From: Chloroflexota bacterium
Lineage (GTDB): Bacteria > Chloroflexota > UBA6077 > JAJPHF01
NCBI GenBank assembly: GCA_035294645.1
Contig: DATGKN010000164.1
Coordinates: 99 to 64,098, forward strand
Direction of reading: 5' to 3'
DNA: 64,000 bases
Shown: piece after piece, positions 1 to 64,000 of the stretch
How positions within the stretch are numbered: the first letter of the stretch is position 1
Layout of the letters: the number at the start of each line of letters is the position of its first letter
Notes under the pieces: generated by a model
The model's database searches: none
Seen by the model: only the letters and a program-made list of their open reading frames with translations
Told to the model about the DNA's origin: nothing
Position numbers and translations under genes: made by a program

Positions 1-43
1 GCTCATAACCCGGAGGTCGTGGGTTCGAATCCCACCCCCGCTA
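1..43 (+). tRNA. tRNA-fMet (initiator, anticodon CAU), 3' portion only; 5' part lies outside the window
   Basis: Anticodon loop cuCAUaa at 4-10, three G:C pairs at the base of the anticodon stem (ccc at 39-41 numbering), T-arm GTGGG-TTCGAAT-CCCAC, acceptor 3' strand ccccgct plus discriminator A. Near-identical to the E. coli tRNA-fMet 3' half from memory. No encoded CCA. Confidence 0.75.
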
Positions 44-47
44 TGCT

Positions 48-90
48 ACACAGCGCATCTCCCACCTGGGAGGTGCGCTGTGTGCTTTTT
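48..90 (+). terminator. Rho-independent terminator downstream of tRNA-fMet
   Basis: 16-nt arms acacagcgcatctccc / gggaggtgcgctgtgt (one G-U), 4-nt loop acct, followed by gcTTTTT. Confidence 0.8.
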
Positions 91-104
91 GCGCCCCTTC
101 GTTC

Positions 105-1205
105 TCAGCGGTAGGGCCAGCTCCCGGAACCCGGCGGCCCAGAAGGGGCCGGTAAGCCCGGGCCCCAGCCGCCTGCCGGCGCCGCTTGCCAGCACCCGGT
201 TAGGCTGCCCGCGCACGGCAGCGCGGTGACGGCCAGGTTGCTAGGCACGATCTGGGTCTGCCGGTACACCGTCAGGTACGTCGGTGCGCCGTTGGGCCCT
301 GGCACAGTATAGGTCTGCACCGGCGGGCTCAGGTCGCTGGCGGTCGAGGGCGGCGGGGCAGTGCTGCTCACCAGGATGTCGTCCTGGGCTTCGAGCACGC
401 GTCCACTGCTGTCCAGCAGCCGCGCGTAGACGGTGCGCGGGCCCTCGCCAGGCGCGAGCGTCCAGCTCAGCGTGGGGCTGTAGGCGAAGGTCTGCGCGTC
501 GCTGAAGTCGGGGCTATTGGCCAGGGTCACCTGCACGATCGGCCGCGCGGGGCCACGGCACTCGTCGCTCACCAGCCCGTAGACGTATACAGTGACCTGG
601 CTCGTCTGGGTTGCTCGCGCCTCGTTGTTGAGCACGATGGGCGCGACAGCGGGCCGCTGGCCGACATCGAGTACCCAGTAGGTGAGTCCATCGGGGGTCG
701 CCGCGCGCCCGATGCCCATCTCGCGGACCTCGGGGTCAAGCAGGATCTGCCGATGGCCCGGGCTGTCGTACCAGCCGCGCGCCACATCATCGACGGTCTG
801 CAACGCGCCGAAGGCGATGTTCTCCCCGCCCCCGCACGTCTCATAGCCGGCCAGGCGCATGCGGTCCTGCACGCGCGTGCCGCCGCGGCCGATGTGGCTC
901 AGGGTGCGCATCTGCCCCATCGTCTCGGCATGCCACTGGGCGGCGGCCATGAGCTGCGGCTGCAGCTTGAGCGGCGCGCGGCCGCTTTGCTGGCGTAAGG
1001 CATTGACCGCCTCCGCCATGCGGCCGATGTCCTCCGGAACGTTGCCGGCGGGGCCGTCAGGGTTCCACTGCGCGCTGGCCGGTGCCGCGAGGACGAGGGC
1101 ACCCACGAGCGCGAGCGCGCGCAGGCCGCGCCGGGTAGACAGCCCGTAAGGGGCCAGGCGCGTGCAGCGACCGAGGACCTGGAAAGCGCGAGTGGCACGC
1201 GGCAT
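105..1205 (-). CDS. Secreted CAP/SCP (YkwD-like) domain protein with C-terminal Pro/Thr-rich region
   Basis: Signal peptide LRALALVGALVLAAPASAQ. CAP-domain signature ...WYDSPGHRQILLDPEVREMGIGRA... (the GHRxNIL-type YkwD motif). Start chosen at the internal ATG (MPRATRAF...) before the signal peptide; ORF frame 105..1271. Confidence 0.7.
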   Translation of the reverse strand: MPRATRAFQVLGRCTRLAPYGLSTRRGLRALALVGALVLAAPASAQWNPDGPAGNVPEDIGRMAEAVNALRQQSGRAPLKLQPQLMAAAQWHAETMGQMRTLSHIGRGGTRVQDRMRLAGYETCGGGENIAFGALQTVDDVARGWYDSPGHRQILLDPEVREMGIGRAATPDGLTYWVLDVGQRPAVAPIVLNNEARATQTSQVTVYVYGLVSDECRGPARPIVQVTLANSPDFSDAQTFAYSPTLSWTLAPGEGPRTVYARLLDSSGRVLEAQDDILVSSTAPPPSTASDLSPPVQTYTVPGPNGAPTYLTVYRQTQIVPSNLAVTALPCAGSLTGCWQAAPAGGWGPGLPAPSGPPGSGSWPYR

Positions 1206-1269
1206 CGCTCCCTCCTGCGTGGCCACGCGGCCGACCGCCATCGAGCCGCGTGGGGCGTGGACCGGCGCC

Positions 1270-1337
1270 AATATAGCACAGAACCGAATATGTCAACAGC
1301 GGCGGGTTCCCTGGCGCGGCGCAAGATATGCAATTGC
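1270..1337. promoter_or_regulatory. AT-rich divergent promoter/operator candidate between CAP gene and carH-like gene
   Basis: The only AT-rich stretch in a >70% GC region: caatatagcacagaaccgaatatgtcaacag (repeated AATAT-n-ACAG units) and a perfect 8-bp palindrome GCAATTGC at 1330-1337. Candidate operator for the adjacent MerR/CarH-type regulator; not tested. Confidence 0.3.
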
Positions 1338-1393
1338 TTAACCAAGCGGCGGGCGGCGTGGTATCCTGCCGCCAGGGGCAGGAGAGCGCGCGG

Positions 1394-2359
1394 GTGACTC
1401 CACGACACGATCGCCGGCTCGGGCCGCCCAACGGCCTGCCGGGCGGGGCCGAGCATCCCGTTTACAACACGCAGGCGGTGGTGCAGCTGACCGGCGTGCC
1501 AGCGCCGACGTTCCGCGCCTGGGAGCGCCGCTACGGTGTGCCACGGCCGGCGCGGCTGCCGGGCGGGCAGCGCCTGTACTCGGAGCGCGACGTGGCGCTG
1601 ATCCGCTGGCTGCACGATCGCACGGCGGAGGGCATGACGATCAGCCGTGCCTTGCGATTGCTGCAGGCGCGGCAGGCGGAAACGGCCCCACGCCCCGAGC
1701 CGACAGCGCGCACCTTCGCCCAGCTCCAGCGCGAGCTGATCGAGCGCCTGGCCGACTTCGACGCCGCCGGGGCCGAGGCGGTGATCGCCGAGGCGTTTGC
1801 CCTGTACCCGGTCGACGACGTCTGCCTCGAGCTGTTCCAACCCACCCTGGTGGAGATCGGCGAGCGCTGGCACGCGGGGCTGCTGTCCGTCGCCGCCGAG
1901 CACTTCGCTACCCACCTGATCCGGCGCCGGCTCCTCTCGCTGCTCCAGGTGTACGAGACTCACCGCCACGGGCCGCCGATCGTGCTGGCCTGCCCGGCCG
2001 AGGAACAGCACGAGCTCGGGCTGCTGTTCGTGGCGCTGTTCCTGGCGCGCCGCGCCTGGCCCGTGTTGTATCTCGGCGCCAGCGTGCCGGCCGAGGACCT
2101 GCGCGCCGTGGTGCGGCGCCTACAACCGCGCCTGGTGATCCTCTCGGCGACCACCGAGGAAGCGGCGCATCGCCTGGTGGCCACCGCCGAACTGCTGGCC
2201 ATGCTGCCCGAGCCGCGCCCGCGGCTGGCCTACGGCGGCCAGGCGTTCGACCGCCCCAACCCGGCACCGCGCACCACGCTGGGCACCTACCTCGGGCCCG
2301 ACGCCCGGACCGCGGCCGATCGCGCCGATGTGCTGCTCGGCGCGGCGCCGCTCGCCTAG
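1394..2359 (+). CDS. CarH/LitR-family MerR-type transcriptional regulator with C-terminal cobalamin-binding domain (putative B12-dependent light sensor)
   Basis: MerR HTH (YNTQAVVQLTGVPAPTFRAWERRYG...RLYSERDVALIRWL). Helical bundle with the CarH photoreceptor signature Wx9EH (ERWHAGLLSVAAEHF). Rossmann B12-binding motif ExHxxG (EEQHELGLLFVALF). GTG start at 1394 chosen because GGCAGGAGAG sits 7 nt upstream; the ORF track start 1328 (ATG) lacks an RBS. Confidence 0.7.
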   Translation: MTPRHDRRLGPPNGLPGGAEHPVYNTQAVVQLTGVPAPTFRAWERRYGVPRPARLPGGQRLYSERDVALIRWLHDRTAEGMTISRALRLLQARQAETAPRPEPTARTFAQLQRELIERLADFDAAGAEAVIAEAFALYPVDDVCLELFQPTLVEIGERWHAGLLSVAAEHFATHLIRRRLLSLLQVYETHRHGPPIVLACPAEEQHELGLLFVALFLARRAWPVLYLGASVPAEDLRAVVRRLQPRLVILSATTEEAAHRLVATAELLAMLPEPRPRLAYGGQAFDRPNPAPRTTLGTYLGPDARTAADRADVLLGAAPLA

Positions 2360-2501
2360 CAGCGTCTTTCCCCCGCGCCGTTTCGCATGGCCCGCCTTGC
2401 GCCGCTTGCCCACGGGCGGCATCATGCAGCGCGGGCCGGAGCCCGCCTCGTTGCCTCGCTAGGCGCGGCCGGCAGCGGGCGCCGGTGGAAAGGGGAGGGG
2501 C

Positions 2502-3317
2502 ATGGGGAGTGTTGTTCTCATCTTCCTGGCGGTGGTCGTGGTGGTGGTGGTGCTGGCCTCGCTGCGCCTGTGTGCCGAGTGGGAGCGGAAGGTGGTGCTG
2601 CGCCTGGGCCGCTTCGCCGGCGTGCGCGGCCCGGGGGTGTTCTTCCTGCTGCCGTTCATCGAGCGGACGCCGTTCACCGTTGACCTGCGCACGGTGACCA
2701 GCGCCTTCACGGCCGAGCAGACGCTCACGCGCGACAACGTGCCCGTGAACGTGGACACCATCATCTACTGGCGGGTGATCGACCCGGCGCGCGCCGTGCT
2801 GCAGGTGGAGGACTATCGCCTCGCCGTGCTGGGCGCTGCCCAGACGGCGCTGCGCGACATCATCGGCCGCAGCAACCTGAGCCGGGTGCTGGCCGAGCGC
2901 ACCGCCATCGACGAGGAGCTGACCCGTGTGCTCGACGCCCAGACCGAGCCGTGGGGGGTGAAGGTCTCTGCCGTGCTGATGCGCGACATCAAGATCCCCG
3001 ACGCGTTGCAAGATGCCATGAGCCGCGTGGCCCAGGCCGAGCGCGAGCGCGACGCGCGGGTGATCCTCGGGCAGAGCGAGACGCTGATCGCGCAGCAGTT
3101 CGCCGAGGCCGGCCAGGTGTACGCCAACAACCCGATGGCCCTGCACCTGCGCGGCATGAACATGCTGTACGAGACGATGCGCCAGAATCCCGGCTCGATC
3201 GTCATCATCCCGGCGTCGGCCGTCGAGTCGATGGCGCTCGGCGGCATGACGGGCGTCACCGCGCTGGCGCAGACGCTGAACGCCAGTGAGCCGTCGGGGG
3301 GGCCGGCCCCCGCCTAG
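2502..3317 (+). CDS. SPFH/band-7 (stomatin/prohibitin-like) membrane protein
   Basis: N-terminal TM (VVLIFLAVVVVVVVLASL) followed by a typical SPFH core (...DNVPVNVDTIIYWRVIDPARAV...AQTALRDIIGRSNLSRVLAERTAIDEEL...). RBS AAAGGGGAGGGG before ATG. Confidence 0.8.
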   Translation: MGSVVLIFLAVVVVVVVLASLRLCAEWERKVVLRLGRFAGVRGPGVFFLLPFIERTPFTVDLRTVTSAFTAEQTLTRDNVPVNVDTIIYWRVIDPARAVLQVEDYRLAVLGAAQTALRDIIGRSNLSRVLAERTAIDEELTRVLDAQTEPWGVKVSAVLMRDIKIPDALQDAMSRVAQAERERDARVILGQSETLIAQQFAEAGQVYANNPMALHLRGMNMLYETMRQNPGSIVIIPASAVESMALGGMTGVTALAQTLNASEPSGGPAPA

Positions 3318-3401
3318 CACGGTGGGCGGCGAGACGCACCGGCCCGCCCGCCACGATAGCTCCAGCCAAGGCTGGTAGCGGGGGGCGGCTGCCGAGGGGG
3401 A

Positions 3402-4592
3402 TCAGGGCGCGGCGGGCTGGGGCGCAGGCCGCAGGAACACCTCCTGAGCGGCCGCCACGCCGCTGCCCAGGGCGACTGGCACGCCGCACTCGCGCAGCGC
3501 CAGCTCCACCCCGCCCAGCATGGCCAGCACTTCCAGCTCGTTGAGCGCGCCGAGGTGGCCCAGCCGCACCACGCGCCCTTTGAGTTGCCCCAGCCCGACC
3601 CCGAGTGCCAGCCCGAACCGCTCGCGCGCGTGGGCGATCAGCACGTCGCTGTCCAGGTGCTCGGGCAGCACCACCGCCGAGAGGGTGTTCGAGTAGGTGG
3701 CCGGATCCTCGGGCAGCAGGTGCAGGCCCCAGGCGCGCACCGCCGCGCGCACGCCATCGGCCAGCCGCTGGTGGCGCGCGTACACGTTGTCCAGGCCTTC
3801 TTCCTCCAGCAGCCGCAGCGCCTCGCGCAGGCCGAACAGCAGCAGCGTGGCCGGCGTGTAGGGGAAGAAGCCCGCGGCGTTGTCGCGCAGAATCGGCCGC
3901 CAGTCGAAGAAGTGGCGCGGCGAGCCGCCCCGCTCGGCCACGGCCAGCGCGCGCGGGCTGGCGCACAGGATGCCCAGTCCCGGGGGCAGCATCAGCCCCT
4001 TCTGGCTGCCCGTCAGCGCCACATCCACGCGCCAGGCGTCGAAGTGGAAGGGGATCGAGGCCAGCGAGCTGACCGTGTCGACCAGCAGCAGGGCGTCGGA
4101 GCCGGCGGCGTCGAGCGCGGCGCGCACCTCGCCGATATTTGACGTAACGCCGGTGGAGGTCTCGTTGTGGACCACCAGCACCGCGCGGTAGGGCGGGGCG
4201 CTGGGGCGAGTGAATTGCTCGGCGACCACGGCGCGGGTCAGCGCTTGGCCCCAGCGCAGCGGTACCTCGTCGACCTGGTAGCCGAGGTCGCGGGCTGTCT
4301 GGGCGAAGCCAGCGGCGAAGTGGCCGTAGTTGAACGCCAGCACGCGGTCGCCCGGGGCCAGCACGTTCGTCAGCGCGGCCTCCCAGGCCCCGGTGCCCGA
4401 CGCCGGGTAGAGGATCACGGCGCCCTCGCGCGTGCCGAACACGCGGCGCAGGCCCGGCAGCAGCTCGCGGGTGAGCGCCGCGAACTCGGGGCTCCGATGA
4501 TCGATCACCGGGCGGTCCATCGCCCGCAGGACCGAATCGGGGACGTTGGTCGGCCCAGGAATCTGCAGGAACGGTCGTCCGCGGATCACCAC
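3402..4592 (-). CDS. Class V PLP-dependent aminotransferase (serine-glyoxylate / alanine-glyoxylate aminotransferase family)
   Basis: Canonical N-terminus VVIRGRPFLQIPGPTNVPDSVLRAM, Lys-containing SQKGL motif, about 397 aa. GTG start at 4592 inferred; the 582-aa ORF-track N-terminal extension is Pro/Arg-rich and unlikely to be real. Confidence 0.75.
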   Translation of the reverse strand: MVIRGRPFLQIPGPTNVPDSVLRAMDRPVIDHRSPEFAALTRELLPGLRRVFGTREGAVILYPASGTGAWEAALTNVLAPGDRVLAFNYGHFAAGFAQTARDLGYQVDEVPLRWGQALTRAVVAEQFTRPSAPPYRAVLVVHNETSTGVTSNIGEVRAALDAAGSDALLLVDTVSSLASIPFHFDAWRVDVALTGSQKGLMLPPGLGILCASPRALAVAERGGSPRHFFDWRPILRDNAAGFFPYTPATLLLFGLREALRLLEEEGLDNVYARHQRLADGVRAAVRAWGLHLLPEDPATYSNTLSAVVLPEHLDSDVLIAHARERFGLALGVGLGQLKGRVVRLGHLGALNELEVLAMLGGVELALRECGVPVALGSGVAAAQEVFLRPAPQPAAP

Positions 4593-4783
4593 TGCTGCCC
4601 CCTCGCTGCATCGGTTTGGGCCGATTGTACCGTGCCTCGGGCGCCGCGCCCGTGCTCCGTGAACCACACACGGTCTCGATACGGTAAAGTATGTACCCAC
4701 CCCGCGTATGGCGCGGCTGGCGCTGCTGCGCGAGGAGGTGGGCGCCGATGATCTAGAAGAGCGCCGCGCGAGAAGAGGTCCTA

Positions 4784-7700
4784 GTGGTCCCGACGGATTT
4801 ATTGTCTCCAGCGCTGGCCGAGGGCGCCCGCGCCCTGGCGGCCGGTGCGCCGGCCGAGGCGCTGCGCGTGGTGCTGTGCGCCGTGCGCGCGCTGCTGGCC
4901 GCGGAGAGCGCCGCGGTGCTCCAAGGCGCGGGAGAAGCGCTCGGGCTGTTGCGGCGCGAGGGCGCCGCGCCCGTCGCCCCCGGGGGGTGTCACCGCTGGC
5001 CGCTGGTGGTGGCGGGCGAGGTAGTCGGGGCGCTGGAGGTGGCCGGCGTGCCGCCCGAACGGTTGGCGGCAGCCGAGGCGACGCTCGCGCCGCTGCGCGA
5101 TCTTGCGGCGGTTGCCCTGCGCGAGGTGGGGCGCGCGGCGGCCGAGGCATCCGCGGACACCGTGTTGCTCGACGCGCTGCACGCCCTGCTGGGCGCGAGT
5201 CGGGCGGGGGGCGAGCCGGCCGCGCTCGCCGAGCTGGTAGTAGCCCGGGCCCGCGCGCTCGCTGGGGCCGATGCGGCCGTGCTCGTCCTCTATGAGCCAG
5301 CCACGGCGGCGTGGCACTGGGCGGCGAGCACCGAGCCCGCGCTGCTGGCCGCTGTCGGCCCGCCCGCTGCCGCGCTGGTGGACCAGCTCGCCGCGCTGGC
5401 GCAGGGGCAGGTGGCGGCCGAGGGGATCGCGCTGGCCGCGCCGCTGCCCCTGGCGTTTCCCCCGCGCGCGCTGCTCACCATCCCGTTCGAGACGGGGCCA
5501 GGGGGGCATGGCCTCCTGGTGCTGGCGCGCCGGGGCGCCCAGGCATTCGCTGCGGCCGAGACACACCGCGCGACGCTGCTCGCCGCCCAGTTCGGCGCGG
5601 CCCTGCACGCGGCCGGGCTGCGCGCGGAGACGCAAGCGCTGCGCCTGCGCGCGGAGAGCTTCATCGAGCTCGCGCGCGAGAGCACGGCGACCCAGGAGCT
5701 GGACCGCGTGCTCGACCAGGTCGCCGCCAGCGCCTGCCGGCTGCTGGGCGCCGACTTCGCCGCCGTGTATGTGCTGGAGTCCGATGGCCAGGTGGCGCGG
5801 CGCAGCCTATACGGGGCACGGGTGCCCCCGCCCGATCGCCACCGGCGCACGCCGCCCTACGGGCTGGTGGCCCGCGTGCTAGAGCGCGGCGCGACGCTGG
5901 TGTTCGAGGGGCTCGACCGCTCGCCGCTACGCGAGGCCCTGCCGCTGTACCGGCGCGAGGGCGGGCGCACGGCGCTGGGCACCCCGCTGCGGCGCAACGG
6001 CACGATCAACGGGGTGCTGCTGCTCGGTTGGCGCCGGCCGGTGGCGCTGGGGGCGGAACAGGTGCGGCTGGCCGAGGCGGTGGCCGCCTATGGCGCGACA
6101 GCCCTGGACAGCGCCCGGACGCACGCCGCGCTAGCCGCGCAGGCCGAGGCGCTGCGGCGCCTGCTCGCCGAGCGCACGGCGGTGCTGGAGCAGCTGCCCA
6201 GCGGCCTGCTGGTGCTCGACCGCCACGGCCGGGCCGAGCTGGTCAACCGGGCGGCCCGGCAGATCCTTGGCGCCCCGTTAGACCCCGCTATTCCCGTGGC
6301 CGATCAAGTCGCGCGCTTCCAGTTGCGGCACGCGCGTGACGGCCGCCCGGTGCTGCCCACAGGGGCCATTGCCGCGCGGCTGATGGCCGGGGAGGTGGTG
6401 CACGGGGCGGAGTACGTGCTGCGCCGGCCGGACACCGGCGAGGAGGTGTGGCTGCTCTGCTCGGGCGTGCCGCTGCGCGACGCCGACGGGGCGGTGGCCG
6501 GCGCGGTGCTGGTGTTCTCCGATCTGACCCACGAGCGCCGGCTCGTGCAGCAGCTGGCGGCCTCGGAGGAGCGGTTCCGCATCGCCCTGATGAGCATCCC
6601 GATCACCGTGTTCCAGATGGACACGGCGCTGCGCTACACCTGGGTCTACCACCCCCGGGGCCTGGTCAGCCAGCCCCTGCTGGGGCGCACCGACGCCGAG
6701 CTGTTCCCGCCCGCCGCGGCCGCCCAGCTCACGGCGCTCAAGCAGAGCGTGCTGGCCACCGGCCAGGGCCGCCGCGCTGAGATCTGCGTCGAGAGCGCAG
6801 ACGGCGAGCGGTACTACGACCTGTACCTCGAGCCGCTGTGCGCGGCCGACGGCCAGATCGTGGGCCTCACCGGCGCCGCGATGGACATCACCGCCCGCAA
6901 GCGCGAGCAGGCGGCGCTGCAGCGGCTGGCCGCGATCGTCGAGTCGTCCGAGGACGCGATCATCGGGACCGCCTGGGACGGCACCATCGTGAGCTGGAAC
7001 CGCGCCGCCGAGCGGTACTACGGCTACACCGCCGCCGAGGCGTGTGGCCGGCATATCACCTTCATCGTGCCGCCCGAGGAGCGCGAGCTGATCACCGCCC
7101 GCCGGGCGCGCGTGCTGGCGGGCGAGCGCCTCGAACTGCTAGTCGCCCAGCGGGTGCGGCGCGACGGGCAGCGCATCGACGTGGCCGTGAGCGTCTTTCC
7201 GGTCACCGATTCCGAGGGGCGCATCGTGGGCTCGGCCAGCATTGCTCGCGACATTACCGCCAGCAAGCGGGCGGCCGATGCGCTGCGCCGCAGCGAGCAG
7301 TTCGCGCGCGCCGTGCTCAACGCGCTGCCGGCTGAGATCGCCGCGCTGGACCGCGAGGGACAGATCATCGCCGTCAACGACGCCTGGGCACGGCACGCGC
7401 CAGAGGGCTACGGGCTGGTGTGCGGGGGCGTGGGCCAGAACTACCTCGGGACCTGCGCCGCACTGGGGGCTAGGGGCCCGTATGCCGCCGAGGCCATAGT
7501 GGGCGTTCGGGCGGTGCTGGCCGGCGAACGGCCCGACTACAGCCTCGAGTACCGCTGCGAGCAGGGCGGCACGCCGCGCTGGTTCGCGCTGTACGTCACC
7601 CCGCTGGGCGAGGAGGCCGGCGGGGCGGTGGTCGCCCAGTTGGACATCACCGAGCGCAAGGCGGTCGAGGAGCAGTTACGCCAGGTCCAGCGTCTAGACG

Positions 7701-8821
7701 CCATGGGCCGCCTGGCGGGCGGCGTGGCCCATGACTTCAACAATATCTTGACCGTCATCAATGGCTTCAGCGAGCTGCTGCTGAGCCAGTTGCCCGCCGA
7801 CGACCCGCGCCGCGCCTGTGCCGAGGAGATCCTCAAGGCTGGCGAGCGGGCCGCCGGGGTCGCCAGCCAGCTGCTGGCGTTCAGCCGCCGTCAGCTCGTC
7901 TCGCCGCAGGTCCTCGACCTCAACGCCGTGGTCCGCGATACCGAGACGATGCTGCGACGCCTCATCGGCGAGGACATCGTGTTGCTCGCGCGCCTGGACC
8001 CTACCTGCGGGCCCGTGCGCGCCGATCCGGGCCAGCTCCAGCAGGTACTGGTGAATCTCGCCGTCAACGCGCGCGACGCCATGCCCCGGGGCGGCGAGCT
8101 GTTCCTGCAGACGCAGCGTGTGCAGCTGGGGGCGCAGGCCGCCGCGGCCGCCGGGCTGCCCGGGGCGGGCACCTACGTCGCGCTGCTCGTGCGCGACACG
8201 GGCTGTGGGATGGATGAGGCGACCCAGGCGCGCATCTTCGAGCCGTTCTTCACTACCAAGGCGTCGGGCCGCGGCACGGGGCTCGGGCTGTCCACCGTCT
8301 ACGGGATCGTCAAGCAGAGCCACGGGGCGATCAGCGTGCGCAGCCAGCCCGGCCGCGGCACCACGTTCACCATCTACTTGCCCGAGGTGACCGAGCGCCC
8401 CGCGGAGGCGGCGCCTGGCGGCCCGGACCCCCCGCTGGCACCCGGTAGCGAGACGATCCTGCTGGTGGAGGACGAGGCGCAGGTGCGAGCGCTGGCCCGC
8501 GCGAGCCTGGTCGCGGCGGGCTACACGGTACTGGAGGCCCGCGACGGCACCGAGGCGCTGGCGCTCAGCGCACGGCACCCGGGGCCGCTGCACTTGCTGC
8601 TCACCGACGTGGTGATGCCCGGCATGAGCGGCAGCGAGCTAGCGCGCACGCTCCAGGCGCGCCACCCTGGCCTGCGCGTGTTGTATATGTCGGGCTACCC
8701 CGATGAGGCGCTGGCGCGGCACGGTGTGGCGGCCCCGCACGCGTTGCTGCCCAAGCCGTTCACCCCCGAGCGCCTGCGCGCCCAGGTGCGTCGCATCCTC
8801 GATGGGCGCGCGGTGGGGTAG
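4784..8821 (+). CDS. Large hybrid sensor histidine kinase (multiple GAF and PAS domains, HisKA, HATPase_c, C-terminal receiver)
   Basis: H-box HDFNNILTVINGFSELLL, G-boxes DTGCGMDE ... GRGTGLGLSTVYGIVKQSHG, receiver domain ILLVEDEAQVR...LLLTDVVMPGMSG. 1345 aa with repeated GAF/PAS-like segments. Confidence 0.85.
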   Translation: MVPTDLLSPALAEGARALAAGAPAEALRVVLCAVRALLAAESAAVLQGAGEALGLLRREGAAPVAPGGCHRWPLVVAGEVVGALEVAGVPPERLAAAEATLAPLRDLAAVALREVGRAAAEASADTVLLDALHALLGASRAGGEPAALAELVVARARALAGADAAVLVLYEPATAAWHWAASTEPALLAAVGPPAAALVDQLAALAQGQVAAEGIALAAPLPLAFPPRALLTIPFETGPGGHGLLVLARRGAQAFAAAETHRATLLAAQFGAALHAAGLRAETQALRLRAESFIELARESTATQELDRVLDQVAASACRLLGADFAAVYVLESDGQVARRSLYGARVPPPDRHRRTPPYGLVARVLERGATLVFEGLDRSPLREALPLYRREGGRTALGTPLRRNGTINGVLLLGWRRPVALGAEQVRLAEAVAAYGATALDSARTHAALAAQAEALRRLLAERTAVLEQLPSGLLVLDRHGRAELVNRAARQILGAPLDPAIPVADQVARFQLRHARDGRPVLPTGAIAARLMAGEVVHGAEYVLRRPDTGEEVWLLCSGVPLRDADGAVAGAVLVFSDLTHERRLVQQLAASEERFRIALMSIPITVFQMDTALRYTWVYHPRGLVSQPLLGRTDAELFPPAAAAQLTALKQSVLATGQGRRAEICVESADGERYYDLYLEPLCAADGQIVGLTGAAMDITARKREQAALQRLAAIVESSEDAIIGTAWDGTIVSWNRAAERYYGYTAAEACGRHITFIVPPEERELITARRARVLAGERLELLVAQRVRRDGQRIDVAVSVFPVTDSEGRIVGSASIARDITASKRAADALRRSEQFARAVLNALPAEIAALDREGQIIAVNDAWARHAPEGYGLVCGGVGQNYLGTCAALGARGPYAAEAIVGVRAVLAGERPDYSLEYRCEQGGTPRWFALYVTPLGEEAGGAVVAQLDITERKAVEEQLRQVQRLDAMGRLAGGVAHDFNNILTVINGFSELLLSQLPADDPRRACAEEILKAGERAAGVASQLLAFSRRQLVSPQVLDLNAVVRDTETMLRRLIGEDIVLLARLDPTCGPVRADPGQLQQVLVNLAVNARDAMPRGGELFLQTQRVQLGAQAAAAAGLPGAGTYVALLVRDTGCGMDEATQARIFEPFFTTKASGRGTGLGLSTVYGIVKQSHGAISVRSQPGRGTTFTIYLPEVTERPAEAAPGGPDPPLAPGSETILLVEDEAQVRALARASLVAAGYTVLEARDGTEALALSARHPGPLHLLLTDVVMPGMSGSELARTLQARHPGLRVLYMSGYPDEALARHGVAAPHALLPKPFTPERLRAQVRRILDGRAVG

Positions 8822-8845
8822 TGGGCGCCAGGATTGGACATAACG

Positions 8846-9067
8846 CTAATCGGGTAGGGGAGGCGGGGGAGCATCCGGTTCCTCGCGGACGAGGCGGAAC
8901 GCCCCGACGGCGGCCACGATCTGCCAGCCGTGGATGTGCACGGTCACGATCCCGTTCTGGGCGGTCTTGGTGACGAAGCCGCGAGCGCCGACCGGGAGAT
9001 CGGGATAGCGATCCAGCGGCTCGATCAGCTCGACCTCGTCGCCGGCGAACAGCGGGGGCTGCGCCAT
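8846..9067 (-). CDS. Small hypothetical protein (73 aa; possibly DUF4926-like)
   Basis: High GC3 codon usage consistent with genuine coding. MAQPPLFAGDEVELIEPLDRYPDLPVGARGFVTK... No functional motif recognised; the family assignment is from memory only. Confidence 0.45.
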   Translation of the reverse strand: MAQPPLFAGDEVELIEPLDRYPDLPVGARGFVTKTAQNGIVTVHIHGWQIVAAVGAFRLVREEPDAPPPPLPD

Positions 9068-9159
9068 AGGCGTGTAGGTCCTCCGGGCCCGTCTGGTGCG
9101 CGCTGAGCGTGTTATGGCCAGTATACCGCCGCGGCCGCCGGCCCCCTCTCCTCCATGTC

Positions 9160-9179
9160 GATGATAATATGGATTATCA
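9160..9179. promoter_or_regulatory. AT-rich inverted repeat ATGATAAT-n4-ATTATCAT upstream of the small gene
   Basis: 8-bp perfect inverted arms separated by ATGG, the only AT-rich patch in this intergenic region. A TATACT -10-like hexamer on the minus strand at 9119-9124 lies between it and the 8846..9067 start. Confidence 0.3.
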
Positions 9180-9199
9180 TAAGCATGGCCGCGCCCGCC

Positions 9200-10507
9200 T
9201 CAGCGCGGCTCCCCGCCCCCCACCACGATCGCCCCGGCCCGGACCGCCCGCAGGAACGCCGCCGCCACCTCCGGGTCGAACTGCGTGCCCGTGCAGCGCT
9301 CGATCTCCTCGAGCGCCACGGCCAGGGGCAGTGCCCGTCGGTATGGCCGCGTGCTGGTCATCGCGTCGAAGGCGTCGGCTACCGCCACCACCCGCGCCTC
9401 GATCGGGATCGCCAGCCCGCTCAGCCCGGTCGGATACCCGCGCCCGTCGAACCGCTCGTGGTGGTACAGCACGCAGCCCAGCGAGTGGCGCAGGAACGGC
9501 ACGTGCTGGAGCATGCGCGCGCCGACCTCCGGGTGCTGGCGCATGATCGCCCACTCCTCGTCGGTCAGGCGGTCGGCCTTGAGCAGCACATAGTCGGCGA
9601 TGCCGATCTTGCCCACGTCGTGCAGCAAGGCGCCCAGTTCCAGCGTGTACAGGCGCTCGGGGTCCCAGCCCAGCTCGCGGCCGATAGCCACCGAGTAGGT
9701 GGCCACCCGTTCGACGTGCCCGCCCGTGTAGGCGTCGCGCGTCTCGATGGCCGCGGCCAGCACGCGCACGGTGGCCAGGTACGCCTCCTGCAGCTCCTGC
9801 CGCCGCGCGCGCTCCTGCACATAGGCTTGGCGCAGGTCGCGGGCGTACGCCAGCAGCTGCTGCTCAGCGCGGGCCAGCGCGTCGGCGCGCGCGGCGCTCT
9901 CCGTCTGCAGCCGCGCCTGCTCGAGGCTAGCGGCGGTGTGCTGGGCGAGGAGCTCTAGCAGCAGGCGCTCGGGCTCGCTGGTGCGGTGCGGCACCGGCCA
10001 GCCCACGTACAGCAAGCCCACCCGCTCGCCGCGCGCCTGTAGCGGTAGGGCGGCCAGCGCGCTCCAGCCCAGCGCTCGCGCCGCCGCGCGCTCGGCCGGT
10101 TGCAGGTCGTCGCTTTCGACCGAGGTGGCCTCCAGCGCCTCGCCGCGCGCCAGCGCCCGCGTGCCCAGGGTGCTGCGGCGCAGCGCCACCAAGGCGGGAG
10201 CGTGGGCGGTGTCGCTCAGCGTTAGGGCCGCGCCCAAAGCGCCGGCCGCGGCGTCCCAAGGGTAGACGACCGTGCCGCGGGCTCCCAGCAGGCGTGTCAC
10301 CGGCCGCGCGAGTTGGGCGAGCCGCTCGGGCAGGGGGCCGGCGGCGGTCAGCGCGGCCGCGCTCGCGCGCACCGCGGCCAGATACGCTTTGGCGCTACGC
10401 CGGGACCGATCGGCGCATGCGGCGGTCGGCCGGCTAGAGGGGCGCCGGGCGCCGGCGGGCGCCGGTTCCCCAGCGGCCGTATTGGTAGGGCTAAGGCTAA
10501 TGATCAT
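9200..10507 (-). CDS. GAF domain-containing HD-GYP phosphodiesterase (c-di-GMP signalling)
   Basis: HD motif LLHDVGK and HD-GYP signature YHHERFDGRGYP. N-terminal GAF-like region. Confidence 0.8.
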   Translation of the reverse strand: MIISLSPTNTAAGEPAPAGARRPSSRPTAACADRSRRSAKAYLAAVRASAAALTAAGPLPERLAQLARPVTRLLGARGTVVYPWDAAAGALGAALTLSDTAHAPALVALRRSTLGTRALARGEALEATSVESDDLQPAERAAARALGWSALAALPLQARGERVGLLYVGWPVPHRTSEPERLLLELLAQHTAASLEQARLQTESAARADALARAEQQLLAYARDLRQAYVQERARRQELQEAYLATVRVLAAAIETRDAYTGGHVERVATYSVAIGRELGWDPERLYTLELGALLHDVGKIGIADYVLLKADRLTDEEWAIMRQHPEVGARMLQHVPFLRHSLGCVLYHHERFDGRGYPTGLSGLAIPIEARVVAVADAFDAMTSTRPYRRALPLAVALEEIERCTGTQFDPEVAAAFLRAVRAGAIVVGGGEPR

Positions 10508-10585
10508 GGTCCGTGTGTCCGCCGCGACGCGGGGCCTTCCCTGGCAAACGCTGCGCGGCTCCCTCCTCGCAGAGTGGCGCGGGGA

Positions 10586-11680
10586 CTAGCTCGTCGGCGC
10601 GGCCCGCGGCGCCAGGGGGAGGCGTAGGGTGACGCGAGTGCCGGCGCCCGGCGCGCTGTCGAGCGTGACTGCCCCACCATGATCGTCGGCAGCCCGGCGC
10701 ACAATGGCCAGCCCCAAGCCTAGCCCGCCGTGCCGGCGGCCTGGGCCACGGCTGACCTGGTAGAACCGCTCGAACACGTGCGGCTGCTCCTCGGGCGGGA
10801 TGCCGGGCCCTTGGTCCGCCACCGTAATCGCCACCTGCGCGCCAGCGGTGGCCACGCGGAGCTGCACCTCGCTCCCCGCGGGAGCGAACGCCGCCGCGTT
10901 CTCCAGCAGATGCCGCACCGCCTGGCGCAGTAGCAGCGGCCAGGCGGCATCCAGCGGCAGCGGGGCGGGAGGGCGCTGGTAGGCGAGCGTGACCCGGGCG
11001 GCGCCGAACGCGTCGGCGGCGTCAGCCACCGCTTCGTCGAGCACCGTGCGTAGGTCCACTGCCCGCCGCGGGCCCGCGGGGCTGGCCAGCAGCAGTACGT
11101 CCTCCAGCACGCGGGCCAGCCGTTGGGAGCCGGCCGCGATCTCGCGTACGAATGTCTCGAGGTGCCGGTGGCTGAGTTGCTCGCCGCGCGCCTGCAACAG
11201 CTCGGCGTAGCCCAGCACCAGCGACAGCGGCGTGCGCAGCTCGTGGCCCAGCAGGGCCAGCACCTCGCTCTTGAACTCCTCCAGCTCCTGGCGGGCGCGG
11301 GCGCGGGCGTGCTCCTGGGTGCGCAGCGCCGCGCGGCAGCGCGCCACCAGCTCGGCGGGGTCGAACGGCTTGGCGAGGTAGTCGACAGCGCCCGCGGCCA
11401 GCCCCAGCACCTTGTCCTCGGGCGTGCCCCGCGCGCTCAAGAACAGGACCGGGATTGGCGGCTGGCGCTGGCTGAGCTGGGTACAGAACTCGAGGCCGCT
11501 GCGCTCCGGCAGCATGATGTCCAACACGACCAGGTCGGGGAGCCACTCGGCCACGATGCGCTCGGCCTCGGCCACGTCCGCCGCCGTGCGCACGGCCATG
11601 CCCTCTAGGGCCAGATTGTCGTGGACCAGCCGCCGCAGGTGCGCGTCGTCGTCCACCACCAGGACGCGCGGTGGCTGCAT
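10586..11680 (-). CDS. Response-regulator receiver :: histidine kinase fusion protein
   Basis: REC domain (VLVVDDDAHLR...DLVVLDIMLPERSG...DYLAKPF), then H-box LGHELRTPLSLVLGYAELL and ATPase G-boxes (DQGPGIPPEE...GGLGLGLAIV). Confidence 0.8.
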   Translation of the reverse strand: MQPPRVLVVDDDAHLRRLVHDNLALEGMAVRTAADVAEAERIVAEWLPDLVVLDIMLPERSGLEFCTQLSQRQPPIPVLFLSARGTPEDKVLGLAAGAVDYLAKPFDPAELVARCRAALRTQEHARARARQELEEFKSEVLALLGHELRTPLSLVLGYAELLQARGEQLSHRHLETFVREIAAGSQRLARVLEDVLLLASPAGPRRAVDLRTVLDEAVADAADAFGAARVTLAYQRPPAPLPLDAAWPLLLRQAVRHLLENAAAFAPAGSEVQLRVATAGAQVAITVADQGPGIPPEEQPHVFERFYQVSRGPGRRHGGLGLGLAIVRRAADDHGGAVTLDSAPGAGTRVTLRLPLAPRAAPTS

Positions 11681-11841
11681 GCTCAGCCCCTTTCCAACCG
11701 CTGCGCGCCGTGGCCCTCGTCGCTATTATCGGCCGAGCGCCCGTAACCGCGTAGCCTCACTTCCCTGTAACCGGTTGCCCCGCCCGCCGATAATAGCCCA
11801 CAGGTCCGCCCCCGAGCGGCCGCGGCGCGGGCGGTGGTCGC

Positions 11842-14800
11842 GTGGCCGCTCTCGGATCCGCTCGGGGCTGGAAGCAACAAGGGTGCCACCCCGTGCGTCG
11901 CCGTCTGCCGTTCGGCGCGCTTGCCTGGTGGCCTGCCTCCCGCCCGCCCGGTGCGGTTCCCCGGGGGGGCTGGCCGGTGGGGCGCGTGCGCCTGCGGCCC
12001 GTGTCTCCGCGCTGGAGCCTCCAGACCAAAGTCAGCCTGCTGCTGGCCCTCACCGTGGCCCTGACGCTGCTCGCTTTCGGCGTGGTGATGGGCCGCGCGG
12101 TCGAGACGGCGCTGCGCGGCGAGGCGCTGCGGCAGACCGAGGCCACGGCCGCGCTGGCCGCTCGCATCGCCCAGTACCACTTCGCTGGGGCCCGCGACCG
12201 CCTGATGGCTCTCGCCGGGCAGCCCGCGATCCTCCAGGCCGCGGCCGCGGACGATGCCGCGACGATGGCCGAGCTGCTCCAGCGCTACGCGCCGCAGCGG
12301 GGTACCATGCTCGAGGCCGTCCACTGGGTCGACGCGCGGGGCGTGCTGCGCGCCTCGACCAGTCCGTCGGCGCCGCTCGGCCGGAGCTACGCGGCGCAGT
12401 TGTGGTTCTTCGCCGCCCGCTCGACGCTGGAGTCGTACGTGGGGATCCCGCTCGCCCCCGAGCATACCGGCCACCCCGTGGTGCCGATCAGCATGGCGCT
12501 GCGCGACGCCGACGGCGCGTTCTTCGGGTTGCTGATCGGCCCGCTCGACCTGGCCACGCTGGGCGATAGCCTCGCCCTGGCCGCCGTGCGCCCCAGCCAG
12601 CGCGTGCTGCTCGTGGACGAGCGCACGGAGACCATCGCCAGCTCGACGCACCCCGACGACCTGCTGCAGCCGGCCGCCCGGCTGGGCCTAGAGGCCGACT
12701 GGCGGCGACTCCCGCCGGCTACCGTGCTCGCGGTGGGGACGCCCCCGACCCGACTGCTGCTGGTGGGGCAGGCGCGGGCGGCGGGGCTGCCCTGGGCGGT
12801 GCTGGTGGTCGAGTCGCACGATGCCGCGCTAGCCGTGCTGGAGGCGCTGTTGCGACGGGGCGCCCAGCTCCTGCTCGTGGCCGTGCCGCTGGCGGCGCTG
12901 GCCGGCTGGCTGCTCGGCCACAGCGTCGTGCGGCCGTTGGTCGAGTTACGGCGGGCGGCGCGGCGGTTGGCCGCGGGCGACCTGGGCTGCACAGTGCCCG
13001 TGCGCGGTCACGACGAGCTGGGCCAGGTGGCCAGCAGCTTCAACGCCATGAGCGCCGCGCTGGCCCGCGCCTACGCGCGCAGCGTCACCGCCGAGCGCGC
13101 CGCCCAGGCCGCCGCCCAGCGCGAGGCCTTGCTCAACCGCATCAATGCCCGCGTGCGCGCCTCGCTCGACGTGGCTGCCGTGCTGCGCACCACCGTCGAG
13201 GAGCTGGGCGAGGCGCTGGGGGCGGCCCGCTGCTGCCTGCACCTCGTGCAGGACGGCGAGCTGCGCGCCTGTGCCTACGAGTGGACGCGGCCGGGGGTAC
13301 CCCCGGCGCGCCAGCAGGACCTCCGCGCGATGCCGCTCTCCCGCCTGGCGGGGCGCGAGCACCGCACGATCGCGATCCCCGATCTCGCCCGCGCGCCGGA
13401 GCTAGCCGACCCGGCGCTGGGCCCCCAGCCCGATTGGGAGGCGCTGGAGGTGCGCGCGATCCTGGTCACCCCGCTGCTCGTGAACGACCGATTGCTGGGC
13501 AGCATCGCCGTGCACGAGACCGCGGGGCCGCGCGCCTGGACCGCCGACGACATCGCCCTGGTCGAGGGGGTGGCCGGCGAGGCGGCCGTCGCGCTGACCA
13601 ACGCACGCCTGTACGCCGAGGCCGAGCGCCGCGCCGAGCGGCTGGCCGCCGTCACGCGCATCAACCGCGCCATCAGCGCCCGGCTCGACCTCGCCCGCCT
13701 GGTGGAGGTGGTTGGCGAGGCGCTCGGCCAGCTCGTGCCGTTCGACCGTCTGTCGCTGGTCCGCTTCGAGCCCGACGGCCAGCACTACCGTGTGCTGGGC
13801 GCCATCTGGCGGGTGCCGTCCGTCTGGGAGCCCGCCCCGCTCAACCCCGTGACCGGCACGCCCATCGAGCTCGTCTACCGCGAGCAGCGGCCGGTGATCC
13901 GCGACGACTTCGCCGACCCCGCGATCACCCCGCCGCTGTCGCGACGGGAGCGACAGATGCTGGCGGGCGGCCTGCGCTCGCAGGTACTGGTGCCGATCTT
14001 CGCTCCTGCCGACGAGCCGCATACCGCGCCCGTGGTCCTCGGCGCCCTGGCGCTGGTCAGCCGCGTGCCGCGGCAGTACGGTCCCGAGGAGGTGGCGCTG
14101 CTGGAGCCGGTGGCCGACCAGCTCGCCGTGGCCATTCACAACGCCGATCTGTACGCCCAGGTCGTGGCTGGCCAGCAGCGCCTGGCTACTATCATCGCCG
14201 GCGTCGCCGAAGGGGTACTGGTGCTGGACACTGCCGGCCAGGTGGCGCTGTGGAACGCGGCCGCCGAGCGGCTGCTAGGCCTACCGGCGGCCCAGGCCCT
14301 GGGGCGGCCTTGGTCAGCGGTGCTGCGGGGCACCGACGCCGCCGGCCGGCCGCTGGCGGATCCTGCCAGCGCGCTAGCGCAGGCCATCGCCGCCGGCCGC
14401 GCGGCGACCGTCGAGGTGCGTGTCGAGCCCCTGCCCGGCCAGGTCTGCTGGCTCAGCGTCAGCCTGGCGCCCGTGGAGGTCGACCAGGGCCACCACCTGG
14501 CGCTCACCTGCCGCGACGTGTCGGCCTACAAGGCGGTCGAGCAGCTCAAGTCCGCCTTCGTGGCCACCGTGTCGCACGAGCTGCGCACGCCGCTGGCGTC
14601 GATCAAGGGCTACGCTGCCACCCTGCGCCAACGCCGCGCCCAGCTGCCCGCCACCGTGCAGGAGGAGTACCTCACGATCATCAACGAGGAAGCGGACCGC
14701 CTCAACGCGCTGGTCAACGAGCTGCTCGACGTGGCGCGCCTGGAGCGCGGGGTGGCGGCCATCGCCTGCCAGCCCGTGGCCCTGGCGCCGCTGGTGGCGC

Positions 14801-15279
14801 GCGCCGTGGAGCTGATGCGCGTGCGCACCGACCGGCACGCGTTCGTGGCGGAGGTGCCCGCCGGCCTGTACGTGCTGGCCGCCCCCGACCGGCTGGAGCA
14901 GGTGCTCACCAACCTGCTGGACAACGCGCGCAAGTACTCGCCGCGCGGCGGCACGATCCGCGTGACAGCTGCCGCCGAGCCGCCCGACGCGGTGACGCTG
15001 GTGGTCGCCGACGAGGGGATCGGCATCCCACCCGAGCGGCAGGCCGAGCTGTTCCGCCCGTTCGCGCGCGTGGAGAACGTGCTCACGCGGCAGACGGAGG
15101 GCGCCGGGCTGGGCTTGTACATCTCGCGGCAGCTCGTCGAGCGCATGGGCGGGCGCATCGCCCTGCGCAGCGCGCCCGGGGCGGGCACCACCGTGCTGGT
15201 GACGCTGCGGGCCGCGGCGCCCCTTGCGGCCAAGCTGTTGCCGCCCGTGGGGCCGGCGCCGGAAGTGCGCCTGCCCTGA
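11842..15279 (+). CDS. Membrane sensor histidine kinase (TM, HAMP, two or more GAF, PAS, HisKA, HATPase_c)
   Basis: TM VSLLLALTVALTLLAFGVV, HAMP-like (VRPLVELRRAARRLAAGDLG...LGQVASSFNAMSAAL), H-box VATVSHELRTPLASIKGYA, G-boxes DEGIGIPPER...GAGLGLYISRQLV. The true start is uncertain; an in-frame GTG at 12001 is just before the TM helix. Confidence 0.8.
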   Translation: MAALGSARGWKQQGCHPVRRRLPFGALAWWPASRPPGAVPRGGWPVGRVRLRPVSPRWSLQTKVSLLLALTVALTLLAFGVVMGRAVETALRGEALRQTEATAALAARIAQYHFAGARDRLMALAGQPAILQAAAADDAATMAELLQRYAPQRGTMLEAVHWVDARGVLRASTSPSAPLGRSYAAQLWFFAARSTLESYVGIPLAPEHTGHPVVPISMALRDADGAFFGLLIGPLDLATLGDSLALAAVRPSQRVLLVDERTETIASSTHPDDLLQPAARLGLEADWRRLPPATVLAVGTPPTRLLLVGQARAAGLPWAVLVVESHDAALAVLEALLRRGAQLLLVAVPLAALAGWLLGHSVVRPLVELRRAARRLAAGDLGCTVPVRGHDELGQVASSFNAMSAALARAYARSVTAERAAQAAAQREALLNRINARVRASLDVAAVLRTTVEELGEALGAARCCLHLVQDGELRACAYEWTRPGVPPARQQDLRAMPLSRLAGREHRTIAIPDLARAPELADPALGPQPDWEALEVRAILVTPLLVNDRLLGSIAVHETAGPRAWTADDIALVEGVAGEAAVALTNARLYAEAERRAERLAAVTRINRAISARLDLARLVEVVGEALGQLVPFDRLSLVRFEPDGQHYRVLGAIWRVPSVWEPAPLNPVTGTPIELVYREQRPVIRDDFADPAITPPLSRRERQMLAGGLRSQVLVPIFAPADEPHTAPVVLGALALVSRVPRQYGPEEVALLEPVADQLAVAIHNADLYAQVVAGQQRLATIIAGVAEGVLVLDTAGQVALWNAAAERLLGLPAAQALGRPWSAVLRGTDAAGRPLADPASALAQAIAAGRAATVEVRVEPLPGQVCWLSVSLAPVEVDQGHHLALTCRDVSAYKAVEQLKSAFVATVSHELRTPLASIKGYAATLRQRRAQLPATVQEEYLTIINEEADRLNALVNELLDVARLERGVAAIACQPVALAPLVARAVELMRVRTDRHAFVAEVPAGLYVLAAPDRLEQVLTNLLDNARKYSPRGGTIRVTAAAEPPDAVTLVVADEGIGIPPERQAELFRPFARVENVLTRQTEGAGLGLYISRQLVERMGGRIALRSAPGAGTTVLVTLRAAAPLAAKLLPPVGPAPEVRLP

Positions 15280-15389
15280 CCGCCCGGGGGCGTGGCCCGC
15301 GCCACGCAGGCGCGCGGCGCGTCTGTGCTCCCCCACGTCGGGTGCCATACAATAGCGGCACGGTAGCCTGCCGCGGTGGGGGATGTGCC

Positions 15390-16538
15390 ATGCGGCCCAG
15401 GGGGAGCGGCGCGTGGGGGCTGGCGCTGGCCGTGCTGTTGACGGCCGCGTGTGCGCCGGCGCCCCGCACGCCGCCCACCGCCGGGCCAGCCACCCCCGCG
15501 CCATCGGTGAGCAGTCCGCCCACGCCGGCCGCCGCTCCGACGCCGCCTCCGGCAGGTCGCGTGCGCTTTGGTGGCCAGTACATCGCCGGGGACGTACCCG
15601 CGTTCGTGGCCGCCGAGCGCGGCTACTTCCACGAGGAGGGCGTGGAGGTCGCGTTCGAGCGGTTCGGCAACCAGACCGACATGGTGGCCGCACTGTCCCA
15701 GGGCCAGATCGACGCCGCGGGGGTGGGCGGCACCGTGCCGATGTTCAACGCGGTGGCGCGTGGTGTGCCCCTGAAAGTCGTGCTGGACAAGGGCACCTTC
15801 CGGCCCGGGTTCGGCTTCACCGCGCTGACAGCGCGCAAGGATCTCTACGACAGCGGCCGCTTGCGGCGGCTGGAGGACCTGCGCGGCCTCACGGTAGCCA
15901 TGCTGCCGCCGCCGCGTGGCACGGGCAACGCCGCCGCCCTGTGGGCGGGGCTCCAGCGCGTGGGCCTCACGTTCGACGACTTCACCGTGGTGGCGCTCAA
16001 CTTCCCGGACATGATCCCGGCGTTCGCCAACGGCGCCATCGACGCCGCGCTGATGGCCGAACCGTTCCTGTCGCGGGCGCTCGGCCAGGGCTCGGTGGTG
16101 CGCCTGATGGGCCAAGACGAGATGTACCCCAACTACACCGTCAGCGCCGTGTGCTTCACCGGCGCGCTGTACGCCGACCGCCCCACGGCGCGGGCGTTCG
16201 CGCGCGCCTACATTCGCGGCATCCGCGACTATCTGAGCGCGATGGCGCGGCCGGGCGACGACCCGGAGCGGCAGCGGATGGAAGCGCTGATGGCCGGGTA
16301 CACGGGCATCGACGCCGCCACCGTGCACGTGATGGTCCCGGCCAGCTTCAGCCCCAACGGGCTGCCCAACCGGGAGTCGCTCCTGTTCACTTACCAGTTC
16401 TTCCGCGACCAGGGCCTCATCCCCGAGCCCCTGTCAGACGCCGCAGTGGCGGGCATGTGGGGCACCGAGCTGGTCGAGGAGGTGCTGCGCGAGCTGGGCC
16501 GCTGGCCGGAGGACTGGGGCCTGCGCCCCGCCTCCTAA
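15390..16538 (+). CDS. Lipoprotein, NMT1/SsuA/TauA-family ABC-type substrate-binding protein (orphan; paralog 1 of 4)
   Basis: Lipobox LLTAAC followed by a Pro/Thr/Ala-rich linker, then an NMT1-like fold (...GVPLKVVLDKGTFRPGFGFTAL...FPDMIPAFANGAIDAALMAEPF...). Occupies the last 1149 nt of ORF-track frame 13281..16538. No permease or ATPase gene adjacent. Confidence 0.8.
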   Translation: MRPRGSGAWGLALAVLLTAACAPAPRTPPTAGPATPAPSVSSPPTPAAAPTPPPAGRVRFGGQYIAGDVPAFVAAERGYFHEEGVEVAFERFGNQTDMVAALSQGQIDAAGVGGTVPMFNAVARGVPLKVVLDKGTFRPGFGFTALTARKDLYDSGRLRRLEDLRGLTVAMLPPPRGTGNAAALWAGLQRVGLTFDDFTVVALNFPDMIPAFANGAIDAALMAEPFLSRALGQGSVVRLMGQDEMYPNYTVSAVCFTGALYADRPTARAFARAYIRGIRDYLSAMARPGDDPERQRMEALMAGYTGIDAATVHVMVPASFSPNGLPNRESLLFTYQFFRDQGLIPEPLSDAAVAGMWGTELVEEVLRELGRWPEDWGLRPAS

Positions 16539-16553
16539 CCAGCGCCCCGCCGC

Positions 16554-19139
16554 TCACGACTGGTCTCTGCTGGGCGCGCAGTCGTACAGTTGCCCGGGCG
16601 GCGGGCCGAATGGCCGTGCTGATGGGGTGCCGCCGTAGGCCGTGGCCTCCACCAGCTGGCAGTGGGCCTGCACCCAGGCCTGGCGGTCGGCGTGTCCGCC
16701 GGGCCCGGCCCCAGGCGGACCGCCCAGCAGCACGAACCGCAGCGCGCCAGCACGCACCAGGGCCGCGAGCTGGGCCGTCGTGGGCACCGGGTCGGCGCCA
16801 GCGAAGCCGCCCATCGCCAGCACCGGCTCGCCCGTGGCCAGGATCAGCGGCGCCGCGGCCATCGAGCCGGTCGTCGCCACCAGGTACGTCGCGCCGTCGC
16901 GGTGCGCCTGGAGGTAGGCGATGAGGCCCGGGCTGGTAGCGTCGGGGGGCGCCCCTGGTGGCCCCGGGGGCAGCCCGGGCGGCAGCGGCGGATTCCCGGC
17001 CACGGGCACGCCCAGGCCCGGGCCGAGCCCGGCGCCGGGTGGTGGTCCGAACGGCAGCCCGCCGGCCGCGCGCGGCCCCGCCTGGGGGTTCATCGCCAGC
17101 GCGGGCTGCTGAAGGGTCGCTACCCCCCAGGCCGCCGGCCCGAGCAGCAGCGCCGCCATGCCGAGCCCGAACGCGGCGACGCCTATCGTCCGTCGGCGGC
17201 CGCAGTGCGCCGCGATCAGGCCACCGCCGGCCAGCAGCGCGCCGCCCGCGATGACGCTCCCCAGCCACGGGTGCCACCCGCCGCGCGCCACCAGCACCGC
17301 GGGCCAGCCCGCGCCCAGCCCCAGGGCCAGGGGCAGCAGCCGCCCCGCCCAGGTTCGCTGCCGATAGGCGTCCCACAGCGTGGCCAGGCCCGTGCCCGCG
17401 AGGGCGGCGATGGCCGGGGCCAGGGCGGCGGTGTAGTAGGGATGGAAGATGCCCCGCATGCAACTGAACACCACGGCGTGGGCGACCAGCCAGCCGCCCC
17501 ACAGCAGGCACGCCGCGCGGGGGCCGTCGGTGCGCGGCCGGCGCCCGCGGCTGGCGAGCCCCACGGCCAGGCCGAGCGCGGCCAGGGGCAGCAGCCAGCT
17601 GATCTGATCGCCGACCTCCGCGTTGAATAGGCGCAGCCAGCCCGGCGGCCCGCCGAACCCGCCGCCGGGGCCCGGGGGCGGGCCGCCGGACGACAGCGCG
17701 GCACCTGGCGGCGGGGGCAAGGTGTCGCCAACGGCCCCCGGCGGCGCGCCGGCCGGGGGCGGTGCGTCCGGCGGGCCCCCGGGGCCCTGCCCCCACAGCC
17801 GGCCCAGCCCGTTGTAGCCGAGCGCCAGCTCGAAGGCGCTGTTGGTCTGGCTGCCGCCAATATATGGGCGGGCTTCCGGCGGCGTGAGCGCCACTGCCAG
17901 CGGCCACGCCGCCGACACCGCGGCCAGCAGCGTCCCAAACGCCAGCAGGTGGCCCAGGCGCCGCCGCAGGGTGCCCGGCGCGGCCACGAGGTACGTCAGC
18001 GCGCACGCCGGCACCACCAGGTACGCTTGCAGCATCTTGGTGGTGAATGCCAGCCCCACCAGCGCGGCGCTCGCCAGTAGCGGGCGCAGCCGCCCGCTCT
18101 CCACGGCCACCAGGAGGCACCCGCCGGCCCCCACCAGCAGCAGCACGAGCAGCGCATCGGGCAGGTTGGTGCGGTTGATGGCCACGCTCACCGGCGTGAG
18201 CGCCAGGATGAGCGCCGCGAGCAGCGCGGCCAGTGGCCCGTGGCTGCGGCGCACCGCCCAGTGCAGCGCCAGCACGGTGAGCACCCCTTCCACCACCTGC
18301 GGCAACAGCAGGCTGGTGCCCTGGAAGCCGAGCAGCCGCGCCGCCAGCGCCTGGAGCCACAGGGCTAGCGGGGGCTTGTCCACGGTGATGAAGCCGGCGG
18401 GATCGAACGCGCCGAACAGGAAATTCGACCAGCTCGCCAGCATGCTGCGCACCGCTGCGGCGTAGTAGGGGTTGCCCCAGCCCTCGCGCGTGATGCCCCA
18501 GCCGTACAACACCGCCGCCAGCGCGAGCACGCCGCTCAGCGCCGGTCGCTCCCAGCGCGGGGCGCCCGGTGCCGCCACGCCGTGGTGCCCGGCGGGCACG
18601 CCCGCGGAGGCTTGCTCGGCGCCCGAGGTGCCCGGCAGGCGGTCGGTGGGCGTGGGACACGGCAGGGCCGCGCGCTGCTGCACGCGCGGTGGCGCGCCAG
18701 CGGGCCGAAACACGATCCGATCGCCCAGCAGGAAGTTGGCGCCCGCGGCCGCCAGGATCCCCAGCGCTGCGGCCACGCTCGGCGGCAGCGCCGCCCGCGC
18801 GCCCGTGAACACGGCCCAGTTCAGCGCCGCGGTGCTGGCCATCGCCAGGTGGAACCGCGCCCACTGCCGCGCTAGCGCCGCGCCGGCCGCCTGGGGCGAA
18901 CGGCGATCGCGCCAGGTGAAGCCGGCGCTGAGCCCGAAGTTCACCTGGGTGGCCACGAGCAGCGCCGCGGCATTGGCCAGTAGCGGCGCCCACCCTAGCG
19001 CGAGCCCGACGTGCAGCCCGGCGAGCTGCACCAGGCTGGCCGCCGTGCCGGTGGCGGCGAAGCGGAACAGGCGAGGCCGGAACAGTGCGGGCCCGCGCGT
19101 CGCGCGGCTCGGCGCCGCCGGGGGGCAGCTAGCCAGCAT
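16554..19139 (-). CDS. Fusion of a GtrA-like flippase domain with a GT-C glycosyltransferase (GT39/ArnT/PMT-like) plus C-terminal Pro/Gly-rich extension
   Basis: N-terminal 4-TM GtrA-like segment (RFAATGTAASLVQLAGL...RFHLAMASTAALNWAVF...). Then a GT39/ArnT-type region (YGWGITREGWGNPYYAAAVRSM...FITVDKPPLALWLQALAARLLG...). Multiple TM helices and PPGxPP-rich loops. Start chosen at MLASCPP (11-nt overlap with the upstream GT2 stop); ORF-track start 19199. Confidence 0.7.
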   Translation of the reverse strand: MLASCPPAAPSRATRGPALFRPRLFRFAATGTAASLVQLAGLHVGLALGWAPLLANAAALLVATQVNFGLSAGFTWRDRRSPQAAGAALARQWARFHLAMASTAALNWAVFTGARAALPPSVAAALGILAAAGANFLLGDRIVFRPAGAPPRVQQRAALPCPTPTDRLPGTSGAEQASAGVPAGHHGVAAPGAPRWERPALSGVLALAAVLYGWGITREGWGNPYYAAAVRSMLASWSNFLFGAFDPAGFITVDKPPLALWLQALAARLLGFQGTSLLLPQVVEGVLTVLALHWAVRRSHGPLAALLAALILALTPVSVAINRTNLPDALLVLLLVGAGGCLLVAVESGRLRPLLASAALVGLAFTTKMLQAYLVVPACALTYLVAAPGTLRRRLGHLLAFGTLLAAVSAAWPLAVALTPPEARPYIGGSQTNSAFELALGYNGLGRLWGQGPGGPPDAPPPAGAPPGAVGDTLPPPPGAALSSGGPPPGPGGGFGGPPGWLRLFNAEVGDQISWLLPLAALGLAVGLASRGRRPRTDGPRAACLLWGGWLVAHAVVFSCMRGIFHPYYTAALAPAIAALAGTGLATLWDAYRQRTWAGRLLPLALGLGAGWPAVLVARGGWHPWLGSVIAGGALLAGGGLIAAHCGRRRTIGVAAFGLGMAALLLGPAAWGVATLQQPALAMNPQAGPRAAGGLPFGPPPGAGLGPGLGVPVAGNPPLPPGLPPGPPGAPPDATSPGLIAYLQAHRDGATYLVATTGSMAAAPLILATGEPVLAMGGFAGADPVPTTAQLAALVRAGALRFVLLGGPPGAGPGGHADRQAWVQAHCQLVEATAYGGTPSARPFGPPPGQLYDCAPSRDQS

Positions 19140-19992
19140 GGACACGCCTCCGCTCCGACGCCTGTGGTACCGCTGGCGCATCGGCCCGGCCCAGCTCACG
19201 GCGCAGCGACAGCAGCTCGGCCAGCGCGCGGGCGATCACCGCGGGCCGGGCGCCTGTGGCGCGGCCGGCGGTGCGCGGCAGGTGGCGCACCGGCCGCTCT
19301 TTCACCCGGAAGCCCGCGCGCCGCGCCTTGATCAGGAACTCGGCGCTGAACGCCGCGCCACGCGAGCGCACGGTGAGCCGCTCCCACACCGCGCGGCGGA
19401 ACAGCTTGAACGCGCAGTCGATGTCGCGCGCGGTGTAGCCGAACAGGGCGTGGACCAGCAGCCGCCAGCCCCAGGCGTTCAGCGTGCGCAGCGGCGGGTC
19501 GACCCGCGGGCACCGCCAGCCGATCACCAGGTCGGTGGACTCGTCGAGGTCGGCCAGGAAGTCCGCCAGCTCGCGGACATCGAACTGCCGGTCGGCGTCG
19601 GTGTAGAAGAGCAGCTGCTTGCGCGCGGCATCGAAGCCGCTGGCCAGCGCGGCGCCGTAGCCCTGATTGCGCTGGTGCGTGACGACGCGCAGGTGCAGCG
19701 CCGGCTCGCGGGCGCTCAGCGCCGCCAGCAGCCGACCAGTGGCATCGCGCGAGCCGTCGTCGACCACCACGATCTCGAAGTCGTCCACTAGGGCGCGCAG
19801 CACCGCGGCCAGCTCGCGGACGGCCGCCACGATGCAGGCTTCCTCGTTGTAGGCTGGCAGCACGGCCGAGAGGCTCAGCGGCTCGGCCGGCCCCGCTGGC
19901 CGCAGGGGGCGTACCGCCCTGGCGAGCTGGGGTAGGGGCCGCAGGGTAGACACGCGCGGCCCCTCAAGGGACAGAATGCTTCGCCCTGACAT
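19129..19992 (-). CDS. GT2-family polyprenol-phosphate sugar synthase (GtrB / Dpm1 / Ppm1-like)
   Basis: LSLSAVLPAYNEE...EIVVVDDGSRD...HQRNQGYGAALASG (DXD-type GT2-A motifs). ATG at 19992 preceded by GGGAGGAG. The 395-aa ORF-track version is over-extended. Confidence 0.8.
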   Translation of the reverse strand: MSGRSILSLEGPRVSTLRPLPQLARAVRPLRPAGPAEPLSLSAVLPAYNEEACIVAAVRELAAVLRALVDDFEIVVVDDGSRDATGRLLAALSAREPALHLRVVTHQRNQGYGAALASGFDAARKQLLFYTDADRQFDVRELADFLADLDESTDLVIGWRCPRVDPPLRTLNAWGWRLLVHALFGYTARDIDCAFKLFRRAVWERLTVRSRGAAFSAEFLIKARRAGFRVKERPVRHLPRTAGRATGARPAVIARALAELLSLRRELGRADAPAVPQASERRRVHAG

Positions 19993-20023
19993 GAGTCTCC
20001 TCCCTGGTCGCATGGACGTGCGC

Positions 20024-20302
20024 TCAGCCCGCCTGGGGCTGGGCGGCCTTCGGGGGGCGGCCCCGGCGGCGCGGCCGCCACTCCAGCGGGTTCGGTAGCG
20101 GCCGCACCGGCTGGACCTCGTCCAGGAACACTGCCCCGCCACAGTGCGCGCAGCGCACCTGCCAGAGCCAGCACACCTGCCGCACCGCGCGGCCCGGGAC
20201 GACCAGCACGCCGCGCTCGCCCGAGGACCCTTCGGACGACCAGGTCCAGGCGCCCGAGATGCGCCCGCACAGGTAGCAGCGGACTTCGGCGCAAAATCGC
20301 AT
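20024..20302 (-). CDS. Small zinc-ribbon protein (two CxxC pairs) with basic C-terminal tail
   Basis: CYLCG ... CAHCG. GGAGGA RBS 5 nt upstream of ATG. Same strand, 31 nt upstream of the GT2 gene. Confidence 0.55.
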   Translation of the reverse strand: MRFCAEVRCYLCGRISGAWTWSSEGSSGERGVLVVPGRAVRQVCWLWQVRCAHCGGAVFLDEVQPVRPLPNPLEWRPRRRGRPPKAAQPQAG

Positions 20303-20490
20303 CGGTTCCTCCTCACGTCGTGGGGCTGTGGTGCTATCCGCAGAGTACGGGGGCGGACCGGGCTCCTACATCCAGCGAAGGCGTACTCGTGGCCCGACCG
20401 CTTGGGTGGAGGCGCCGCTCACCCGAACGGGTCATCGGCCGGCGCGCGTGGGCCGCGGACGGGGGAACAGTGGGCAGGCGGCGCGGGGGG

Positions 20491-21198
20491 CTAGCGGGCG
20501 GGGAGCGGCGCGAGCGGCGGGCTCGCCGGCGCGGCGCTGCCGGGTGGGGGGAGCGCGCCGCCAGGCGGCGGCAACAGCCCGGCGCCCGGAGGGAGCCCAC
20601 CCAACGGTGGGGCGCCATCGCGGCTGAGGATCTGCACGCTCACGCCGCCCGCGGCGTCGCTGACGGCCACGAACTGGCCCGGCTGGAGCGCGCTGCGGTC
20701 CGCCGTGACCACTTCCTGCACGCGGGTGTCCGGCGCCAGCGGCACGCGCTGTTCGCCGAACGGGGTGGTGAGCACCAGGGTATCGCCCTCCACCGCGGCC
20801 ACTAGTCCTACCCGTGGCGCGCTCCCCGGCGGCAGGGTGCCCGGCGCGGGGAGTAGTGGGTCACTGACGCCGGTCGGCAAGGTCGCGCTCGCCGGCGCGC
20901 TAGCGGGCGCCGGCGGCAGGGCGGGCAGGGGCGTCACGGCCAGCGGCGGCGTCGGGCGGAACGCAGTTAGCCGCGCTGCCCCGCCGCCCAGCCCGGCCCC
21001 GACCACACAGGCGGCAGCGAGCAGCGCCCACCACGGCGCCCGGCGGAGCGGGCGGGCGGTTGGGGATAGGGCGCCAGCCCTGGCCAGCGCGGACGTGTCG
21101 CGCGGCGCCGCCCGCGCCCCGTCGGTCGCCACCGCCGTGGCCGCCGAAGGCTGTGCAGCTGGCCGGGCGTGATGATCCTGGTCTGCGCGCTCTGTCAT
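20491..21198 (-). CDS. Single-pass membrane protein with Pro-rich extracytoplasmic region and a small beta-rich domain
   Basis: TM WWALLAAACVVGAGLGG. Pro-rich linkers (PLPALPPAPASAPASATLP...; C-terminal GGLPPGAGLLPPPGGALPPPGS). Central segment VGLVAAVEGDTLVLTTPFGEQRVPLAPDTRVQEV...LQPGQFVAV resembles the beta-barrel/MP domain of HlyD-type adaptors. Confidence 0.5.
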   Translation of the reverse strand: MTERADQDHHARPAAQPSAATAVATDGARAAPRDTSALARAGALSPTARPLRRAPWWALLAAACVVGAGLGGGAARLTAFRPTPPLAVTPLPALPPAPASAPASATLPTGVSDPLLPAPGTLPPGSAPRVGLVAAVEGDTLVLTTPFGEQRVPLAPDTRVQEVVTADRSALQPGQFVAVSDAAGGVSVQILSRDGAPPLGGLPPGAGLLPPPGGALPPPGSAAPASPPLAPLPAR

Positions 21199-21231
21199 TA
21201 TGTCGCCTCACACGCTTGTACTCCGCCGGGG

Positions 21232-22497
21232 TCACTCGTAGCGCAGCGCCTGGATGGGGCGCAGCTGCGCGGCGCGCAGCGCGGGGTAGGTGCCGAAGAA
21301 CAGGCCCACGGCCACCGAGACGCCGAAGGCCAACAGCACAGCGTCGGGAGTCACCACCGCCTGCGCGTCCCGCGTGCCGGGCGGGCCGGGCAGTACCGCC
21401 ACCGCGCCCACGAAGCGCGCCGCGACCAAGCCCGCGCCGATCCCCAGCAGCCCGCCGCAGCTGCTTACTACCAGCGCCTCGATGAGGAACTGCACCAAGA
21501 TATCGCGCCGCCGGGCGCCCACTGCCTTGCGAATGCCGATCTCCCGCGTGCGTTCGGTGACCGACACCAGCATGATGTTCATGATGCCGATGCCGCCCAC
21601 TACCAGCGAGATGCCGGCGATGGCGCCCAACAGCAGCGTCATCGAGCCGCTGACCTGGCTGACAGTCCGCAGGAAATCTTCCTGGCTCTGGATGCTGAAG
21701 TCGTCCTGCACGACGCGGTGGCGCTGGCGCAGCAGCGCCCCGATCTCCGCCACGGCGCGCGCCATCTCTGCCTCGTCTGCCACCGAGACGTTGATCGTGG
21801 ACACCGTCTGCGCGCCCTGGACGTTGCGATTCGCCGCCACCCGCGCGATGTAGGTCGTCAGCGGCACGAACACCTGGTCGTCCGGGCTGCCGAAGCCCGT
21901 GCCGCCCTTGCTCTCCATCACCCCGATGACCGTGAAGATCACTCCCGTGCTGCCCGACACGCTGAGCCGCACGGCCTGACCGAGGGGGCTCCCGCCGGGG
22001 AACAGGTTGCGCGCTACCGTGGCCCCAAGCACCATCACGGCGCGGCGCTGCTCATACTGCTCGGCGGTGAAGAACTGCCCCGCCGCCGGCCGCCAGTTGC
22101 GGACCGCCGGGTAGCTGGGGTTGGTGGCCACGATGCGCGTGTTCCAGTTCTGGTTGCCGGCCACGAGCTGGCCGCTGCTACCCAGCTCGGGTGCCACGGC
22201 CTGCACCGAGCGCACCGCCTGCAGGATCGCCGCGGCGTCTTGCAGCGTCAGGGTCGCTGCGCTGCCCTGGGCGCCGCGCACCCCGCCCGATTGCGTGGAG
22301 CCGGGCCGGACGAAGAGAATGTTGGTGCCCAGGCTCTGGATCTGCTGCAAGATGCTGATCTGCGCGCCGCGCCCGACCGCCACCATGGCGATCACCGCGC
22401 CGACGCCGATGATCAGCCCCAGCATGGTGAGCAGCGCCCGCAGCTTGTTGGCCGCTAGCGCCCGCACCGCGATCCGCACGCTCTCCCACAGGTTCAT
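21232..22497 (-). CDS. MacB/FtsX-family ABC transporter permease (YknZ/MacB-like)
   Basis: N-terminal TM, large extracytoplasmic domain, three C-terminal TM helices. ...[31 protein letters not shown]... (FtsX signature). Confidence 0.85.
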
Positions 22498-23225
22498 GGG
22501 CGCCCCGCCTGCGCCGGCCGCGCCACCGGCGCATCGCTGCTGATCACCCCGTCCCGCAGCGTGATCACCCGCTGGGCATGCTCCGCGATGTCCTCCTCGT
22601 GCGTCACCAGCACCACCGTCAGCCCTCGCTCCCGATTCAGCGCCTGCAGCAGCCCCATGATCTCCTCGCTGGTCCGCGTGTCCAGCGCCCCGGTCGGCTC
22701 GTCCGCCAGTATCAGGCTCGGCTCCGTCACCAGCGCCCGCGCGATCGCCACCCGCTGCTGCTGGCCCCCCGACAGCTCCGTCGGCTTGTGGTGCGCCCGC
22801 TCCGCCAGCCCCACCGCCCGCAGCGCCGTCAGCGCCCGCTCCCGTCGGGGCCGGATGCCCCCGTAGAGCAGCGGCAGCTCCACCTGCTCCACCGCCGGCA
22901 GTCGCGGCAGCAGGTTGAAGCTCTGGAACACGAACCCCAGCTTGCGGTTGCGGATCCTCGCCAGCTCGTCGTCGCTAAGGTCCGCGACCTCCACCCCGTC
23001 CAGCTGGTAGCTGCCGCTGGTGGGCTGGTCGAGGCAGCCGATGATGTTCATCAGGGTGGACTTGCCCGACCCCGACGGCCCCATGATGGCCACGAACTCG
23101 CCGTGCTGGATGTCCAGCGACACCCCCCGCAGCGCGTGCACCGCGATGTCGCCCATCGTGTACACCTTCGTCACGTCGCGGATCCGGATGACCGTCTGGT
23201 CGGGTGCCGTGAGCAACTGCTCCAT
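22494..23225 (-). CDS. ABC transporter ATP-binding protein (MacB/LolD/YknY type)
   Basis: Walker [13 protein letters not shown] signature [15 protein letters not shown], Walker [15 protein letters not shown] at 23225 with GGAGGGGAG RBS; 4-nt overlap with the permease gene. Confidence 0.9.
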
Positions 23226-23279
23226 TGCCGGGTGCTCCCCTCCGTTTCTCACGGGCGGTGAGGCTGACCGGGCAGCGCG

Positions 23280-26111
23280 CTAGCGCGGGCCCGCGCCGCG
23301 CGCGCCGCCAGCGGCCGGGGGGGCGCCGGGGGGTGGGCCGCCGGGAGGCGGGGCGCCCGGGGGCGGCGCGCCCGGTGGCAGCAGCAGCCCCCCGACCATC
23401 GGGTTGCTGGTGTTCCCAATGACGGTTGGGAGGACCACCTGCTCGCCTTCGGCTAGGCCGAACGTGATCTCGGTCTGCTGCTCGTCGCTGAGGCCGCGCT
23501 GCACCGCGCGCGTCGCGATCTGGCCGTCGGCGGTCAGCACATCCACGACGTACCCGGGGCCCTGCTGGCGCAGCGCGCGGCTGGGCACTAGCAGGGCGTC
23601 GGCCTTCTGTGCGTAGATGATGGTGGCGGTGGCCGTCATGCCGGGCCAGATGTCGCGCTGGTCGTCCAGCGCGATGTACACCAGGTAGCTGGTCACGCCC
23701 TGGGAGGTGGTCCCCTGAGGGCTGAGCGCCGTCACCCGCCCCGGCACCACGCGCCCCGGCAGGGCGTCGAGGGTGAGCTGCACGGGTAGCCCGACCCGCA
23801 GGTTCGGTATGTCCACCTCCGCCACGCTGGCCTCGACGTGCAGCGCGTCGGTGCTCATCACGGTGATGGCGCCGCCGCTGTTGGTGGCCCCGCTGCTGCC
23901 GGAGGTCGTGCTGCCACTGGCGGACCCGGAGCTGCCGCCACCGATGCCGCCGGATTGCTCGCCGACGTTGTAGCCCACTTGGCTGACGACGCCCGCGAAC
24001 GGGGCGACAAGTACGGCGTGGTCGAGGTTGCGCTGCGCCTGGGTCAGGCGGGCGCGGGCATCGTCCACGGCGGCGAGCTGGGCGGCGAGGTCTTGCTCGG
24101 TGTAGGGCCGTAGCTTGAGCTGGGTGTCGGCTTGCGCTTGGGCCACGGCCTGGCGCTGCTGCTCGAGGGCCTGGGGGCTGGTGGGCTGGCGCTTGAGGGC
24201 GAGCTGCGCCTCCGCCTGGCGCACGGCCTGGCGCTGGGCCTCCAGGTCCTCGTCGGTGTAGGGGCGGCGCGCCTTGGCCAGCTGCTCCTCGGCCTGGCGC
24301 ACGGCGGCCTCGGCCTGGGCGATCTCCTCCGGCCGCGGCCCCGCCTGGAGCTGTTGCAGCTTCACCTCGGCCGCTTGCAGGTTGGCGCGGGCGGTCGCCA
24401 CGTTGGCCTCGGCGGCGGCGAGGTCGTCGGGCTTGGGCTGGGCGCGTAGGTCGGCCAGCTTGGCCTCGGCGCTGCGCACGCCCACGCGGGCGGCTTCCAC
24501 GGCGGCTTGCGCGGCGGCGATCGCTTCCGGCCGCGGGTTGCGCAGCTCCTCCAGGTGGGCGAGCGCGCTCTGGTAGTTGTTGCGCGCCTGCTCGAGGGCG
24601 CTTTGGGCCTCGGCCAGGTCGGCGGGATTGGGGTTGTACAGCTGGTCGAGCTTGGCCTGGGCGCTGGCCACTGCCGCCAGGGCCGCGTTCACGTTCGCCT
24701 GGGCGCCGGGCAGGCCGTTGTTGCGCCCGCCGGCTTGCAGGCCCTGCAGCGTCGATTGGGCGCGCAGCAGCGTGGCGTTGGCGCTGCTCACGGCCGCCTG
24801 GGCGCTGTACAGGTCCTGGGGGCTGACCTGGGACGCCCCGCCGGCCACGCCGCCGCTGACGGTTGCGTTGGTCGCGCTGGTCGCGCTGGCACCGCTGGTG
24901 TTCGCGCCGGCGGCCGTGCCCGTGGCGGGCGCGGTGCTGGCGGCCGCGCTGGTGGTGCCCGCGCTGGAGCCGCCGGGCTGCCCCTGGAGCTGCCCCAGGC
25001 GCGCCTGCGCGGCCTGCAGGTTGCGGGCGGCGGTGAGCACGTCCTCGCCCGCGGCGGCCATCTCCCAGGCGCCGGTCTGGGCGCGGGTCTGGGCCAGGGT
25101 GGTCTGCGCGGAGCGGAGCTGGGCCTGGGCCTGCTGGAGCTGGGCCTGGGCCACCGCCACGTCGGCCGCCGAGGGGTTGCGCAGCTGGCGCAGGCGGGCC
25201 TCGGCGCTCTGCTGGGCGGCCAGCGCGTTGTCCACCGCGACCTGGGCGGCCACCAGATCGGCCACCGTGGGGTGGAGCAGCTTGTCGAGCTGGTCCTCGG
25301 CGCTGCGCAGGTTGGCCCGCGCGGAGGCGAGCTGCGCCTCGGCGGCCTCGAGGTCGGCCGGGGTGGCGCCCGCGCGCACCTGTTCCAGCCGGGCGAGGTT
25401 GCTGGCCAGGGTAGCGCGGGCGCTGTCCACGGCGGCCTGGGCGGCGGCCAGGTCGGCCGGCAGCGGCGAGTTGCGCAGGTCCTGCAGCTTGGCCCGCGCG
25501 CTGTCGAGCGCCGCCTGCGCCGCTGCGATGTCCTCGGGGCGTCCCTGCGCCTCCATGCTGCGCAGCTTGGCCACCGCGGCGTCCAGCTGGGCCTGGGCGG
25601 TGGCGATGTCCTCGGATCGCGGCGTGGCCAGGTCGGCCAGGCGCGCCTGCGCCTGCGCCAGCTGCGCTTGCGCGCTAGCGACCTCCTCGGGCCGCGCGCC
25701 GTTGAGCAGCGTCTGGAGCTTGGCCTCGGCCTGCGTCACCGCCGCCTGGGCCTGGCGGTACTGGAGCTCCAGCTCGTCGGTATCCAACTGCGCCAGCACC
25801 TGGCCGGCCTCGACGCGGTCGCCGACTTTCACCGCGACGCTGGCCACCCGCCCGCTGACCAGGAAGTTGAGCTTCGTGCTAGTATCGGCCACCACCGTGC
25901 CCGCGCTGCTCACGCTGGCTTGGATCGGGCCGCGAACGGCCGGCACGGTCTGCACCTCCCGGGGCGCGGGCGTGGTCAGGCGCGCGTACGCGGCGTAGCT
26001 CAGCCCGGCGCTGAGGACCAGCGCCAGGCCGAGATAGAGCCACTGCGTGGGACGCAGGCCCGCGCCGACCCCGCGCAGGGTGGCGCCGGGGCGTGCGGCA
26101 GCTGCTCGCAT
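23280..26111 (-). CDS. HlyD/MacA/YknX-family membrane-fusion (periplasmic adaptor) protein with a hugely expanded alpha-helical repeat region (943 aa)
   Basis: N-terminal TM (WLYLGLALVLSAGLSYAAYA). Beta-strand (VSSAGTVVADTSTKLNFLVSGRVASVAVKVGDRVEAGQVLAQLD). About 20 tandem 25-33-aa helical units of type P-[ED]-[DE]-[IL]-A-x-AQAxLDxAxAxL. Canonical hairpin end and apfdGvV-like motif (LVAPFAGVVSQV). C-terminal beta domain and GAPPPGAPPPGGPPPGAPP tail. [13 protein letters not shown]. Confidence 0.8.
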   Translation of the reverse strand: MRAAAARPGATLRGVGAGLRPTQWLYLGLALVLSAGLSYAAYARLTTPAPREVQTVPAVRGPIQASVSSAGTVVADTSTKLNFLVSGRVASVAVKVGDRVEAGQVLAQLDTDELELQYRQAQAAVTQAEAKLQTLLNGARPEEVASAQAQLAQAQARLADLATPRSEDIATAQAQLDAAVAKLRSMEAQGRPEDIAAAQAALDSARAKLQDLRNSPLPADLAAAQAAVDSARATLASNLARLEQVRAGATPADLEAAEAQLASARANLRSAEDQLDKLLHPTVADLVAAQVAVDNALAAQQSAEARLRQLRNPSAADVAVAQAQLQQAQAQLRSAQTTLAQTRAQTGAWEMAAAGEDVLTAARNLQAAQARLGQLQGQPGGSSAGTTSAAASTAPATGTAAGANTSGASATSATNATVSGGVAGGASQVSPQDLYSAQAAVSSANATLLRAQSTLQGLQAGGRNNGLPGAQANVNAALAAVASAQAKLDQLYNPNPADLAEAQSALEQARNNYQSALAHLEELRNPRPEAIAAAQAAVEAARVGVRSAEAKLADLRAQPKPDDLAAAEANVATARANLQAAEVKLQQLQAGPRPEEIAQAEAAVRQAEEQLAKARRPYTDEDLEAQRQAVRQAEAQLALKRQPTSPQALEQQRQAVAQAQADTQLKLRPYTEQDLAAQLAAVDDARARLTQAQRNLDHAVLVAPFAGVVSQVGYNVGEQSGGIGGGSSGSASGSTTSGSSGATNSGGAITVMSTDALHVEASVAEVDIPNLRVGLPVQLTLDALPGRVVPGRVTALSPQGTTSQGVTSYLVYIALDDQRDIWPGMTATATIIYAQKADALLVPSRALRQQGPGYVVDVLTADGQIATRAVQRGLSDEQQTEITFGLAEGEQVVLPTVIGNTSNPMVGGLLLPPGAPPPGAPPPGGPPPGAPPAAGGARGAGPR
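24010..25750 (-). repeat. Degenerate in-frame tandem coding repeats (about 75-100 nt units) encoding the coiled-coil repeats of the adaptor, interrupted by Ser/Thr/Gly/Ala low-complexity linkers
   Basis: Repeated protein units listed under the adaptor CDS. DNA copies are diverged (not a recent duplication), visible as recurring gcctgggc / gcgctg / ctcggc blocks and as LGLGLG-type artefacts in other frames. Confidence 0.6.
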
Positions 26112-26153
26112 GAAGCTCTCCTCCCGTGGGGTGGATGGGATCCGTGGCCGGGG

Positions 26154-26687
26154 CTAGCGCGGTGGTAGCCCCTGCGGCGGCGGGCCCGGTGGCGGACCGC
26201 CCGGCGGTGGGGGAGGAGGCGCGGGATTACCGTTAACGACCATCGGGGCGGGAGGCGCGGGATTAGCGATCAGCTGGGCGGTGAACTGCTGCGCGCGCTG
26301 CAGGATCGTGTCGGCGTCGCTTTGGCTGAGGCGCCCGGCGCTCACCTGCTCGGCGAGCCAGCTCGCCGCGGCGCTGGTCATCGCATTGAGCAGCGTGCTC
26401 TGGTCGATGCCCCGGGCCGCGGCCAGGTCCGCGAGGCTGCGCCCGTTGCGTCCCTCGGCCCACAGTTGTTCCTGCGTGAGCCCGAGCAACGCCAGGGCCG
26501 CCTGCATGCCGGCATCCATGGCCCCTCGGTCGCTTTCCGAGGGCGGCGGGCCCGGGGGCGGGCCGCCCGGGGGGGGCCCGCCGGGGGGAAAGGTGGGGCC
26601 GCCCTGGGCGAGCGCGCTGCCAGCCAGCACTGCCAGGCCTAGCCCGGCGCCCAGCGCCCCCCGTCCGAGCTTGTCGCGGAGCCGCAT
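26154..26687 (-). CDS. Secreted Pro-rich protein with a helical core containing an LTxxQ-like motif (first gene of the exporter cluster)
   Basis: Signal peptide LGLAVLAGSALAQG. N-terminal GGPPPGGPPPGPPP and C-terminal PPPPPPGGPPPGPPPQGLPP tracts. Core ...LLGLTQEQLWAEG... GAGGAGG RBS 7 nt before ATG. Confidence 0.6.
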   Translation of the reverse strand: MRLRDKLGRGALGAGLGLAVLAGSALAQGGPTFPPGGPPPGGPPPGPPPSESDRGAMDAGMQAALALLGLTQEQLWAEGRNGRSLADLAAARGIDQSTLLNAMTSAAASWLAEQVSAGRLSQSDADTILQRAQQFTAQLIANPAPPAPMVVNGNPAPPPPPPGGPPPGPPPQGLPPR

Positions 26688-26946
26688 CGACTAACCTCCT
26701 CGTCGGTCTGCCGGAAGCGCCCTGCCCGCGGGCCGTGGCGAGCTTCCGCGGCTAGGGTAGGCGACGTGTCCGGCGGCGGGCATCGGGCGGCGGGGTAACT
26801 CGCCCCTGATCGGTTTCGGCGGCGATCGCCCTACCCAAATGGGTGAGGCGCGGTCGCCTGTTCGGGGGAGCGCGCGCGGCCCGCGCGGACGATGGGGGAG
26901 ACTGGCCGATGCGCTACGATAGCCGGGTAGCGGACGAGGGGCGGAG

Positions 26947-28953
26947 ATGAGCGACCTGGCGGCAACTCCCGGGCCGCTAGCCGACGAGCGGCAGCGGCGC
27001 ACCCGACTGCTATGGCGGACGCTACCGGTCCTGTGGCTGCCCGCGGTGGCGGCGCTAGTCATGTGGCTGGTGCTGCACGTGGTGTTCGGCTGGCCGCCGG
27101 TCGCCGGCGGCGGCGAGTCTCTCCCCCCCGCCGAGCCCAGCCCGGAGCGGGTGGTGGTGCTCGTACAGGTGCTCCCGCCCGGTTCCGGCACGCCCCCCTC
27201 GCCGCTGCCGCTGCTGCTGGCGCAGCTTCTGGTGCCGCTGCTGCTAGCCGGGTTGCTGCTCGTGCTGCTGCGCGCCGGCCGCACTACCACGGCGGCGTTG
27301 GTGCTGGTGGGGGTGTGGACGCTGTTCTTCACCGTCGGGGTGTTGAGCAGCGGGGTGATGAGTTTCTGGCCGGCGTCGCTTGTGGTGCCGATCTGTGCCG
27401 CGGCGCTGCTGCTGGGGAGTCGGGCCAGCATGGCCCTGGCCGCGCTCGCCACCCTGCTGGTCGTGGGGAGCGTGTGGCTGGAGAGCCACGGTGTGCGCCT
27501 GCACCAGCTGTTCGGGCCTTTGGTGTTTCCCCTGGGGCGGCCGCCTCCTCCGCCCCCCCCCGGGCTGGTGGCGCCGGGCGAGCTCGTCCAGCGGCTGGGT
27601 GCCCCCCCGCCGCCGCTGCTGGAGGCCGGCTACTGGATCGGCCTGTTCTGGACCGTGGCGGCGCTCACCTCCCTGCTGGCCGACAGCCTGCAGCGCGCGC
27701 TGGGCGAGAGCCGCGCCCAGGCCCGCGCCCTGCGCCGGCTGAGCAGCACCCTGGAGCAGCGCGTGGCCGAGCAGACGACCGAGCTGGCGCAGCGCGCCGA
27801 GCGCGCCGAGGCGCTGTACGAGGTGAACCGCGCCCTGACCAGCACCCTCGACCTCCCTACCGTGTTGAACTTGATCGCCGAGCAGGCCGCGCGCCTGCTG
27901 CGCTTCGGGGCCTCGCTGGTCCTGTTGGACCAGGGCCAGCGGCAGTTCGCCCGGGTGGCCGGCTACCGCGAGCCCGCCGGGGTGGTCCCGGCGCTGGCCG
28001 CCCACGATGTGGCGCTGGCGCGCGTCTGCCACGAACGCCAGCCGGGAGTGATCGCCCTGGGGCCACCAGACTTGCCGACGCCGCTGGACGCGCTCGCGCT
28101 GCCCCTGCGCTATGGCACTGAGGTCAGTGGCGTGCTGGTGTTGGTCGATCGGGCGCGCGGCGCCGCGCTGGGGCCCGACGACCTGGCATTGGCCGAGGGC
28201 TTCGCCGATCAGGCGGCAGTGGCGATCGCCAACGCCCGCTTGCTCCACCAGGTGCGCGAGGCCGCCACGCTGGAGGAGCGCGCGCGGCTGGCCCGCGAGA
28301 TCCACGACGCGCTCGCCCAGGGCCTCACCGGCATCGTGGTCCAGCTCGGCGCGCTCGAGCGGGCCCTGGCGCGGGCACCCGGCGAGGCGGCCCGCCATCT
28401 GGAGCTGGCCCAGCGAATGGCGCGCGAGGCGCTGGCCGAGGCGCGGCGCTCGGTGTGGAACCTCCGCTCGCCCTTGCTGGAGCGCGGCGACCTGGGCGAC
28501 GCGCTGCGCAGCCTCGCCGCGCGCCCGCCGCAACCGGGTATCGCCGCCCACTTCACCCAGCGGGGCACGCCGTGGCCGCTGGCGGCTGCGGCGGAGGGCG
28601 CGCTGCTCCGCGTGGCGCAGGAGGCGCTGGCCAACGTGGCCAAGCACGCCCAGGCCACGGCAGTCGCTATGACCCTGGAGTATGCCCCGGAGGGCGTTCG
28701 GCTCGTCGTGCAGGACAATGGCGTCGGGTTCCCCGCCGGGGTGCTGGACCAGCAACGCGACGGCGACTTGCCGTGGGGCGGCTTCGGCCTGCGGGGAATG
28801 CGCGAGCGGCTGCAGGCGCTCGGCGGCTGTCTGGAGCTGACCAACGCGGGGGGCGCTCGGGTGGTCGCCACGGTCCCCCGAGCGGCGGCGCAGCAGCCCG
28901 CCCGGCTGCTGGCGGGCGCGGGGGCAAGTCGCCTGAACGGGGAGGAGGCGTGA
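26947..28953 (+). CDS. Polytopic membrane sensor histidine kinase with GAF domain and HisKA_3 dimerisation domain (NarL-partner type)
   Basis: About 8 predicted TM helices in the first 300 aa. GAF-like region. HisKA_3 H-box ERARLAREIHDALAQGLTGIVVQL. ATPase G-boxes (DNGVGFPAG...GGFGLRGMRERLQALGG). Divergent from the exporter cluster. Confidence 0.8.
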   Translation: MSDLAATPGPLADERQRRTRLLWRTLPVLWLPAVAALVMWLVLHVVFGWPPVAGGGESLPPAEPSPERVVVLVQVLPPGSGTPPSPLPLLLAQLLVPLLLAGLLLVLLRAGRTTTAALVLVGVWTLFFTVGVLSSGVMSFWPASLVVPICAAALLLGSRASMALAALATLLVVGSVWLESHGVRLHQLFGPLVFPLGRPPPPPPPGLVAPGELVQRLGAPPPPLLEAGYWIGLFWTVAALTSLLADSLQRALGESRAQARALRRLSSTLEQRVAEQTTELAQRAERAEALYEVNRALTSTLDLPTVLNLIAEQAARLLRFGASLVLLDQGQRQFARVAGYREPAGVVPALAAHDVALARVCHERQPGVIALGPPDLPTPLDALALPLRYGTEVSGVLVLVDRARGAALGPDDLALAEGFADQAAVAIANARLLHQVREAATLEERARLAREIHDALAQGLTGIVVQLGALERALARAPGEAARHLELAQRMAREALAEARRSVWNLRSPLLERGDLGDALRSLAARPPQPGIAAHFTQRGTPWPLAAAAEGALLRVAQEALANVAKHAQATAVAMTLEYAPEGVRLVVQDNGVGFPAGVLDQQRDGDLPWGGFGLRGMRERLQALGGCLELTNAGGARVVATVPRAAAQQPARLLAGAGASRLNGEEA

Positions 28954-29573
28954 TGCGCGTGCTGGTCGTCGACGACCATCCGGTCGTGCGCCAGGGGCTC
29001 ATAGCTATTCTCCAGTTCGAGCCCGACATCGAGCTGGTCGGCGAGGCGGCCGACGGCCGCGAGGCCGTGCGGCTCATCCTAGAGCGGCGGCCCGACGTGG
29101 TGCTGCTCGACCTCCGGCTGCCCGAGCTGAGCGGGGTGGAGGTGATGCGCGCGGTCCGCCCGCAGGCGCCGGAGGTCCGCTTCCTGGTGCTGACCACCTA
29201 CGACACCGAGATGTACATCGCCCCCGCCCTCGCCGCCGGGGCGCGCGGCTACCTCCTGAAAGACGCCGCGCCCGACGAGCTGGTGCGCGGGGTGCGAGCG
29301 GTCATGGAGGGCCGCGCGGCCCTGGAGCCGTCCGTCGCCGCGCGCCTGCTCGACCGCATGGCCGAGCCGGAGGGGGGCGAGCTGTCGGAGCGGGAGCGCG
29401 AGGTGCTGGGGCTGTTGGTGCGCGGCGCCAGCAACAAAGGCATCGCCCACCAGCTCGGGCTATCCGAGAACACCGTCAAGGCCCACGTGGCGCACATCTT
29501 CAACAAGCTGGGCGTGCAGAGCCGCGCCGAGGCGGTGGCCGTGGCGCTCCAGCGCGGGCTGGTCGATCCGTGA
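28953..29573 (+). CDS. NarL/FixJ-family response regulator (REC + LuxR-type HTH)
   Basis: MRVLVVDDHPVVRQGL...VVLLDLRLPELSG...; LuxR HTH LSEREREVLGLLVRGASNKGIAHQLGLSENTVKAHV. ATG overlaps the kinase stop (TGATG). Confidence 0.9.
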   Translation: MRVLVVDDHPVVRQGLIAILQFEPDIELVGEAADGREAVRLILERRPDVVLLDLRLPELSGVEVMRAVRPQAPEVRFLVLTTYDTEMYIAPALAAGARGYLLKDAAPDELVRGVRAVMEGRAALEPSVAARLLDRMAEPEGGELSEREREVLGLLVRGASNKGIAHQLGLSENTVKAHVAHIFNKLGVQSRAEAVAVALQRGLVDP

Positions 29574-29629
29574 CCGCCGGGGCTCTCGCCGCCCGCCCCT
29601 GGGCGCCCGCTGGGCGAACAACGGCTCTG

Positions 29630-30409
29630 CTAGAAGAACGGCCAGGGGCGCCGGTAGTAGTCGAGCGGCGGGTAGCGCCCGCTGGTGGCGATCTGCTCGG
29701 CGCGGGCAAAGAACGCCCGCACCTCCGCCCGCGCGAGTAGCTCGCCGAGCTGGGCTTGGAGCGTGTCGCGCCGCGGCACGTCGCCGAGCAGCGCGCGCAG
29801 GTCGCGCAGGAACGGCGGCGGGATCGGCTCGCGGTAGAACTCGTACAGCACGGTGCGCAGCTTGGCCTGCTGGTGGAACGTCAGCCCGTGGTCGATGCCC
29901 CAGATGTGCCCGTCCACCGCGACCAGGCAGTGGCCGCCCTTGCGATCGGCGTTGTTGGTGATCAGGTCGAACAGGGCGATGCAGGCGAGTTGCTGGCGCT
30001 GCGCGGGGGTCAGCTCGCGGCGGCCGGGCAGGTCGGCGGTCTCCACGAACAGCTGCACCGAGCCGATGCCGTGCGGCCCATCGCGGATGATGGTCAGCGG
30101 CACGATGTCCCAGCCGAGCGCGCGGGCGGTGAGGTAGGCGGCGCGCTCGCGGCGGTACAGCGTGCCGTCGGGGAAGTCCCACAGTGGCGCCTCGCCGCGC
30201 CGCGGCTTGTACACCGCCAGGCACTCGGGTGCACCCTGGCGGCCCAGCGCCACCAGGTAGGTGTAGTTCGAGCCCCAGGGGATCAGCTCGCAGCTCAGGA
30301 TCTCGCCCTCGGTGAGCACGGCGAGCGCGTCTTGCTCGTTGGCCGGCTTGGGCACGGGGGGCCGCGGCTCCGGATCGCGTCCTCCCCGGTCGAGCCACCG
30401 CTGCGCCAT
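29630..30409 (-). CDS. Uncharacterised protein, possibly SCO1664-family (PI3/PI4-kinase-like fold)
   Basis: ...ILSCELIPWGSNYTYLVAL...AVYKPRRGEAPLWDFPDGTLYRRERAAYLTARALGWDIVP...LITNNADRKGGHCL... resembles the actinobacterial SCO1664 family as I recall it. The assignment is tentative. Confidence 0.4.
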   Translation of the reverse strand: MAQRWLDRGGRDPEPRPPVPKPANEQDALAVLTEGEILSCELIPWGSNYTYLVALGRQGAPECLAVYKPRRGEAPLWDFPDGTLYRRERAAYLTARALGWDIVPLTIIRDGPHGIGSVQLFVETADLPGRRELTPAQRQQLACIALFDLITNNADRKGGHCLVAVDGHIWGIDHGLTFHQQAKLRTVLYEFYREPIPPPFLRDLRALLGDVPRRDTLQAQLGELLARAEVRAFFARAEQIATSGRYPPLDYYRRPWPFF

Positions 30410-30485
30410 AGCCCTCCACCCAGGCCCCCGCGCCTCTTCGCGTTCCCCCCAACGCCGCGGAGGGGGGCGACGCGGGGACAGTGCC

Positions 30486-31901
30486 TTAGAGCCCGCTGAC
30501 CATCAGCTTCGCCATGCGGAAGGTGGGCGCCGCCGTGGCCGAGCGGAACTCCAGGTCATCGCCCACCATGTCGATATCCCGCAGCATGGTGGACAGGTTG
30601 CCCGAGACGTTGATCTCGCTCACTGGATACACTAGCTCGCCGTGCTCGATCCACAGCCCGGCGGCCCCCTGCGAGAAGTCGCCGGTGGTGATGTTCCAGC
30701 CGAACCCCATGGTCTCCGTCAAGTACAGGCCGTGGTCCACCGAGGCGATGATCTCGCGCGGGGTGTGGGGCCCGGCGGCCAGGTACAGGTTGGTGGTGCC
30801 GGGCGCCGGCGTGCTGCCGACGCCGCGGACGGCGCTGGCGGTCGTCTGGCGGCCGGTCTTGCGCGCCGAGTAGGTGTCCAGCAGGAACTGCTGGAACACG
30901 CCGTCCACGATCACCGCGTTGCGCCGCGCCGTGGCGCCCTCGCCATCGAACGGCCGGCTGCGCAGGCGCCCGGGCAGCGTGGGATCGTCGACGATCGTGA
31001 CCAGCGGCGAGGCGACCTGCTCGCCCTCGCGATCGAGCAGGAACGTGGCGCGCCGGTACAGCGCGTCGCCTAGGAACGCCCGCGCCAGGTGGCCCAGGAA
31101 CGCCCGCGCCACCATCGGGTCCCATACCACCGGCACCTGCTGCGTGCGCACCTTGCGCGCGCCCAGCTTGCGCACCGCGCGCTCGGCCGCCCGGCGCCCT
31201 ACCAGTTCCGGCGGCTCCAGGTCAGCGACGGCGCGCGCGGCGGTGTACCAGTAGTCGTTGCGCTTCTTGCCGTCGGCGTCGTCGCAGATCGCCTCCACGG
31301 CCAGCGAGCACAGCGTGCCCGTGTAGTGGCCCGCGAAGCCGCGGCTGTTGACCAGCACGCGGCTGCCGCGCTCGCTGCTGTAGGTGGCGCCGTCGCTGTT
31401 GGTCACGCGGGGGTCGTAGTCGAACGCCGCCTGCTCGCAGCGCCGCGCCAGCTCGACGGCCTGCTCGACTGTCACCGCGGCCACCGCCGGATCGAAGCTG
31501 GCCAGGTCGGTGGGCTGCGGGGGCGCCCACGCCTCGGGATCGGGCAGGTCGGCGAGCGGGTCCGGGTCGGCGACCGCCGCCAGGGCGAGCGCCTGCTCCA
31601 CCAGCCGCGCTAGGGCGTCGGGCGCGAGATCCGAGGTGTAGGTCACCGCGCAGCGCCCGCCGCGGAACACCCGCAGGCCCAGGCCGCACGCCGCCGCCTC
31701 CTGGAGCTTCTCCACCTGCCCGCGGCGCACGGTGACCGCGAACTCGAGCCCACTGTCGAGCACCACGTCAGCGGCGTCGGCGCCGCCCCGCCGCGCGAGC
31801 TGCACCACGTGCTCGGCGAGCGCCAGGTGCTGCTCCACCTGCCGTGCCAGCGCCGCCGCGTCCGCGACGCCAACTTGGGGGTCGATCTCCCGCACGCTCA
31901 C
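30486..31901 (-). CDS. pmbA: TldE/PmbA-family metalloprotease
   Basis: PmbA/TldE family similarity over the full length. 4-nt overlap with the upstream tldD. Confidence 0.8.
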   Translation of the reverse strand: MSVREIDPQVGVADAAALARQVEQHLALAEHVVQLARRGGADAADVVLDSGLEFAVTVRRGQVEKLQEAAACGLGLRVFRGGRCAVTYTSDLAPDALARLVEQALALAAVADPDPLADLPDPEAWAPPQPTDLASFDPAVAAVTVEQAVELARRCEQAAFDYDPRVTNSDGATYSSERGSRVLVNSRGFAGHYTGTLCSLAVEAICDDADGKKRNDYWYTAARAVADLEPPELVGRRAAERAVRKLGARKVRTQQVPVVWDPMVARAFLGHLARAFLGDALYRRATFLLDREGEQVASPLVTIVDDPTLPGRLRSRPFDGEGATARRNAVIVDGVFQQFLLDTYSARKTGRQTTASAVRGVGSTPAPGTTNLYLAAGPHTPREIIASVDHGLYLTETMGFGWNITTGDFSQGAAGLWIEHGELVYPVSEINVSGNLSTMLRDIDMVGDDLEFRSATAAPTFRMAKLMVSGL

Positions 31902-33394
31902 AGCTGCGTCCCCCCGACCGTCATCTCCGAGACGAGCACGGTGGGCATGCCCACTCCCACCGGCACGCTCTGGCCCTCCTTGCCGCAGGTCCAGCGCCCG
32001 TCGCTGAGCTTCAGGTCGTGGCCGACCATGGTCACCTTGGACAGCGTGTCGGGCCCGTTGCCGATCAGCGTCACGTTGCGCACCGGCGCGGTGAGCCGGC
32101 CGCTCTCGATAAGGTACGCCTCGCTGACCGTGAACACGAAGTCGCCGTTGCTGATGTTCACCTGGCCGCCGCTGTAGGCGACGCAGTACAGCCCGCGCGC
32201 CACGGCGCGGATGATGTCCTCCGGCGCCGAATCGCCCGGCAGCAGGTAGGTGTTGGTCATGCGCGGCATCGGCAGGTGGCGGAACGACTCGCGGCGCCCG
32301 TTGCCCGACGGTGCCACGCCGAAGTGCCGCGCGCTGAGGTGGTCCTGCATGTAGCCCTGCAGCACGCCGTCGGCGATCAGCACGTTGCGGCCCGCCGGGT
32401 GGCCCTCGTCATCGATATTGATGCTGCCGCGGCTGTGGGCCAGCGTGCCGTCGTCGACTACCGTGCACAAGGGCGAGGCCACCCGCTGGCCGACGCGCCC
32501 GCTGTAGGTGCTGGTCTGCTTGCGGTTGAAGTCGGCCTCCAGGCCGTGGCCGACCGCCTCGTGCAGCAGGATGCCCGAGTCGCCGGCCGCCAGCACCACC
32601 GGCAGCACGCCCGCGGGCGCCTCCACGGCGTCGTGCAGCAGCACCGCCTGCCGCGCCGCCTCGCGCGCCAGCTCCTCGGGCGGGTGGCTGGCGAAGTACT
32701 CCAGCCCGCAGCGGCCGCCGCCGCCCTGCACCGCCGTCTGCCGGCTGCGACCGCGCTCCGAGAGGCACTGCACGCTGAAGCGCAGCATCGGCTGCACGTC
32801 GCCGGCTAGCCGGCCGTCGCTGGTGGCGATCAGCACGTAGCGCTGCTCGTCGGCCAGCGACACCACCACGCGGGTGACGCTCGGGTCGTAGGCGCGCGCG
32901 GCGGCGTCGGCGCGCTGGAGCAGCGCGACCTTCTCGGCGGCGGGCACGGCGATCGATGGCCGCTCCACCGGGTAGCGGTTGGGTACGTCGAGCGGGGTGA
33001 CGTCCACCGGGGGCGCCTGGCGCGCCGCCTGGGCGATGCGCGCGGCGGTGCGCGCCGCCTGGCGCATGCGCTCGCTCGTCAGCTCCTCGGTGTAGGCGTA
33101 GCCCGTGGCCTCGCCGTGCAGCACGCGCACGCCGAGGCCCTGCACAACGCCGCCCGTGGCGCGCTTGACCGCCTGCTCCTCGAACAACAGACTGGCGGTC
33201 TCGCGATACTCGAAGTAGAGGTCGGCGTAGTCGCCGCCCTGGCTGAGGGCCAGCCCGAGCAGCTCCTCCAGCACGCGCTCGTCGATGCCGAAGCGCGCGG
33301 CGAAGAAGGCGGCCGCCGGGTGGCGGGTGGTCGGCGTGGGGGTGGCGCTCACGATCGGCTCTCCCTGTGGCCCACGGTGGGGGCCCGTCCTCAC
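31898..33394 (-). CDS. tldD: TldD-family metalloprotease
   Basis: HExxxH zinc motif in TldD context (LLHEAVGHGLEADF). Family-typical length. The true start may be an internal GTG. Confidence 0.85.
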   Translation of the reverse strand: MRTGPHRGPQGEPIVSATPTPTTRHPAAAFFAARFGIDERVLEELLGLALSQGGDYADLYFEYRETASLLFEEQAVKRATGGVVQGLGVRVLHGEATGYAYTEELTSERMRQAARTAARIAQAARQAPPVDVTPLDVPNRYPVERPSIAVPAAEKVALLQRADAAARAYDPSVTRVVVSLADEQRYVLIATSDGRLAGDVQPMLRFSVQCLSERGRSRQTAVQGGGGRCGLEYFASHPPEELAREAARQAVLLHDAVEAPAGVLPVVLAAGDSGILLHEAVGHGLEADFNRKQTSTYSGRVGQRVASPLCTVVDDGTLAHSRGSINIDDEGHPAGRNVLIADGVLQGYMQDHLSARHFGVAPSGNGRRESFRHLPMPRMTNTYLLPGDSAPEDIIRAVARGLYCVAYSGGQVNISNGDFVFTVSEAYLIESGRLTAPVRNVTLIGNGPDTLSKVTMVGHDLKLSDGRWTCGKEGQSVPVGVGMPTVLVSEMTVGGTQL

Positions 33395-33471
33395 TATAGC
33401 ATGCGGCCGGGCGGCGCCCCGGCGGCGCGCTGGTCGTCGGGCGCGGGAACCGGGTGGTATACTGAGCGCCG

Positions 33472-34743
33472 TTGACGCAAGCTGGAAAGCGAGGCGGAGT
33501 CGTGGGTGGCCGAGTGGTGATCACGGGGATGGGGGCGGTGACCCCGCTGGGGCTCGACGTGCCGAGCACGTGGGAGGCGCTGGTGGCCGGGCGCAGCGGC
33601 GTCGGGCCGATCACCCGCTTCGACCCGAGCGGCTACCGCGTGCGGATCGCCGCCGAGGTCAAGGGGTTCGACCCAGAGCCCCTGCTGGGCAAGAAGGAGG
33701 CGCGGCGCACCGACCGCTTCGTGCAGATGGCGCTGGCCGCCACGCGCGAGGCGCTGGCCGACGCCCGGTTGACCATCGACGACTCCAACCGCACCGAGGT
33801 GGGGGTACTGGTGGGCAGCGGCATCGGCGGCATCGAGACGCTGGGTCGCGAGATCGAGGTGCTGCGCACCAAAGGCCCCGACCGCGTGAGCCCGTTCTTG
33901 GTGCCGATGTACATCATCGACCTGGCGCCCGGCATCATCGCCATCCACACCGGCGCCCAGGGGCCGAACTTCTCGGCCGTGTCGGCTTGCTCGACCAGCG
34001 CGCACTGCGTGGGCGAGGCGGCCGAGATCATCCGCCGCGGCGACGCCAAGGTGATGATCGCCGGCGGTTCCGAGGCGGGCATCACCCCCATCGGGGTGGC
34101 CGGGTTCTCCGCCATGCGCGCGCTGAGCGAGCGCAACGACGCGCCGACCCGCGCCAGCCGCCCGTTCGACGCCGAGCGCGACGGCTTCGTGATGGGCGAG
34201 GGCGCCGGCATCGTCATCTTGGAAGACCTGGACTACGCGCGCGAGCGCGGGGCGCGCATCTACGCCGAGCTGCTGGGCTACGGGCAGAGCGATGACGCCT
34301 ACCACATCACCGCGCCCTCGGAGGGCGGCGAGGGCGCGGTGCGCGCCATGCAGATGGCGCTGCGCAAGGCGCGGCTGGCCCCCCACGAGATAGATTATGT
34401 CAATGCCCACGGTACGTCGACGCCGCTCAACGACAAGCTGGAGACGCAGGCGCTGAAGACGGTATTCGGCAAGGCCGCGGCCGATATCCCCGTGAGTTCC
34501 ACCAAGTCGATGACCGGCCACCTGCTGGGCGCCGCTGGGGTGGTCGAGCTGATCGTCTGCGTGCTGGCCGTGCGCGACCAGTGCGTGCCGCCCACGATCA
34601 ACTACGAGCATCCGGACCCGGAGTGCGACCTCGACTACGTGCCCAACGTGGCGCGCCGGCGCCGCGTGGACGTGGCGCTATCGAACGCCTTCGGGTTCGG
34701 CGGCCACAACACCACGCTCATCGTTGGGCGCTACACGGGCTAG
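33472..34743 (+). CDS. fabF: 3-oxoacyl-ACP synthase II
   Basis: VVITGMGAVTPLG..., active-site region SAVSACSTSAHCVGEA, ...YVNAHGTSTPLNDKLE..., GFGGHNTTLI. Confidence 0.9.
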   Translation: MTQAGKRGGVVGGRVVITGMGAVTPLGLDVPSTWEALVAGRSGVGPITRFDPSGYRVRIAAEVKGFDPEPLLGKKEARRTDRFVQMALAATREALADARLTIDDSNRTEVGVLVGSGIGGIETLGREIEVLRTKGPDRVSPFLVPMYIIDLAPGIIAIHTGAQGPNFSAVSACSTSAHCVGEAAEIIRRGDAKVMIAGGSEAGITPIGVAGFSAMRALSERNDAPTRASRPFDAERDGFVMGEGAGIVILEDLDYARERGARIYAELLGYGQSDDAYHITAPSEGGEGAVRAMQMALRKARLAPHEIDYVNAHGTSTPLNDKLETQALKTVFGKAAADIPVSSTKSMTGHLLGAAGVVELIVCVLAVRDQCVPPTINYEHPDPECDLDYVPNVARRRRVDVALSNAFGFGGHNTTLIVGRYTG

Positions 34744-34748
34744 GCGGC

Positions 34749-35185
34749 GTGCGGGAGGAGAGCGACTGGACGGCCACCGTGCGCGCCCTGCTCACCGCGT
34801 TGCGCGATACCGACGTGGTAGAGCTCCGCTACGCGCGGCCGGGGCTGCGCCTGCGGTTGCGGCGCCGGCCCGCGGCGGGGGGGGATGTAGCGGAGGGGGC
34901 CGGGGCGACTGCGGCGGCCCCTGAAGCGCTGCACCCGCTGGGCGCGCCGCTCACGGGGGTGTTCTACCGCGCGCCCGCGCCGGACGCGGAGCCGTACGTG
35001 CGCGAGGGCGAGTGGGTGGAGGCGGGCCGGGTGGTCGGGTTGATCGAGGCGATGAAGGTGTTCAACGAGGTGCAGGCCGACGTGGCCGGCCGCGTGGTGC
35101 GCTTCCTGGCGGCGTCCGGCCAGCTCGTGCAGCAGGGCGCGCCGCTGCTGTACCTCGATCCCCGCGCCCGCCCGGAGGAGAGCGC

Positions 35186-35189
<4 letters not shown>
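34749..35189 (+). CDS. accB: Biotin carboxyl carrier protein (biotinyl-domain protein)
   Basis: C-terminal biotinyl domain with EAMKVFNEV (biotinyl-Lys in EAMK). In-frame GTG at 34749, 3 nt after the fabF stop. 4-nt overlap with fabH. Confidence 0.7.
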
Positions 35190-36178
<989 letters not shown>

Positions 36179-36185
36179 AGCCGAG

Positions 36186-37334
36186 TCATTCCGGCACGCG
36201 CCCCAGCTCGTTCAGCACCTCGTCCACCAGCTCGGTGCCGAATAGATCGGCCAGCACCGCGTCGGGAATCGGCTCCGGCACGAAGCCCCGCTCGCGGAAC
36301 CAGCGGTAGGAGTGGCGCACCGACTCCACGTCGAACTGCCCGTTGGGGCTGAGCCCGACCGGGACCATCTGGCGCACGGTCTCGAGGTCGATGCGCGTGT
36401 ATTTGGCCATGATGGCGTCGATCTGGGCACGCTCGGCCTCCCCGCTCCGCCCGGTCACGGCGTTGTTGTAGTCGCGCAGGGCGCGGATGTACCCGCGCGC
36501 GAACCGCTTCGCCGCGTCGCGCTGGGCGTAGAAGCCGCGCGAGAACCCCACCAGCGCGATGTTGTAGTTGGGGTACATTTCGTCGAGCCCCATCACGCGC
36601 ACGACCGTGCCCTGCCGCAGCGCGTGGGTCAGGAACGGCTCCACGATCATCGCGCCGTCCACCGAGCCGTTGGCCAGCGCGGGCACCATGTCGGGGAACG
36701 GTAGCGGCTCGATCACCAGGTCGTCGATCGAGGCGCCGACGCGCTGCATCGCCACGTCCATCGGCATGGCGTTGGTGGTCGCCTTCCCGGGCGGCGTGAA
36801 GGCGATGCGTAGGCCCTTGAGGTCGTCGAGCCGGTGGCCGCGACCGGCATCGTACACCTCCTTGCGGAGTACCAGCGCCGTGTAGCCCATCCCCGGCCGC
36901 ACGCTGCCCTTGTCGAGCACCAGTTTCAGCGACACGCCGCGGGCGATGGCGTTCCACGTCGCCGCGTTGCCGCCCACGCCGCCGACCTCGAGCTGCTCCG
37001 TGGCCAGCGCTGGGACCATCTCCGATGCGTTGGCAAAGCTCTCCAGGCTGACCTCCAGTCCCTCCTCCTGCCAGTAGCCGCGCTCGAGGGCGAGGTAGTG
37101 GCCGATATCGGTCGAGGCGAACTGGCTGCCGACGCGCACGCGCACGGGCGCGGGCGCGGGCGGGGCCGTGGGCGCCGCGGCGGCCGCGACCTGGGGTGGC
37201 CGCCCACTGTCGGCGCCCGCCGGGCGGGTATCCGCGGCGCGGGGCGAGGAGGGCGCGCCCGGGGCACAGGCGATCGCCAGCCCCACCAGCACGAGTAGGC
37301 TTCCCAAGCGGGGCGCGGACGCGTGGGACTGCAT
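36186..37334 (-). CDS. Lipoprotein, NMT1/SsuA-family substrate-binding protein (orphan; paralog 2 of 4)
   Basis: Lipobox GLAIAC followed by a Pro/Ala-rich linker. About 45% identical by eye to the 15390..16538 product (GVSLKLVLDKGSVRPGMGYTAL...FPDMVPALANGSVDGAMIVEPF). GAGGAGGG RBS. Confidence 0.8.
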   Translation of the reverse strand: MQSHASAPRLGSLLVLVGLAIACAPGAPSSPRAADTRPAGADSGRPPQVAAAAAPTAPPAPAPVRVRVGSQFASTDIGHYLALERGYWQEEGLEVSLESFANASEMVPALATEQLEVGGVGGNAATWNAIARGVSLKLVLDKGSVRPGMGYTALVLRKEVYDAGRGHRLDDLKGLRIAFTPPGKATTNAMPMDVAMQRVGASIDDLVIEPLPFPDMVPALANGSVDGAMIVEPFLTHALRQGTVVRVMGLDEMYPNYNIALVGFSRGFYAQRDAAKRFARGYIRALRDYNNAVTGRSGEAERAQIDAIMAKYTRIDLETVRQMVPVGLSPNGQFDVESVRHSYRWFRERGFVPEPIPDAVLADLFGTELVDEVLNELGRVPE

Positions 37335-37366
37335 CTTGCCCTCCTCATGTAGCAGGGACGGTCTGC

Positions 37367-37819
37367 TCAGCCCCCGAGTCGGTGCAGCAGGCGCGGGCCG
37401 AACAGCGCCAGGCCGGCGCCCGTGGCGCCCAGCGCGGCGACCAGCACGCCGGCCGCGGCCAGGTCCTTGATCGCTCGCACCCGCGGGTCGAGTTCCGGGC
37501 AGGCCAGGTCGGCCAGCCGCTCGACCGCGCTGTTCAGCGCTTCCAGCCCGATCACCAGCCCGTACAGCGTGGCCAGCAGCGCCCACTCCACTGGCGCGAG
37601 ACCCAGCCACAGCCCCAACAGCGCCGCGGCGCCCGCCAGCGCGACGTGGATGCGAGCGTTGGCCTCGTGGCGCAGCAGGTAGGCCAGTCCAGCGAAGGCG
37701 GCGGCGAAGCTGCGCGCCAGCCGGCGTGGGCCCAGCGTGGGCGCCCGGCGCTCGCGAACGACCGGCGCCGGGGCCCGCGGCTCGCGCGCGGCGTCGGGCA
37801 GGGTGGGCGGGGCACTCAT
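37367..37819 (-). CDS. dgkA: Diacylglycerol kinase / undecaprenol kinase family (DgkA)
   Basis: RHEANARIH...GLEALNSAVERLAD...AIKDLAAAGVLV match DgkA conserved motifs. 150 aa, 3 TM. Confidence 0.8.
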   Translation of the reverse strand: MSAPPTLPDAAREPRAPAPVVRERRAPTLGPRRLARSFAAAFAGLAYLLRHEANARIHVALAGAAALLGLWLGLAPVEWALLATLYGLVIGLEALNSAVERLADLACPELDPRVRAIKDLAAAGVLVAALGATGAGLALFGPRLLHRLGG

Positions 37820-38310
37820 CGGACCAGCCCCAGCGGCGCCAGGATCGCCTCCTCGCGGGCGCGCATCACGGCGGCGTCGGCCGGCCGCTCGTGGTCGTAG
37901 CCGAGCAGGTGCAGCAGGCCGTGCACGGCCAGGTAGGCCGCCTCGCGCTCGACCGAGTGGCCGTACTCGGCCGCCTGGGCCACGGCGCGCGGCCACGACA
38001 GCACGATGTCGCCCAGATGCACGCGCGCGCCGGGCGGCCGCACGAACGCCACACGCGCGCCGCTGGCCGCCGGCCCCTCCAGCGGGAACGACAGCACGTC
38101 GGTGGGGGCATCGATCCCGCGCAGCGCGCGGTTGAGCGCCCGGATGCCCGCGTCGTCGGTGAGCCGCACGTCCACCTCGTGTTCCGTCGCGCGCCCCTCG
38201 GCGGCCAGCGCGGCCTCCACCGCCCGGCGGACCAGCGCCGCGTCAGCCTGGCGCCGTACCGCGGGATCGAGGGTCACGCGCACCCGCGAGGGCCGCGCCG
38301 CGCGCTTCAT
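37816..38310 (-). CDS. ybeY: rRNA maturation endoribonuclease YbeY
   Basis: HGLLHLLGYDHE zinc-binding motif. 164 aa. Confidence 0.9.
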   Translation of the reverse strand: MKRAARPSRVRVTLDPAVRRQADAALVRRAVEAALAAEGRATEHEVDVRLTDDAGIRALNRALRGIDAPTDVLSFPLEGPAASGARVAFVRPPGARVHLGDIVLSWPRAVAQAAEYGHSVEREAAYLAVHGLLHLLGYDHERPADAAVMRAREEAILAPLGLVR

Positions 38311-38873
38311 TCCCTGCTCGCCAGCAGCCGCTGGACGACGCGGCTCACTAGCCCTAGGTCGGCCTTGCCGCGCAGCTGGGAACCGAGCCGGCCCATCACC
38401 TTGCCCATGTCGCGCGGGCCGCTGGCGCCCAGCTCGGCGATGGTCGCCGCCGCCAGCGCCTCGATCTCGACTTCCGAGAGCTGCTCGGGCTGGTAGGCCA
38501 GCAGCACGTGCAGCTCGGCTTCCTCGCGGTCGACCAAGTCCTGCCGCCCGGCGCGCCGGTAGGCCTCGATCGCTTCGCGCCGCTGCTTGATCTGGCGCGC
38601 GAGCACGGTGTTGACGATCTCCTCGTCCGACAGCGCGGCGTCGCGGGCCAGCGCGGCGATCTCCTCAGCGGTCAACGCCGCGAAGGCGTCGGCCGTCGGT
38701 TCGGCGGCCGCGCCGCCCTTCTGCTCGGCTCGCTCGCGGACCAACGCTGTGCGGCGCTCCTGCTCGGCCTGCTGGATCGCCGCGCGCAGCAGGCGGATCG
38801 TCTGGGCGCGTAGGTGCTGGCCCTGGCGCAGGGCATCGCGCAGGTCGGCGTCGAGCCGCTCTCGCAGCCCCAT
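38307..38873 (-). CDS. GatB/YqeY domain-containing protein
   Basis: MGLRERLDADLRDALRQGQHLRAQTIRLLRAAI...GPRDMGKVMGRLGSQLRGKADLGLVSRVVQ. ATG at 38873 with AAGGAG RBS. Confidence 0.7.
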   Translation of the reverse strand: MGLRERLDADLRDALRQGQHLRAQTIRLLRAAIQQAEQERRTALVRERAEQKGGAAAEPTADAFAALTAEEIAALARDAALSDEEIVNTVLARQIKQRREAIEAYRRAGRQDLVDREEAELHVLLAYQPEQLSEVEIEALAAATIAELGASGPRDMGKVMGRLGSQLRGKADLGLVSRVVQRLLASRE

Positions 38874-38973
38874 GGTGTTCTCCTTCGTCCGTACGCCCGG
38901 TCGCATGATAACAGCCGCGTGGCGCTTGCCGCTCCCCGGCCGCCCCGGTATCATTGCCTGGCGCGGGGGGCGC

Positions 38974-39414
38974 ATGGATCCGTTCACCGAGCTGTTCAAT
39001 CCCGGCTACTGGGTGCGTGACCCGTTCGAGGGAACGCTACACCCGGTGTACCTCGCGCTGGGCGCGGCGTTCGCGCTGCTGGCGCTCGGCTGGGCGGCAG
39101 TAGCGATCTGGGCCCCGCGGCTGACCCGCGGCCACCGCCTCAAGATCCGGCTGTTCCGGCAGATGGCGGCCTGGTACGGCACGCTGGGGGCGCTCGGCCT
39201 GTTCTGGGTGCTGTGCCGGCTGATCGGCTCGCCGCTGTTCGCGCGTCCGCTATGGTTCTGGCTAACGGTCGTGGTCCTCGTGGCGGTGACGGTGTACTAC
39301 GTGCGCTTCTGGCGCGTGCGCTACCCGCCGCTGGCCCAGGCGTACGCGGAAGCCGAGCGCCGGCGCCGCTGGATGCCGCAGCCGAAGCGCCGCGCCGCTG
39401 CCCGCCGCCGCTAG
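38974..39414 (+). CDS. Hypothetical small membrane protein (2-3 TM)
   Basis: Hydrophobic segments (VYLALGAAFALLALGWAAVAIWA; LGALGLFWVLCRLIG; LWFWLTVVVLVAVTVYYV). Basic C-terminus. Confidence 0.5.
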   Translation: MDPFTELFNPGYWVRDPFEGTLHPVYLALGAAFALLALGWAAVAIWAPRLTRGHRLKIRLFRQMAAWYGTLGALGLFWVLCRLIGSPLFARPLWFWLTVVVLVAVTVYYVRFWRVRYPPLAQAYAEAERRRRWMPQPKRRAAARRR

Positions 39415-39515
39415 CTGTCCGTGACCGCTGGACGAACCGGTTCCCCCGGTGCGGCGCAGGGCAGGCCCGCCCTGCCGAGCGGCGGGGGCCGGCGCGCTGC
39501 GTGGGGCATCGAGCG

Positions 39516-40262
39516 CTAGCTGGCCTGCTGCTCGGCGGCGATCGCCGCGTCGAGGGCCGGCAGCGCGTCGAACTCGTCGGCGGCCAGCTTGTAGGCCCGC
39601 TGCAGGTACAAGTCGGCCAGGCGCTGGCCGCGCGGGCCGGGCTGCCGCGCCGCGGCGATCAGCTCCGCCACCCGGTACTTCGGCGCCAGGTAGCGCGCCA
39701 CCCGCTCCATGGCCGCCACCGCCTCGGCCACCGCCCGCGGGTCGTTACCCTCCACGGCGTAGCGCAGCTGGCCGGTGCGCTTGGCCAGCTCGCCCAGCCG
39801 GTCGCGGTCGCTCATCAGCTGCAGCAGCACCTCCTCGGCGTCCAGCTCGGGCAGCGCCGGGGGCGGCTCGGCCGGCTCGCGCGCGGCATACGCCTCGAAC
39901 CGCTCGGCGTACTCCTGCGCCGCCCGCGCGGCCGCGGCGAGCAGCTGGTCGGGCGCGGTGGACACTAGGGCGCCGCCGCACACCAGGTCGTCGTGGCGCA
40001 GGCGCGCCAGCCGCTCGAGGACCGCGACGCTCTCCACGACCTCTGGCAGCGGCGGCAGCGGCATCGCGCCGGGCGCCAACGCGCCGCCCGTCAGGCCGCC
40101 GAGGCTGCCAGCGAACATGGGCGGCACGTACTTGCCCAGCTCGATGGCGATCGGCAGCACCACTAGGTAGGTGGCCACGATGGTGCCCTCGGGCGCGCGG
40201 AAGTACACCAGCGCGTGCCCGCGCGGGCGCTCGGGGTCGCCGATCTCGAACAGCAGCTGCAT
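39516..40262 (-). CDS. Hypothetical protein, probably expressed from a leaderless mRNA
   Basis: ATG (MQLLFEIGDPERPRGHALVYFRAPEG...) is preceded on the coding strand by a perfect TATAAT 6 nt upstream with no SD sequence. No family recognised. Confidence 0.5.
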   Translation of the reverse strand: MQLLFEIGDPERPRGHALVYFRAPEGTIVATYLVVLPIAIELGKYVPPMFAGSLGGLTGGALAPGAMPLPPLPEVVESVAVLERLARLRHDDLVCGGALVSTAPDQLLAAAARAAQEYAERFEAYAAREPAEPPPALPELDAEEVLLQLMSDRDRLGELAKRTGQLRYAVEGNDPRAVAEAVAAMERVARYLAPKYRVAELIAAARQPGPRGQRLADLYLQRAYKLAADEFDALPALDAAIAAEQQAS

Positions 40263-40268
40263 GTTCAA

Positions 40269-40274
40269 ATTATA
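40269..40274 (-). promoter_or_regulatory. Consensus -10 hexamer TATAAT immediately upstream of the 39516..40262 start codon
   Basis: ggcctATAATttgaacATG on the minus strand. A rare perfect consensus in this GC-rich context. Confidence 0.45.
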
Positions 40275-40776
40275 GGCCGCGCCGAGCAGCCACAGGGCCC
40301 GCGGGCGGGAGCGGCCTACGCGCCGGCGGGGGCGGGCGGGCCGGCCATGGCGAGGAGGCGCTCGTCGTCGGTCACGACTCCCGTGCGGCGCTCCTCGGCC
40401 AGCGCCACATTAGCCGGCATCGTACGCGGTCCGCCTCCAGCCAGGCCAGCTGGCGACGGGTACGAGCGCGAGCCGACCGACCTCGAGCCCCAGCCGCGCG
40501 CGATCGGCGGCGAGACGTTGGCATCCAGAACGCGTTCGTTCATCCGGGCCCCGCGTCCCGTTGGGCCCGCGCGGGTGGCAGCCGCGTCCGGCTCGTGGCC
40601 CGTGACCAGGCGGCGAATCCGCGCCGCCGTGCGGCCTGGTGGATCAAAGTCACGCCCAGGCGGTGAAGCCGTTCGCAGACGCGTTCGCCCCGCGCACCCG
40701 ATCATGGGGCTACCCGGCCGGCGCGCTGGTGCAGGACCAGGGCGGCCGTCCCGTTCGCGATACCGAGGAGGTCGCC

Positions 40777-41793
40777 ATGATCCCGCGCCGCGGCACTGCC
40801 GCCCTCGCATCCACCCCAGGGCGCCTCGCGCGCGTCGTTCTCCTGGGGCTGCTGCCCTGGGTGGCCGTCTTCGCATCCCCCGCGCATGCCCAGCGGCACG
40901 GCCCCGCGCCCGTCGCGCGGCTGCAGCTCGTCGTCAACTATGTCACCATCTACGATGATGGCGACTGGTGGGGCGCGGGCGAGTTCACGGTATGGACTCG
41001 ATTGGACCGCTACCTCGGGTGTCAGGACAGCGGGGATCCGCTCCGCGACGGCTGCGGGGTGTACCGGGGGTATGTCGGCGAGAGCTGGCGGTTTTCGGCC
41101 AGCTCCGGGAGCGTGCACCAGCTCGACCGGCTGATGCCCAGTGCGAGCAGCGACAACCGCGATCGCACTGCCGCGTCGGCCGAGGCCGGGATCGCCGTAC
41201 ACCCTGGCGAGGTCCTCGCGCTGCGCCTCGGCGCCAGCGAGAGCGACCCGCTGCCCGACATGGGCTTTGAGCATGGCGTGGCCCCGGCCGCCGACCTGGT
41301 CCTGCGCGAGCGGGACGGCTGGAGCGTGGGCCGCCACAGCCAGCGGCTGCGCCGCGGCGGGTTCGACATCACCGTGGTCTATGAGGTGCGGCGCACCCCG
41401 CTGCCCGATCTGGTGCCGCACAACCTGCGGCAGTTCGCCCTGGACGACGGGCGACCCGTGGTATGCCCCTCCGTCTTGAACCAGGGGCAGCGCCCCGCCG
41501 GCCCGTTCCAGCTAGCGCTCCAGGTGGATGGCGCCGTGCCCGCCTGGGGGACTTTTCCGGTCTCGGGCCTGGCGGTCAGCGAGGTGACCGAGCACTGCTT
41601 CCTGGTCGATACGCTTCCCCCGGGCCCGCACCGGTTCGCGGTCCTGGTCGACGCGCCCGGCCAGGTCGCGGAGATGAACGAGGCCAACAACAGCGCCGCC
41701 GAGCAGACGTTTACCCTGCGGGCGCGGGCCACCCAGCTGAGTCCTACCGTGGGCCCGGCGGTCGCGCCGGAGCGCCCGCGCTCTGGGCGCTAG
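40777..41793 (+). CDS. Secreted protein with C-terminal CARDB-like (cell-adhesion-related) domain
   Basis: Signal peptide (VVLLGLLPWVAVFASPAHA). C-terminal ...FAVLVDAPGQVAEMNEANNSAAEQTFTL typical of CARDB. GAGGAGG RBS before ATG. Confidence 0.6.
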   Translation: MIPRRGTAALASTPGRLARVVLLGLLPWVAVFASPAHAQRHGPAPVARLQLVVNYVTIYDDGDWWGAGEFTVWTRLDRYLGCQDSGDPLRDGCGVYRGYVGESWRFSASSGSVHQLDRLMPSASSDNRDRTAASAEAGIAVHPGEVLALRLGASESDPLPDMGFEHGVAPAADLVLRERDGWSVGRHSQRLRRGGFDITVVYEVRRTPLPDLVPHNLRQFALDDGRPVVCPSVLNQGQRPAGPFQLALQVDGAVPAWGTFPVSGLAVSEVTEHCFLVDTLPPGPHRFAVLVDAPGQVAEMNEANNSAAEQTFTLRARATQLSPTVGPAVAPERPRSGR

Positions 41794-41983
41794 CGCTCGT
41801 GGGGAGGCGGGGGCGCACGCGCCCCCCCCCGCGTCGTCAGCCACCTGGCCCCGCCGATCCGGCCTGCACAGCTCACGAGACGGGCCGGCGCGGGTTGACG
41901 GGGGGACGGAACGCGGTGTAGCCTCCATCGCGCCCCGCGGCCGCGGCCCCAGGGAGCGAGCAACGAAACGAGGGGATGCTTGG

Positions 41984-43072
41984 GTGGAAGGACGCCACGC
42001 CACAAGGGGCGGCTGGCTGGTTTTGCCCCTGCTGGCGCTGAGCCTGGCGAGCTGCGTCGCCGCCACACCCGGCACGCTAGCCGGAACCCCGACGCCCGCT
42101 AGCCTCGCCGTGCTGGCCCCCACACCCACGCCCACCGCCGGCACCTTTCCCTTCCGCGTCGGGATCACGCAGCTCCCGCAGGTGGCGGGCTACCTTCTCC
42201 CGTACTGGGTGGGCATCGACGGCGGGGTGTTCCCGCGGGAGGGGCTGGCGGTGACGCTCGTGCCCCTGCCCAGCGAGCAGCTGGCCATGTCGGCGGTGGC
42301 CAACGGCCACGTCGATGTGGTGGTGGCCCCGCCCTCCCTGCCGCTGCTAGCCAGCGCGGCGCTGGTCGGCAACGTGGTCATCCTGGGGGGCACCCACAAC
42401 GCCTTCGACCAGCGGCTGATCACCGCCGCCGACATCACCACGGCCGCCGAGCTCGTCGGCAAGGCGGCGATCATCAACGCCAAGGGCTCGCTGAACGATT
42501 TCCAGACGCGCGAGGCGCTCCGGCGTGTGGGGATCGACCCCGAGACCCAGCTCGCGGGCTACTGGGTGGGGCCGAACCAGGCCGAGCGCATCCAACACCT
42601 GAAGCTGGGTAACGGCCAGGCGATCGTGCTGCCGCCGCCGCTGAGCACGATCATCGCCAAGGAGGGCTACACCGACTTCGGCGACCTCAGCGAAGGCCCC
42701 CCCTGGCCCGGCGCCGCCATCTGGACCACTCGCGCGAGCTACACTAGCCGCTACCCGTACATGGAGCGGTTCATCCGCGGGCTGTTCGCTAGCATCGCGC
42801 GCACCAAGCACGACCCGGATTTCGCCCGCGAGCTGCTGAAGCGCTATACCCAGCTCGACGACCCCGACGGCCTCGCCGAGGCGTACGCGGTGTACGGCGA
42901 CCGGCTGCTGGAGCGCGTGCCACGCCTGTCAGTAGAGGGCCTCCAGCGCGCGATCGACTTCGCCGCCCAAGCGCGCCCGGGGGTCGCGCTCCCCCGCGCC
43001 GAGACGCTGGTCGACCACTCGCTGGTCGATCGCGTGGCGGCCAGCGACCTGCTGGAGCAGCTGTACCGCTAG
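41984..43072 (+). CDS. Lipoprotein, NMT1/SsuA-like substrate-binding protein (orphan; diverged paralog 4 of 4)
   Basis: Lipobox LSLASC followed by a Thr/Pro-rich linker. NMT1-like architecture (VGITQLP...YWVGIDGGVFPREGLAVTLVP...). GTG start per the ORF track. Confidence 0.65.
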   Translation: MEGRHATRGGWLVLPLLALSLASCVAATPGTLAGTPTPASLAVLAPTPTPTAGTFPFRVGITQLPQVAGYLLPYWVGIDGGVFPREGLAVTLVPLPSEQLAMSAVANGHVDVVVAPPSLPLLASAALVGNVVILGGTHNAFDQRLITAADITTAAELVGKAAIINAKGSLNDFQTREALRRVGIDPETQLAGYWVGPNQAERIQHLKLGNGQAIVLPPPLSTIIAKEGYTDFGDLSEGPPWPGAAIWTTRASYTSRYPYMERFIRGLFASIARTKHDPDFARELLKRYTQLDDPDGLAEAYAVYGDRLLERVPRLSVEGLQRAIDFAAQARPGVALPRAETLVDHSLVDRVAASDLLEQLYR

Positions 43073-43082
43073 CGCGGCGCGC

Positions 43083-43274
43083 TCAGGCGGCCTCCTCCAG
43101 CCGCGAGGGGGGAGGGGGCTCGGCGAACGGTCCGCTGGGGGGGCCCGCTGGGGGGTGCTCCAGCTTACCCCGCTCCGCCAGCCAGCGCAGGAAGCGGAGG
43201 TGTGCAACACTCACGGGCTTGGGCGCCTCGCGGAACATCCGCAGATCCGGATCATAGTTCTTCGTGCCGTTCAT
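43083..43274 (-). CDS. Small hypothetical protein (63 aa)
   Basis: MNGTKNYDPDLRMFREAPKPVSVAHLRFLRWLAERGKLEHPP... with GAGGA RBS before ATG. The longer ORF-track version is not supported. Confidence 0.4.
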   Translation of the reverse strand: MNGTKNYDPDLRMFREAPKPVSVAHLRFLRWLAERGKLEHPPAGPPSGPFAEPPPPSRLEEAA

Positions 43275-43560
43275 CGTCGTCCTCGCTTCCCCTGGCGGGT
43301 GACTACCCGCCGCTGTTAAGTCAATCATCGACGCGCGCCGGCGATTGCACAGGGGGGGGGCACCCTTGCTCCCTATACACAGTGTGCCATGGCCGCGGCC
43401 GCCCGCGTCGTGCACGCGATCACAGCGCCGTCGCGAACCGCGCCACACCCCGCGTATCACCCGAGGTAACCGCTGGGGCGGCGCGGGCGTCCGGCGACCG
43501 ATTGAGCGGATGGGCGCGCGCCTGATACACTTCGGGCCGAGTTGCGCACATGGGGAGCCG

Positions 43561-44571
43561 ATGCGAGCGCTGATCACTGGCGGGGCGGGGTTTATCGGCT
43601 GCAACCTGGCGCGCTACCTGGCCGACCGCGGCCACGCTGTCCGGATCCTCGACAACCTGGCGCGGCCGGGCAGTGAGCGCAACCTCGCCTGGCTGCGCGC
43701 CACGATCGGCCCCGCCTTGGAGGTCGTGCAGGCCGACGTGCGCGACGCGGCCGCCGTGCGCGCCGCCGCCGCGGGCGCCGACGCGATCTTCCACCTGGCC
43801 GCCCAGGTGGCGGTGACCACCTCGGTGGCCGACCCGGTGCACGACTTCGAGGTCAACGCGCGCGGCACCCTCAACGTGCTGGAGGCGGCGCGCCAGCACG
43901 GCTGCGCGGTGTTCTACACCTCCACCAATAAAGTCTACGGTGGCCTGGACGACGTGGCCGTGGTCGAGCAGGCCACGCGCTATGCCTATGCCGACCGGCC
44001 CCAGGGGATCGACGAGCGGCAGCCGCTCGACTTCCACTCGCCTTACGGTTGCTCGAAGGGCGCGGCCGATCAGTACGTACGCGACTACGCGCGCATCTAC
44101 GGCCTGCGCACGGTCGTGTTCCGCATGAGCTGCATCTACGGCCCGCGGCAGTTCGGCAACGAGGATCAGGGCTGGGTGGCGCACTTCGTGATCGCGGCGG
44201 TGCTGGGGCGCCCCATCACCATCTATGGCGACGGCAAGCAGGTGCGCGACGTACTGCACGTGGACGACCTGCTGCGAGCGTTCGAACTAGCTTACACCCG
44301 TCTCGACACTACCGCCGGCCAGATCTACAACCTGGGCGGCGGTCCGGCCAACACGCTCGCGGTGTGGGCCGAGTTCGGGCCGCTGCTCGAAGAGCTGCTC
44401 GGTCGCCGCCTCCCGGTCAACTACGGGCCGTGGCGGCCAGGCGACCAGAAGGTGTACGTCTCCGACGTGCGGCGGGCGGCCGCGTTCGGGTGGCAGCCGA
44501 CGATTCCCGCCCACGAGGGCATCGCGCGGCTCCTCGCCTGGGTCCAGGAGCACCGCCACCTGTTCGCCTGA
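43561..44571 (+). CDS. NAD-dependent sugar-nucleotide epimerase/dehydratase (CDP-paratose/UDP-hexose 4-epimerase family)
   Basis: MRALITGGAGFIGCNL (Rossmann GxxGxxG), catalytic S...YGCSKGAADQY (YxxxK), ...NLGGG... Confidence 0.85.
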   Translation: MRALITGGAGFIGCNLARYLADRGHAVRILDNLARPGSERNLAWLRATIGPALEVVQADVRDAAAVRAAAAGADAIFHLAAQVAVTTSVADPVHDFEVNARGTLNVLEAARQHGCAVFYTSTNKVYGGLDDVAVVEQATRYAYADRPQGIDERQPLDFHSPYGCSKGAADQYVRDYARIYGLRTVVFRMSCIYGPRQFGNEDQGWVAHFVIAAVLGRPITIYGDGKQVRDVLHVDDLLRAFELAYTRLDTTAGQIYNLGGGPANTLAVWAEFGPLLEELLGRRLPVNYGPWRPGDQKVYVSDVRRAAAFGWQPTIPAHEGIARLLAWVQEHRHLFA

Positions 44572-44578
44572 GCCCTGG

Positions 44579-45736
44579 TCAGCGCTGGTACGGCCCCAGG
44601 CGGCTGACTGCATACTCCTGGAAGCTGGTGTCGATCACCTGCGCCAGGTCGATCGGCTGCGTGACGTGGCCGGCGCGCTGGTAGTACTCGAGGTCGCGGG
44701 CAATCGACTCCAGGTTCAGCTTGCCGTCGGGATCGAGCCCGGCCGGGCGCATGGCCTCGTAGTCGCGCGGGTCCTTGATCGGCGTGTGCTTGGTCAGGAT
44801 CTGGATCACCTCGTCGCGGCCCTGCCGCTTGGGGCCGAACGCGTCGTTGTAGTCGCGGAGGCCGCGGATGTAGGCGATCATCCAGCGCCGCGCCACCTCC
44901 TGCTGCTCGCGCACGAACCCGGGGCCATACAGAATAGCCGCCACCTGGTGGTTGCCGTAGAACTCGGACACCCCATGCCAGCGGACGGCCGTGCCCAGGG
45001 CCTCGATGCGGGAGATGTACGGCTCGATGACGATCGCCGCGTCGATGGCCCCGTTGGCAAACGCCGAGATCATGTCGGTGAAGCTGAGCGCGGTATAGTG
45101 GATGTCCTCGAAGGCCAGCCCGCCTTTGGCCAGCGCCCACACCACCTCGACCTCTGTCGAGTTGCCGGGCGACGTGGTGGAGATCGTCAGGCCCTTTAGG
45201 TCCGCGTAGTCGCGTACGCGGCCCGAGTCGATCAGGTCCTTGCGCACCATCAGCGCCGAGAAGTCCCATTCCGGGCCGGGCGTGCTGCCCTTGTCGGCCA
45301 CGATGCGCAGCGGCACGTCGCGCGCCGCCGCGTTGAACACCCCCGCCGCGATCGCGCCGGTGGCCACGTCTAGCTGGCCGGTGCCCAGCGGGGCGATCAT
45401 CTGCGCCGCTGTCTGGAAGTTGGTCGTCTCGATCGCGATTCCCTCGTCGCGGAAGTACCCCTTCTCCATCGCAATGAACAGGCCGGCGTCGGAGGTCGAG
45501 TTCACCGTGCCCACGCGCACCGTCACCGGTGGCTGCAGCGGGGTCGGCTGGTAGGCCCGTGGCTGTGTGCTGGCCGGGGCCCCTGGGCTGGCGGACGCGG
45601 CCGGCGCGGCCGGGACGGCCGTGCTAGCGGCAGCCCCGCCGCTACGCCCGGGCTGCCCGCCCCCCGCGCAGGCCATGCTCAGCCCCAGTGCGGCCAGGAG
45701 GCCGAAAGCTAGCGGCACGACGCGACGCGATGGCAT
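44579..45736 (-). CDS. Lipoprotein, NMT1/SsuA-family substrate-binding protein (orphan; paralog 3 of 4)
   Basis: Lipobox GLSMAC followed by an Ala/Pro-rich linker. ...DVPLRIVADKGSTPGPEWDFSAL...FTDMISAFANGAIDAAIVIEPY... Confidence 0.8.
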   Translation of the reverse strand: MPSRRVVPLAFGLLAALGLSMACAGGGQPGRSGGAAASTAVPAAPAASASPGAPASTQPRAYQPTPLQPPVTVRVGTVNSTSDAGLFIAMEKGYFRDEGIAIETTNFQTAAQMIAPLGTGQLDVATGAIAAGVFNAAARDVPLRIVADKGSTPGPEWDFSALMVRKDLIDSGRVRDYADLKGLTISTTSPGNSTEVEVVWALAKGGLAFEDIHYTALSFTDMISAFANGAIDAAIVIEPYISRIEALGTAVRWHGVSEFYGNHQVAAILYGPGFVREQQEVARRWMIAYIRGLRDYNDAFGPKRQGRDEVIQILTKHTPIKDPRDYEAMRPAGLDPDGKLNLESIARDLEYYQRAGHVTQPIDLAQVIDTSFQEYAVSRLGPYQR

Positions 45737-45775
45737 GGTCGTACTCTCCCCCCTGAGCGCCTGCCCCCAGGCGCG

Positions 45776-46978
45776 TCACGCGGTCGATCCGGCTGGAAGC
45801 CGGTCCCCTACGTCCTGCGCGCGCACCTCCGCGCGGACGCGCGCGTACAGCGCCTCATAGAACTGGGTCGTCGCCGCGGGATCGAAGCGGGCGGCGATCT
45901 CGGCGCGCGGCCGCACGTAGTGGGCCCGGTGGCGCAGCACGCGCGCCAGTGCCAGCGCCAGCCCCTGGGCATCGGCCACTGGCGCGATCTCGCCCATGCC
46001 GGTGACCCGCACCGGCTGCCGCACCCCGGGCAGCGCCGAGGCGACCACCGGGGTGCCGCACAGCATCGCCTCCACCTGGACCATGCCGAACGACTCGGTG
46101 GAGTTGACGCTGGGCAGCACCAGGCAGTCGAGCGCGGCGTAGAACGCCGCCAGCTCCGCGCCGTGCAGGGCGCCCAGGAAGTCGAGCTGCGGCCGGTAGC
46201 GCGCGATGAGCGGCCCGAGCTGCTGGTAGTAGCGTTCGCCGACCACGCCCTCGTAGGGGCCCGCGAACGCCACGCGCACCGGGCCCACCAGGCGCTCCAG
46301 CGCCGGCAGGGCCTGCAAGAGGTACTCGATCCCCTTCTCGGTGGCCACGCGCCCGGCGAAGCCCACCAGGCGCTCACCGTGGGGGGTCAGCCGTGCCCGC
46401 AGCGCCTCGGCCGCGCCGGGCGGCGGCGGCGCCTGGACCACCGGCGGAAATACCGTCTCCACCTTCGTGAGGTAGCGCGAGACGAACGGCGAGTGGACAG
46501 CGTAATCGCGGGTGTAGGTCACCACGCGCTGGGCCAGACGCCCGGCCAGGCGATGGGTCAGCGTCATCGCGGCCTCGATGGCCCGGTTGAGCCGGCCGGG
46601 CGGTAGGCGCAGGTCGCAGTGGTAAGTGAGCACCACTGGGCGCCCCGCCGCGCGGGCCAGCGCGGCCAGCCAGCCGGCCTCGAGCAGGGGCAGGTGCAGA
46701 TTGACCACATCGTGCTCGCGCGCCAGCTGCCAGGCGAGCGCGGTGAACGCTGGGGACACCACCCCCTTGTGGACGCGCAGCAGCACTGGCGCGCGCACCA
46801 CGCGCACGCCCGCGCGCCACTCCGCGCGCGGAAGCCCCGCTTGGTGGCGCGAGGCCAGCACCGTCACGGCGTGCCCCCGCGCGGCCAGCGCGGCCGCCAG
46901 CCGCTCGACGTAGATGGTCAAGCCGCTCAAGTGCGGGTGGTAGTAGGTGATCACGTGCAGGACGCGCATCGTGGCCAT
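45776..46978 (-). CDS. GT4-family glycosyltransferase
   Basis: MRVLHVITYYHPHLSGL...; C-terminal E-x7-E-type GT4 motif (SFGMVQVEAMLCGTPVV). Start at an internal ATG (ORF-track start is GTG at 46999). Confidence 0.8.
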   Translation of the reverse strand: MATMRVLHVITYYHPHLSGLTIYVERLAAALAARGHAVTVLASRHQAGLPRAEWRAGVRVVRAPVLLRVHKGVVSPAFTALAWQLAREHDVVNLHLPLLEAGWLAALARAAGRPVVLTYHCDLRLPPGRLNRAIEAAMTLTHRLAGRLAQRVVTYTRDYAVHSPFVSRYLTKVETVFPPVVQAPPPPGAAEALRARLTPHGERLVGFAGRVATEKGIEYLLQALPALERLVGPVRVAFAGPYEGVVGERYYQQLGPLIARYRPQLDFLGALHGAELAAFYAALDCLVLPSVNSTESFGMVQVEAMLCGTPVVASALPGVRQPVRVTGMGEIAPVADAQGLALALARVLRHRAHYVRPRAEIAARFDPAATTQFYEALYARVRAEVRAQDVGDRLPAGSTA

Positions 46979-47061
46979 TGTACACACTGCACCCGCCACG
47001 TGGCGCGCATTGACACTGCCCGCGGCGGCGCCTATAAGAATCCCTAGCCCCGGAGAAGCGC

Positions 47062-47727
47062 ATGAGCGAGCGCGACGACACGACCGCCCTGCTCGTCCGG
47101 GCCCGCGACGCGCCCGGCATCCTGCTCCAGTTGTGCCAGGTGCTCGCCGCCCACGAGGCGAACATCGCGCATGTGGATATCCACGCGCGCAGCGGGGGCC
47201 AGGCGAGCCTGTACTTCGAGCTAGAAGGGGTGCGCGACGTCGAGGCGGTGGTGCGCGACCTCGCCGCGCTGGAGGTGGTGGTGCGCGTCGAGCAGCTCCG
47301 CCCGTTCTCGCGCATCTACGGCAAGCGCGTGATCGTCATCGGCGGGGGCGCGCAGGTCGGCCAGGTGATGCTCGGCGCGGTCTCCGAGGCCGACCGGCAC
47401 AATATCCGCGGCGAGTGCATCTCGGTGGATACCATCCCGCTGGTGGGCGAGGAGAAGCTCGCCGCCGCGGTGCGCGCGGTGGCCCGGCTGCCCCGCGCGC
47501 GGGTGCTGGTGCTCGCCGGGGCGTTGATGGGCGGCGAGATCACCCAGGCGGTGCACGAGATCCGCGCGCAGGGGATCCTCGTCATCTCGCTCAACATGGC
47601 CGGGACCGTGCCCGATGCTGCCGATCTAGTGGTCACCGACCCGGTCCAGGCCGGGGTGATGGCCGTAATGGCCATCGCCGACACGGCCCGCTTCGACATC
47701 ACCCGGCAGGTCGGCCGCCGCTACTGA
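47062..47727 (+). CDS. ACT domain-containing protein with C-terminal Rossmann-like domain
   Basis: N-terminal ACT-like (ALLVRARDAPGILLQLCQVLAAHEANIAHVDIH...). C-terminal RVIVIGGGAQVGQ... Confidence 0.5.
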   Translation: MSERDDTTALLVRARDAPGILLQLCQVLAAHEANIAHVDIHARSGGQASLYFELEGVRDVEAVVRDLAALEVVVRVEQLRPFSRIYGKRVIVIGGGAQVGQVMLGAVSEADRHNIRGECISVDTIPLVGEEKLAAAVRAVARLPRARVLVLAGALMGGEITQAVHEIRAQGILVISLNMAGTVPDAADLVVTDPVQAGVMAVMAIADTARFDITRQVGRRY

Positions 47728-47761
47728 CCGCGGCCCGCGCCGGCGAACAGGGGGCATCGCG

Positions 47762-48271
47762 ATGACCAGCGCGCCGAGTCCACTGGCCGTAGTGCTCAAG
47801 GGGCTGCTCGCCGGGGGGCTAGCCACCGGGGTCAGCTACACGCTCGGACGCCTGCTGTTCGGTCCGTTCGCCCCGCCCGAGTTCCTCGCCCGCCGCGGGC
47901 CGCCGCCGCCGCACCGCATCGTGACCAAGTTCGCGCGCGGCATCTTCGAGGTCGAGCTGACCGAGCGGCAGCACGCCGGCTGGGTCTGGTTCACCCACTT
48001 CGCCTACGGGGGCACGTGGGGGCTCGTGTACGCCCTGTTCCAGTCCACCTTCCACTTGCCGGCGCTGCTGCACGGGCTCGCCTACGGCGCGGCGGTCTGG
48101 ACGGTCGGGCACTTCCTGCTACTGCCGGCGACCAAGATCGCGCCGCCCGCCTCGCGGCAGCCCCGCTCCATCGCTGGCCGCTGGCTCCTGGTCAATCTGG
48201 TATGGGGGGTGACGCAGGCGCTGTTGTACGCGCGACTGGTGCCCGCGCGGGCGGGGCGGCCCAATGAGTGA
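47762..48271 (+). CDS. Hypothetical membrane protein
   Basis: Several hydrophobic helices (LAVVLKGLLAGGLATGV; WVWFTHFAYGGTWGLVYALF; LAYGAAVWTVGHFLLL). Confidence 0.5.
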   Translation: MTSAPSPLAVVLKGLLAGGLATGVSYTLGRLLFGPFAPPEFLARRGPPPPHRIVTKFARGIFEVELTERQHAGWVWFTHFAYGGTWGLVYALFQSTFHLPALLHGLAYGAAVWTVGHFLLLPATKIAPPASRQPRSIAGRWLLVNLVWGVTQALLYARLVPARAGRPNE

Positions 48272-49004
48272 GCCGCCGCTGGCCGCCAGCGGCTGGGCGC
48301 GCCGCTACGATCCCGTGGCCGCTCGGGAGGCGCGCGTGTTGGAGCGCGTGCGAGCCACCGCGGGCCGCGAGTGCACGCTGGCGGAGGAGGTGCTGGCGGT
48401 GTATCTCGACCTGCTCGGCGCCGCCGAGGAGGACGACCGCCTCGCCTGGCCGAGCGAGGAGGCGCGGCTCGCCTGCGAGGCGTGCCTGGTGCGCCTGTAC
48501 GACGAGCTGCTGGCCAGCTACTACCTGGTGCAGCGCGGGCTGTACCTGCAGGCCTGCCGCGTGTGGCTCACCTACCTGGACACCCTGGTGCTCGCGCTGC
48601 ACATGGTCCACCAGCCTGCGGCGGCCGCCGCCTGGCTGCGCGGCGAGGTGATCGAACCGGGCGCGGCGCGGCGGGCGCTAGAGGCCGCCGGCCGGCTCGC
48701 GCCACTGGTGGGCGAGCTACAGGCCCAGCTCGACCAGCAGTCGCACCCGCGCAGCAAGGCCGGGTTCGAGCGCGCCTTGACGATCCGCCAGCATTGGGGC
48801 GACTGGCAGCTCCAGTTCGTGCTGGGCGGCGAGGGCAACGAGGCCTGGCTGCGGCGCGGGCTCGCCGACTGGCTGTACCTGGCAGCGGTGGGGTTGGGCG
48901 CGCTGGCTGCCCTGGGCGTGGTGCCTGCCGACAGCGGCTGGAGCCAGCGCCGCGCCGCCGTGGTGGGGGCGGTCGCCGCCCAGCTGCACGTGGAGCTGCC
49001 CTAG
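48264..49004 (+). CDS. Hypothetical protein
   Basis: ORF with genome-typical codon usage. 8-nt overlap with the upstream gene. No motif recognised. Confidence 0.45.
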   Translation: MSEPPLAASGWARRYDPVAAREARVLERVRATAGRECTLAEEVLAVYLDLLGAAEEDDRLAWPSEEARLACEACLVRLYDELLASYYLVQRGLYLQACRVWLTYLDTLVLALHMVHQPAAAAAWLRGEVIEPGAARRALEAAGRLAPLVGELQAQLDQQSHPRSKAGFERALTIRQHWGDWQLQFVLGGEGNEAWLRRGLADWLYLAAVGLGALAALGVVPADSGWSQRRAAVVGAVAAQLHVELP

Positions 49005-49324
49005 CGCACCGGCCGCGCGGTGAACCCGACCACCTGGCTGAGGTCGAGGTAGGCGCGCTGGCCGCTGCCGCCCCAGGCGTCGGCGAACTGCCACCACCCC
49101 TGGCCCGCCGCGATCGCCTGGCGCAGCTCCTCGCAGTAGTGGTCCAGCACCTCCGCCGTCACCGGCGTGCCGAGGTCGTGGGTCACCGGCAGCGTCCCGC
49201 CCTGCCGTAGCGCGAACACCAGCTCGATGCGCTGGCTCTGCGTGCGGGCGATACCAAACGGCACCCGCCCTGCCACGGCGTGGTCGCGGGGCTCCGATTC
49301 CAGGCGCGGCTGCTGCGTGTCCAT
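49001..49324 (-). CDS. Hypothetical small protein (108 aa)
   Basis: ATG (MDTQQPRLESEP...) preceded by GGGAGGAG. The longer ORF-track N-terminus is unsupported. Confidence 0.45.
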   Translation of the reverse strand: MDTQQPRLESEPRDHAVAGRVPFGIARTQSQRIELVFALRQGGTLPVTHDLGTPVTAEVLDHYCEELRQAIAAGQGWWQFADAWGGSGQRAYLDLSQVVGFTARPVR

Positions 49325-49459
49325 GCGCTCCTCCCGTACTCTTCCCGCGGCGTTGCGGCCCTGCCGGTCGGCGCGCCGCTCGCCGGAAGTATAGCCGTGC
49401 TCCCGCCGCGCCCGGCCCGCAGGCCCACGGGCTATACTGGAGAGCGGGGCGCCCGGCGT

Positions 49460-49482
49460 GCCCGGCGTGCGCTGGGCTTTTT
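49460..49482 (+). promoter_or_regulatory. Intrinsic-terminator-like hairpin plus T5 inside the glyA 5' leader (attenuator/riboswitch expression-platform candidate)
   Basis: gcccggc-gtgc-gctgggc followed by TTTTT, between a TATACT -10-like hexamer (49433-49438) and the glyA RBS GAGGAGAGGGG. The tandem copy cccggcgtg-cccggcgtg allows an alternative pairing. Confidence 0.4.
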
Positions 49483-49514
49483 GGTGCCCGCTGAAGGGGG
49501 TTGAGGAGAGGGGC

Positions 49515-50795
49515 ATGGCCATCAGCTCTCGCGTGCGCGACGTGGCGGCCGTCGATCCCGAAGTGGCGCGCATCCTCGCGGCCGAGGACGAGCGCCAGCG
49601 CACCACCCTGGCGCTGATCGCCTCCGAGAACTACGCCTCGGTGGCCGTCCGGCAGGCGATGGCCTCGGTGCTGACCAACAAGTACTCCGAGGGCTACCCC
49701 GGCCGGCGCTACTATCAGGGCAACCACCACGTCGACGAGCTCGAAGCGCTGTGCATCGCGCGTGCCAAGGAGCTGTTCGGCGCGGAGCACGCCAACGTGC
49801 AGCCGCACGCCGGCTCGCCGGCCAACATGGCCGCCTACCTCGCGCTGCTGGAGCCCGGCAGCACGATTCTGGCCATGGACCTCGCCCAGGGCGGCCACCT
49901 CACCCACGGCAGCCCGGTCAACTTCTCGGGCCGCCTGTTCCGCTTCGTCCACTACGGCGTGCAGCGCGACACCGAGCGCATCGACTACGACGAGGTGCGC
50001 GCCATCGCCCGGCGCGAGCGGCCGCGGCTGATCGTGGCGGGCGCGACCGCCTACCCACGGCTGATCGACTTCGCCGCCTTCCGCGCCATTGCCGACGAGG
50101 TCGGCGCGCTGCTGCTGGTGGACATGGCCCACATCGCCGGGCTGGTGGCGGGGGGCGTGCATCCCAGCCCAGTGCCCTACGCCGATGTGGTGACTTTCAC
50201 TACGCACAAGACGCTGCGTGGCCCCCGCGGCGCGATGATCCTGTGCAAGGCGCAATATGCCAGCGCCATCGACAAGGCCGTGTTTCCAGGCCTGCAGGGG
50301 GGGCCGTTTGACCACGCCATCGCCGCCAAAGCGGTGGCCCTGCGCGAGGCGCTCGATCCCGCGTTTCGCGCCTACCAGCAGCAGGTCGTACGCAACGCGC
50401 GCGCGCTGGGCGAGGCACTGGCGCGGCGCGGGCTGCGCCTGGTGTCGGGCGGCACCGACAACCACCTGCTGCTCGTGGACCTCACCCCGCTGGGCCTCAC
50501 GGGCGCCGAGGCCGCCACGCGCGCCGAGGCCGCCGGGCTGGTGACCAACAAGAACATGATCCCCTTCGATACCCGCAAGCCGGCGCAGACCAGCGGCCTG
50601 CGCCTTGGCACGCCCGCGGTCACTACCCGCGGGTTAGGCGAGGCGGAGATGGAACAGGTAGCCGAGCTGCTGGTCTCGGCGATCACGCGCCCCGACCCCG
50701 ACAACCTGGCCCGCTGCCGCGCCGAGGTGCGCGCGCTGTGCGAGCGCTTCCCGTTGGAGCGCGGCGTTATCGCGGTGGTCGACGAGGAGGGCTAA
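49515..50795 (+). CDS. glyA: Serine hydroxymethyltransferase
   Basis: ...[12 protein letters not shown]...HLTHGSP...[15 protein letters not shown] (PLP-Lys in TTHKTLRG). Confidence 0.95.
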
Positions 50796-51583
50796 TCACC
50801 CTCGGCCGCCCGCAGCGTGGCCACTAGCTCGGCGTGGATGCGTCCGTTGGTAGCTACTACTTCGCCGCCGTGGAGGTCGAGCGGCCCACCGCGGAAGTCG
50901 CTGACCTGGCCGCCCGCCTCACGCACGATCAGCGCCCCGGCAGCCAGGTCCCACGGCTGGAGGTGGCGCTCCCAAAAACCATCGGCGCGGCCCGCCGCCA
51001 CATAGCATAGGTCGAGTGCCGCTGCCCCGTCGCGGCGCAGCGCCTGACTGAGCGGCAACAGCGCCGTCCACAGCCGCAGCGCGCGAGGCATATCCGCGCG
51101 GTCGTAGGGGAACCCCGAGATCAGCAGGCTATGCTGTAGCCGCGGCGTGGTCGACACGCGCAGGCGCTGGCCGTTTAGATACGCCCCGGTGCCCGCCGCG
51201 GCGGTGAATAGCTCCTCGTGCAATGGGTCGTAGACCACCCCGACCTGGACGATACCCGCGACCGCGTAGGCAATGGAGACCGCGCAGAAGGGATAGCCGT
51301 GCGCGTAGTTGGTAGTCCCATCAAGCGGGTCGATGAACCAGCAGTGGGTCGCCCCGCCGCGCCCGCGGCCCGTTCCCTCCTCGGCCAGGACCGCGTGGTC
51401 GGGAAACGCCGCGCGGATGCGCTCCACGATCAGCGCTTCGGCGGCGCGGTCCACCGCGGTTACAAGGTCGCGCTCACCTTTCAGCTCCACCGCCTGCGCC
51501 TGCCCGAATTGCTCGCGGATGAGGCGCCCGGCCGCGCGCGCGGCGTCGAGGGCGACCCGATACGGTGGCAGTGTCACGCTCAC
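50792..51583 (-). CDS. Inositol monophosphatase family protein (SuhB/IMPase-like)
   Basis: [17 protein letters not shown] and ...[15 protein letters not shown]... motifs. Confidence 0.85.
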
Positions 51584-51773
51584 TCGCGCTCCCCGCGCTG
51601 CTGCTCCACTCTACGAGATAGGCCGCTGGGGGGAGCCGCCGCAGCGAACGGCGGGTACCTCCTCGCGGGCGACTCCTCCCTTCCGCCAGCCACTCTAGCA
51701 TGGAGCTGGGGACGCGCAGGTGCGGGGGTACCGACGGAGCGGCACCGAATCGTATCGTCGTGGCGGTGGCGTA

Positions 51774-51974
51774 CTAACTGGTGGCCCGCCGGCGAGCCGC
51801 GCCGCCCTTTTCGCCGATGCGCGCCATGTGCTCGCGGTTCTGCGAGACGGTCTGGCCCCCCTTGCGCCCGATGCGCGCCATGTGCTCGCGGTTGGCGCTC
51901 ACGGCAAGCCCCCCCTTGCGCGCCGCCTCGGCCCGCGACATCCGCTGTGGCGTGGCAGGATTGCTTTGAGCCAT
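51774..51974 (-). CDS. KGG-repeat stress-induced protein (YciG-like)
   Basis: Two tandem NREHMARIG-KGG units. The gene contains a roughly 56-nt internal direct DNA repeat (51813-51838 / 51869-51894). Confidence 0.6.
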   Translation of the reverse strand: MAQSNPATPQRMSRAEAARKGGLAVSANREHMARIGRKGGQTVSQNREHMARIGEKGGAARRRATS

Positions 51975-52222
51975 ACTCGCACTCCCTCTCTGGCGGCTGG
52001 CGGCCGCCGGTTGGGGGAAGGCCGGCCCCGCTGCCGGCGCGGGGCCGGCTCCCCATGGCGCCGGTGTTGCAAGATACGTGCCGTCTGCTTGCCCTGGCGC
52101 GGGGGCCGGGCCGGGGCGGCTCGCGTGCGGCTCGGCCGCTGCGGTAAAATCTCCGCCGGCCAGAACCGCGGTCGGCTCTCGCGAAGCGGCCGCGTCGGGA
52201 CCGAGAGCCAGAGGAGGAGAAG

Positions 52223-53608
52223 ATGGGTTGGTGCGGGCCGGGGCTACGGCGCCAGTTCCCGCTCGTGGCAGGGCTGCTGCTGGCGCTGAGCACCGTGCTG
52301 GGACCTAGTGGGCGCGTCGTGGCTGGACCTGCGCCCGATGAGCAAGCGCGCGACTGGCTGGAGCGCACGACGAGCGCCATGAGCCAACCGGGGCGCGTCT
52401 TTCGCGCCCAGCAGACCGTGCGCGATCGCGTCGAGGCCGGCGAGCTGACCAGCGAGTTCACCGTCTGGATCGATGCCGAGCAGCGCAAGGGGCGCTTGGA
52501 GGTGCGCCGAGATAACAATCTCGTTACAGCCCTGGTCGTTGACGGCTGGGACGTGGCCACCTACGACGCTGTGCTCAACAAGGTCAACAAGGTCACGGTG
52601 CGCGAGGAGGTCCGCGACCGGGTGCGCAACCCCGCCTTCAGCGTGTTGGCGCCCAGTCTCATCGCCGCGTACATGGCCGGCGAGGTCAACCCGGTCGACG
52701 AGGTTACCGCGAACCCCAACGACCAGTTCAACGGCAATCCAGCGGTGAAGCTGACGTTCAGCCGCCGCGAGACCGTCGAGCGGCCCGTACAGCAGCCGGG
52801 CCAGCAACAGGGCCAGCCGCAGACCGAAACGGTCACCCTGCAGCAGGAGTACACCCTGTATCTCGATCCCAACACGAACCTGCCGCTGCAGGAAACCGTC
52901 CGGGGCACCGAGGTGAACGGGGGCCGCGAGCTGAGCGTGCGCACGGTGACCTACAACCGCACCGAGCTGCTCGACCGCTCGGCCGTGGACAGCAGCCTGC
53001 TCACGCTCCAGTCCGTGGAGAGCCTGCAGGCCGGCCTGGACCAGCAGCTCGACCGCGCGCGCCGCATCGGGTTCCCCCTGTACTGGCTCGGCCGCGAGCT
53101 ACCACTGCAGCGCGGCTTCACCGACATCCGCGGCCAGCGCCAGAATAGCCTGGTGCTCAACGACGTGGTGGTGGCCGACCTGCCCGACCAGCCGCGCCAG
53201 GTGCTGCTAGCCTACGGCACGCGCGACGACCCCAGCACGCCGTACGTCGTGATCATCCAGCAGCCGCGCGCCGATTGGGAACGCTTCCTGCGCGACTTCC
53301 GCCAGCAGGCGGGGGTGCCGTTCTGGACCCAGCTCGACGGCGTGCAGCGCAGCCCGGTGAACGTGCAGGGCGCGCAAGCGACGCTGTACCAGCTCCAGCC
53401 CCCGCAGCCCCCGAGTGGCGGCCAAGGCGGCGCTGGCGGGCGCCTGCCACAGCTCCCGCCGTTCCTCATGGTGCAGGTGCAGACCGACGCATCGGTCACC
53501 AACGTGAATACCATGCCGTTGTTCAACAACGACGGCCAGCAGGTGAACCCGTTCCACGACCCGCAGCAGATCACGGCCCTCGCGCAGGCGCTGTCGCGCC
53601 TGAACTAG
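52223..53608 (+). CDS. Secreted hypothetical protein, N-terminal LolA/RseB-like fold candidate, Gln-rich C-terminal half
   Basis: Signal/TM (FPLVAGLLLALSTVLG). ...FRAQQTVRDRVEAGELTSEFTVWIDAEQRKGRLEVRRDNNLVTALVVDGWDVATYD... fits the LolA-like beta pattern. [15 protein letters not shown]. Confidence 0.5.
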   Translation: MGWCGPGLRRQFPLVAGLLLALSTVLGPSGRVVAGPAPDEQARDWLERTTSAMSQPGRVFRAQQTVRDRVEAGELTSEFTVWIDAEQRKGRLEVRRDNNLVTALVVDGWDVATYDAVLNKVNKVTVREEVRDRVRNPAFSVLAPSLIAAYMAGEVNPVDEVTANPNDQFNGNPAVKLTFSRRETVERPVQQPGQQQGQPQTETVTLQQEYTLYLDPNTNLPLQETVRGTEVNGGRELSVRTVTYNRTELLDRSAVDSSLLTLQSVESLQAGLDQQLDRARRIGFPLYWLGRELPLQRGFTDIRGQRQNSLVLNDVVVADLPDQPRQVLLAYGTRDDPSTPYVVIIQQPRADWERFLRDFRQQAGVPFWTQLDGVQRSPVNVQGAQATLYQLQPPQPPSGGQGGAGGRLPQLPPFLMVQVQTDASVTNVNTMPLFNNDGQQVNPFHDPQQITALAQALSRLN

Positions 53609-53730
53609 CTAGCGGGCGAGCCCCGGGGCACCCCCAGGGCTCCCCGGGGCTCGCCCACCTCGGGCCCACGGCTGCGGTACACTCGAATAGCCGGCGACCG
53701 CGAGCTCGGCGCGGCGGAGACACGCGACCC

Positions 53731-54426
53731 ATGGCCCGGATCCTGATCGTCGACGACGAGCCGAATCTACGGCACGCGGTGGGCTACAACCTGCGGCGCG
53801 AGGGGTTCGAGGTACTCGAGGCCGCCGATGGCGAGACGGCTCTGGAGTGCGCCCGGGCGCAGCGCCCCTCCCTGATCATCCTCGACCTGATGCTGCCAGG
53901 CATGGATGGCCTGGATGTTTGTCGGCGGCTGCGCGAGCGTAGCAACGTTCCCATCCTCATGCTCACCGCGCGCGATAGCGAGGTCGATCGTGTGGTGGGC
54001 CTCGAGCTAGGCGCCGACGACTACCTGGCCAAGCCGTTCTCCATGCGCGAGCTGGTAGCGCGCGTGAAGGCCATCTTGCGCCGGGCCGAGCTGGCCCGGG
54101 CCGCGGGGGACACCGAGCCTGACACGATCGAGGCCCCCGGGCTGGTGATCCAGCTGCGCCGCCGCCGCGTGCTGGTGGAGGGCGTCGAGGTAACGCTCAA
54201 ACCGCGCGAGTTCGATCTGCTGGCCTTTCTCGCCCGCTCGCCGGGGCAGGTGTTCACCCGCAGCCAACTGCTCACCCGGGTGTGGGGCTACGACTACGCG
54301 GGGGACACGCGCACGGTGGACGTGCATATCCGCAGCTTGCGCACCAAGCTGGGCGACCGGGTGGAGACCCCGCGCTGGATCGAGACCGTGTGGGGGGTCG
54401 GCTATCGCTTCCGCGAGGCCGCCTAG
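53731..54426 (+). CDS. OmpR/PhoB-family response regulator
   Basis: MARILIVDDEPNLR...LIILDLMLPGMDG...; winged-helix ...GVEVTLKPREFDLLAFLARSPGQVFTRSQLLTRVWGYDY... Confidence 0.9.
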   Translation: MARILIVDDEPNLRHAVGYNLRREGFEVLEAADGETALECARAQRPSLIILDLMLPGMDGLDVCRRLRERSNVPILMLTARDSEVDRVVGLELGADDYLAKPFSMRELVARVKAILRRAELARAAGDTEPDTIEAPGLVIQLRRRRVLVEGVEVTLKPREFDLLAFLARSPGQVFTRSQLLTRVWGYDYAGDTRTVDVHIRSLRTKLGDRVETPRWIETVWGVGYRFREAA

Positions 54427-54456
54427 CGCGCACCCTGGGCGCCGCAGGAGAGGCCC

Positions 54457-56151
54457 ATGGGCCGCTTCAGCACTCGGCTCGCTCTCGCCACCGGTGGCCT
54501 CGGCCTGCTGCTCGTGCTGGCCCTGCTGCTCGTGCTGGCGCCGCTAGTTGCCCGCGAGCAGCAGGCGCTCACCGCGCACCACCTCCAGGCCCAGGCGCGG
54601 CTCGCCGCTGCGAGCGTGGCGGCCGCGCTCGACGCCGCCGGCTGCGAGACGCTGGCCGCTTGCCCGGCTGAGCGCCTCGACCCCGCGGCGCTCGCCAGCC
54701 ACTTGGCGGTTGCCACGGGGGCGTATATCACCCTGACGGCGCCCGACGGCCGCGCCTGGGCCGCCGCGCCGCCGACCCCTGCAGCGGGCGCCGTTGTCCG
54801 GGTGCCCGTGGGGGATGCCGCGGCGCCGCGCGCTGTGCTAGAGCTGATCCCGCCTCGCGCTGGCGCGGGGCCACCGTCCGCGCCTATCCTGCTCCCCCTG
54901 CTGCTGGTAGGACTGGCCGGCAGCACGCTCGCCGCCGGCGTCGCCCTGCTGCTCGGCCGCCGGCTAGAGCACGGCCTCGAGGCGCTGCGCGCCCATGTGC
55001 TGGCCGCCACGGAACGGCTGGCAGACGCGCGGCCCCCGCTGCTACCCGCCGGCGCGCCACGCGAGGTCGAGCGGCTCGCCGCCGCGCTGGAGCGGCTGCT
55101 GGCCACCGCGCGGGCCCAGCTGCGCGCGCGCGCGGCCGAGCGCGACCGGCTGGACACGATCCTCGCGCATCTGGCCGACAGCGTGGTGATCATCGCCGGC
55201 GGCCGCATCGCGCGGCTCAACCCGGCCGCCGAGCGGCTGCTGGGCCTGCGCCGGGGGGCGGCCATCGGGCGCACGGTGGCCGAAGTGCTGCGCGACCACG
55301 AGCTGGTGGCCTTGGTCGAGCGGGGGGCGGCGGAGGGGCCGGCCACGACGTTCATCGAGTGGCGCACACCGCCGCGGTTCCTGCGCGCTAGCGTGACGCG
55401 GCTGCCCACCGCGGCCGACGGCCAGCTGCTGCTCGTCCTGCACGACCTGACCGAGCTGCGGCGTCTGGAGACCGTGCGGCGCGACTTCGTGGCCAATGTC
55501 TCGCACGACCTCCGCACGCCCATCGCTGCCGTACGGGCCATGGTGGAGACGCTCCAGGACGGGGCCATCGACGACCCGGCGGCAGCGCGCGACTTCCTGG
55601 CTCGTATCGAGCAGGAGGTGCTGGGCCTGCATCGCCTGGTCGAGCAGCTCCTCGAGCTGTCACGCCTGGAAGCGGGCCGGGTGGAGCTGACCCTGGCGCC
55701 GACCGACCCGCTGCCGCTGGTAGAGGCGGCGGTCCGTCGGCTCACGCCGCTGGCCGAGCGCGCGGGGGTGGTGCTCCGCACCGCGCTGCCCCCTGCGCTG
55801 CCGCCGATGGTCGTCGACGCCGAGCGTATCACCCAGGTGCTGATCAGTGTCATCCACAACGCCATCAAGTTCACCCCTCCCGGGGGCGAGATCGTGGTCA
55901 GCGCCGCGGCCGAGCCCCACCGCGTGCGCCTCAGTGTGCGCGATACGGGGGTGGGGCTGGCGCCGGAGCAGCTCGAGCGCATCTTCGAGCGGTTTTACAA
56001 GGCCGACGCGGCGCGCGCTGGCGGCGGCACCGGCCTCGGCCTAGCGATCGCCAAGCATACCGTGCAGCTGCACGGCGGCCGTATCTGGGCCGAGAGCGAG
56101 GGGCCGGAGCGGGGCACCACCGTGCAGATCGCCCTGCCGCGCGCCGCCTGA
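54457..56151 (+). CDS. Sensor histidine kinase, PhoR/SenX3-like (TM, HAMP, PAS, HisKA, HATPase_c)
   Basis: H-box DFVANVSHDLRTPIAAV. ATPase boxes (DTGVGLAPEQ...GGTGLGLAIAKH). Directly downstream of the OmpR-type RR. Confidence 0.8.
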   Translation: MGRFSTRLALATGGLGLLLVLALLLVLAPLVAREQQALTAHHLQAQARLAAASVAAALDAAGCETLAACPAERLDPAALASHLAVATGAYITLTAPDGRAWAAAPPTPAAGAVVRVPVGDAAAPRAVLELIPPRAGAGPPSAPILLPLLLVGLAGSTLAAGVALLLGRRLEHGLEALRAHVLAATERLADARPPLLPAGAPREVERLAAALERLLATARAQLRARAAERDRLDTILAHLADSVVIIAGGRIARLNPAAERLLGLRRGAAIGRTVAEVLRDHELVALVERGAAEGPATTFIEWRTPPRFLRASVTRLPTAADGQLLLVLHDLTELRRLETVRRDFVANVSHDLRTPIAAVRAMVETLQDGAIDDPAAARDFLARIEQEVLGLHRLVEQLLELSRLEAGRVELTLAPTDPLPLVEAAVRRLTPLAERAGVVLRTALPPALPPMVVDAERITQVLISVIHNAIKFTPPGGEIVVSAAAEPHRVRLSVRDTGVGLAPEQLERIFERFYKADAARAGGGTGLGLAIAKHTVQLHGGRIWAESEGPERGTTVQIALPRAA

Positions 56152-56154
56152 GCA

Positions 56155-57447
56155 CTACACGGGCGCGGGGCCATACGTGCCAGGCTGTGGCTCCACCAGG
56201 CGCAACAGCAGCGCGGTGGGCACCACCATCAGCCCGAGGCTCACCAGCGCCAGCGCGGGGAGGCCCGCGGCGGCCAGCACGGCGCTGCCGACCAGCGGCA
56301 TGAGGGCCGCGCCCGCGCTGCTGAGCGCGTCGTTGAGCCCGATGGCGCGGCCGCGCTCTAGCGGCCCGGTGGTGTCGGCGAGCAGCGCCGCAGCGGCGAC
56401 GTTCACCGCCGACCACCCGAGGCCCACCAGCAGCGCGCCGGCGGTGACGAGCCAGTAGTGGCTCACCAGGCAGATCAGGAAGCTGCCGCCGAGGGCGCCG
56501 ACCAGACCGAGCAGCATGACGTGGCGGCGCCCGAGGGCGTCGGCCAGCTTGCCCAGCGGCAGCGAGAAGCCGAACATGCCCACCACGTGGATGGCCATGG
56601 CCAGCGAGATGGCCGTGAGGTCGTGGTCGTGGTGCGCCAGGGCCAGGGAGGTTACGGCCATCATCATGGTCATGGTGCCCTGGGCGGCGAAGCTAGCCGC
56701 GAACGCGGTCTGCCGCGGGTAGTGGCGCAACAGCGCCTGCCAGCGCAGCGTCTCCGTGGCCGCGGCGACGGGCGGCACGTAGTGCGGGTAGTAGCGGGCC
56801 AGCTCGCGGGCGATCTCGCGCGGGTCGGGGCGGATCAGCGCCAGCAGCGCTAGGCTGGGCAGGCCGGCGAGCGGCACCAGCAGCCAGGCGGCGGCCAGCG
56901 GGTCGAGGCGCACACGCTGGGCCAGCGCCTGGGCCACGCTCACCATGCCCGGCGCGACCAATGCGCCGAGCAGCGCGCCGCTGAGCACGTAGCCCATGCC
57001 CTCGCCGCGCCGCTCGGGCGGGTACATATCGGCCGCCGCGAGCCGCAGCTGCTGGACGGCGCTCACCCCGCTGCCCAATACCACCGTGCTGAGCAGGAAC
57101 CCGCTCACCGACCCCGCGACGATCGCCGCCGCCAGCCCCAGCCCACCCAGCACACAGGCCACCAGGCCCAGCGCGAGCCCGGTCCGGCGCCCGTAGCGGT
57201 CCATGACCATCCCGATAGGGTACGCGATGGCCAGCCGGGCCGCGCCGAGCACGCTAGTGGCCAATCCCGCGAGCGCCAGGGTGCCTGTGAGCTGGACCGC
57301 CGTGAGCGCGCCCAGCGTGGGCACCATCTGGTTGCCGATGCCGACACACGCCTGGGTGATCGCCAGCAATAAGGTATTGCGTTTGACAATAGCGGGGATA
57401 GGGTCGCCCTGAACGATCGGGGTCGAGGCCGAGCGCGCCGTATACAT
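56155..57447 (-). CDS. MFS transporter
   Basis: 12 predicted TM helices. MFS motif-A-like ...GMVMDRYGRRTGL... 430 aa. Confidence 0.8.
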   Translation of the reverse strand: MYTARSASTPIVQGDPIPAIVKRNTLLLAITQACVGIGNQMVPTLGALTAVQLTGTLALAGLATSVLGAARLAIAYPIGMVMDRYGRRTGLALGLVACVLGGLGLAAAIVAGSVSGFLLSTVVLGSGVSAVQQLRLAAADMYPPERRGEGMGYVLSGALLGALVAPGMVSVAQALAQRVRLDPLAAAWLLVPLAGLPSLALLALIRPDPREIARELARYYPHYVPPVAAATETLRWQALLRHYPRQTAFAASFAAQGTMTMMMAVTSLALAHHDHDLTAISLAMAIHVVGMFGFSLPLGKLADALGRRHVMLLGLVGALGGSFLICLVSHYWLVTAGALLVGLGWSAVNVAAAALLADTTGPLERGRAIGLNDALSSAGAALMPLVGSAVLAAAGLPALALVSLGLMVVPTALLLRLVEPQPGTYGPAPV

Positions 57448-57527
57448 CGTGGTCTATCCCCCACACGGTGGATGGGTTTCCAGTGTACGACAACCATGGT
57501 GAGAAGAACAGCCGCGAAATGCCCAGC

Positions 57528-57542
57528 AGTATATCTAATACT
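57528..57542. promoter_or_regulatory. Inverted repeat AGTAT-n5-ATACT in the AT-rich MFS upstream region (operator candidate)
   Basis: agtatatctaatact, about 85 nt upstream of the MFS start, within the only AT-rich stretch of the 57448-57700 intergenic region. Confidence 0.25.
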
Positions 57543-57699
57543 CCGCAATAGCGGGTATCAGATGGACTCGGTGGCAGTAGTTGGGTGCGAGAGGAGGGAC
57601 GACGCCGTTATCGGGCTGGATGGGCGCGCTGCTGGCGCCACGCGGTGCGGGGGGTACGATTGGGGTGCCCGATTCGTGGGGCGAATGGGCCGGGAAAGC

Positions 57700-57722
57700 A
57701 AAAACCTGGCGCTATCGCCAGG
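57700..57722 (-). terminator. Rho-independent terminator of tRNA-Thr
   Basis: Minus-strand cctggcg-ata-cgccagg hairpin followed by TTTTT, 12 nt after the tRNA 3' end. Confidence 0.75.
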
Positions 57723-57734
57723 CTGGATGGGGCG

Positions 57735-57806
57735 AGCCGAGTCAGGGATTCGAACCCTGGACCTAGCGATTACGAATCGCTCGCTCTACCACTGAGCTAA
57801 CCCGGC
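57735..57806 (-). tRNA. tRNA-Thr (anticodon CGU)
   Basis: Cloverleaf folds by hand. Acceptor GCCGGGT/ACTCGGC (one G-U). D-arm AGCTCAGTGGTAGAGC. Anticodon stem AGCGA/TCGCT with loop ttCGTaa. T-arm GGTTCGAATCC. No encoded CCA. Confidence 0.85.
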
Positions 57807-57842
57807 AGGCCGGCGGCCGATAGCGGATCGGCGCCGCCGGTA

Positions 57843-57870
57843 AGTATAGCATAGCTGGCCGGAGCTGCAA
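57843..57870 (-). promoter_or_regulatory. Sigma-70-type promoter for tRNA-Thr (TTGCAG-16nt-TATACT)
   Basis: Minus-strand -35 TTGCAG (57865-57870) and -10 TATACT (57843-57848) with a 16-nt spacer, about 40 nt upstream of the tRNA 5' end. Confidence 0.5.
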
Positions 57871-57919
57871 GCTGTCGGCGCCCGCGCTGGGCGGCCAGCA
57901 AGTATACGGGGGCGCGGGC

Positions 57920-60900
57920 CTACTCGGCGGGTGCCGGGCGCGCCGCTAGCTGGCGCAGCCAGCGCTCGCCCTCCAGGGCGGCGAGCGCTCCGCCCGCCCA
58001 GGCGCCGGCCGCCACCAGGTCGCCCAGCCCCAGCGCGGCTCCGCCGAGCGCGGCGCGCAGCGGCGGCAGGAGCAGCGCGGCCAGCTGCAAGCCCGCCGAG
58101 GCGAGCAGTGCCAGCGCGAGCCAGCGATTCGGCCGCGTGCGCGCCCGCAGGGCCGGCTGGTCGTACACGCGCGCCAGGGGAGCGTGCAGGATCTGCGCGC
58201 CCACTAGCGTGGCGAAGGCCATCGTCTGCGCCCGGGGGCCGGGGCCGTAGCGCTGCAGGCCGGTGGCGAACGCGCCCAGCGCCGCCAGCGCCAACGCGCT
58301 CGATTCGCCTAGGAGCCGCAACAGGAACGGCCGTGGCAGGAACGACGCTCCGGGGTCGCGCGGCGGCTGCTCCAGCAGCGTGGGGTCGCGCGGCTCCACG
58401 GCTAGAGCCAGAGCAGGCGCCAGGTCGGTCACCAGGTTCAGCCACAACAGCTGCAGGGGCGCCAGCGGCGCCGGCCAGCCGAGCACGGCGCTCGCCGCTA
58501 CCACCCATACCTCGGCTGCGTTGGTAGCGAGCAGGTAGTGGACCACGCGCCGCACGTTGGCGCGTACCAGCCGCCCCTCCTCGACGGCGTCGACGATCAG
58601 CGCGAAGTCGTCGGTGGCCAGCACCACGTCGGCCAGCTCGCGCGCCAGCTCGGTGCCCCGCTCGCCCATGGCGATGCCCACGTCGGCGGCGCGTAGCGCG
58701 GGCGCGTCGTTCACGCCGTCGCCGGTCATGGCCACGATCTTGCCGTTGGCCTGCAGGGCGCGCACGATCGCCAGCTTCAGCTCGGGCGGCACGCGGGCGA
58801 AGATGCCCACCTCGCGCACCCGCTCGCGCAGCGCCGCCAAGTCCAGCCGCGCCAACTCCTCGGCCTCCAGCACCGCCAGCGAGCCGCGCCGCGACAGCTG
58901 CAGCTCGCGCGCCACCGCCACCGCCGTCGGCGCCTGGTCGCCCGTGATCATGATCGTGCGGATGCCTGCGCGGTGCAGCGCCTGGATCGCCGCCGGCGCA
59001 CCGGGCCGGATCGGGTCCACCAACCCCACGAGCCCAACCCAGGTGAACCCCCTCTCCAGGTCCGCCTCGGTATAGTCAGGGGGCAGCGCGCGGCGCGCCA
59101 GGGCCAGCACCCGCATGGCGCGGCCGGCCATCGCGGCGTTGCGCTCGGCGAGGGCGGCGCGCAGGGCGTCGGTCAGCGGCTCCTCGCGGCCGGCGAGCCG
59201 CACGCGGTCGCACAGGGCCAGCACCTCCTCCGGCGAGCCCTTCACCAGCGCCAACGGGCCGTCGGCGGTGCGGTGGACGGTCAGCAGGTGGCGCCGGGTG
59301 GCGTCGCGGTCGCGCCGGTCGCACAGCGGGTGGGTGGCGCGCAGCTCGTCGATCGCCAGCCCGGCTTTGACGGCAGCGACCAGCAGGGCGCCCTCGGTGG
59401 CCGAGCCGTCGATCGTCAGCGCGCCGCCCGGCCCCGCCACCAAGTAAGCGTCGGAGTTGAGCACCCCGATCGTCAGCGCTTCGGCCAGTGCCGGCCAGGC
59501 GGCGGGCACTACCGTCTCGCCCTCGACCAGGAAGCTCCCCGTGGGTGCCAGCGCGGGGCCGGTGACCCGCACTGTGCGGCCCTCGACGACCCACTCGCGC
59601 ACGGCCATGCGGTTCTCGGTCAGCGTGCCGGTCTTGTCCGCGCAGACATGGGTCACTGCCCCGAGCGCTTCGGCGGCGGCCAGCGTGCGGATCAGCGTGC
59701 CCTTGCGGCGCATGCGCCCCGAGCCGAACGCCAGCACGGTAGTGGCCACGGTGGGCAGCGCCTCGGGGATGGCCGCCACGCCGAGGCCGATGGCAGTGTG
59801 CAGCGCCGCGCCCAGGCCCGCCCCGCGCCACAGGCTGAGCCCGAACACCCCGGCGCAGATCGCCGTGGCGCCGACCGCGACCGCGCGGCCCAGCGTCGCC
59901 AGGTCGCGCTCCAGCGGCGTCGGCGGCGGCGCGGCCCTGGCGGCCAGCAGCCGCAGCTGGCCATACGCCGTGTGCTCGCCCGTGGCCACCACCACCGCGG
60001 TGCCGTGGCCGCCCAGCACGGTGGTCCCGCGCAGCACCATGGCGCGGCGGTCAGCCAGCGGGGTGGTCGCAGCGACGGGCGCTGGGTCCTTGGCCACCGG
60101 GCGCGACTCGCCCGTCAGCGCGGCCTCCTCCACGCGCAGCCGCTCGGCCGCCAGCAGCCGGGCGTCGGCGGGCACCGGGTCGCCCGGCAGCAGGACGAGC
60201 ACATCGCCCGGCACCAGCTCGTCGGCGTCCACGAGCTGCTCGACGCCCCCGCGCCGCACACGCGCGCGGATGCCCAGCCCGCGGCGCAGGGCCTGGATCG
60301 CGCGCTGGCCGCGACGTTCGGTGAGGGCGCCGACCGCGGCGTTGACCACCAGCACCCCGGCGATCAGCGCCGCCTCCAGCAGCGCGCCGGTGGCCACTGC
60401 GGCCGCCGTGCTGGCCGCCAGGAGGGCACTGGGCGCGTTGGCGAACTGCTCGGCCAGCAGGCGCGCGAACGGCGGCGGCGCGGCCTCGGGCAGCCGGTTG
60501 AGGCCGTAGCGCGCCTGGCGCCGTCGTACCTCGTCGGGGGATAGCCCCCGCGCGGGATCGACGCCCAGCCGCGCCAGCACTCTAGGTGCCGGCCAAGCGT
60601 GCCACGGCGCGGCCTCGGCGGGCGCGGGCGTACCGTGGGGTACAGGAGCGCCGGGCGGGGCGGTGCGGGCCAGCGCGGTCGCCAGCGCCGCCACGAGCGC
60701 GGTGGGCGTCCAGCGCGCCGGCTGGTAGCGGACCAGCGCGGTGCCCGTGCGCGCGCTGGCACTGGCCGCGAGCACCCCCTCGACGCCGGCCAGCGCGCGT
60801 GCCACCCACCTCTCGCGCCCGGGCGCCCGGTGCAGCCCGGCGACCGCCAAGCGCAAGCGGCCGGGCACGGCGCTGCGCACCTGTAGCAGAGCCGTGGCCT

Positions 60901-61297
60901 GGGCCTCCGGCCCGTCGCGCAGCCCCAGCGTGCGCGCGGCCGCGCTCGCCACCTGGAGCGGCGTGTAGCGCCCCGGGTCGAACCGCACCAACGCGGTGCC
61001 GGTCCGCGGGTCTACCCGCACGCCCGTCACCCCGGACAGGCCGGCCAGCGCGCGCTCGATCGCGGCCGCGCGCGCCGGGTCGCGCCGTGCTCCGTCTAGG
61101 GCGAGGCGCACATGGCCAGGGCACGGGGCGCGCAGCAGGCGCGGCGCGGAACACAGCGCGGCGGGCACGACACGACTCCCCCATCCACGGGCCCGAGGCC
61201 CATAGCCGCTATTATTGTGGTGCCTCGCCGCCGCGCGCGGCCGCGACCTGACCGAATGTGGTGGGGGCGCGGGCGAGCCGCGAGGGGGGAGACGCAT
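57920..61297 (-). CDS. P-type ATPase (P2-like cation pump) with two N-terminal degenerate HMA-like domains lacking CxxC
   Basis: Cation_ATPase_N-like segment (LSPDEVRRRQARYGLNRL). TGES (ALTGESRPV). Phosphorylation site CADKTGTLTEN. MITGDQ. Hinge TGDGVNDAPAL. Ten predicted TM helices. Two betaalphabetabetaalphabeta-like units (RLALDGARRDPARAAAIERALAGLSGVTGVRVDPRTGTALVRFD; RLAVAGLHRAPGRERWVARALAGVEGVLAASASARTGTALVRYQ) with no metal-binding Cys. N-terminal extent uncertain. Confidence 0.8.
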   Translation of the reverse strand: MRLPPRGSPAPPPHSVRSRPRAAARHHNNSGYGPRARGWGSRVVPAALCSAPRLLRAPCPGHVRLALDGARRDPARAAAIERALAGLSGVTGVRVDPRTGTALVRFDPGRYTPLQVASAAARTLGLRDGPEAQATALLQVRSAVPGRLRLAVAGLHRAPGRERWVARALAGVEGVLAASASARTGTALVRYQPARWTPTALVAALATALARTAPPGAPVPHGTPAPAEAAPWHAWPAPRVLARLGVDPARGLSPDEVRRRQARYGLNRLPEAAPPPFARLLAEQFANAPSALLAASTAAAVATGALLEAALIAGVLVVNAAVGALTERRGQRAIQALRRGLGIRARVRRGGVEQLVDADELVPGDVLVLLPGDPVPADARLLAAERLRVEEAALTGESRPVAKDPAPVAATTPLADRRAMVLRGTTVLGGHGTAVVVATGEHTAYGQLRLLAARAAPPPTPLERDLATLGRAVAVGATAICAGVFGLSLWRGAGLGAALHTAIGLGVAAIPEALPTVATTVLAFGSGRMRRKGTLIRTLAAAEALGAVTHVCADKTGTLTENRMAVREWVVEGRTVRVTGPALAPTGSFLVEGETVVPAAWPALAEALTIGVLNSDAYLVAGPGGALTIDGSATEGALLVAAVKAGLAIDELRATHPLCDRRDRDATRRHLLTVHRTADGPLALVKGSPEEVLALCDRVRLAGREEPLTDALRAALAERNAAMAGRAMRVLALARRALPPDYTEADLERGFTWVGLVGLVDPIRPGAPAAIQALHRAGIRTIMITGDQAPTAVAVARELQLSRRGSLAVLEAEELARLDLAALRERVREVGIFARVPPELKLAIVRALQANGKIVAMTGDGVNDAPALRAADVGIAMGERGTELARELADVVLATDDFALIVDAVEEGRLVRANVRRVVHYLLATNAAEVWVVAASAVLGWPAPLAPLQLLWLNLVTDLAPALALAVEPRDPTLLEQPPRDPGASFLPRPFLLRLLGESSALALAALGAFATGLQRYGPGPRAQTMAFATLVGAQILHAPLARVYDQPALRARTRPNRWLALALLASAGLQLAALLLPPLRAALGGAALGLGDLVAAGAWAGGALAALEGERWLRQLAARPAPAE

Positions 61298-61355
61298 CGA
61301 GCGCGGGGCCCAACCAGGGCCTCCGCGCCCGCACAGAGCTGTGTCGATCGGCGGC

Positions 61356-61805
61356 TTAGCGGCCGGCGGTCAGGGCGATGCGGCGCGGCTTCGCCGACTC
61401 GGCCTTCGGCACCGTCAGCCGAATCAGGCCGTGCTCATAGTGCGCCTGCACGTGCTCCGCATCGACCGGATCCGGCAGGGTCACACGGCGCTCGAACTGC
61501 CCGGACGGCCGCTCGCGCAGCAAGTAGCGGCGCCCTTCCGGCACAGTCGGGTACTCGCCGCGGATCGTTACCTCGTTGCCGAGGACCGAGACGTCCACCG
61601 CGTCCGGCGCCAGGCCCGGCACCGCGGCCTCGATCACGAAGTTATCGCCGTCGGTGTACACATCGATGGGCACGCCCGCCGTACGCGCCCAGCCCATGAA
61701 GCTGGTGGGCCGTACGAAGCTCTCCTCGAACAGGCGGTCCATCGCCTCGCGTAGACTCATCATCTCGGCGAACGGGTCCCAACGCGCGATCGCCATCGTG
61801 ATCAC
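61356..61805 (-). CDS. Hsp20/alpha-crystallin family small heat-shock protein
   Basis: Alpha-crystallin domain (...PIDVYTDGDNFVIEAAVPGLAPDAVDVSVLGNEVTIRGE...GQFERRVTLP...). Confidence 0.9.
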   Translation of the reverse strand: MITMAIARWDPFAEMMSLREAMDRLFEESFVRPTSFMGWARTAGVPIDVYTDGDNFVIEAAVPGLAPDAVDVSVLGNEVTIRGEYPTVPEGRRYLLRERPSGQFERRVTLPDPVDAEHVQAHYEHGLIRLTVPKAESAKPRRIALTAGR

Positions 61806-62001
61806 CTCCTTTCGGAGCCGATCAACGTGTCCAGTTAGCTTTTAGCACGCGCGCTGTTAGAGCGCGGTCGGAGCGCGGCTAGAAACGCGCTAGTAGCCGG
61901 CGCCCGCCCCGTTTTTCCGCCGCCGTGAGCGCTCGCCCCAGCTTTCAGGAGGGTGGCCGGCCGCTTGGTGCACGCGGTACAGGCCAGTCGGCAGGCGGGC
62001 G

Positions 62002-62670
62002 TCAGTAGCGCGGAGCATTGATATCTTCCATCTGGCCGGTGACCAGGTACACCACGCGCTCGCAGATGTTAGTCGTGCGGTCGGCGATGCGCTCCAGGTT
62101 GTGCGAGATCCAGATGAGGTACGTGGCGCGGGTGATGGTACGCGGGTCCTCGATCATGTAGGTGAGCAGCTCACGGTATACCTGCTCGTGCAGCCGGTCG
62201 ATCTCGTCGTCCTCGGCGGCGATGGCGCGGGCAGCGTCGGCATCGCGGTCGACATAGGCGTCGATGCTGCGCCGCAGCATGCTGCGCGCCTTCTCCGCCA
62301 TGCGGGGGATGTCGATCAGCTGCTTGAGCGGCGGCTGGTCGGCCAGGCGGATGGCCAGCTTGGCGATGCCCTCGGCGTAGTCGCCGATGCGCTCCAGCTC
62401 GACGATGATGTTGAGGATCACCACGATGGCGCGCAGGTCGCTGGCCATCGGCTGCTGGGTAGCGATCAACGCGATGGCCCGCTCCTCGATGTCGGTGCGG
62501 CGGCGGTCGAGCAGGGTGTCCTCGTCGATGACCTGCTGCGCCAGCTCGACATCGCGCGCTTTGAGGGCCGCGATGGCGCGGTCGATCGCCTTATCGGCCA
62601 TGCTGGCGAGGATCAGCACCTGGTCCTGGAGTCCCTGCAACGCTTCCTGGAATCCTGCCCGCATGACCAT
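62002..62670 (-). CDS. phoU: Phosphate-transport system regulator PhoU
   Basis: Two PhoU repeats (...DEDTLLDRRRTDIEERAIALIATQQPMASDLRAI... and ...EDDEIDRLHEQVYRELLTYM...). ATG at 62670 with AGGAGA RBS. The ORF-track N-terminal extension is unsupported. Confidence 0.9.
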   Translation of the reverse strand: MVMRAGFQEALQGLQDQVLILASMADKAIDRAIAALKARDVELAQQVIDEDTLLDRRRTDIEERAIALIATQQPMASDLRAIVVILNIIVELERIGDYAEGIAKLAIRLADQPPLKQLIDIPRMAEKARSMLRRSIDAYVDRDADAARAIAAEDDEIDRLHEQVYRELLTYMIEDPRTITRATYLIWISHNLERIADRTTNICERVVYLVTGQMEDINAPRY

Positions 62671-62687
62671 GGTCGCTCTCCTGGTGG

Positions 62688-63524
62688 CTAGCCGAACCGT
62701 CCGGTGATGTAGTCCTCCGTGCGCTGGTCGCGCGGGTGGGTGAACAGCTCGGTGGTGGGGCCGAACTCGATCAGCTCGCCCGTGCGATCGTCGCCCATGA
62801 GGAAGAACGCGGTGTAGTCGGACACCCGCGACGCCTGCTGCATGTTGTGGGTGACGATGGCGATAGTGTAGTCCCGCGCCAGCTCGCGGATCAATTCCTC
62901 GATGCGATAGGTGGCGATGGGGTCCAGGGCGGAGCACGGCTCGTCCATCAGCAGCACCGCGGGCTCCACCGCCAGGGCGCGGGCGATGCACAGCCGCTGC
63001 TGCTGGCCGCCGGACAGCGACGCGCCGCTGCTACGCAGCTTGTCCTTCACCTCGTCCCACAGCGCCGCGCGGCGCAGGCAGCGCTCGACGACCTCGTCTA
63101 GCCGCGCGCGCCGGCGCTCGCCGGCCAGCCGCAGCCCCACGACCACATTGTCGTACACCGACAGGGTGGGGAAGGGGTTTGGCTTCTGGAACACCATGCC
63201 GATCAGGCGGCGCACGCGCACCACATCGACCCCGGGAGCGTAGATGTCCTCGCCGTCCAGCAGCACGCTGCCCTCCACGCGCGCGCCGCGGACCACCTCG
63301 TGCATGCGGTTCAGGCAGCGCAGGAAGGTCGACTTGCCGCAGCCCGACGGCCCGATCAGGGCGGTCACCTTGCCCGGCGCGATGTCGAGCGATACGTTGC
63401 GGATGGCCTGGAAGCGCCCGTACCAGGCGCTCACGTGGCGCGCTTGCAGCGTTTTGGGCGCGCTAGGGCCGTGGCGCATCACGACGGCCGCCTGCGGGCT
63501 CTCTGGCGTCTCTACTTGTTGCAT
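62688..63524 (-). CDS. pstB: Phosphate ABC transporter ATP-binding protein PstB
   Basis: Walker [10 protein letters not shown], signature [15 protein letters not shown], Walker [12 protein letters not shown]. PstB-typical length and an N-terminal extension. Confidence 0.9.
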
Positions 63525-63617
63525 CCCCGCGGTCTCCTTATGGGGCGGGTTCGAGGCTTTTGGCCGCTGGGGGCCTGCCGTTGTGAACGGCGGGCCCCGC
63601 CCCGTTCGCTAACCGAC

Positions 63618-64000
63618 CTAGCGCGGCATGGCCCGCGCGGCGACCAGACGCGCCACGATGTTCAGCACCAGCACGAACAGCAGTAGGAAGAACGCTGCCG
63701 CCCACGCCTGCTGGTGCCACTGGTCGTACGGCGAGATGGCGTACTGGTAGATGTTCAAGGTCAAAGCGGCGGTCGGGCTCAGCAGCCCGTTGGGCCAGAA
63801 GCGGTTGCCCAACGCGGTGAACAGCAGCGGCGCCGTCTCGCCCGCGATGCGTGCCACTGCCAGCATCACCCCGGTGAGGATGCCTGCCCGGGCCGTCGGC
63901 AGCAGCACGCTGAGCGTTGCCCGCCAGCGCGGGATGCCCAGCGCCAGCGCCGCCTCGCGCAGCTCGTGGGGCACCAGCCGCAGGCTCTCCTCGGTGGTGC
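63618..64000 (-). CDS. pstA: Phosphate ABC transporter permease PstA (C-terminal part; gene continues past the window end)
   Basis: ...LPTARAGILTGVMLAVARIAGETAPLLFT... (EAA-loop region of PstA/PstC-type permeases). Stop at 63618; the start is outside the window. Confidence 0.75.
   Translation of the reverse strand, partial: TTEESLRLVPHELREAALALGIPRWRATLSVLLPTARAGILTGVMLAVARIAGETAPLLFTALGNRFWPNGLLSPTAALTLNIYQYAISPYDQWHQQAWAAAFFLLLFVLVLNIVARLVAARAMPR

Follow-up and report, generated by a model that had tools for sequence, protein, structure and literature searches.

A MacB-type exporter cassette and a YkcBC/Gtr-type glycosylation module arranged head-to-tail beside a two-component system in a Chloroflexota genome

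We analyzed a row of eight minus-strand genes (P1–P8) within a 64,000-nucleotide stretch of DNA from an uncultured Chloroflexota bacterium (hereafter the window), which an initial annotation had interpreted as one unit coupling the export of proline-rich proteins to their glycosylation. In the reading that we favor, to which we assign a probability of about one half, the row falls into two envelope modules, each of a known kind and separable from the other, that lie head-to-tail beside a two-component system and serve as two effectors of one response, such that neither module would need the other. Probably, therefore, the row does not encode novel machinery for both the export and the glycosylation of proline-rich proteins. 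Based on gene spacing, on the recurrence of the combination and on how often either module type is found together with two-component systems, we infer probable co-transcription of the two modules, or joint control by the adjacent kinase and regulator.

Gene layout and the adjoining two-component system

All eight open reading frames (8/8) were recovered on the minus strand at the coordinates first proposed, and the main domain calls stand: a Pfam search of each protein, as suggested in the initial annotation, returned HlyD, ABC_tran, MacB, GT2, GtrA and PMT_2 domains. The re-derived spacings likewise agree with the earlier description of a tight row save for one gap. From P1 to P8, successive genes are 42 and 27 nt apart, overlap by 4 nt, are separated by 33, 188 and 10 nt, and finally overlap by 11 nt, the last overlap growing to 71 nt if P8 starts at GTG 19199. 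Third-position GC content (0.85–0.94) tracks exactly the called frames, among which the 92-aa open reading frame of P6 gave the weakest coding signal.

The 188-nt gap (20303-20490, minus strand) coincides exactly with the boundary between the exporter cassette, or module A (P1–P5, 20491-26687, minus strand: a secreted orphan, adaptor, ATPase, permease and DUF5666 protein), and the glycosylation module, or module B (P6–P8, 16554-20302, minus strand: a 4-Cys orphan, a GT2 and a GtrA::GT-C fusion). Because of this position, the gap could hold a separate promoter. Our scan of the gap revealed neither a promoter-like nor a terminator-like site, the sole promoter-like match being located inside the ABC ATPase gene. 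Similarly, no stable RNA structure was found in the gap (z = +1.7), and no motif beyond chance was common to the gap and the region upstream of P1. The exact placement of the gap and the lack of a common upstream motif are both in line with unrelated envelope modules that came to lie side by side by chance and have orientation alone in common. We consider such chance neighborhood unlikely, as the single orientation of all genes and the lack of a terminator-like site speak against it, as do the recurrences described below.

Divergent to the row, and separated from it by a 259-nt intergenic region, is the plus-strand gene of a sensor histidine kinase (26947-28953), in synteny with the close relative L102, whose multi-pass N-terminus carries a PPPPPPP loop and precedes GAF, HisKA_3 and HATPase_c domains (Pfam). 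Its stop codon is overlapped by the start of the gene for a NarL/LuxR-type response regulator (28950-29573, plus strand; Pfam Response_reg and GerE). That this two-component system acts as controller of the row, as originally proposed, is plausible, since systems of this kind neighbor modules of either type in unrelated genomes, adjoining the GT module in L108, L109, L114, L116, L119 and L120 and the MacB cassette in L098, L067 and L079.

The exporter cassette and its proline-rich proteins

Pfam and PDB matches agree that module A is a MacB-type ABC exporter cassette of a well-known kind, in accordance with the earlier assignment to the MacB/YknXYZ type with a HlyD/MacA-like adaptor. P2 (23280-26111, minus strand) is a 943-aa MacA/HlyD-type membrane fusion protein that matches HlyD_3, HlyD_D23 and Biotin_lipoyl_2 in Pfam, as well as NCBIfam models. 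Its N-terminal TM helix and lipoyl domain are followed by nine helices of ~20–30 residues each, a disordered Ser/Thr/Gly-rich insert (residues 378-427), a second set of nine helices, beta-barrel and membrane-proximal domains, and a disordered Pro/Gly tail. The positions of insert and tail are conserved, and homologues of 600–950 aa are common in Chloroflexota. Sequence searches against the PDB matched MacA and Spr0693, and the top Foldseek matches of the AF2 model (pLDDT 76.8) were MacA in MacAB-TolC.

The MacB/LolD-family ABC ATPase P3 (22494-23252, minus strand; ABC_tran 121 bits in Pfam, best NCBIfam models MacB, LolD and DevA) has intact Walker A, signature and Walker B motifs, and the MacB-type four-TM permease P4 (21232-22497, minus strand; MacB_PCD 176 bits and FtsX 76 bits in Pfam) contains the periplasmic core domain and matches MacB (5LIL, 5GKO, 5NIK) and Spr0695 (5XU1) in the PDB. 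ATPase and permease are 82% and 64% identical, respectively, between the window and L098, and the trio of membrane fusion protein, ABC ATPase and MacB permease was present in nearly all of 80 MacB loci. By analogy to MacAB, YknXYZ and Spr0693-0695, cytoplasmic ATP hydrolysis would drive motion of the extracytoplasmic domain, which would in turn remove a peptide or amphiphile, by expulsion or extraction, from the outer face of the membrane via the adaptor, the MacA-like protein with its unusually long 18-helix domain cooperating with the ATPase and the four-TM permease.

According to the initial annotation, P1 and P5 are exported by this pump and O-glycosylated by a GT39/Pmt enzyme using a polyprenol-P-sugar. 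Pro/Gly tracts are indeed concentrated in the locus (5/10 locus proteins vs 3/36 others in the window, Fisher p = 0.007) and the adaptor has Ser/Thr-rich inserts, yet we regard this model as very improbable, as several features of the two presumed substrates point elsewhere. P1 (26154-26687, minus strand), a 177-aa secreted protein whose ATG is preceded by a GAGGAGG Shine-Dalgarno sequence, carries a Sec-type signal peptide that terminates in ALA-QG, and P5 is anchored by a TM helix; neither thus needs a MacB pump. P1 had been described as an LTxxQ protein, an assignment that we reject: no Pfam or NCBIfam model was matched, CpxP/Spy-type included, and its core is instead one copy of a widespread, DUF2680/YckD-related helical repeat of ~80 aa, matched by 2993 representative clusters, whose multi-copy homologues pass the DUF2680 cutoff. 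Among 120 fetched loci, P1 was present solely in the near-identical L102 and L103, making it a lineage-specific orphan. The PPPG tracts that flank its core are encoded by 15-nt tandem repeats (at 26537-26588). The Pro tracts of the two presumed substrates are such slippage repeats, nearly devoid of Ser/Thr and of differing length between 98%-identical relatives, and at the corresponding sites relatives are rich in Gly instead of Pro.

P5 (20491-21198, minus strand) is a 235-aa single-pass membrane protein. From its cytoplasmic N-terminus, one TM helix leads via a Pro-rich linker to a DUF5666-like beta domain, which is followed by a Pro/Gly tail. Its own DUF5666 match is weak (E 0.085); the orthologous genes in L098 (BLASTP E = 5e-6) and L002 pass the cutoff, and the adaptor-like beta domain attributed to it earlier was thus replaced by a DUF5666-type assignment. 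Using a custom HMM, we located the P5-type domain directly after MacB in five lineages besides that of the window (L002, L042, L067, L098-100 and L108). As judged from these neighborhoods, P5 is a recurrent accessory of MacB cassettes, including cassettes that have no GT module. The view of the Pro-rich P1 and P5 as substrates is thus not supported by their sequences or their distribution.

The glycosylation module and its association with the cassette

Module B is, by the domains identified in it (GT2, GtrA and GT-C), a YkcBC/Gtr-type "three-component" glycosylation module, which bears out the earlier call of a polyprenol-phosphate-sugar pathway. P7 (19129-20013, minus strand, ATG start) matches Glycos_transf_2 (84.5 bits, Pfam) and, all below cutoff, the NCBIfam models ArnC, Dol-P-hexose transferase and PpgS. 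Its domain match identifies it as a GT2 (GT-A fold) of the polyprenyl-phosphate-sugar synthase type, and a GT2 gene lies directly upstream of GT-C in >20 related loci. P8 (16554-19139, or to 19199 with the GTG start; minus strand), an 861-aa GtrA::GT-C fusion that matches NCBI HLI29163.1 from a Chloroflexota MAG at 100%, consists of a four-helix GtrA domain (GtrA_DPMS_TM, 52 bits), a disordered linker and a GT-C part with PMT_2 (97 bits) and YkcB_C (102 bits; all Pfam). Disordered Pro/Gly loops occupy residues 453-492 and 692-732 (AF2 model pLDDT 74.6), and a FITVDKPP loop is invariant across the family. Its previous classification as GT39/Pmt was dropped in favor of the PMT_2/YkcB type, since P8 scores 18.8 bits against a Pmt family cutoff of 800, no PMT_4TMC domain was found, and the closest structure is ArnT. 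This also weighs against O-glycosylation of P1 and P5 by a Pmt enzyme. In the pathway that we propose, the GT2 would load a sugar onto polyprenyl phosphate at the inner side, the GtrA domain would help the lipid-linked sugar cross the membrane, and the GT-C domain fused to it would pass the sugar to an outside acceptor, with a lipid or glycopolymer no less likely in this role than a protein.

The remaining gene, P6 (20024-20302, minus strand; GC3 0.86), ends 10 nt before the GT2 gene, and its ATG follows a GAGGAGG Shine-Dalgarno sequence by 6 nt. The two CxxC pairs on which its earlier description as a zinc ribbon was based are present, along with a basic tail; the family assignment itself found no match in Pfam or NCBIfam. 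As neither a homologue nor a CxxC open reading frame was found upstream of GT2 in other loci, P6 is probably lineage-specific and its product cytoplasmic.

The eight genes do not behave as one conserved unit. None of the 80 MacB loci (0/80) had a GT-C gene within 10 kb, L098, the closest exporter relative on a long contig, has no GT module, and a full MacB cassette occurs in just 3 of the ~22 GT-C loci with long flanks. The cassette hence recurs in Chloroflexota without module B, and module B recurs widely without module A. The components of module B occur in four fusion states: GT2|GtrA::GT-C (window and P0002), GT2::GtrA|GT-C (L087, L108, L109 and L116-L120), a GT2/GtrA/GT-C triple fusion (P0056) and three separate genes (L105). 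MacB cassettes rank with the most abundant transporter cassettes and are plentiful in genomes of this kind, so chance could account for part of the co-location; a rough estimate from cassette copy number in general gives ~1.5 loci expected within 10 kb, compared with 3 observed. Against chance alone, the same component set is again immediately adjacent, although rearranged, in the distant genome L108, whose MacB shows just 38% identity and whose cassette belongs to the same rare DUF5666 subtype. The association also persists at ~60% identity in the P0002 contig, which contains the set in a rearranged layout. With these two recurrences, a functional link, most simply shared regulation, remains plausible.

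The recurrences in L108 and P0002 could alternatively mean a direct pathway link. Here, the GT module would glycosylate a membrane-anchored lipid, lipoglycan or lipoprotein at the outer face, and the MacB cassette would extract the product outward via the long adaptor, much as LolCDE acts on lipoproteins or DevBCA on heterocyst glycolipids. Adjacency in two distant lineages with differing layouts, the link kept in P0002, MacB-family ATPases or permeases beside GT modules in L084/L095 and L087, and the action of MacB-type pumps on outer-face substrates (PMC5985334) are consistent with such coupling. We nevertheless hold it to be a doubtful explanation, given that both module families are mostly found alone, that ~5 kb and two opposite-strand genes part the modules in P0002, and that the Pfam search returned no lipid-synthesis gene candidates in the locus. 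Moreover, the long adaptor would not be part of a conserved coupling, as the L108 adaptor has just 394 aa. Overall, short gaps, the lack of a terminator-like site, two-component neighbors and the L108 recurrence make shared control of two separable modules plausible.

Comparison with known systems

Multi-component transmembrane glycosylation systems include YkcB/YkcC of Bacillus subtilis, GtrA/GtrB/GtrC, CsbB-GtcA-YfhO, GtlA-GtcA-GtlB and ArnC-ArnT (PMC8035078), and the YkcBC acceptor is likewise not established (PMC8035078; bioRxiv 10.1101/2022.08.30.505962). Module B shares with YkcB/YkcC-type systems a GT2 polyprenyl-P-sugar synthase, a GtrA-family domain and a GT-C with PMT_2 and YkcB_C, as well as adjacent GT2 and GT-C genes and ArnT as nearest solved structure. 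It differs in its Chloroflexota host, the orphan 4-Cys protein ahead of it, the adjoining two-component system and MacB cassette, and the fusion of GtrA to the GT-C N-terminus, a GtrA domain being present in the same protein in just 5 of the 120 best homologues. In actinobacterial Ppm1/Pmt O-mannosylation, a GT2-made polyprenol-phosphate-sugar is consumed by an outer-face GT-C, a pairing that is also predicted for module B; P8, however, fails Pmt models, and, unlike in Ppm1/Pmt, nothing else found at the locus points to a protein acceptor.

Module A resembles MacAB-TolC and the Gram-positive MacAB-like pumps YknWXYZ and Spr0693-0694-0695 (PMC5985334, PMC4887032, PMC5768738) in its split ATPase, its four-TM permease with periplasmic core and its MacA-like adaptor, with MacB and MacA as best PDB matches. 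In contrast to these pumps, its 943-aa adaptor has 18 short helices split by a disordered Ser/Thr-rich insert and a Pro/Gly tail, and in place of YknW the cassette has a DUF5666 single-pass protein as accessory. The scan of neighboring genes revealed no gene for an outer-membrane factor.

In heterocystous cyanobacteria, the MacB/DevC-type exporter DevBCA/HgdBC and its membrane fusion protein are tied to glycolipid deposition (PMC6161253). The DevB, DevC and DevA models score far below cutoffs here, polyketide/glycolipid synthesis genes are absent, and the glycosyltransferase of that pathway is cytoplasmic, whereas here it is a GT-C. Module A has the same combination of a MacB/DevC-type ABC exporter and membrane fusion protein, with weak NCBIfam DevA and DevB matches, and DevBCA/HgdBC provides a precedent for a MacB-like pump cooperating with a glycosylation pathway.

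Two gene modules in a co-directional minus-strand locus

Eight ORFs are present on the minus strand between positions 16554 and 26687 of the window, exactly where the initial annotation had placed them, and are successively separated by 42 nt, 27 nt, a 4-nt overlap, 33 nt, 188 nt, 10 nt and an 11-nt overlap. Third-position G+C (0.85–0.94, in a window of 74% G+C overall) matches exactly the frames of these eight ORFs, the coding signal being weakest for the 92-aa product P6 (20024–20302). The P6 start codon is preceded by a ribosome-binding site (GAGGAGG, 6 nt before the ATG), and the same GAGGAGG precedes P1 (26154–26687). The last encoded protein, P8 (16554–19139), is 100% identical to NCBI entry HLI29163.1 (“MAG TPA: Chloroflexota bacterium”, 66.7-kb contig). 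The 188-nt gap (20303–20490) divides the locus into five exporter-associated genes (P1–P5) and three glycosylation-associated genes (P6–P8). Folding of this gap indicated no structure (z = +1.7), comparison of the regions upstream of P1 and P6 for a shared operator gave nothing above chance, and an Rfam scan of 15000–30500 returned zero matches. A promoter and terminator scan of 16300–27100, which is uninformative at 74% GC, yielded zero terminators and a single weak promoter-like match, which falls within the ATPase gene. The convergent neighbouring gene (15383–16538, plus strand) codes for an NMT1-like lipoprotein of the substrate-binding type, whose linker is rich in Pro, Thr and Ala (TPPTAGPATPAPSVSSPPTPAAAPTPPPAG). 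Signalling genes are densely packed at 4757–15279 and comprise a 1354-aa PAS/GAF hybrid kinase, a GAF-HD protein, a receiver-kinase fusion and a 1160-aa dCache/HAMP/GAF/PAS kinase.

The assignment of a MacB/YknXYZ-type exporter with a HlyD-type adaptor is borne out by all three of its core components. P4 (21232–22497) is a four-TM permease with a MacB periplasmic core domain (MacB_PCD PF12704, 175.9 bits; FtsX PF02687, 76 bits), and its top PDB matches are MacB 5LIL (E = 3.5e-60) and pneumococcal Spr0695 5XU1. Its cognate ATPase, P3 (22494–23252), is of the MacB/LolD type (ABC_tran, 121 bits; top NCBIfam models MacB, LolD and DarD) and is encoded by a gene overlapping the permease gene by 4 nt. 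The 943-aa P2 (23280–26111) combines the lipoyl, beta-barrel and alpha-helical domains of an adaptor (Pfam HlyD_3, HlyD_D23 and Biotin_lipoyl_2; TIGR01730 RND_mfp, 128.9 bits against a cutoff of 94.9), with MacA within MacAB-TolC as the top Foldseek match. In its AF2 model (pLDDT 76.8), a TM helix, the lipoyl domain and nine short helices are followed by a disordered Ser/Thr/Gly-rich insert (residues 378–427), nine more helices, beta domains and, at the end, a disordered tail of Pro and Gly. Chloroflexota adaptors of 600–950 aa have such a disordered, Ser/Thr-rich segment inserted midway through their helical domain. No TolC/OEP-type outer-membrane duct was found among the window genes scanned; such a duct is required for the tripartite pumps of diderms and is not expected with a single membrane. 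Exporters of this family work by mechanotransmission, with the outer membrane face as their site of action (PMC5985334, PMC5768738), and, judging from this established family knowledge, the window exporter would operate in the same way.

The proposed polyprenol-phosphate glycosylation module is likewise sustained. P7 (19129–20013) contains a clear GT2 domain (84.5 bits, Pfam), and its top NCBIfam models, ArnC, Dol-P-hexose transferase and PpgS, are all polyprenyl-phosphate-sugar synthases, each scoring far below its cutoff. P8 is a GtrA domain (PF04138, 52.2 bits, residues 46–164 of the 881-aa form, four helices in the model) fused to a GT-C enzyme with PMT_2 and YkcB_C domains; it shows the GT-C fold, its first outer loop bearing the conserved acidic motif, and catalytic-loop residues of the GT-C family are conserved. 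A search of the PDB with P8 as a single sequence gave zero matches; with the P8 family profile, ArnT was the only match (E = 1.7e-10). ArnT is the nearest solved fold, and membership in the ArnT family itself is excluded by score (equivalog model, 20 bits against a cutoff of 567). P6 contains two CxxC pairs and matches nothing in Pfam, NCBIfam or the fetched loci. Systems of the Gtr/YkcBC type have an extracytoplasmic acceptor, for instance LTA, WTA, O-antigen or lipid A. In these systems, the GT2 enzyme charges polyprenyl phosphate with the sugar, GtrA assists its translocation and transfer takes place outside through the GT-C enzyme, the acceptor of the YkcB family being unknown even for B. 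subtilis YkcBC (PMC8035078). By analogy with this family, P7 would load polyprenyl phosphate, the GtrA domain of P8 would aid translocation and its GT-C domain would transfer the sugar outside. Loss of YkcBC in B. subtilis alters vancomycin and beta-lactam susceptibility (bioRxiv 10.1101/2022.08.30.505962), which fits a reading of the module in terms of envelope defence.

Proline-rich proteins and the glycosylation-substrate model

The initial annotation had joined the two gene sets into one pathway, in which the proline-rich proteins P1 and P5 are exported by the MacB pump and O-glycosylated by a GT39/Pmt enzyme. This model is not supported with regard to the enzyme, P5 or the tracts. As for the enzyme, P8 reaches 18.8 bits with NCBIfam PrMnsylTfPmt (cutoff 800) and 19.7 bits with Pfam PMT (cutoff 22.7) and is devoid of the PMT_4TMC domain, so that neither the curated Pmt models nor the PMT plus PMT_4TMC architecture of a strict GT39 enzyme is matched.

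P5 (20491–21198), previously thought to carry an adaptor-like beta domain, is instead a single-pass protein with a DUF5666-like beta domain. Its own score against PF18914 (DUF5666) is 13.6 bits, with a cutoff of 27, and the syntenic genes reach 29.8 bits in L098, the closest long-contig relative of the exporter, and 30.3 bits in L002, one of the two closest species-representative MacB loci; an HMM built from these three genes recovers P5 with E = 7e-23, a value that is partly circular, P5 being among the seeds. The gene immediately after MacB is a DUF5666 gene in L002, L042, L067 and L098–L100; in L079, the DUF5666 gene is located upstream of the cassette. All these loci are from Chloroflexota. 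Because DUF5666 genes adjoin MacB cassettes in these other Chloroflexota, P5 is to be regarded as a recurrent accessory of the exporter and not as a glycosylation substrate, and DUF5666 single-pass proteins in general as recurrent accessories of MacB cassettes.

P1 is a secreted protein of the Sec type. The initial annotation had labelled it an LTxxQ protein; a relationship to the CpxP/Spy LTXXQ proteins was rejected, zero LTXXQ Pfam matches being obtained even at E values up to 10. The P1 core consists of one copy of an approximately 80-aa helical repeat of a DUF2680-related family; 2993 representative clusters carry this repeat, mostly in 2–7 copies, and multi-copy members score above the DUF2680 (YckD) cutoff. 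The family was reached by exhaustive HMMER searching, the word-indexed homologue search having returned one near-identical protein only. In two homologous proteins of about 1200 aa (P0242 and P0300), an N-terminal trypsin-like protease is fused to six or seven repeats of the P1-core type.

PPP tracts are enriched at the locus, being present in P1, P2, P5, P8 and the neighbouring kinase (5/10 locus proteins versus 3/36 others in the window, Fisher p = 0.007). These Pro tracts sit in predicted disordered regions. The PPPG tracts are encoded by 15-nt tandem repeats of 3.5–4 copies, at 23320–23379 for the adaptor tail and at 26537–26588 for P1, and the length of the adaptor tail differs in L102, a 98%-identical relative. 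Moreover, the homologous positions in relatives are Gly-rich (e.g. PGGFGGGPG), and the PPPG tracts are almost without Ser or Thr. As slippage repeats of this composition, they were rejected as a sign of glycosylation substrates. In composition, the linker of the NMT1-like lipoprotein (TPPTAGPATPAPSVSSPPTPAAAPTPPPAG) comes closer than these PPPG tracts to what is typical of O-glycosylated linkers.

In other loci, too, the extracytoplasmic regions of module proteins, the sensor loops of kinases included, are characterised by Gly/Pro-rich segments. The extracytoplasmic sensor regions of the kinases in L109, L116, L119 and L120, four comparison loci carrying the glycosylation module, start with Gly/Pro-rich low-complexity segments (residues ~45–90; SRNPPPGGRVPPPG in L119), and the window kinase (26947–28953, plus strand) contains GRPPPPPPPG (residues ~205–235). 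These kinase segments resemble the tracts of GT-C loops, adaptor tails and DUF5666 linkers. Such segments may do no more than mirror how disordered linkers of the envelope are composed in high-GC bacteria.

Exporter and glycosylation modules in other genomes

For the exporter, 80 loci were fetched around the closest MacB permeases (one genome per species, 42–56% identity), and the combination MFP–ABC–MacB proved nearly universal among them. In L098, the ATPase is 82%, the permease 64% and the adaptor 53–62% identical to the window proteins; this locus comprises adaptor, ATPase, MacB, DUF5666, response regulator, kinase and C39-like peptidase genes, and zero glycosylation genes.

The glycosylation genes likewise travel together: the GT2 gene lies directly upstream of GT-C in more than 20 loci, and GT2, GtrA and GT-C were encountered in four states (GT2 next to a GtrA::GT-C fusion, a GT2::GtrA fusion next to GT-C, a triple fusion, and three separate genes). 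This genetic linkage of the three components, through adjacency and the four fusion states, is strong evidence that genes 6/7–8 form a Gtr/YkcBC-type module of their own. On the Arthrobacter sp. YA7-1 conjugative plasmid pYA7-1b (L117, 2455–14919), a GT2/GtrA plus GT39 pair is located inside a Flp/Tad pilus cluster, which could be a pilin-glycosylating use of the module in this lineage. On a Streptomyces sp. NBC_01454 plasmid (L112, 6891–11767), a PMT_2-type GT39 gene follows pgsB and pgsC (poly-gamma-glutamate synthesis) and an NlpC/P60 gene. Most matches in the plasmid collection were distant PMT_2 proteins in unrelated contexts.

A full MacB cassette near the glycosylation module was found in 3 of about 22 long-flank loci, namely the window, the P0002 contig and L108. 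The P0002 contig, which encodes a GT-C enzyme 60% identical to P8, keeps both modules, with approximately 5 kb and two opposite-strand genes between them, and includes genes for 95-aa and 148-aa proteins. The contexts of P0002 and P0126 are known from gene tables, and that of P0001 from contigs of 3–4 kb. Stand-alone YkcB_C proteins of 446 and 90 aa adjoin the glycosylation module of the P0002 contig (7758–9098 and 14092–14364, locus coordinates), indicating that the YkcB_C domain exists outside GT-C enzymes too. L108 (2456–15150; GCA_025964715.1, JAOPYH010000036.1) belongs to a distant genome of 72% G+C, its MacB being 38% identical. Here, response regulator and kinase genes are followed by a cassette in the order DUF5666 ← MacB ← ABC ← MFP (394 aa), oriented divergently to GT2::GtrA → GT-C, after which come a GH12 gene and another YkcB-type GT-C gene.

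The same component set thus recurs, rearranged, in L108, and both modules are present in the P0002 contig; GT2 or GT-C genes within 10 kb are absent from all 80 MacB loci. By chance, a MacB cassette within 10 kb would be expected in what we take, roughly and from general copy-number knowledge, to be 1.5 of 22 loci, as compared with the three observed. That the modules should be immediate neighbours twice, with the rarer cassette subtype (DUF5666), is harder to ascribe to chance, a consideration that is post hoc. In L084 (4008–8425) and L095 (4632–8841), MacB/LolD-like ATPases 63% identical to the window ATPase lie divergent from a GT2 plus GT-C pair; these ATPase genes adjoin genes for Nramp-family membrane proteins without a MacB permease, an odd pairing, and on account of these neighbours were not accepted as MacB cassettes.

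Probable shared regulation and relation to known systems

In the window, a two-component system consisting of the kinase and a LuxR-type regulator (28950–29573, plus strand) lies divergently beside P1. Two-component systems are also found beside the DUF5666-type MacB cassettes of L098, L067 and L079, and in L002 (7236–8135) and L003 (4885–5995), which are the closest two of the species-representative MacB loci, an ECF sigma factor gene with a putative anti-sigma gene takes their place ahead of the exporter cassette. On the glycosylation side, an OmpR-type response regulator and a HAMP kinase are encoded directly beside pairs of GT2::GtrA and YkcB-type GT-C genes in several Actinomycetota lineages (L109, 3290–11424; L114, ~8705–12870; L116, 8193–13863; L119, 8721–14375; L120, 5642–12046), an arrangement of which we found no description in the literature. 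YkcB-type GT-C modules are very often paired with a dedicated two-component system. Taken together, shared regulation is the best-supported link between the exporter and the glycosylation module, and the most economical explanation is that both belong to the usual targets of envelope signal transduction and, in some lineages, have been gathered under one sensor. If the modules are only co-regulated, the locus is an ordinary instance, from an uncultured phylum, of envelope-stress genes organised in modules.

A more far-reaching proposal would be an undescribed recurrent envelope system of high-GC single-membrane bacteria (Chloroflexota, probably Actinomycetota), in which a dedicated two-component system controls a YkcB-type GT-C module together with a MacB plus DUF5666 “extractor”, and in which the pump would handle either the glycosylated product or the Gly/Pro-rich disordered segments common to all extracytoplasmic components (adaptor tail, DUF5666 linkers, GT-C loops and kinase sensor loops), these segments serving as recognition element or acceptor. 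We regard this proposal as unlikely, at roughly one chance in eight. Should exporter and glycosylation module share one molecule, the locus would give a lead to the missing YkcB-family acceptor and to a new glycoconjugate extraction route in single-membrane bacteria, a route open to testing in culturable relatives, among them Arthrobacter and Nonomuraea.

A pairing of a MacB cassette with such a glycosyltransferase module was not found described in the literature searched. What is unusual at the locus are the GtrA::GT-C fusion, the very long adaptor with its Ser/Thr-rich insert, the DUF5666 accessory and two orphan proteins. Overall, both modules of the locus are of known kinds, represented here by new members, and their combination has recurred independently at least once.

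Follow-up and report, generated by a model that had tools for sequence, protein, structure and literature searches.

The window, by which we mean the whole 64,000-nt stretch of the Chloroflexota contig analysed here, encodes a GtrA-family membrane domain fused to a GT39/ArnT-type GT-C glycosyltransferase, directly behind a gene for a GT2 glycosyltransferase. [quoted passage not shown] A lipid-carrier pathway for sugar decoration fits into two genes because the small GtrA component has merged with the membrane glycosyltransferase that is usually its neighbor. The initial annotation had already read a complete set of synthase, GtrA, and GT-C into this gene pair, and Pfam domains, structural relatives, and an AlphaFold (AF2) model of the fusion protein all bear that reading out.

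Table 1. Features of the glycosylation locus and its upstream ORF (window coordinates; residues are those of the 861-aa protein)
Feature	Coordinates	Strand	Basis or remarks
GtrA::GT-C fusion gene	16554..19139	-	861 aa, stop codon within coordinates
C-terminal alpha/beta domain YkcB_C	16557..16931	-	Pfam PF24878, aa 739-826
Pro/Gly-rich linker to C-terminal domain (aa 678-736)	16932..17108	-	P+G content, AF2 model
GT-C transmembrane (TM) body, ArnT-like, ~13 TM helices (aa 197-677)	17109..18551	-	Pfam, AF2, and Foldseek
Extracytoplasmic Pro/Gly-rich loop, disordered (aa 450-509)	17613..17792	-	P+G content, pLDDT
VDKPP motif (aa 253-257), first extracytoplasmic loop	18369..18383	-	conserved residues
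GtrA/GT-C linker, disordered (aa 143-196, ~54 aa)	18552..18713	-	pLDDT ~43; probably cytoplasmic
GtrA_DPMS_TM domain, four TM helices (aa 22-142)	18714..19076	-	Pfam match and AF2 model
Soluble GT2, polyprenyl-phosphate sugar synthase type, 287 aa	19129..19992	-	Pfam, structural relatives
Cys-rich orphan ORF, 92 aa, basic tail	20024..20302	-	NCBI HLI29165.1, hypothetical
Ribosome-binding site of the 92-aa ORF	20307..20314	-	direct sequence reading

The fusion protein is identical (100%) to NCBI entry P0001, which derives from a Chloroflexota metagenome-assembled genome (MAG) and is annotated as a "glycosyltransferase family 39 protein." Its ORF could be as long as 881 aa, and the likely start is the ATG at 19139, which is preceded by GGAGG and gives 861 aa. 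Three Pfam domains exceed their cut-offs. GtrA_DPMS_TM (residues 46-164 of the 881-aa ORF, E 8e-14, 52 bits against a cut-off of 26) is covered over all 117 model positions, PMT_2 lies at 274-431 (254-411 of the 861-aa protein, E 1e-27), and YkcB_C lies at 759-846 (E 2e-29). The AF2 model (pLDDT 82, pTM 0.79) runs from four GtrA helices (22-47, 52-76, 82-115, and 120-142) through a disordered linker into an ArnT-like GT-C body. In Foldseek searches the GtrA domain matches the TM domain of the Pyrococcus furiosus dolichol-phosphate mannose synthase (PfDPMS; 9ep0/5mlz) over 118-127 columns, and the body matches ArnT 5f15 with E 8e-9 and a TM-score of 0.61 on the target. ArnT with bound undecaprenyl phosphate ranks first for the model, followed by Pmt4, OST, Emb, and ALG. 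Both the GtrA and the GT39/ArnT-type assignments proposed earlier are thereby upheld.

The Arg-rich N terminus and TM2-TM3 loop of the GtrA domain suggest that both of its ends are cytoplasmic. From the even number of GtrA helices and the Arg-rich cytoplasmic loops, the GT-C N terminus should be cytoplasmic and the VDKPP loop extracytoplasmic, an arrangement shared with ArnT; the helix count likewise places YkcB_C on the extracytoplasmic side. The Pro/Gly-rich loops that had been remarked on are present: proline and glycine make up 46% of residues 417-511 and 671-749, disorder is predicted there, and pLDDT falls below 50 in residues 461-492. The "long C-terminal extension" described initially does exist as a region, but it is the YkcB_C domain typical of this GT-C family and not a special extension. 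Each of D246, D254, K255, P256, and P257 recurs in 90% or more of 126 homologues, and D246 and the VDKPP motif are the candidate catalytic and phosphate-binding residues.

That so long an ORF might stem from an error of assembly or sequencing, or from a recent and inactivating read-through, and join two genes that really work separately, has some initial appeal. The junction is a disordered, low-complexity linker of ~54 aa, the examples all come from metagenome assemblies, and in sister genomes separate GtrA and GT-C genes overlap by 4 nt, so that one indel could produce the fusion. The remaining evidence makes this explanation scarcely credible. From the GtrA region through the linker to the GT-C body, GC3 holds at 0.91-0.93, which indicates that there is no hidden frameshift, and its value of 0.925 over residues 166-205, most of the linker, shows that the linker is coding. 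The 861-aa sequence belongs to a cluster of five members drawn from NCBI, JGI, and Logan. A database search recovered the same architecture in six or more protein clusters from different samples, which diverge to only 45-60% mutual identity. The fusion occurs in P0002, P0003, P0004, P0006, P0154, P0199, P0179, and P0173, and all the named clusters are from Chloroflexota MAGs. At the P0002 and P0006 loci a soluble GT2 of 262-273 aa lies directly upstream of the fusion. Judging by sequence conservation, neither half has decayed since the fusion: the clade-invariant GtrA residues (Q65, F68, W76, D78, W93, N107, A123, G127, and F144) are all retained, as are D246 and D254-K255-P256-P257 of the GT-C body. 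The fusion is real.

As had been noted, the GT2 gene overlaps the start of the fusion gene (by 11 nt, ATGCTGGCTAG) and its product is of the polyprenyl-phosphate type. It begins at the ATG at 19992, preceded by GGGAGGAG, and the 287-aa product (NCBI HLI29164.1) matches PF00535 with E 2e-23 and carries a DAD motif at residues 132-134. Its best solved relatives are the polyprenyl-phosphate glycosyltransferases ArnC (9bhc, 1.7e-17), GtrB (5ekp, 8e-9), and PfDPMS (5mlz, 1.5e-7). No TM helix is predicted in it. A plausible mechanism would thus start with a GT2 devoid of a membrane anchor. The GtrA domain at the N terminus of the 861-aa protein would then move the lipid-linked sugar to the outer face; alternatively or in addition, it might hold the synthase and the lipid beside the transferase. 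Finally, the ArnT-like body, with D246, the VDKPP loop, and the outward-facing YkcB_C domain, would transfer the sugar to an extracytoplasmic acceptor; wall polysaccharides, lipids, and proteins are all candidates.

Comparison with 15 related loci (L001 to L015) and with the clusters above suggests how the fusion arose. The GtrA clade of the window consists mostly of stand-alone proteins, and in sister genomes a separate GtrA gene of this clade adjoins a YkcB-like GT-C gene. The order is GT-C then GtrA in L007, L008, L011, and L015, and GtrA then GT-C in L009 and L012, where a 4-nt stop/start ATGA overlap between the separate genes occupies the position of the linker. The fusion may therefore have originated by read-through of such a gene pair, adjacent and sometimes overlapping in other Chloroflexota, and it is a small evolutionary step. 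Other relatives have joined GtrA differently: a GT2::GtrA protein is encoded beside a GT-C gene in L003 (Streptosporangium) and L005 (Dormibacteraceae), and P0059 unites GT2, GtrA, and GT-C in one protein. Given these actinobacterial and Dormibacteraceae arrangements, a module of two genes is nothing unusual. Because the window GtrA sits in a mostly stand-alone clade, the GtrA fusions are independent events rather than one shifted gene boundary; the GT2 of the window shares no more than 27-30% identity with the GT2 portions of GT2::GtrA fusions.

In an unlikely but reasonable alternative, the GtrA domain would serve not as a flippase but as a membrane docking and lipid-binding platform, which recruits the anchor-less GT2 and tethers it to the GT-C body in a PfDPMS-like arrangement in trans, flipping being left to another protein or to the GT-C/GtrA interface. 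The GT2 proteins of L001, L006, and the P0002 locus lack a TM helix, as does that of the window. GT2 and GtrA are directly fused in L003, L005, and P0059, Pfam keeps the GtrA and DPMS TM domains in a single family, and the structural match to PfDPMS points the same way. Anchor and hub models, respectively, have been put forward for Rv3789, proposed to recruit the GT-C enzyme AftA (PMC7389260), and for the Pseudomonas aeruginosa GtrA-like protein 6247 (10.1101/2020.04.19.049825). At most loci of the clade (L007, L008, L009, L011, and L012), however, GtrA adjoins a GT-C gene with no GT2 nearby, so anchoring a GT2 cannot be its only role, and none of the top 150 relatives of the window GtrA, itself of a stand-alone clade, is a GT2::GtrA protein. 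Crystals of PfDPMS contain flipped Dol-P-Man within the GtrA-like TM domain (PMC12992685), and genetic work in Listeria, Bacillus, and Lactococcus favors flipping (PMC7389260, PMC8035078).

Flipping by the GtrA domain may be all or part of the second step, a weaker statement than the "obligate coupling of flipping and transfer" originally claimed, which the fusion does not imply, the clade being mostly stand-alone. L006 shares the order MacB, GT2, GtrA with the window and has no GT-C attached or adjacent, which shows that this GtrA clade does not require the fusion. Because direct flippase activity has never been demonstrated for GtrA proteins (PMC11127046; PMC7389260), obligate coupling can only be presumed. 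GtrA proteins are thought to work as dimers (PMC8035078), and a single fused copy would thus need dimerization of the whole protein or some other mode of action. A chimera modelled for GT2 docking gave no usable complex, with pLDDT of 30-80 in its GT2 part.

The Cys-rich ORF was originally counted as the leader of a trio, and it might serve a genuine three-gene system as a third component of its own, acting in regulation or assembly. It shares the strand of GT2, 31 nt upstream, has a strong ribosome-binding site (GAGGAGGA) and coding-like composition (GC1/2/3 of.74/.62/.92), and its length of 92 aa is kept in close relatives (six cluster members). Two CxxC pairs (residues 9-12 and 51-54) are present as described, but the zinc-ribbon label finds no Pfam or NCBIfam match. 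Among 5.8 billion proteins it has no homologue outside its own 90% cluster; tblastn finds no match in L001-L007, which include the syntenic L006 and L001 with the same architecture, and it is missing from L008-L015 as well. Although it has the look of a coding gene, it is an orphan confined to its lineage, does not occur at related loci, and hence does not belong to the glycosylation module; membership in a three-gene system is very unlikely.

The closest known system is YkcC (GT2)/YngA (GtrA)/YkcB (GT39, PMT_2 plus YkcB_C) of Bacillus subtilis, a member of the YclJ regulon predicted to glycosylate the surface from UndP-sugar (10.1101/2022.02.03.479048 Fig. S14; PMC8035078). It provides the same three functions, and YkcB pairs PMT_2 with YkcB_C just as the window GT-C does (PMC8035078 Table 2; 10.1101/2022.02.03.479048 Fig. 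S14). The B. subtilis proteins are separate, however, with yngA in another operon, whereas the window GtrA is covalently joined to GT-C, and YkcC is counted among membrane-linked GT-A enzymes (PMC8035078), unlike the window GT2 with its lack of a TM helix. The phage/Shigella GtrA-GtrB-Gtr* and Listeria/Bacillus GtlA (CsbB)-GtcA-GtlB (YfhO) systems also combine a polyprenyl-P-sugar synthase, a GtrA-family protein, and an outside-acting GT-C (PMC8035078, PMC11127046). They differ in using three polypeptides, synthases with C-terminal TM helices, and GT-C enzymes only distantly related to that of the window, and their acceptors (O-antigen, LTA/WTA) are known.

The lipid A aminoarabinose pathway (ArnC/ArnE-ArnF/ArnT) supplies the best structural relatives of both the GT2 and the GT-C model, but as flippase it uses two small, separate proteins that form a heterodimer. 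Orthology to ArnT and ArnC was rejected: all NCBIfam equivalog scores are far under their cut-offs (ArnT, 20 bits against 567; ArnC, 67 against 529). Lipid A is an unlikely acceptor in Chloroflexota. The type III DPMS of P. furiosus and the GT2::GtrA fusions of L003 and L005 carry a GtrA-like four-helix TM domain covalently on an enzyme of the same pathway (PMC12992685), there on the synthase, in the window on the transferase. Along the DNA, the order of domains is always GT2, GtrA, GT-C, in these as in the window. The window module is a modest variant of a well-known system, distinguished from other two-gene modules solely by the site of GtrA attachment. The GtrA-family protein Rv3789 of Mycobacterium tuberculosis, for which physical association with AftA, a GT-C arabinosyltransferase, has been proposed (PMC7389260), offers a non-covalent parallel from another GT-C family, with another sugar (decaprenyl-P-arabinose) and a disputed role as flippase or anchor.

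The minus strand of this window (~74% G+C) carries three open reading frames (ORFs) head to tail: a 92-amino-acid (aa) Cys-rich ORF, a soluble GT2 synthase, and a long protein, P0001, in which a GtrA domain and a GT-C glycosyltransferase share one 861-aa reading frame and so are not separate polypeptides. The GT2 stop and the long-ORF start overlap by 11 nucleotides (ATGCTGGCTAG), and the synthase, GtrA, and GT-C domains all fall within 19992-16554, on one strand and in overlapping genes, which upholds the proposal of the initial annotation that the set is complete in two genes. Codon-position GC supports all three frames (small ORF,.74/.62/.92; GT2,.78/.53/.90; fusion,.78/.62/.92), and the upstream extension of the GT2 frame has a non-coding look (.60/.89/.74). 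Third-position GC is.925 over residues 166 to 205, which make up most of the linker, and there is no frameshift at the junction of the two domains. Promoter and terminator scans of the 74% GC sequence found neither. A Chloroflexota metagenome-assembled genome (MAG) has, on a 66.7-kb contig, a protein 100% identical to the 861-aa product; NCBI names it "glycosyltransferase family 39 protein."

Features of the window and gene orders at related loci (coordinates are those of the window or of the locus named)
Feature	Coordinates	Strand	Remarks
Sensor kinase cluster (see text)	4784-8821, 9200-10372, 10586-11680, 11842-15279, 26947-28953		
GtrA::GT-C long ORF (P0001)	19139-16554	minus	credible start ATG 19139; GGAGG ahead; 861 aa
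GT2 gene	19992-19129	minus	credible start ATG 19992; GGGAGGAG ahead; 287 aa; NCBI HLI29164.1
92-aa Cys-rich ORF	20302-20024	minus	preceded by GAGGAGGA
235-aa Pro/Ala-rich ORF	20491-21198	minus	between permease and 92-aa ORF
HlyD-like adaptor, MacB-type ATPase, MacB_PCD/FtsX permease	21232-26111	minus	directly upstream, same strand as module
NAD-dependent sugar epimerase/dehydratase	43510-44571	plus	
GT4 glycosyltransferase	45776-46999	minus	
P-type cation ATPase	57920-61168	minus	1082 aa
L002, JGI metagenome 3300086576 (P0059)	5001-8069		1022 aa; GT2, GtrA, PMT_2, YkcB_C in one chain
L006 (= L010), syntenic locus	2431-3681		permease, GT2, GtrA order kept; GT2 then GtrA only
L007, L008, L011			GT-C then GtrA
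L009 (Chloroflexia)			GtrA then GT-C; 4-nt ATGA overlap
L012 (Chloroflexota MAG DATGJB010000054.1)	2760-7795		GT-C, GtrA, GT-C; ATGA again; paralogous YkcB-like GT-Cs of 698 and 817 aa
L013			GtrA alone; no GT2 or GT-C match nearby
L014 (Geodermatophilus)			GtrA then GT2
L015 (Ktedonobacter robiniae NZ_BNJG01000003.1)	3021-5242		GT-C then GtrA; both matches split across frames

Profile searches and structure modeling bear out the domain identities first proposed for the long protein, a four-helix GtrA N-terminus and a GT-C body. Three Pfam families match it well over their gathering scores: GtrA_DPMS_TM, the family that joins GtrA and dolichol-phosphate-mannose-synthase (DPMS) transmembrane (TM) domains (PF04138, IPR007267; 52.2 bits against a cut-off of 26.1, full length at model positions 1-117 of 117), PMT_2 (97.4 bits against 26.1), and YkcB_C (102 bits against 27). 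NCBIfam returned only sub-threshold matches, to ArnT, Pmt, and Agl23, and the test for an ArnT or Pmt equivalog failed (ArnT PRK13279, 20 bits against 567; PrMnsylTfPmt, 18.8 against 800). The best NCBIfam matches of the GT2 (ArnC, the dolichyl-phosphate hexose transferase DPhHxTase, and PpgS) also lie under their cut-offs. Since all of these matches are sub-threshold, neither protein is orthologous to a characterized enzyme.

No PDB sequence matches the fusion protein at E ≤ 1. An AlphaFold model built on an alignment of 126 homologues (mean pLDDT 82, pTM 0.79) places, in order, four helices at residues 22 to 142 (the GtrA domain), a disordered linker (143-196), a TM core (197-677; pLDDT > 90), and a C-terminal alpha/beta domain, with disordered Pro/Gly-rich stretches at 450-509 and 678-736. 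The best Foldseek match in the PDB is ArnT with bound undecaprenyl phosphate (5f15, also 5ezm; E = 8e-9, target TM-score 0.61), followed by Pmt4, the oligosaccharyltransferases STT3/AglB, EmbA/B/C, and ALG3/9/12. Chains of the Pyrococcus furiosus type III DPMS (PfDPMS; 9ep0, 5mlz, and 5mm1) align over 118 to 127 columns of the GtrA-like TM domain at 21 to 23% identity, with a probability of 1.00 but weak E values of 0.085 to 0.22. To our knowledge, that TM domain is the only GtrA-like domain with a solved structure. Helix positions and Arg-rich loops were the basis for a topology: the Arg-rich N-terminus, the TM2-TM3 loop (WRDRR), and the segment after TM4 fit an N-in/C-in GtrA domain, the linker is predicted to be cytoplasmic, and the first loop of the GT-C (D246, V-D254-K255-P-P) and YkcB_C are predicted to lie outside, as in ArnT. 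D246, D254, and K255 (VDKPP), all in that predicted first extracytoplasmic loop, are conserved in at least 90% of the 126 homologues. With an even number of helices in the GtrA bundle, N-terminal fusion would leave the orientation of the GT-C undisturbed.

Judged by its recurrence and conserved residues, the fusion is real and maintained. Four further proteins (P0002, P0003, P0004, and P0006) share the GtrA plus PMT_2 (plus YkcB_C) architecture, as do additional 50%-identity representatives (P0154, P0199, and the partial proteins P0179 and P0173). These fusions come from different sources, and every named one is from Chloroflexota. A soluble GT2 of 262 to 273 aa lies directly upstream at the P0002 and P0006 loci, and the GT2 of L001, a locus with the same architecture as the window, is 64% identical to ours. 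The fused GtrA domain retains 9 of 9 invariant and all near-invariant residues of its clade, and the GT-C retains its conserved loop residues. We found no published description of a GtrA::GT-C fusion in the open-access literature; public pipelines already annotate the module, and at JGI relatives bear the name "ArnT-like glycosyltransferase/putative flippase GtrA." The system is of a known kind and its architecture is new as a variant, present in public databases though undescribed.

The unusualness emphasized in the initial annotation proves to be overrated, given that the three components are joined in other ways elsewhere. Most of the best 120 GT-C homologues are actinobacterial (Streptosporangiales) YkcB-like proteins without GtrA. 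A GT2::GtrA fusion upstream of a GT-C forms equally complete two-gene modules in Streptosporangium (L003) and Dormibacteraceae (L005), and P0059 is, by its predicted domains, the whole three-component glycosylation system in one polypeptide. The order and attachment of components in this kind of system are evidently fluid.

An exhaustive representative search with the window GtrA domain returned 526 relatives (E ≤ 1e-3), of which the best 150 are nearly all stand-alone proteins of 120 to 260 aa, alongside about six GtrA::GT-C fusions. We took counts from this search because a word-indexed search, which can miss short domains in long fusions, returned 8 stand-alone GtrA proteins for the 151-aa domain query and missed P0001, which holds the exact query, and was therefore unusable for counting. 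A related-locus search with an 8-sequence GtrA alignment found 8 loci. The syntenic locus L006 matches the window in its MacB permease (67% identity), GT2 (67%), and GtrA (54%), and the two have in common an ATG(C/T)TGGCTAG overlap at the GT2/GtrA boundary; the L006 GtrA, however, stops after 170 aa, with no GT-C downstream. Given the gene orders at loci with this GtrA clade, the best reading of the fusion is that read-through merged an adjoining, translationally coupled pair of separate GtrA and GT-C genes. A moved gene boundary in an actinobacterial module, which would turn a GT2::GtrA fusion next to a separate GT-C into the arrangement seen here, was rejected as the only explanation, given that the window GT2 shares no more than 27 to 30% identity with the GT2 parts of those fusions and that the window GtrA clade is nearly all stand-alone, with no GT2::GtrA fusion among the best 150 relatives. 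The GtrA::GT-C and GT2::GtrA fusions are therefore independent events.

Several members of the clade merit separate mention. The arrangement at L012 is consistent with a single GtrA serving two transferases. P0163 (ENA, 323 aa), from the same GtrA clade, carries two PF04138 stretches in tandem and might represent the proposed GtrA dimer in covalent form; two matched stretches are likewise present in P0144. The split frames at L015, which is from a cultured strain, suggest pseudogenes or sequencing errors.

The GT2 synthase matches PF00535 (Glycos_transf_2; 2e-23) and carries a DAD motif at residues 132 to 134. A C-terminal TM anchor is typical of related enzymes, with two helices in GtrB and ArnC and four in PfDPMS. 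The closest PDB relatives of the window GT2 are all polyprenyl-phosphate glycosyltransferases with TM helices (ArnC, 1.7e-17; GtrB sll0501, 8e-9; PfDPMS, 1.5e-7), whereas the window protein has no C-terminal TM anchor: its sole hydrophobic peak, at residue 51, belongs to the Rossmann beta-1 strand, and the chain ends at 287 aa. It resembles a described variant in which an anchor-less glycosyltransferase works with a separate membrane partner (PMC8035078).

In the mechanism that we propose, the GT2 would place a monosaccharide on polyprenyl phosphate at the inner membrane face, a GtrA-type element would handle the lipid-linked sugar, and the GT-C would pass the sugar on outside the membrane. 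The GtrA family is assumed to comprise flippases of polyprenyl-phosphate sugars, with roles in the serotype conversion brought about by phages, the decoration of teichoic acids and rhamnans, and the synthesis of mycobacterial arabinan. Among named systems, the nearest is YkcC/YngA/YkcB of Bacillus subtilis, for which neither the sugar nor the acceptor is settled either (PMC8035078; 10.1101/2022.02.03.479048, Fig. S14). No nucleotide-sugar gene adjoins the module, and NCBIfam equivalogs gave no informative pointer to the sugar or acceptor. An NAD-dependent sugar epimerase/dehydratase and a GT4, ~24 to 27 kb from the module, are the only other obvious glycan genes among those checked in the window.

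What GtrA itself contributes is debated. Genetics favor flipping (PMC7389260), and crystals of PfDPMS hold flipped Dol-P-Man within the GtrA-like domain (PMC12992685), but a direct flippase assay of polyprenyl-P-sugar translocation exists for no GtrA family member (PMC11127046), and Rv3789 (PMC7389260) and P. aeruginosa 6247 (10.1101/2020.04.19.049825) have been proposed to serve as an anchor or hub instead. Docking of the GT2 on the GtrA domain is plausible, because the window GT2 is without an anchor and relatives fuse GT2 to GtrA. An AlphaFold model from an artificial GT2-plus-fusion chimera alignment gave the GT2 part, whose alignment is shallow, a pLDDT of 30 to 80, too low for the model to bear on docking. 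At most loci of this GtrA clade, however, GtrA is paired with GT-C and a nearby GT2 is missing, which makes a role directed at the GT-C at least as likely. The initial annotation held that the fusion implies obligate coupling of flipping and transfer; this goes too far, as the fusion shows that in-cis action of the two parts, GtrA and GT-C, is possible, not that it is obligatory.

Taken across systems, fusion of GtrA to GT-C (here), to GT2 (Actinobacteria and PfDPMS), and to both (P0059) argues that the three activities operate in physical contact. A bolder reading, which we consider rather unlikely, is that the GT2 and GtrA::GT-C proteins form one closed synthase-translocator-transferase machine, in which the polyprenyl-P-sugar would be made, moved, and used outside the bulk lipid pool and the fused GtrA would sit as a single copy against the GT-C TM surface, not as an SMR-like homodimer. 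Were it true, the ~90-kDa chain would be the first tractable object on which to visualize and assay GtrA-mediated lipid-sugar hand-off and could help decide between flippase and anchor. The value of the locus lies in its Rosetta-stone evidence and in a possible structural or biochemical handle on GtrA function; as a single polypeptide, the chain lends itself to cryo-EM or proteoliposome assays. Apart from the fusion, what this uncultured Chloroflexota bacterium encodes here is an ordinary module for envelope glycosylation.

The 92-aa ORF had been described as a zinc-ribbon protein leading the trio, a description that stands for its two CxxC knuckles (CYLC, 9-12; CAHC, 51-54) and good ribosome-binding site and falls for its family membership and its place in the module. 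It looks like a real gene, with a coding-like GC pattern, a basic tail, and the same length in six near-identical relatives. No Pfam or NCBIfam family matches it at E ≤ 0.01, and hence no described zinc-ribbon family does; a search of 5.8 billion proteins found no relative outside its own 90% cluster, and none of the 15 related loci (L001 to L015) has a counterpart. We regard it as an orphan specific to its lineage and outside the glycosylation module, although it may be co-transcribed with the module.

The genes upstream encode a HlyD-like adaptor of unusual length (943 aa), a MacB-type ABC ATPase, and a MacB_PCD/FtsX permease. L006 keeps the order of permease, GT2, and GtrA, which suggests that the exporter and the glycosylation genes are linked in function or transcription. 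The 235-aa Pro/Ala-rich ORF has one hydrophobic segment and no Pfam match, and the syntenic L006 lacks it; its product may be secreted or anchored, and a role as acceptor would be pure speculation. Around the locus, large GAF/PAS/Cache/HAMP sensor histidine kinases are densely clustered, together with a hybrid kinase and a GAF-HD-domain (HD_5) protein. Farther along the window, the P-type cation ATPase combines N-terminal heavy-metal-associated domains with Cation_ATPase_N/C domains, which are typical of P2-type pumps, an unusual pairing.

What the first reader, a model, noticed from the sequence alone, without database searches (positions are those of the whole stretch)
23280..26111. HlyD-family periplasmic adaptor expanded to 943 aa by about 20 tandem alpha-helical repeats
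Typical MacA/YknX/HlyD adaptors are 350-450 aa with one alpha-helical hairpin. Here, between the membrane-proximal beta strand and the canonical hairpin end (LVAPFAGVV), the helical region is built from many diverged copies of a 25-33-residue unit (P-E/D-D/E-I/L-A-x-AQAxLDxAxAxL...). The repeats are split by two Ser/Thr/Gly/Ala low-complexity linkers (GGSSAGTTSAAASTAPATGTAAGANTSGASATSATNATVSGG and SGGIGGGSSGSASGSTTSGSSGATNSGGAITV). The protein ends in a GAPPP pentapeptide-repeat tail. This predicts a coiled-coil stalk several times longer than in E. coli MacA, as if spanning an unusually thick or multilayered envelope. The DNA copies are diverged, so this is an old, selected architecture rather than a recent duplication.
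Basis: seen in the sequence. Interest (0 to 1): 0.7.

Follow-up and report, generated by a model that had tools for sequence, protein, structure and literature searches.

The report
Giant-hairpin efflux adaptor of Chloroflexota
This is a real efflux-pump adaptor gene whose helical hairpin is about six times longer than in E. coli MacA, built from 18 short helices mirrored around a floppy tip; it belongs to a large Chloroflexota family that I could not find described in the literature and that may carry exported material across their thick, layered cell envelopes.

Summary
The 943-aa ORF lies on the minus strand (26111→23280). It is one intact gene, and it passes the periplasmic-adaptor (HlyD/MFP) threshold. 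A MacB-type ATPase gene and a permease gene follow it directly.

Between the two halves of the lipoyl domain there are 18 helices, not about 20. Sixteen begin with the motif P-x-[D/E]-[L/I/V]-A-x-A-Q-A. Nine helices run out and nine run back. Their lengths mirror each other, and the Ser/Thr/Gly linker at residues 379-430 sits at the midpoint. The linker is therefore the hairpin tip.

The second linker (residues 720-748) does not split the repeats. It is an enlarged lipoyl loop at the position of MacA's gating/valve loop.

The architecture is a family trait. Hundreds of Chloroflexota adaptors have helical regions of 130-790 residues. In 59 of 104 homologues a Cys-loop tip lies at 0.499±0.002 of that region. 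The query, at 591 residues, is near the top but is not the longest.

If the hairpin is straight it is about 40 nm long (EmrA, called "exceptionally long", is 12.7 nm). Monomer AlphaFold models support extension near the base. They do not rule out folding back further out.

I found no paper describing these proteins. Verdict: a new variant of a known kind.

The parts
23280..26111 (-). Adaptor gene, 943 aa plus stop codon (periplasmic adaptor / membrane fusion protein family)
25974..26051 (-). N-terminal membrane anchor, residues 21-46
   Evidence: Hydrophobic run WLYLGLALVLSAGLSYAAYA. AlphaFold helix 21-46.
25785..25949 (-). First beta strands and N-terminal half of the lipoyl domain, residues 55-109
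   Evidence: Biotin_lipoyl_2 at residues 80-110. Strands 55-109 in the model.
24984..25778 (-). Outgoing arm of the hairpin: 9 helices, residues 112-376, of 25, 22, 23, 23, 30, 29, 29, 29 and 27 residues
   Evidence: AlphaFold secondary structure, pLDDT mostly 75-93. Proline-anchored units. Heptad pattern with L/V/I at position a and Ala at position d.
24822..24983 (-). Hairpin tip: disordered Ser/Thr/Gly/Ala segment, residues 377-430
   Evidence: pLDDT <50. Its centre lies at 0.51 of the helical region. In 59 of 104 homologues the same place holds a Cys-X(6-14)-Cys loop, at 0.499±0.002.
24021..24821 (-). Returning arm of the hairpin: 9 helices, residues 431-697. Read from the base outwards they are 26, 22, 22, 21, 29, 29, 29, 26 and 29 residues.
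   Evidence: AlphaFold. The mirror match to the outgoing arm has sum|diff| 10, against 44 in parallel order; permutation p = 0.0056.
23853..24020 (-). C-terminal half of the lipoyl domain, residues 698-753, beginning LVAPFAGVV
   Evidence: HlyD_3 and HlyD_D23. Alignment to E. coli MacA residues 172-230.
23868..23954 (-). Ser/Gly-rich insertion of about 29 residues (720-748) in the lipoyl loop that forms the gating ring / valve in MacA and Spr0693
   Evidence: It aligns with MacA residues ~200-213. Removing it restores a full HlyD_3 match, 1-102 of 106. pLDDT <50. The gating ring is described in PMC5768738.
23418..23852 (-). Beta-barrel and membrane-proximal domains, residues 754-898
   Evidence: pLDDT about 95. 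Aligned to MacA, 4dk1 and CusB.
23283..23417 (-). Disordered Pro/Gly-rich C-terminal tail, residues 899-943, with 4 x G-A/G-P-P-P
   Evidence: Sequence. 15-nt period x 4.0. pLDDT about 40. Gly/Pro-rich tails are present in most homologues.
22494..23252 (-). MacB-type ABC ATPase, 252 aa, starting 27 nt after the adaptor
   Evidence: ABC_tran. Best NCBIfam matches are MacB, LolD and DevA. Kept next to the adaptor in L001-L003.
21232..22497 (-). MacB-type permease, 421 aa; its start overlaps the ATPase stop
   Evidence: MacB_PCD and FtsX. Syntenic in L002 and L003 at 64-67% identity.
26947..29573 (+). Divergently transcribed two-component system: a GAF/HisKA_3 kinase (26947-28953) and a LuxR-type response regulator (about 28950-29573). 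It is a possible regulator of the pump, by position only.
   Evidence: Pfam. No test of linkage was made.

Best explanation
**What it is.** The gene encodes the adaptor subunit of a MacB-type (type VII ABC) export pump of a Chloroflexota bacterium. It has the standard adaptor parts: an N-terminal membrane anchor, a split lipoyl domain, a beta-barrel and a membrane-proximal domain.

**How the hairpin is built.** The alpha-helical hairpin inserted in the lipoyl domain has been lengthened to 2 x ~266 residues.
- It consists of 18 short helices of 21-30 residues. Each helix is capped by a proline and carries a heptad pattern with Leu/Val/Ile at position a and Ala at position d.
- Nine helices go out and nine return. 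Helix i pairs antiparallel with helix 19-i, so the breaks in the two arms are level with each other.
- The 54-residue Ser/Thr/Gly segment is the tip.
- Within the family, length changes by adding or removing one unit in each arm.

**How it most likely works (inferred).** By homology with MacA, YknX and Spr0693, six copies would form a 12-helix tube on top of the transporter.
- If the segments are roughly collinear, the tube is about 40 nm long, and its end lies about 45-50 nm from the membrane.
- It would carry substrates expelled by the MacB-type transporter through the peptidoglycan and the non-lipid outer layers of the Chloroflexota envelope.
- No TolC-like partner would be needed.
- The enlarged Ser/Gly lipoyl loop would act as a soft one-way valve.

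**Status of each step.** Shown: family, domain order, operon, the 9 + 9 mirrored plan, the tip at the midpoint, and family-wide conservation. Inferred: hexamer, straightness, conduit function and substrate.
For: **Family and operon:**; synteny.

**Mirrored design.**
- Helix lengths are 25, 22, 23, 23, 30, 29, 29, 29, 27 in the outgoing arm. The returning arm read backwards is 26, 22, 22, 21, 29, 29, 29, 26, 29 (p = 0.0056).
- Homologues with other unit counts are palindromic too. P0010 reads 31, 26, 24, 27, 30, 27, 30, 37 | 43, 32, 25, 30, 28, 23, 26, 32. P0014, P0009, P0011 and P0012 behave likewise.

**Tip at the exact centre.**
- A Cys-X(6-14)-Cys loop lies at 0.499±0.002 of the helical region in 59 of 104 homologues, for the region lengths seen with that loop (296-505 residues in the examples listed).
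- In 29 more distant representatives it lies at 0.499±0.017.
- The query's linker lies at 0.51.

**Coiled-coil chemistry.** L/V/I occupies position a in 27 of 27 motif matches (overlapping, heptad-shifted positions). Ala occupies position d in 24 of 27. A second Ala stripe at position f occurs in 20 of 27, so each helix has two packing faces, as expected in a helix barrel.

**Extension near the base.** The full-length model aligns 327/340 residues of MacA at 7.4 A, 270/344 of E. coli EmrA at 6.9 A, and 315/326 of Aquifex EmrA.

**Precedents.**
- Hairpin length varies by paired heptad insertions (PMC4446572).
- EmrA has level insertions in both helices (PMC4158417).
- Adaptors of Gram-positive bacteria form hexameric nanotubes without an outer membrane (PMC5768738; PMC5985334).

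**Scale.** 532 helical-region residues x 127 A/168 residues = about 402 A. Chloroflexales have external layers of 30-50 nm (PMC7332563).

**No TolC docking signs.** The RLS tip motif is present in only 8 of 189 family members. No OEP-family gene was found among the window genes scanned.
Against: - The tools give no coordinates, so straightness was judged only indirectly.
- The AlphaFold model of residues 216-591 alone (pLDDT 69.7) matches three-helix bundles best: syntaxin Habc, TBCA and Smac, about 97 residues at 2.3 A. At least one fold-back is therefore modelled there.
- Joints of 3-4 residues with Gly/Asn-Pro also suit helix-turn-helix corners.
- CusB shows that an adaptor hairpin can fold back on itself.
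- The mirror test on proline-anchored unit lengths alone was not significant (r = 0.58, p = 0.10; permutation p = 0.18).
- The helix lengths that do give p = 0.0056 come from the model itself.
- In the crude family test only 24% of homologues reached p < 0.05, because many joints have lost their proline.
- Hexamer formation, substrate and the envelope of the source organism are all unknown.
- The source genome is not available, so the absence of a TolC-like gene is unproven.
Confidence: 0.55

Rival explanations
1. Fold-back (accordion) hairpin. The two arms pair as described. However, the level joints act as hinges, so successive two-helix segments fold onto each other into four-helix bundles. 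The result is a compact or only moderately long cap or cage over the transporter, not a 40-nm tube.
For: - The joints are short Gly/Asn-Pro turns.
- Neighbouring segments have similar lengths (22-23, then 29-30 residues), so they could pack side by side.
- Two packing faces per helix fit a bundle as well as a barrel.
- CusB is a solved adaptor with a folded-back hairpin (PMC4446572).
Against: - That model is a truncated monomer of lower confidence. The five models range from pLDDT 55 to 70.
- AlphaFold tends to bury faces that would normally sit in an oligomer (general experience, not tested here).
- The same model still aligns 173 residues of the HlyD hairpin and 142 of EmrA.
- The full-length model follows MacA and EmrA across the first joints.
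- In homologues such as P0014, neighbouring units differ by up to 10 residues while mirror partners match.
- The graded series from about 130 to 790 residues continues the ordinary straight hairpins of short adaptors.
Confidence: 0.25
2. A spacer or force-transmitting scaffold rather than a conduit. The long coiled coil anchors the MacB-type motor to an outer wall layer. Alternatively, it transmits the motor's movements to a distant layer, as FtsEX does through the coiled coils of EnvC and PcsB. No substrate would pass through a lumen.
For: - Type VII ABC transporters include non-transporting mechanotransmitters such as FtsEX and LolCDE (PMC5985334).
- YknX binds peptidoglycan (same paper).
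- The tip is a disordered Ser/Thr-rich or Cys-stapled loop that could bind, or be glycosylated into, a wall polymer.
- A GT2 plus GT-C glycosylation gene pair lies downstream.
Against: - All adaptor domains needed to form the hexameric ring on MacB are intact and very confidently modelled (pLDDT about 95).
- The valve-loop position is kept and elaborated.
- There is no enzymatic or binding domain at the tip.
- The permease has the full MacB periplasmic domain.
Confidence: 0.12
3. Artefact. The long ORF would be a chance open frame in 74% G+C DNA, or a fusion of two genes by a sequencing frameshift, and the 'repeats' would be low-complexity Ala/Gln-rich translation.
For: High-G+C DNA gives many long spurious ORFs here. 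For example, 553-aa and 473-aa ORFs lie on the opposite strand of the same region. Ala makes up 27% of the helical region.
Against: - GC3 is 0.88-1.0 in one frame along the whole ORF, and a Shine-Dalgarno sequence is present.
- Both ends carry adaptor domains that must be joined by the hairpin.
- Full-length homologues exist in many assemblies.
- The motif occurs 21 times against 0.07 in shuffles of the same composition.
Confidence: 0.01

Closest known systems
E. coli MacA (PDB 5NIK, 3FPP), adaptor of MacAB-TolC
   Different: - The MacA hairpin is 67 A long. The one here is predicted to be about 400 A and is broken into 9 levels.
- The MacA tip docks on TolC. Here the tip is a 54-residue disordered segment and no TolC-type gene is seen in the window.
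- The valve loop is about 20-25 residues longer.
- There is a Pro/Gly tail.
- It is not a MacA orthologue: NF008606 scores 66 bits against a cut-off of 342.
Spr0693 (S. pneumoniae, PDB 5XU0) and YknX (Bacillus), adaptors of MacB-like pumps in bacteria without an outer membrane
   Same: The operon has the same layout of adaptor, separate ATPase and separate permease. The cells have no classical outer membrane. These adaptors form hexameric nanotubes thought to lead substrates away from the membrane into the wall (PMC5768738; PMC5985334). The homologues carry YknX-type barrel domains (Pfam PF25990).
   Different: The Spr0693 helical barrel is 56 A high, and the whole assembly rises 154 A above the membrane. 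Here the helical part alone would be about seven times longer.
Aquifex aeolicus EmrA (PDB 4TKO)
   Different: EmrA works with an MFS transporter and TolC and has no membrane-proximal domain. It has one level break rather than eight. Its hairpin is about 3.2 times shorter.
E. coli YbhG (NCBIfam PRK03598; Pfam HH_YBHG)
   Same: It is the best NCBIfam match, in four separate stretches. The homologues are marked HH_YBHG. From my own recollection of its sequence, which I did not check here, it has a few units of the same P-x-D/E-I-A-x-A type.
   Different: YbhG is 332 aa. The score of 134 bits is far below the equivalog cut-off of 393, so this protein is not an orthologue.
E. coli CusB
   Same: It is an adaptor whose hairpin is folded back on itself into a short helical bundle (PMC4446572). 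It is the precedent for the rival reading.
   Different: CusB is an RND metal-pump adaptor. It has a single short bundle, not a long repeat array.

Membership tests
Periplasmic adaptor / membrane fusion protein family (HlyD/MFP; NCBIfam TIGR01730) | Sequence score above the curated family threshold | tested here: met
   TIGR01730 scores 128.9 bits against a cut-off of 94.9. Pfam HlyD_3, HlyD_D23 and Biotin_lipoyl_2 all score above their cut-offs.
Periplasmic adaptor / membrane fusion protein family | Lipoyl domain split by an alpha-helical hairpin, followed by a beta-barrel and a membrane-proximal domain | tested here: met
Periplasmic adaptor / membrane fusion protein family | Membrane anchor at the N-terminus | tested here: met
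   A hydrophobic helix at residues 21-46. There is no lipobox cysteine, so the anchor is a transmembrane helix, as in MacA, HlyD and EmrA.
Periplasmic adaptor / membrane fusion protein family | Gene linked to an inner-membrane transporter | tested here: met
   A MacB-type ATPase and a MacB_PCD/FtsX permease follow directly downstream. The order is kept in L002 and L003.
Periplasmic adaptor / membrane fusion protein family | Hexameric ring or tube on the transporter | not testable with these tools
   Only monomer predictions were available.
Tripartite (TolC-dependent) efflux pump of diderm bacteria | Conserved hairpin-tip motif (R-x3-L-x6-S) for docking on the outer-membrane channel | tested here: not met
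   The pattern occurs near the tip in only 8 of 189 family members. The query does match it (R371-L375-S382), but the match runs into a Ser-rich segment and is not conserved. The tip itself is a disordered 54-residue loop.
Tripartite (TolC-dependent) efflux pump of diderm bacteria | An outer-membrane factor (OEP/TolC family) partner | tested here: inconclusive
   No OEP hit was found among about 37 window genes scanned. The rest of the genome is unknown. Chloroflexota are reported to lack BamA and LPS genes (PMC7332563).
MacA orthologues (NCBIfam NF008606), YbhG (NF002939), DevB (TIGR02971), EmrA (TIGR00998), type I HlyD (TIGR01843) | Score above the equivalog or subfamily cut-off | tested here: not met
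   Score against cut-off: MacA 66.2 vs 342; YbhG 133.9 vs 393; DevB 43.9 vs 129; EmrA 63.2 vs 390.8; type I HlyD 53.5 vs 208.65.
Long-hairpin adaptors of Chloroflexota (unnamed group defined here) | Helical region above about 290 residues made of proline-capped units in mirror order, a tip loop at the midpoint, and a Gly/Pro-rich C-terminal tail | tested here: met
   The query's helical region is 591 residues, with 9 + 9 helices. The tip lies at 0.51. The tail is present. The closest relatives are P0001 and P0002, at 54-56% identity over 92% of the query.

The most novel reading that the evidence does not exclude
Chloroflexota build export tubes that need no outer-membrane channel. A hexamer of the adaptor alone would form a segmented 12-helix conduit of 20-60 nm, running from a MacB-type pump through the peptidoglycan and the non-lipid outer layers to the cell surface. 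Its length is set in steps of one helix pair per arm. The hairpin-length classes (about 297, 350, 433, 505, 591, 637 and 788 residues) would then act as molecular rulers that report envelope thickness in each lineage. This would give a sequence-based handle on the long-running argument over whether these bacteria have one membrane or two.
Probability: 0.3. Interest if true: 0.8.

Novelty: new variant of a known kind. Interest (0 to 1): 0.6.

Why it matters
Adaptor hairpins are usually explained as the piece that reaches and opens TolC across a periplasm of fixed width. The 12.7-nm hairpin of EmrA is described as exceptional.

Here a whole family has hairpins up to three to five times longer than that. 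The family comes from a phylum that lacks the standard outer-membrane machinery. Its hairpin tips are disordered or disulfide-stapled and show no docking motif.

If the hairpins are straight tubes, they are a new way of crossing a thick envelope. Their lengths could then be read from genomes as a proxy for envelope thickness in mostly uncultivated bacteria.

The modular, mirrored unit plan is also a clean natural example of how a coiled-coil hairpin is lengthened, one unit in each arm. That is useful for protein design.

If the hairpins instead fold back, the family shows a new compact helical array built from two distant parts of one chain.

Tried and rejected
- **Frameshift or fusion, or a spurious ORF:** rejected on GC3, the Shine-Dalgarno sequence and full-length homologues.
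- **Recent DNA duplication:** rejected. No long-period tandem repeat was found, and the units are 37% identical on average.
- **Mirror test on proline-anchored unit lengths alone:** not significant. I kept it only as a weak indication and relied on the helix lengths, the homologues and the tip position instead.
- **Source contig:** the exact protein is not on record. Only a 123-aa fragment, P0157, is identical. The genome collection holds relatives of at most 56% identity.
- **Organism names for ten homologues:** none on record.
- **AlphaFold database search:** the library was not available. I therefore could not see how public models of relatives are shaped.
- **Local Pfam copy:** it lacks the newer adaptor-domain families (PF25881 and others), so those rest on precomputed hits for homologues.
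- **Upstream 177-aa gene as a conserved accessory:** no match in L001-L003.
- **P0189 (1045 aa) as a longer hairpin:** rejected. It is two complete adaptors fused in tandem.
- **Literature:** searches combining Chloroflexi/Chloroflexota with adaptor, HlyD, hairpin or membrane fusion protein found nothing relevant. The library does not cover most subscription journals.
- **Promoter and terminator scan:** uninformative.


Full report
**1. The observation**

The window has 70-77% G+C. It carries a 943-codon ORF at exactly 23280-26111, on the minus strand.

The ORF is a single real gene:
- The third codon position is 88-100% G+C in every 50-codon block of one frame.
- GGGAGGAG lies just upstream of the ATG.
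- Homologues of 926 and 952 aa cover 92% of it.

The family assignment is solid:
- Pfam finds Biotin_lipoyl_2 at residues 80-110, and HlyD_3 and HlyD_D23 at about 749-819.
- NCBIfam TIGR01730 (RND_mfp) scores 128.9 bits against a cut-off of 94.9.
- The best match is YbhG (PRK03598), in four stretches.

**2. The repeats**

Sixteen units of 23-38 residues begin with x-x-P-[E/A/Q]-[D/E]-[L/I/V]-A-x-A-[Q/E]-A-x-[L/V]. A regular expression for this motif hits 21 times. The mean over 5000 composition-preserving shuffles is 0.07 and the maximum is 3.

The units are diverged. Mean pairwise identity is 37% and the maximum is 69%. Tandem Repeats Finder sees no long-period DNA repeat. It finds only the 15-nt x 4 array that encodes the G-A/G-P-P-P tail.

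**3. Architecture**

AlphaFold2 was run with a 70-sequence alignment and gave mean pLDDT 80.1. The model contains:
- a membrane helix at residues 21-46;
- beta strands at 55-109;
- nine helices at 112-376;
- a disordered stretch at 379-430;
- nine more helices at 431-697;
- beta domains at 700-893 with pLDDT about 95;
- a disordered tail from residue 899.

The helix lengths are 25, 22, 23, 23, 30, 29, 29, 29, 27 going out. Read from the base on the way back they are 26, 22, 22, 21, 29, 29, 29, 26, 29. The summed difference is 10 residues, against 44 if the arms are compared in parallel order (permutation p = 0.0056).

This test has two weaknesses:
- These lengths come from the model itself.
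- The same test on the proline-anchored units alone was not significant.

I therefore looked for independent evidence in relatives.

**4. The family**

The word-indexed search found 2051 relatives. The best 120 are almost all 590-950 aa. Every hit that carries an organism name is a Chloroflexi/Chloroflexota genome bin. The closest genome loci are also Chloroflexota bins, at 54-56% identity.

The exhaustive search of 1.84 billion cluster representatives gave 818 clusters at E < 1e-30.

I measured the helical region from the end of the first lipoyl half to the A-P-x-x-G motif:
- In the first set it falls into classes of 296-298, 333-396, 412-434, 444-472, 487-517, 554-565, 585, 591 (the query), 611 and 637 residues.
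- The 487-517 class is the largest and corresponds to the ~820-aa proteins.
- In the wider set it ranges from 129 to 788 residues, with a median of 335.

The query is therefore in the upper tail but is not the record.
- P0240 (1110 aa) has 788 residues in this region, including seven or eight nearly identical 33-residue units.
- P0189 (1045 aa) is a tandem fusion of two adaptors.

**5. Independent evidence for one symmetric hairpin**

Where every joint still has its proline, the series of unit lengths is palindromic:
- P0010: 31, 26, 24, 27, 30, 27, 30, 37 | 43, 32, 25, 30, 28, 23, 26, 32.
- P0014: 31, 26, 23, 32, 34, 24, 66 | 64, 25, 34, 30, 25, 26, 32.
- P0009, P0011, P0012, P0016 and others behave the same way.

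In these, the mean mismatch is at most 2.2 residues per pair. In the crude test over all 104 sequences only 24% reach p < 0.05, because lost prolines merge units.

The stronger result concerns the tip:
- 59 of 104 homologues have exactly one Cys-X(6-14)-Cys loop in the helical region.
- Its centre lies at 0.499±0.002 of the region's length (range 0.495-0.503), for the region lengths seen with that loop, 296-505 residues in the examples listed.
- In 29 more distant representatives it lies at 0.499±0.017.
- The query, P0001, P0002 and P0051 have a Ser/Thr/Gly-rich segment at 0.50-0.52 instead.

I draw three conclusions:
- The two arms are equal in length to within a few residues.
- Length changes in evolution by one unit in each arm.

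This extends the known rule that adaptor hairpins grow by paired heptad insertions (PMC4446572).

**6. The second linker**

The Ser/Gly-rich stretch at residues 720-748 lies after LVAPFAGVV.

In alignments with E. coli MacA it corresponds to the lipoyl loop around MacA residues 200-213. In Spr0693 and MacA this loop forms the gating ring, which acts as a valve (PMC5768738; PMC5985334).

Removing the stretch restores an end-to-end HlyD_3 match. It is therefore an enlarged domain loop and not a break in the repeats.

**7. Coiled-coil chemistry**

Motif matches, including overlapping heptad-shifted positions, were aligned on the first hydrophobic residue:
- L/V/I occupies positions 0, 7 and 14, in 27/27, 27/27 and 19/27 of them.
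- Ala occupies positions 3 and 10, in 24/27 and 20/27.
- Ala also occupies positions 5 and 12, in 20/27 and 15/27.

This is a heptad with large residues at position a, Ala at position d, and a second Ala stripe on another face. From my own knowledge, Ala at d is typical of tight antiparallel pairs. A second stripe implies that each helix packs against two neighbours. That fits a helix barrel, but it equally fits a four-helix bundle.

**8. Straight or folded?**

I could address it only indirectly, because the tools return no coordinates.

- E. coli EmrA 8zar_A: 270 of 344 aligned, rmsd 6.9 A.
- Aquifex EmrA 4tko_B: 315 of 326 aligned, rmsd 14.1 A.

A second model covered residues 216-591 only. 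It was less confident, with mean pLDDT 69.7 and a range of 55-70 over the five models.
- It also aligned 173 residues of the HlyD hairpin and 142 of EmrA.

At least one fold-back is therefore modelled in the isolated distal half. Monomer models of proteins that normally assemble often bury their free faces, and CusB shows that a real adaptor can fold back. I leave this question open, at roughly 55:25 in favour of an extended hairpin.

**9. Size if extended**

The calculation is scaled on EmrA, where 168 hairpin residues span 127 A.
- The 532 residues of the two arms give about 400 A.
- That is 3.2 times EmrA, 6 times MacA and about 7 times the Spr0693 barrel.
- With the lipoyl, barrel and membrane-proximal rings, the tip would lie about 45-50 nm from the membrane. 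This figure is an inference from the Spr0693 dimensions.

The envelope of the host phylum is on the same scale:
- Cryo-tomography of Chloroflexales shows multilayered envelopes.
- They have an amorphous external layer 30-50 nm thick.
- No BamA or LPS genes were found (PMC7332563).
- Litorilinea has a cytoplasmic membrane, peptidoglycan, an inner layer, an outer layer and a protein coat (PMC13319060).

The scales match, but the envelope of this particular organism is unknown.

**10. Context**

Five genes lie head to tail on the minus strand:
- a 177-aa secreted protein with PPPG runs at both ends and no family assignment (26154-26687);
- the adaptor;
- a MacB/LolD/DevA-like ATPase (22494-23252);
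- a MacB_PCD + FtsX permease (21232-22497);
- a 235-aa protein with a Pro/Gly tail (20491-21198).

The order adaptor-ATPase-permease is kept in two Chloroflexota loci. In L002 the ATPase is 94% identical, the permease 67% and the adaptor 56%.

A GAF/HisKA_3 kinase and a LuxR-type regulator are transcribed divergently. Further downstream on the same strand are a GT2 gene and a GtrA + PMT_2 + YkcB_C glycosyltransferase gene.

No OEP/TolC-family gene was found among the genes scanned. The R-x3-L-x6-S tip motif used for TolC docking is not conserved in the family, being present in 8 of 189 members.

**11. Comparison with what is known, and novelty**

The protein is a member of the adaptor superfamily. 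It is not an orthologue of MacA, YbhG, DevB, EmrA or type I HlyD, because all of those scores fall far below the curated cut-offs.

It works most like the MacA/YknX/Spr0693 group. It differs in five ways:
- the length of the hairpin;
- the regular proline-capped, level joints;
- the disordered (elsewhere disulfide-stapled) tip;
- the enlarged valve loop;
- the Gly/Pro tail.

Databases label these proteins generically. Reviews up to 2026 treat EmrA as the long extreme. My searches found no description of the Chloroflexota group, though the searchable library is incomplete.

I rate it a new variant of a known kind. It is a family-level feature, not a peculiarity of this gene.

Noticed in passing
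window 16554-29000 (GT-C aa 472, 505, 737; p235 aa 210; adaptor aa 912-936; p177 aa 29-49 and 157-171; kinase aa 199): Pro/Gly-rich runs of the PPPG type are concentrated in the envelope-related proteins of this gene cluster. Only one other such run was found, in the kinase at 4784-8821, among the 33 window genes scanned. They may be extended spacers. The cause is unknown.
   Followed up: partly
window 19129-20316 (-) and 16554-19199 (-): A GT2 glycosyltransferase gene and a GtrA + PMT_2 + YkcB_C (GT-C) glycosyltransferase gene lie just downstream of the pump on the same strand. Such pairs glycosylate wall polymers or Ser/Thr-rich secreted proteins outside the membrane. The adaptor has two Ser/Thr-rich disordered segments. 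The link is speculative.
   Followed up: partly
window 26154-26687 (-): A 177-aa protein is encoded 42 nt upstream of the adaptor. It has a signal-like N-terminus, PPPG runs at both ends and a helical core of about 90 aa. No Pfam or NCBIfam match was found, and it has no counterpart in L001-L003.
   Followed up: partly
window 20491-21198 (-); L002 7270-7416; L001 14252-14482: A 235-aa protein downstream of the permease has a short conserved core (aa 131-201) that recurs at the same position in two related loci. It resembles DUF5666 only faintly.
   Followed up: partly
L002 (Chloroflexota bin HOG27) compared with window 21232-26111: The rates of change within one operon are very unequal. The ATPase is 94% identical, the permease 67% and the adaptor 56%. 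The adaptor, or at least its hairpin, evolves much faster than the motor.
   Followed up: partly
P0240 (1110 aa) and P0189 (1045 aa): P0240 has a 788-residue helical region with 7-8 nearly identical 33-residue units (EPDPLEVEAKRRQVAVARANLDQAQEDLTTLTN). This is a recent expansion in one arm, and its Cys loop lies off-centre at 0.55. P0189 is two complete adaptors fused in tandem.
   Followed up: partly
homologues P0010, P0011, P0044 and others: Most family members carry exactly two cysteines in the helical region, forming a C-X(6-14)-C loop at the hairpin tip. Examples are CDETTGKC and CSKLGGSSGAC. This is probably a disulfide staple and fits an extracytoplasmic location.
   Followed up: yes
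L001 and L003 (same genome bin, SMAG_U9903): One Chloroflexota genome carries two long-hairpin adaptor genes, each next to a MacB-type ATPase. In L001 no permease match follows the ATPase.
   Followed up: no
window 4784-15279: There is a dense block of signalling genes: a 1345-aa PAS/GAF hybrid kinase, a GAF-HD protein, a receiver-kinase, and a 1145-aa dCache/HAMP/GAF/PAS kinase.
   Followed up: no
window 1328-2359 (+): A MerR-family regulator with B12-binding domains. By my recollection of the CarH family, which I did not check here, this domain combination suggests a light-responsive regulator.
   Followed up: no
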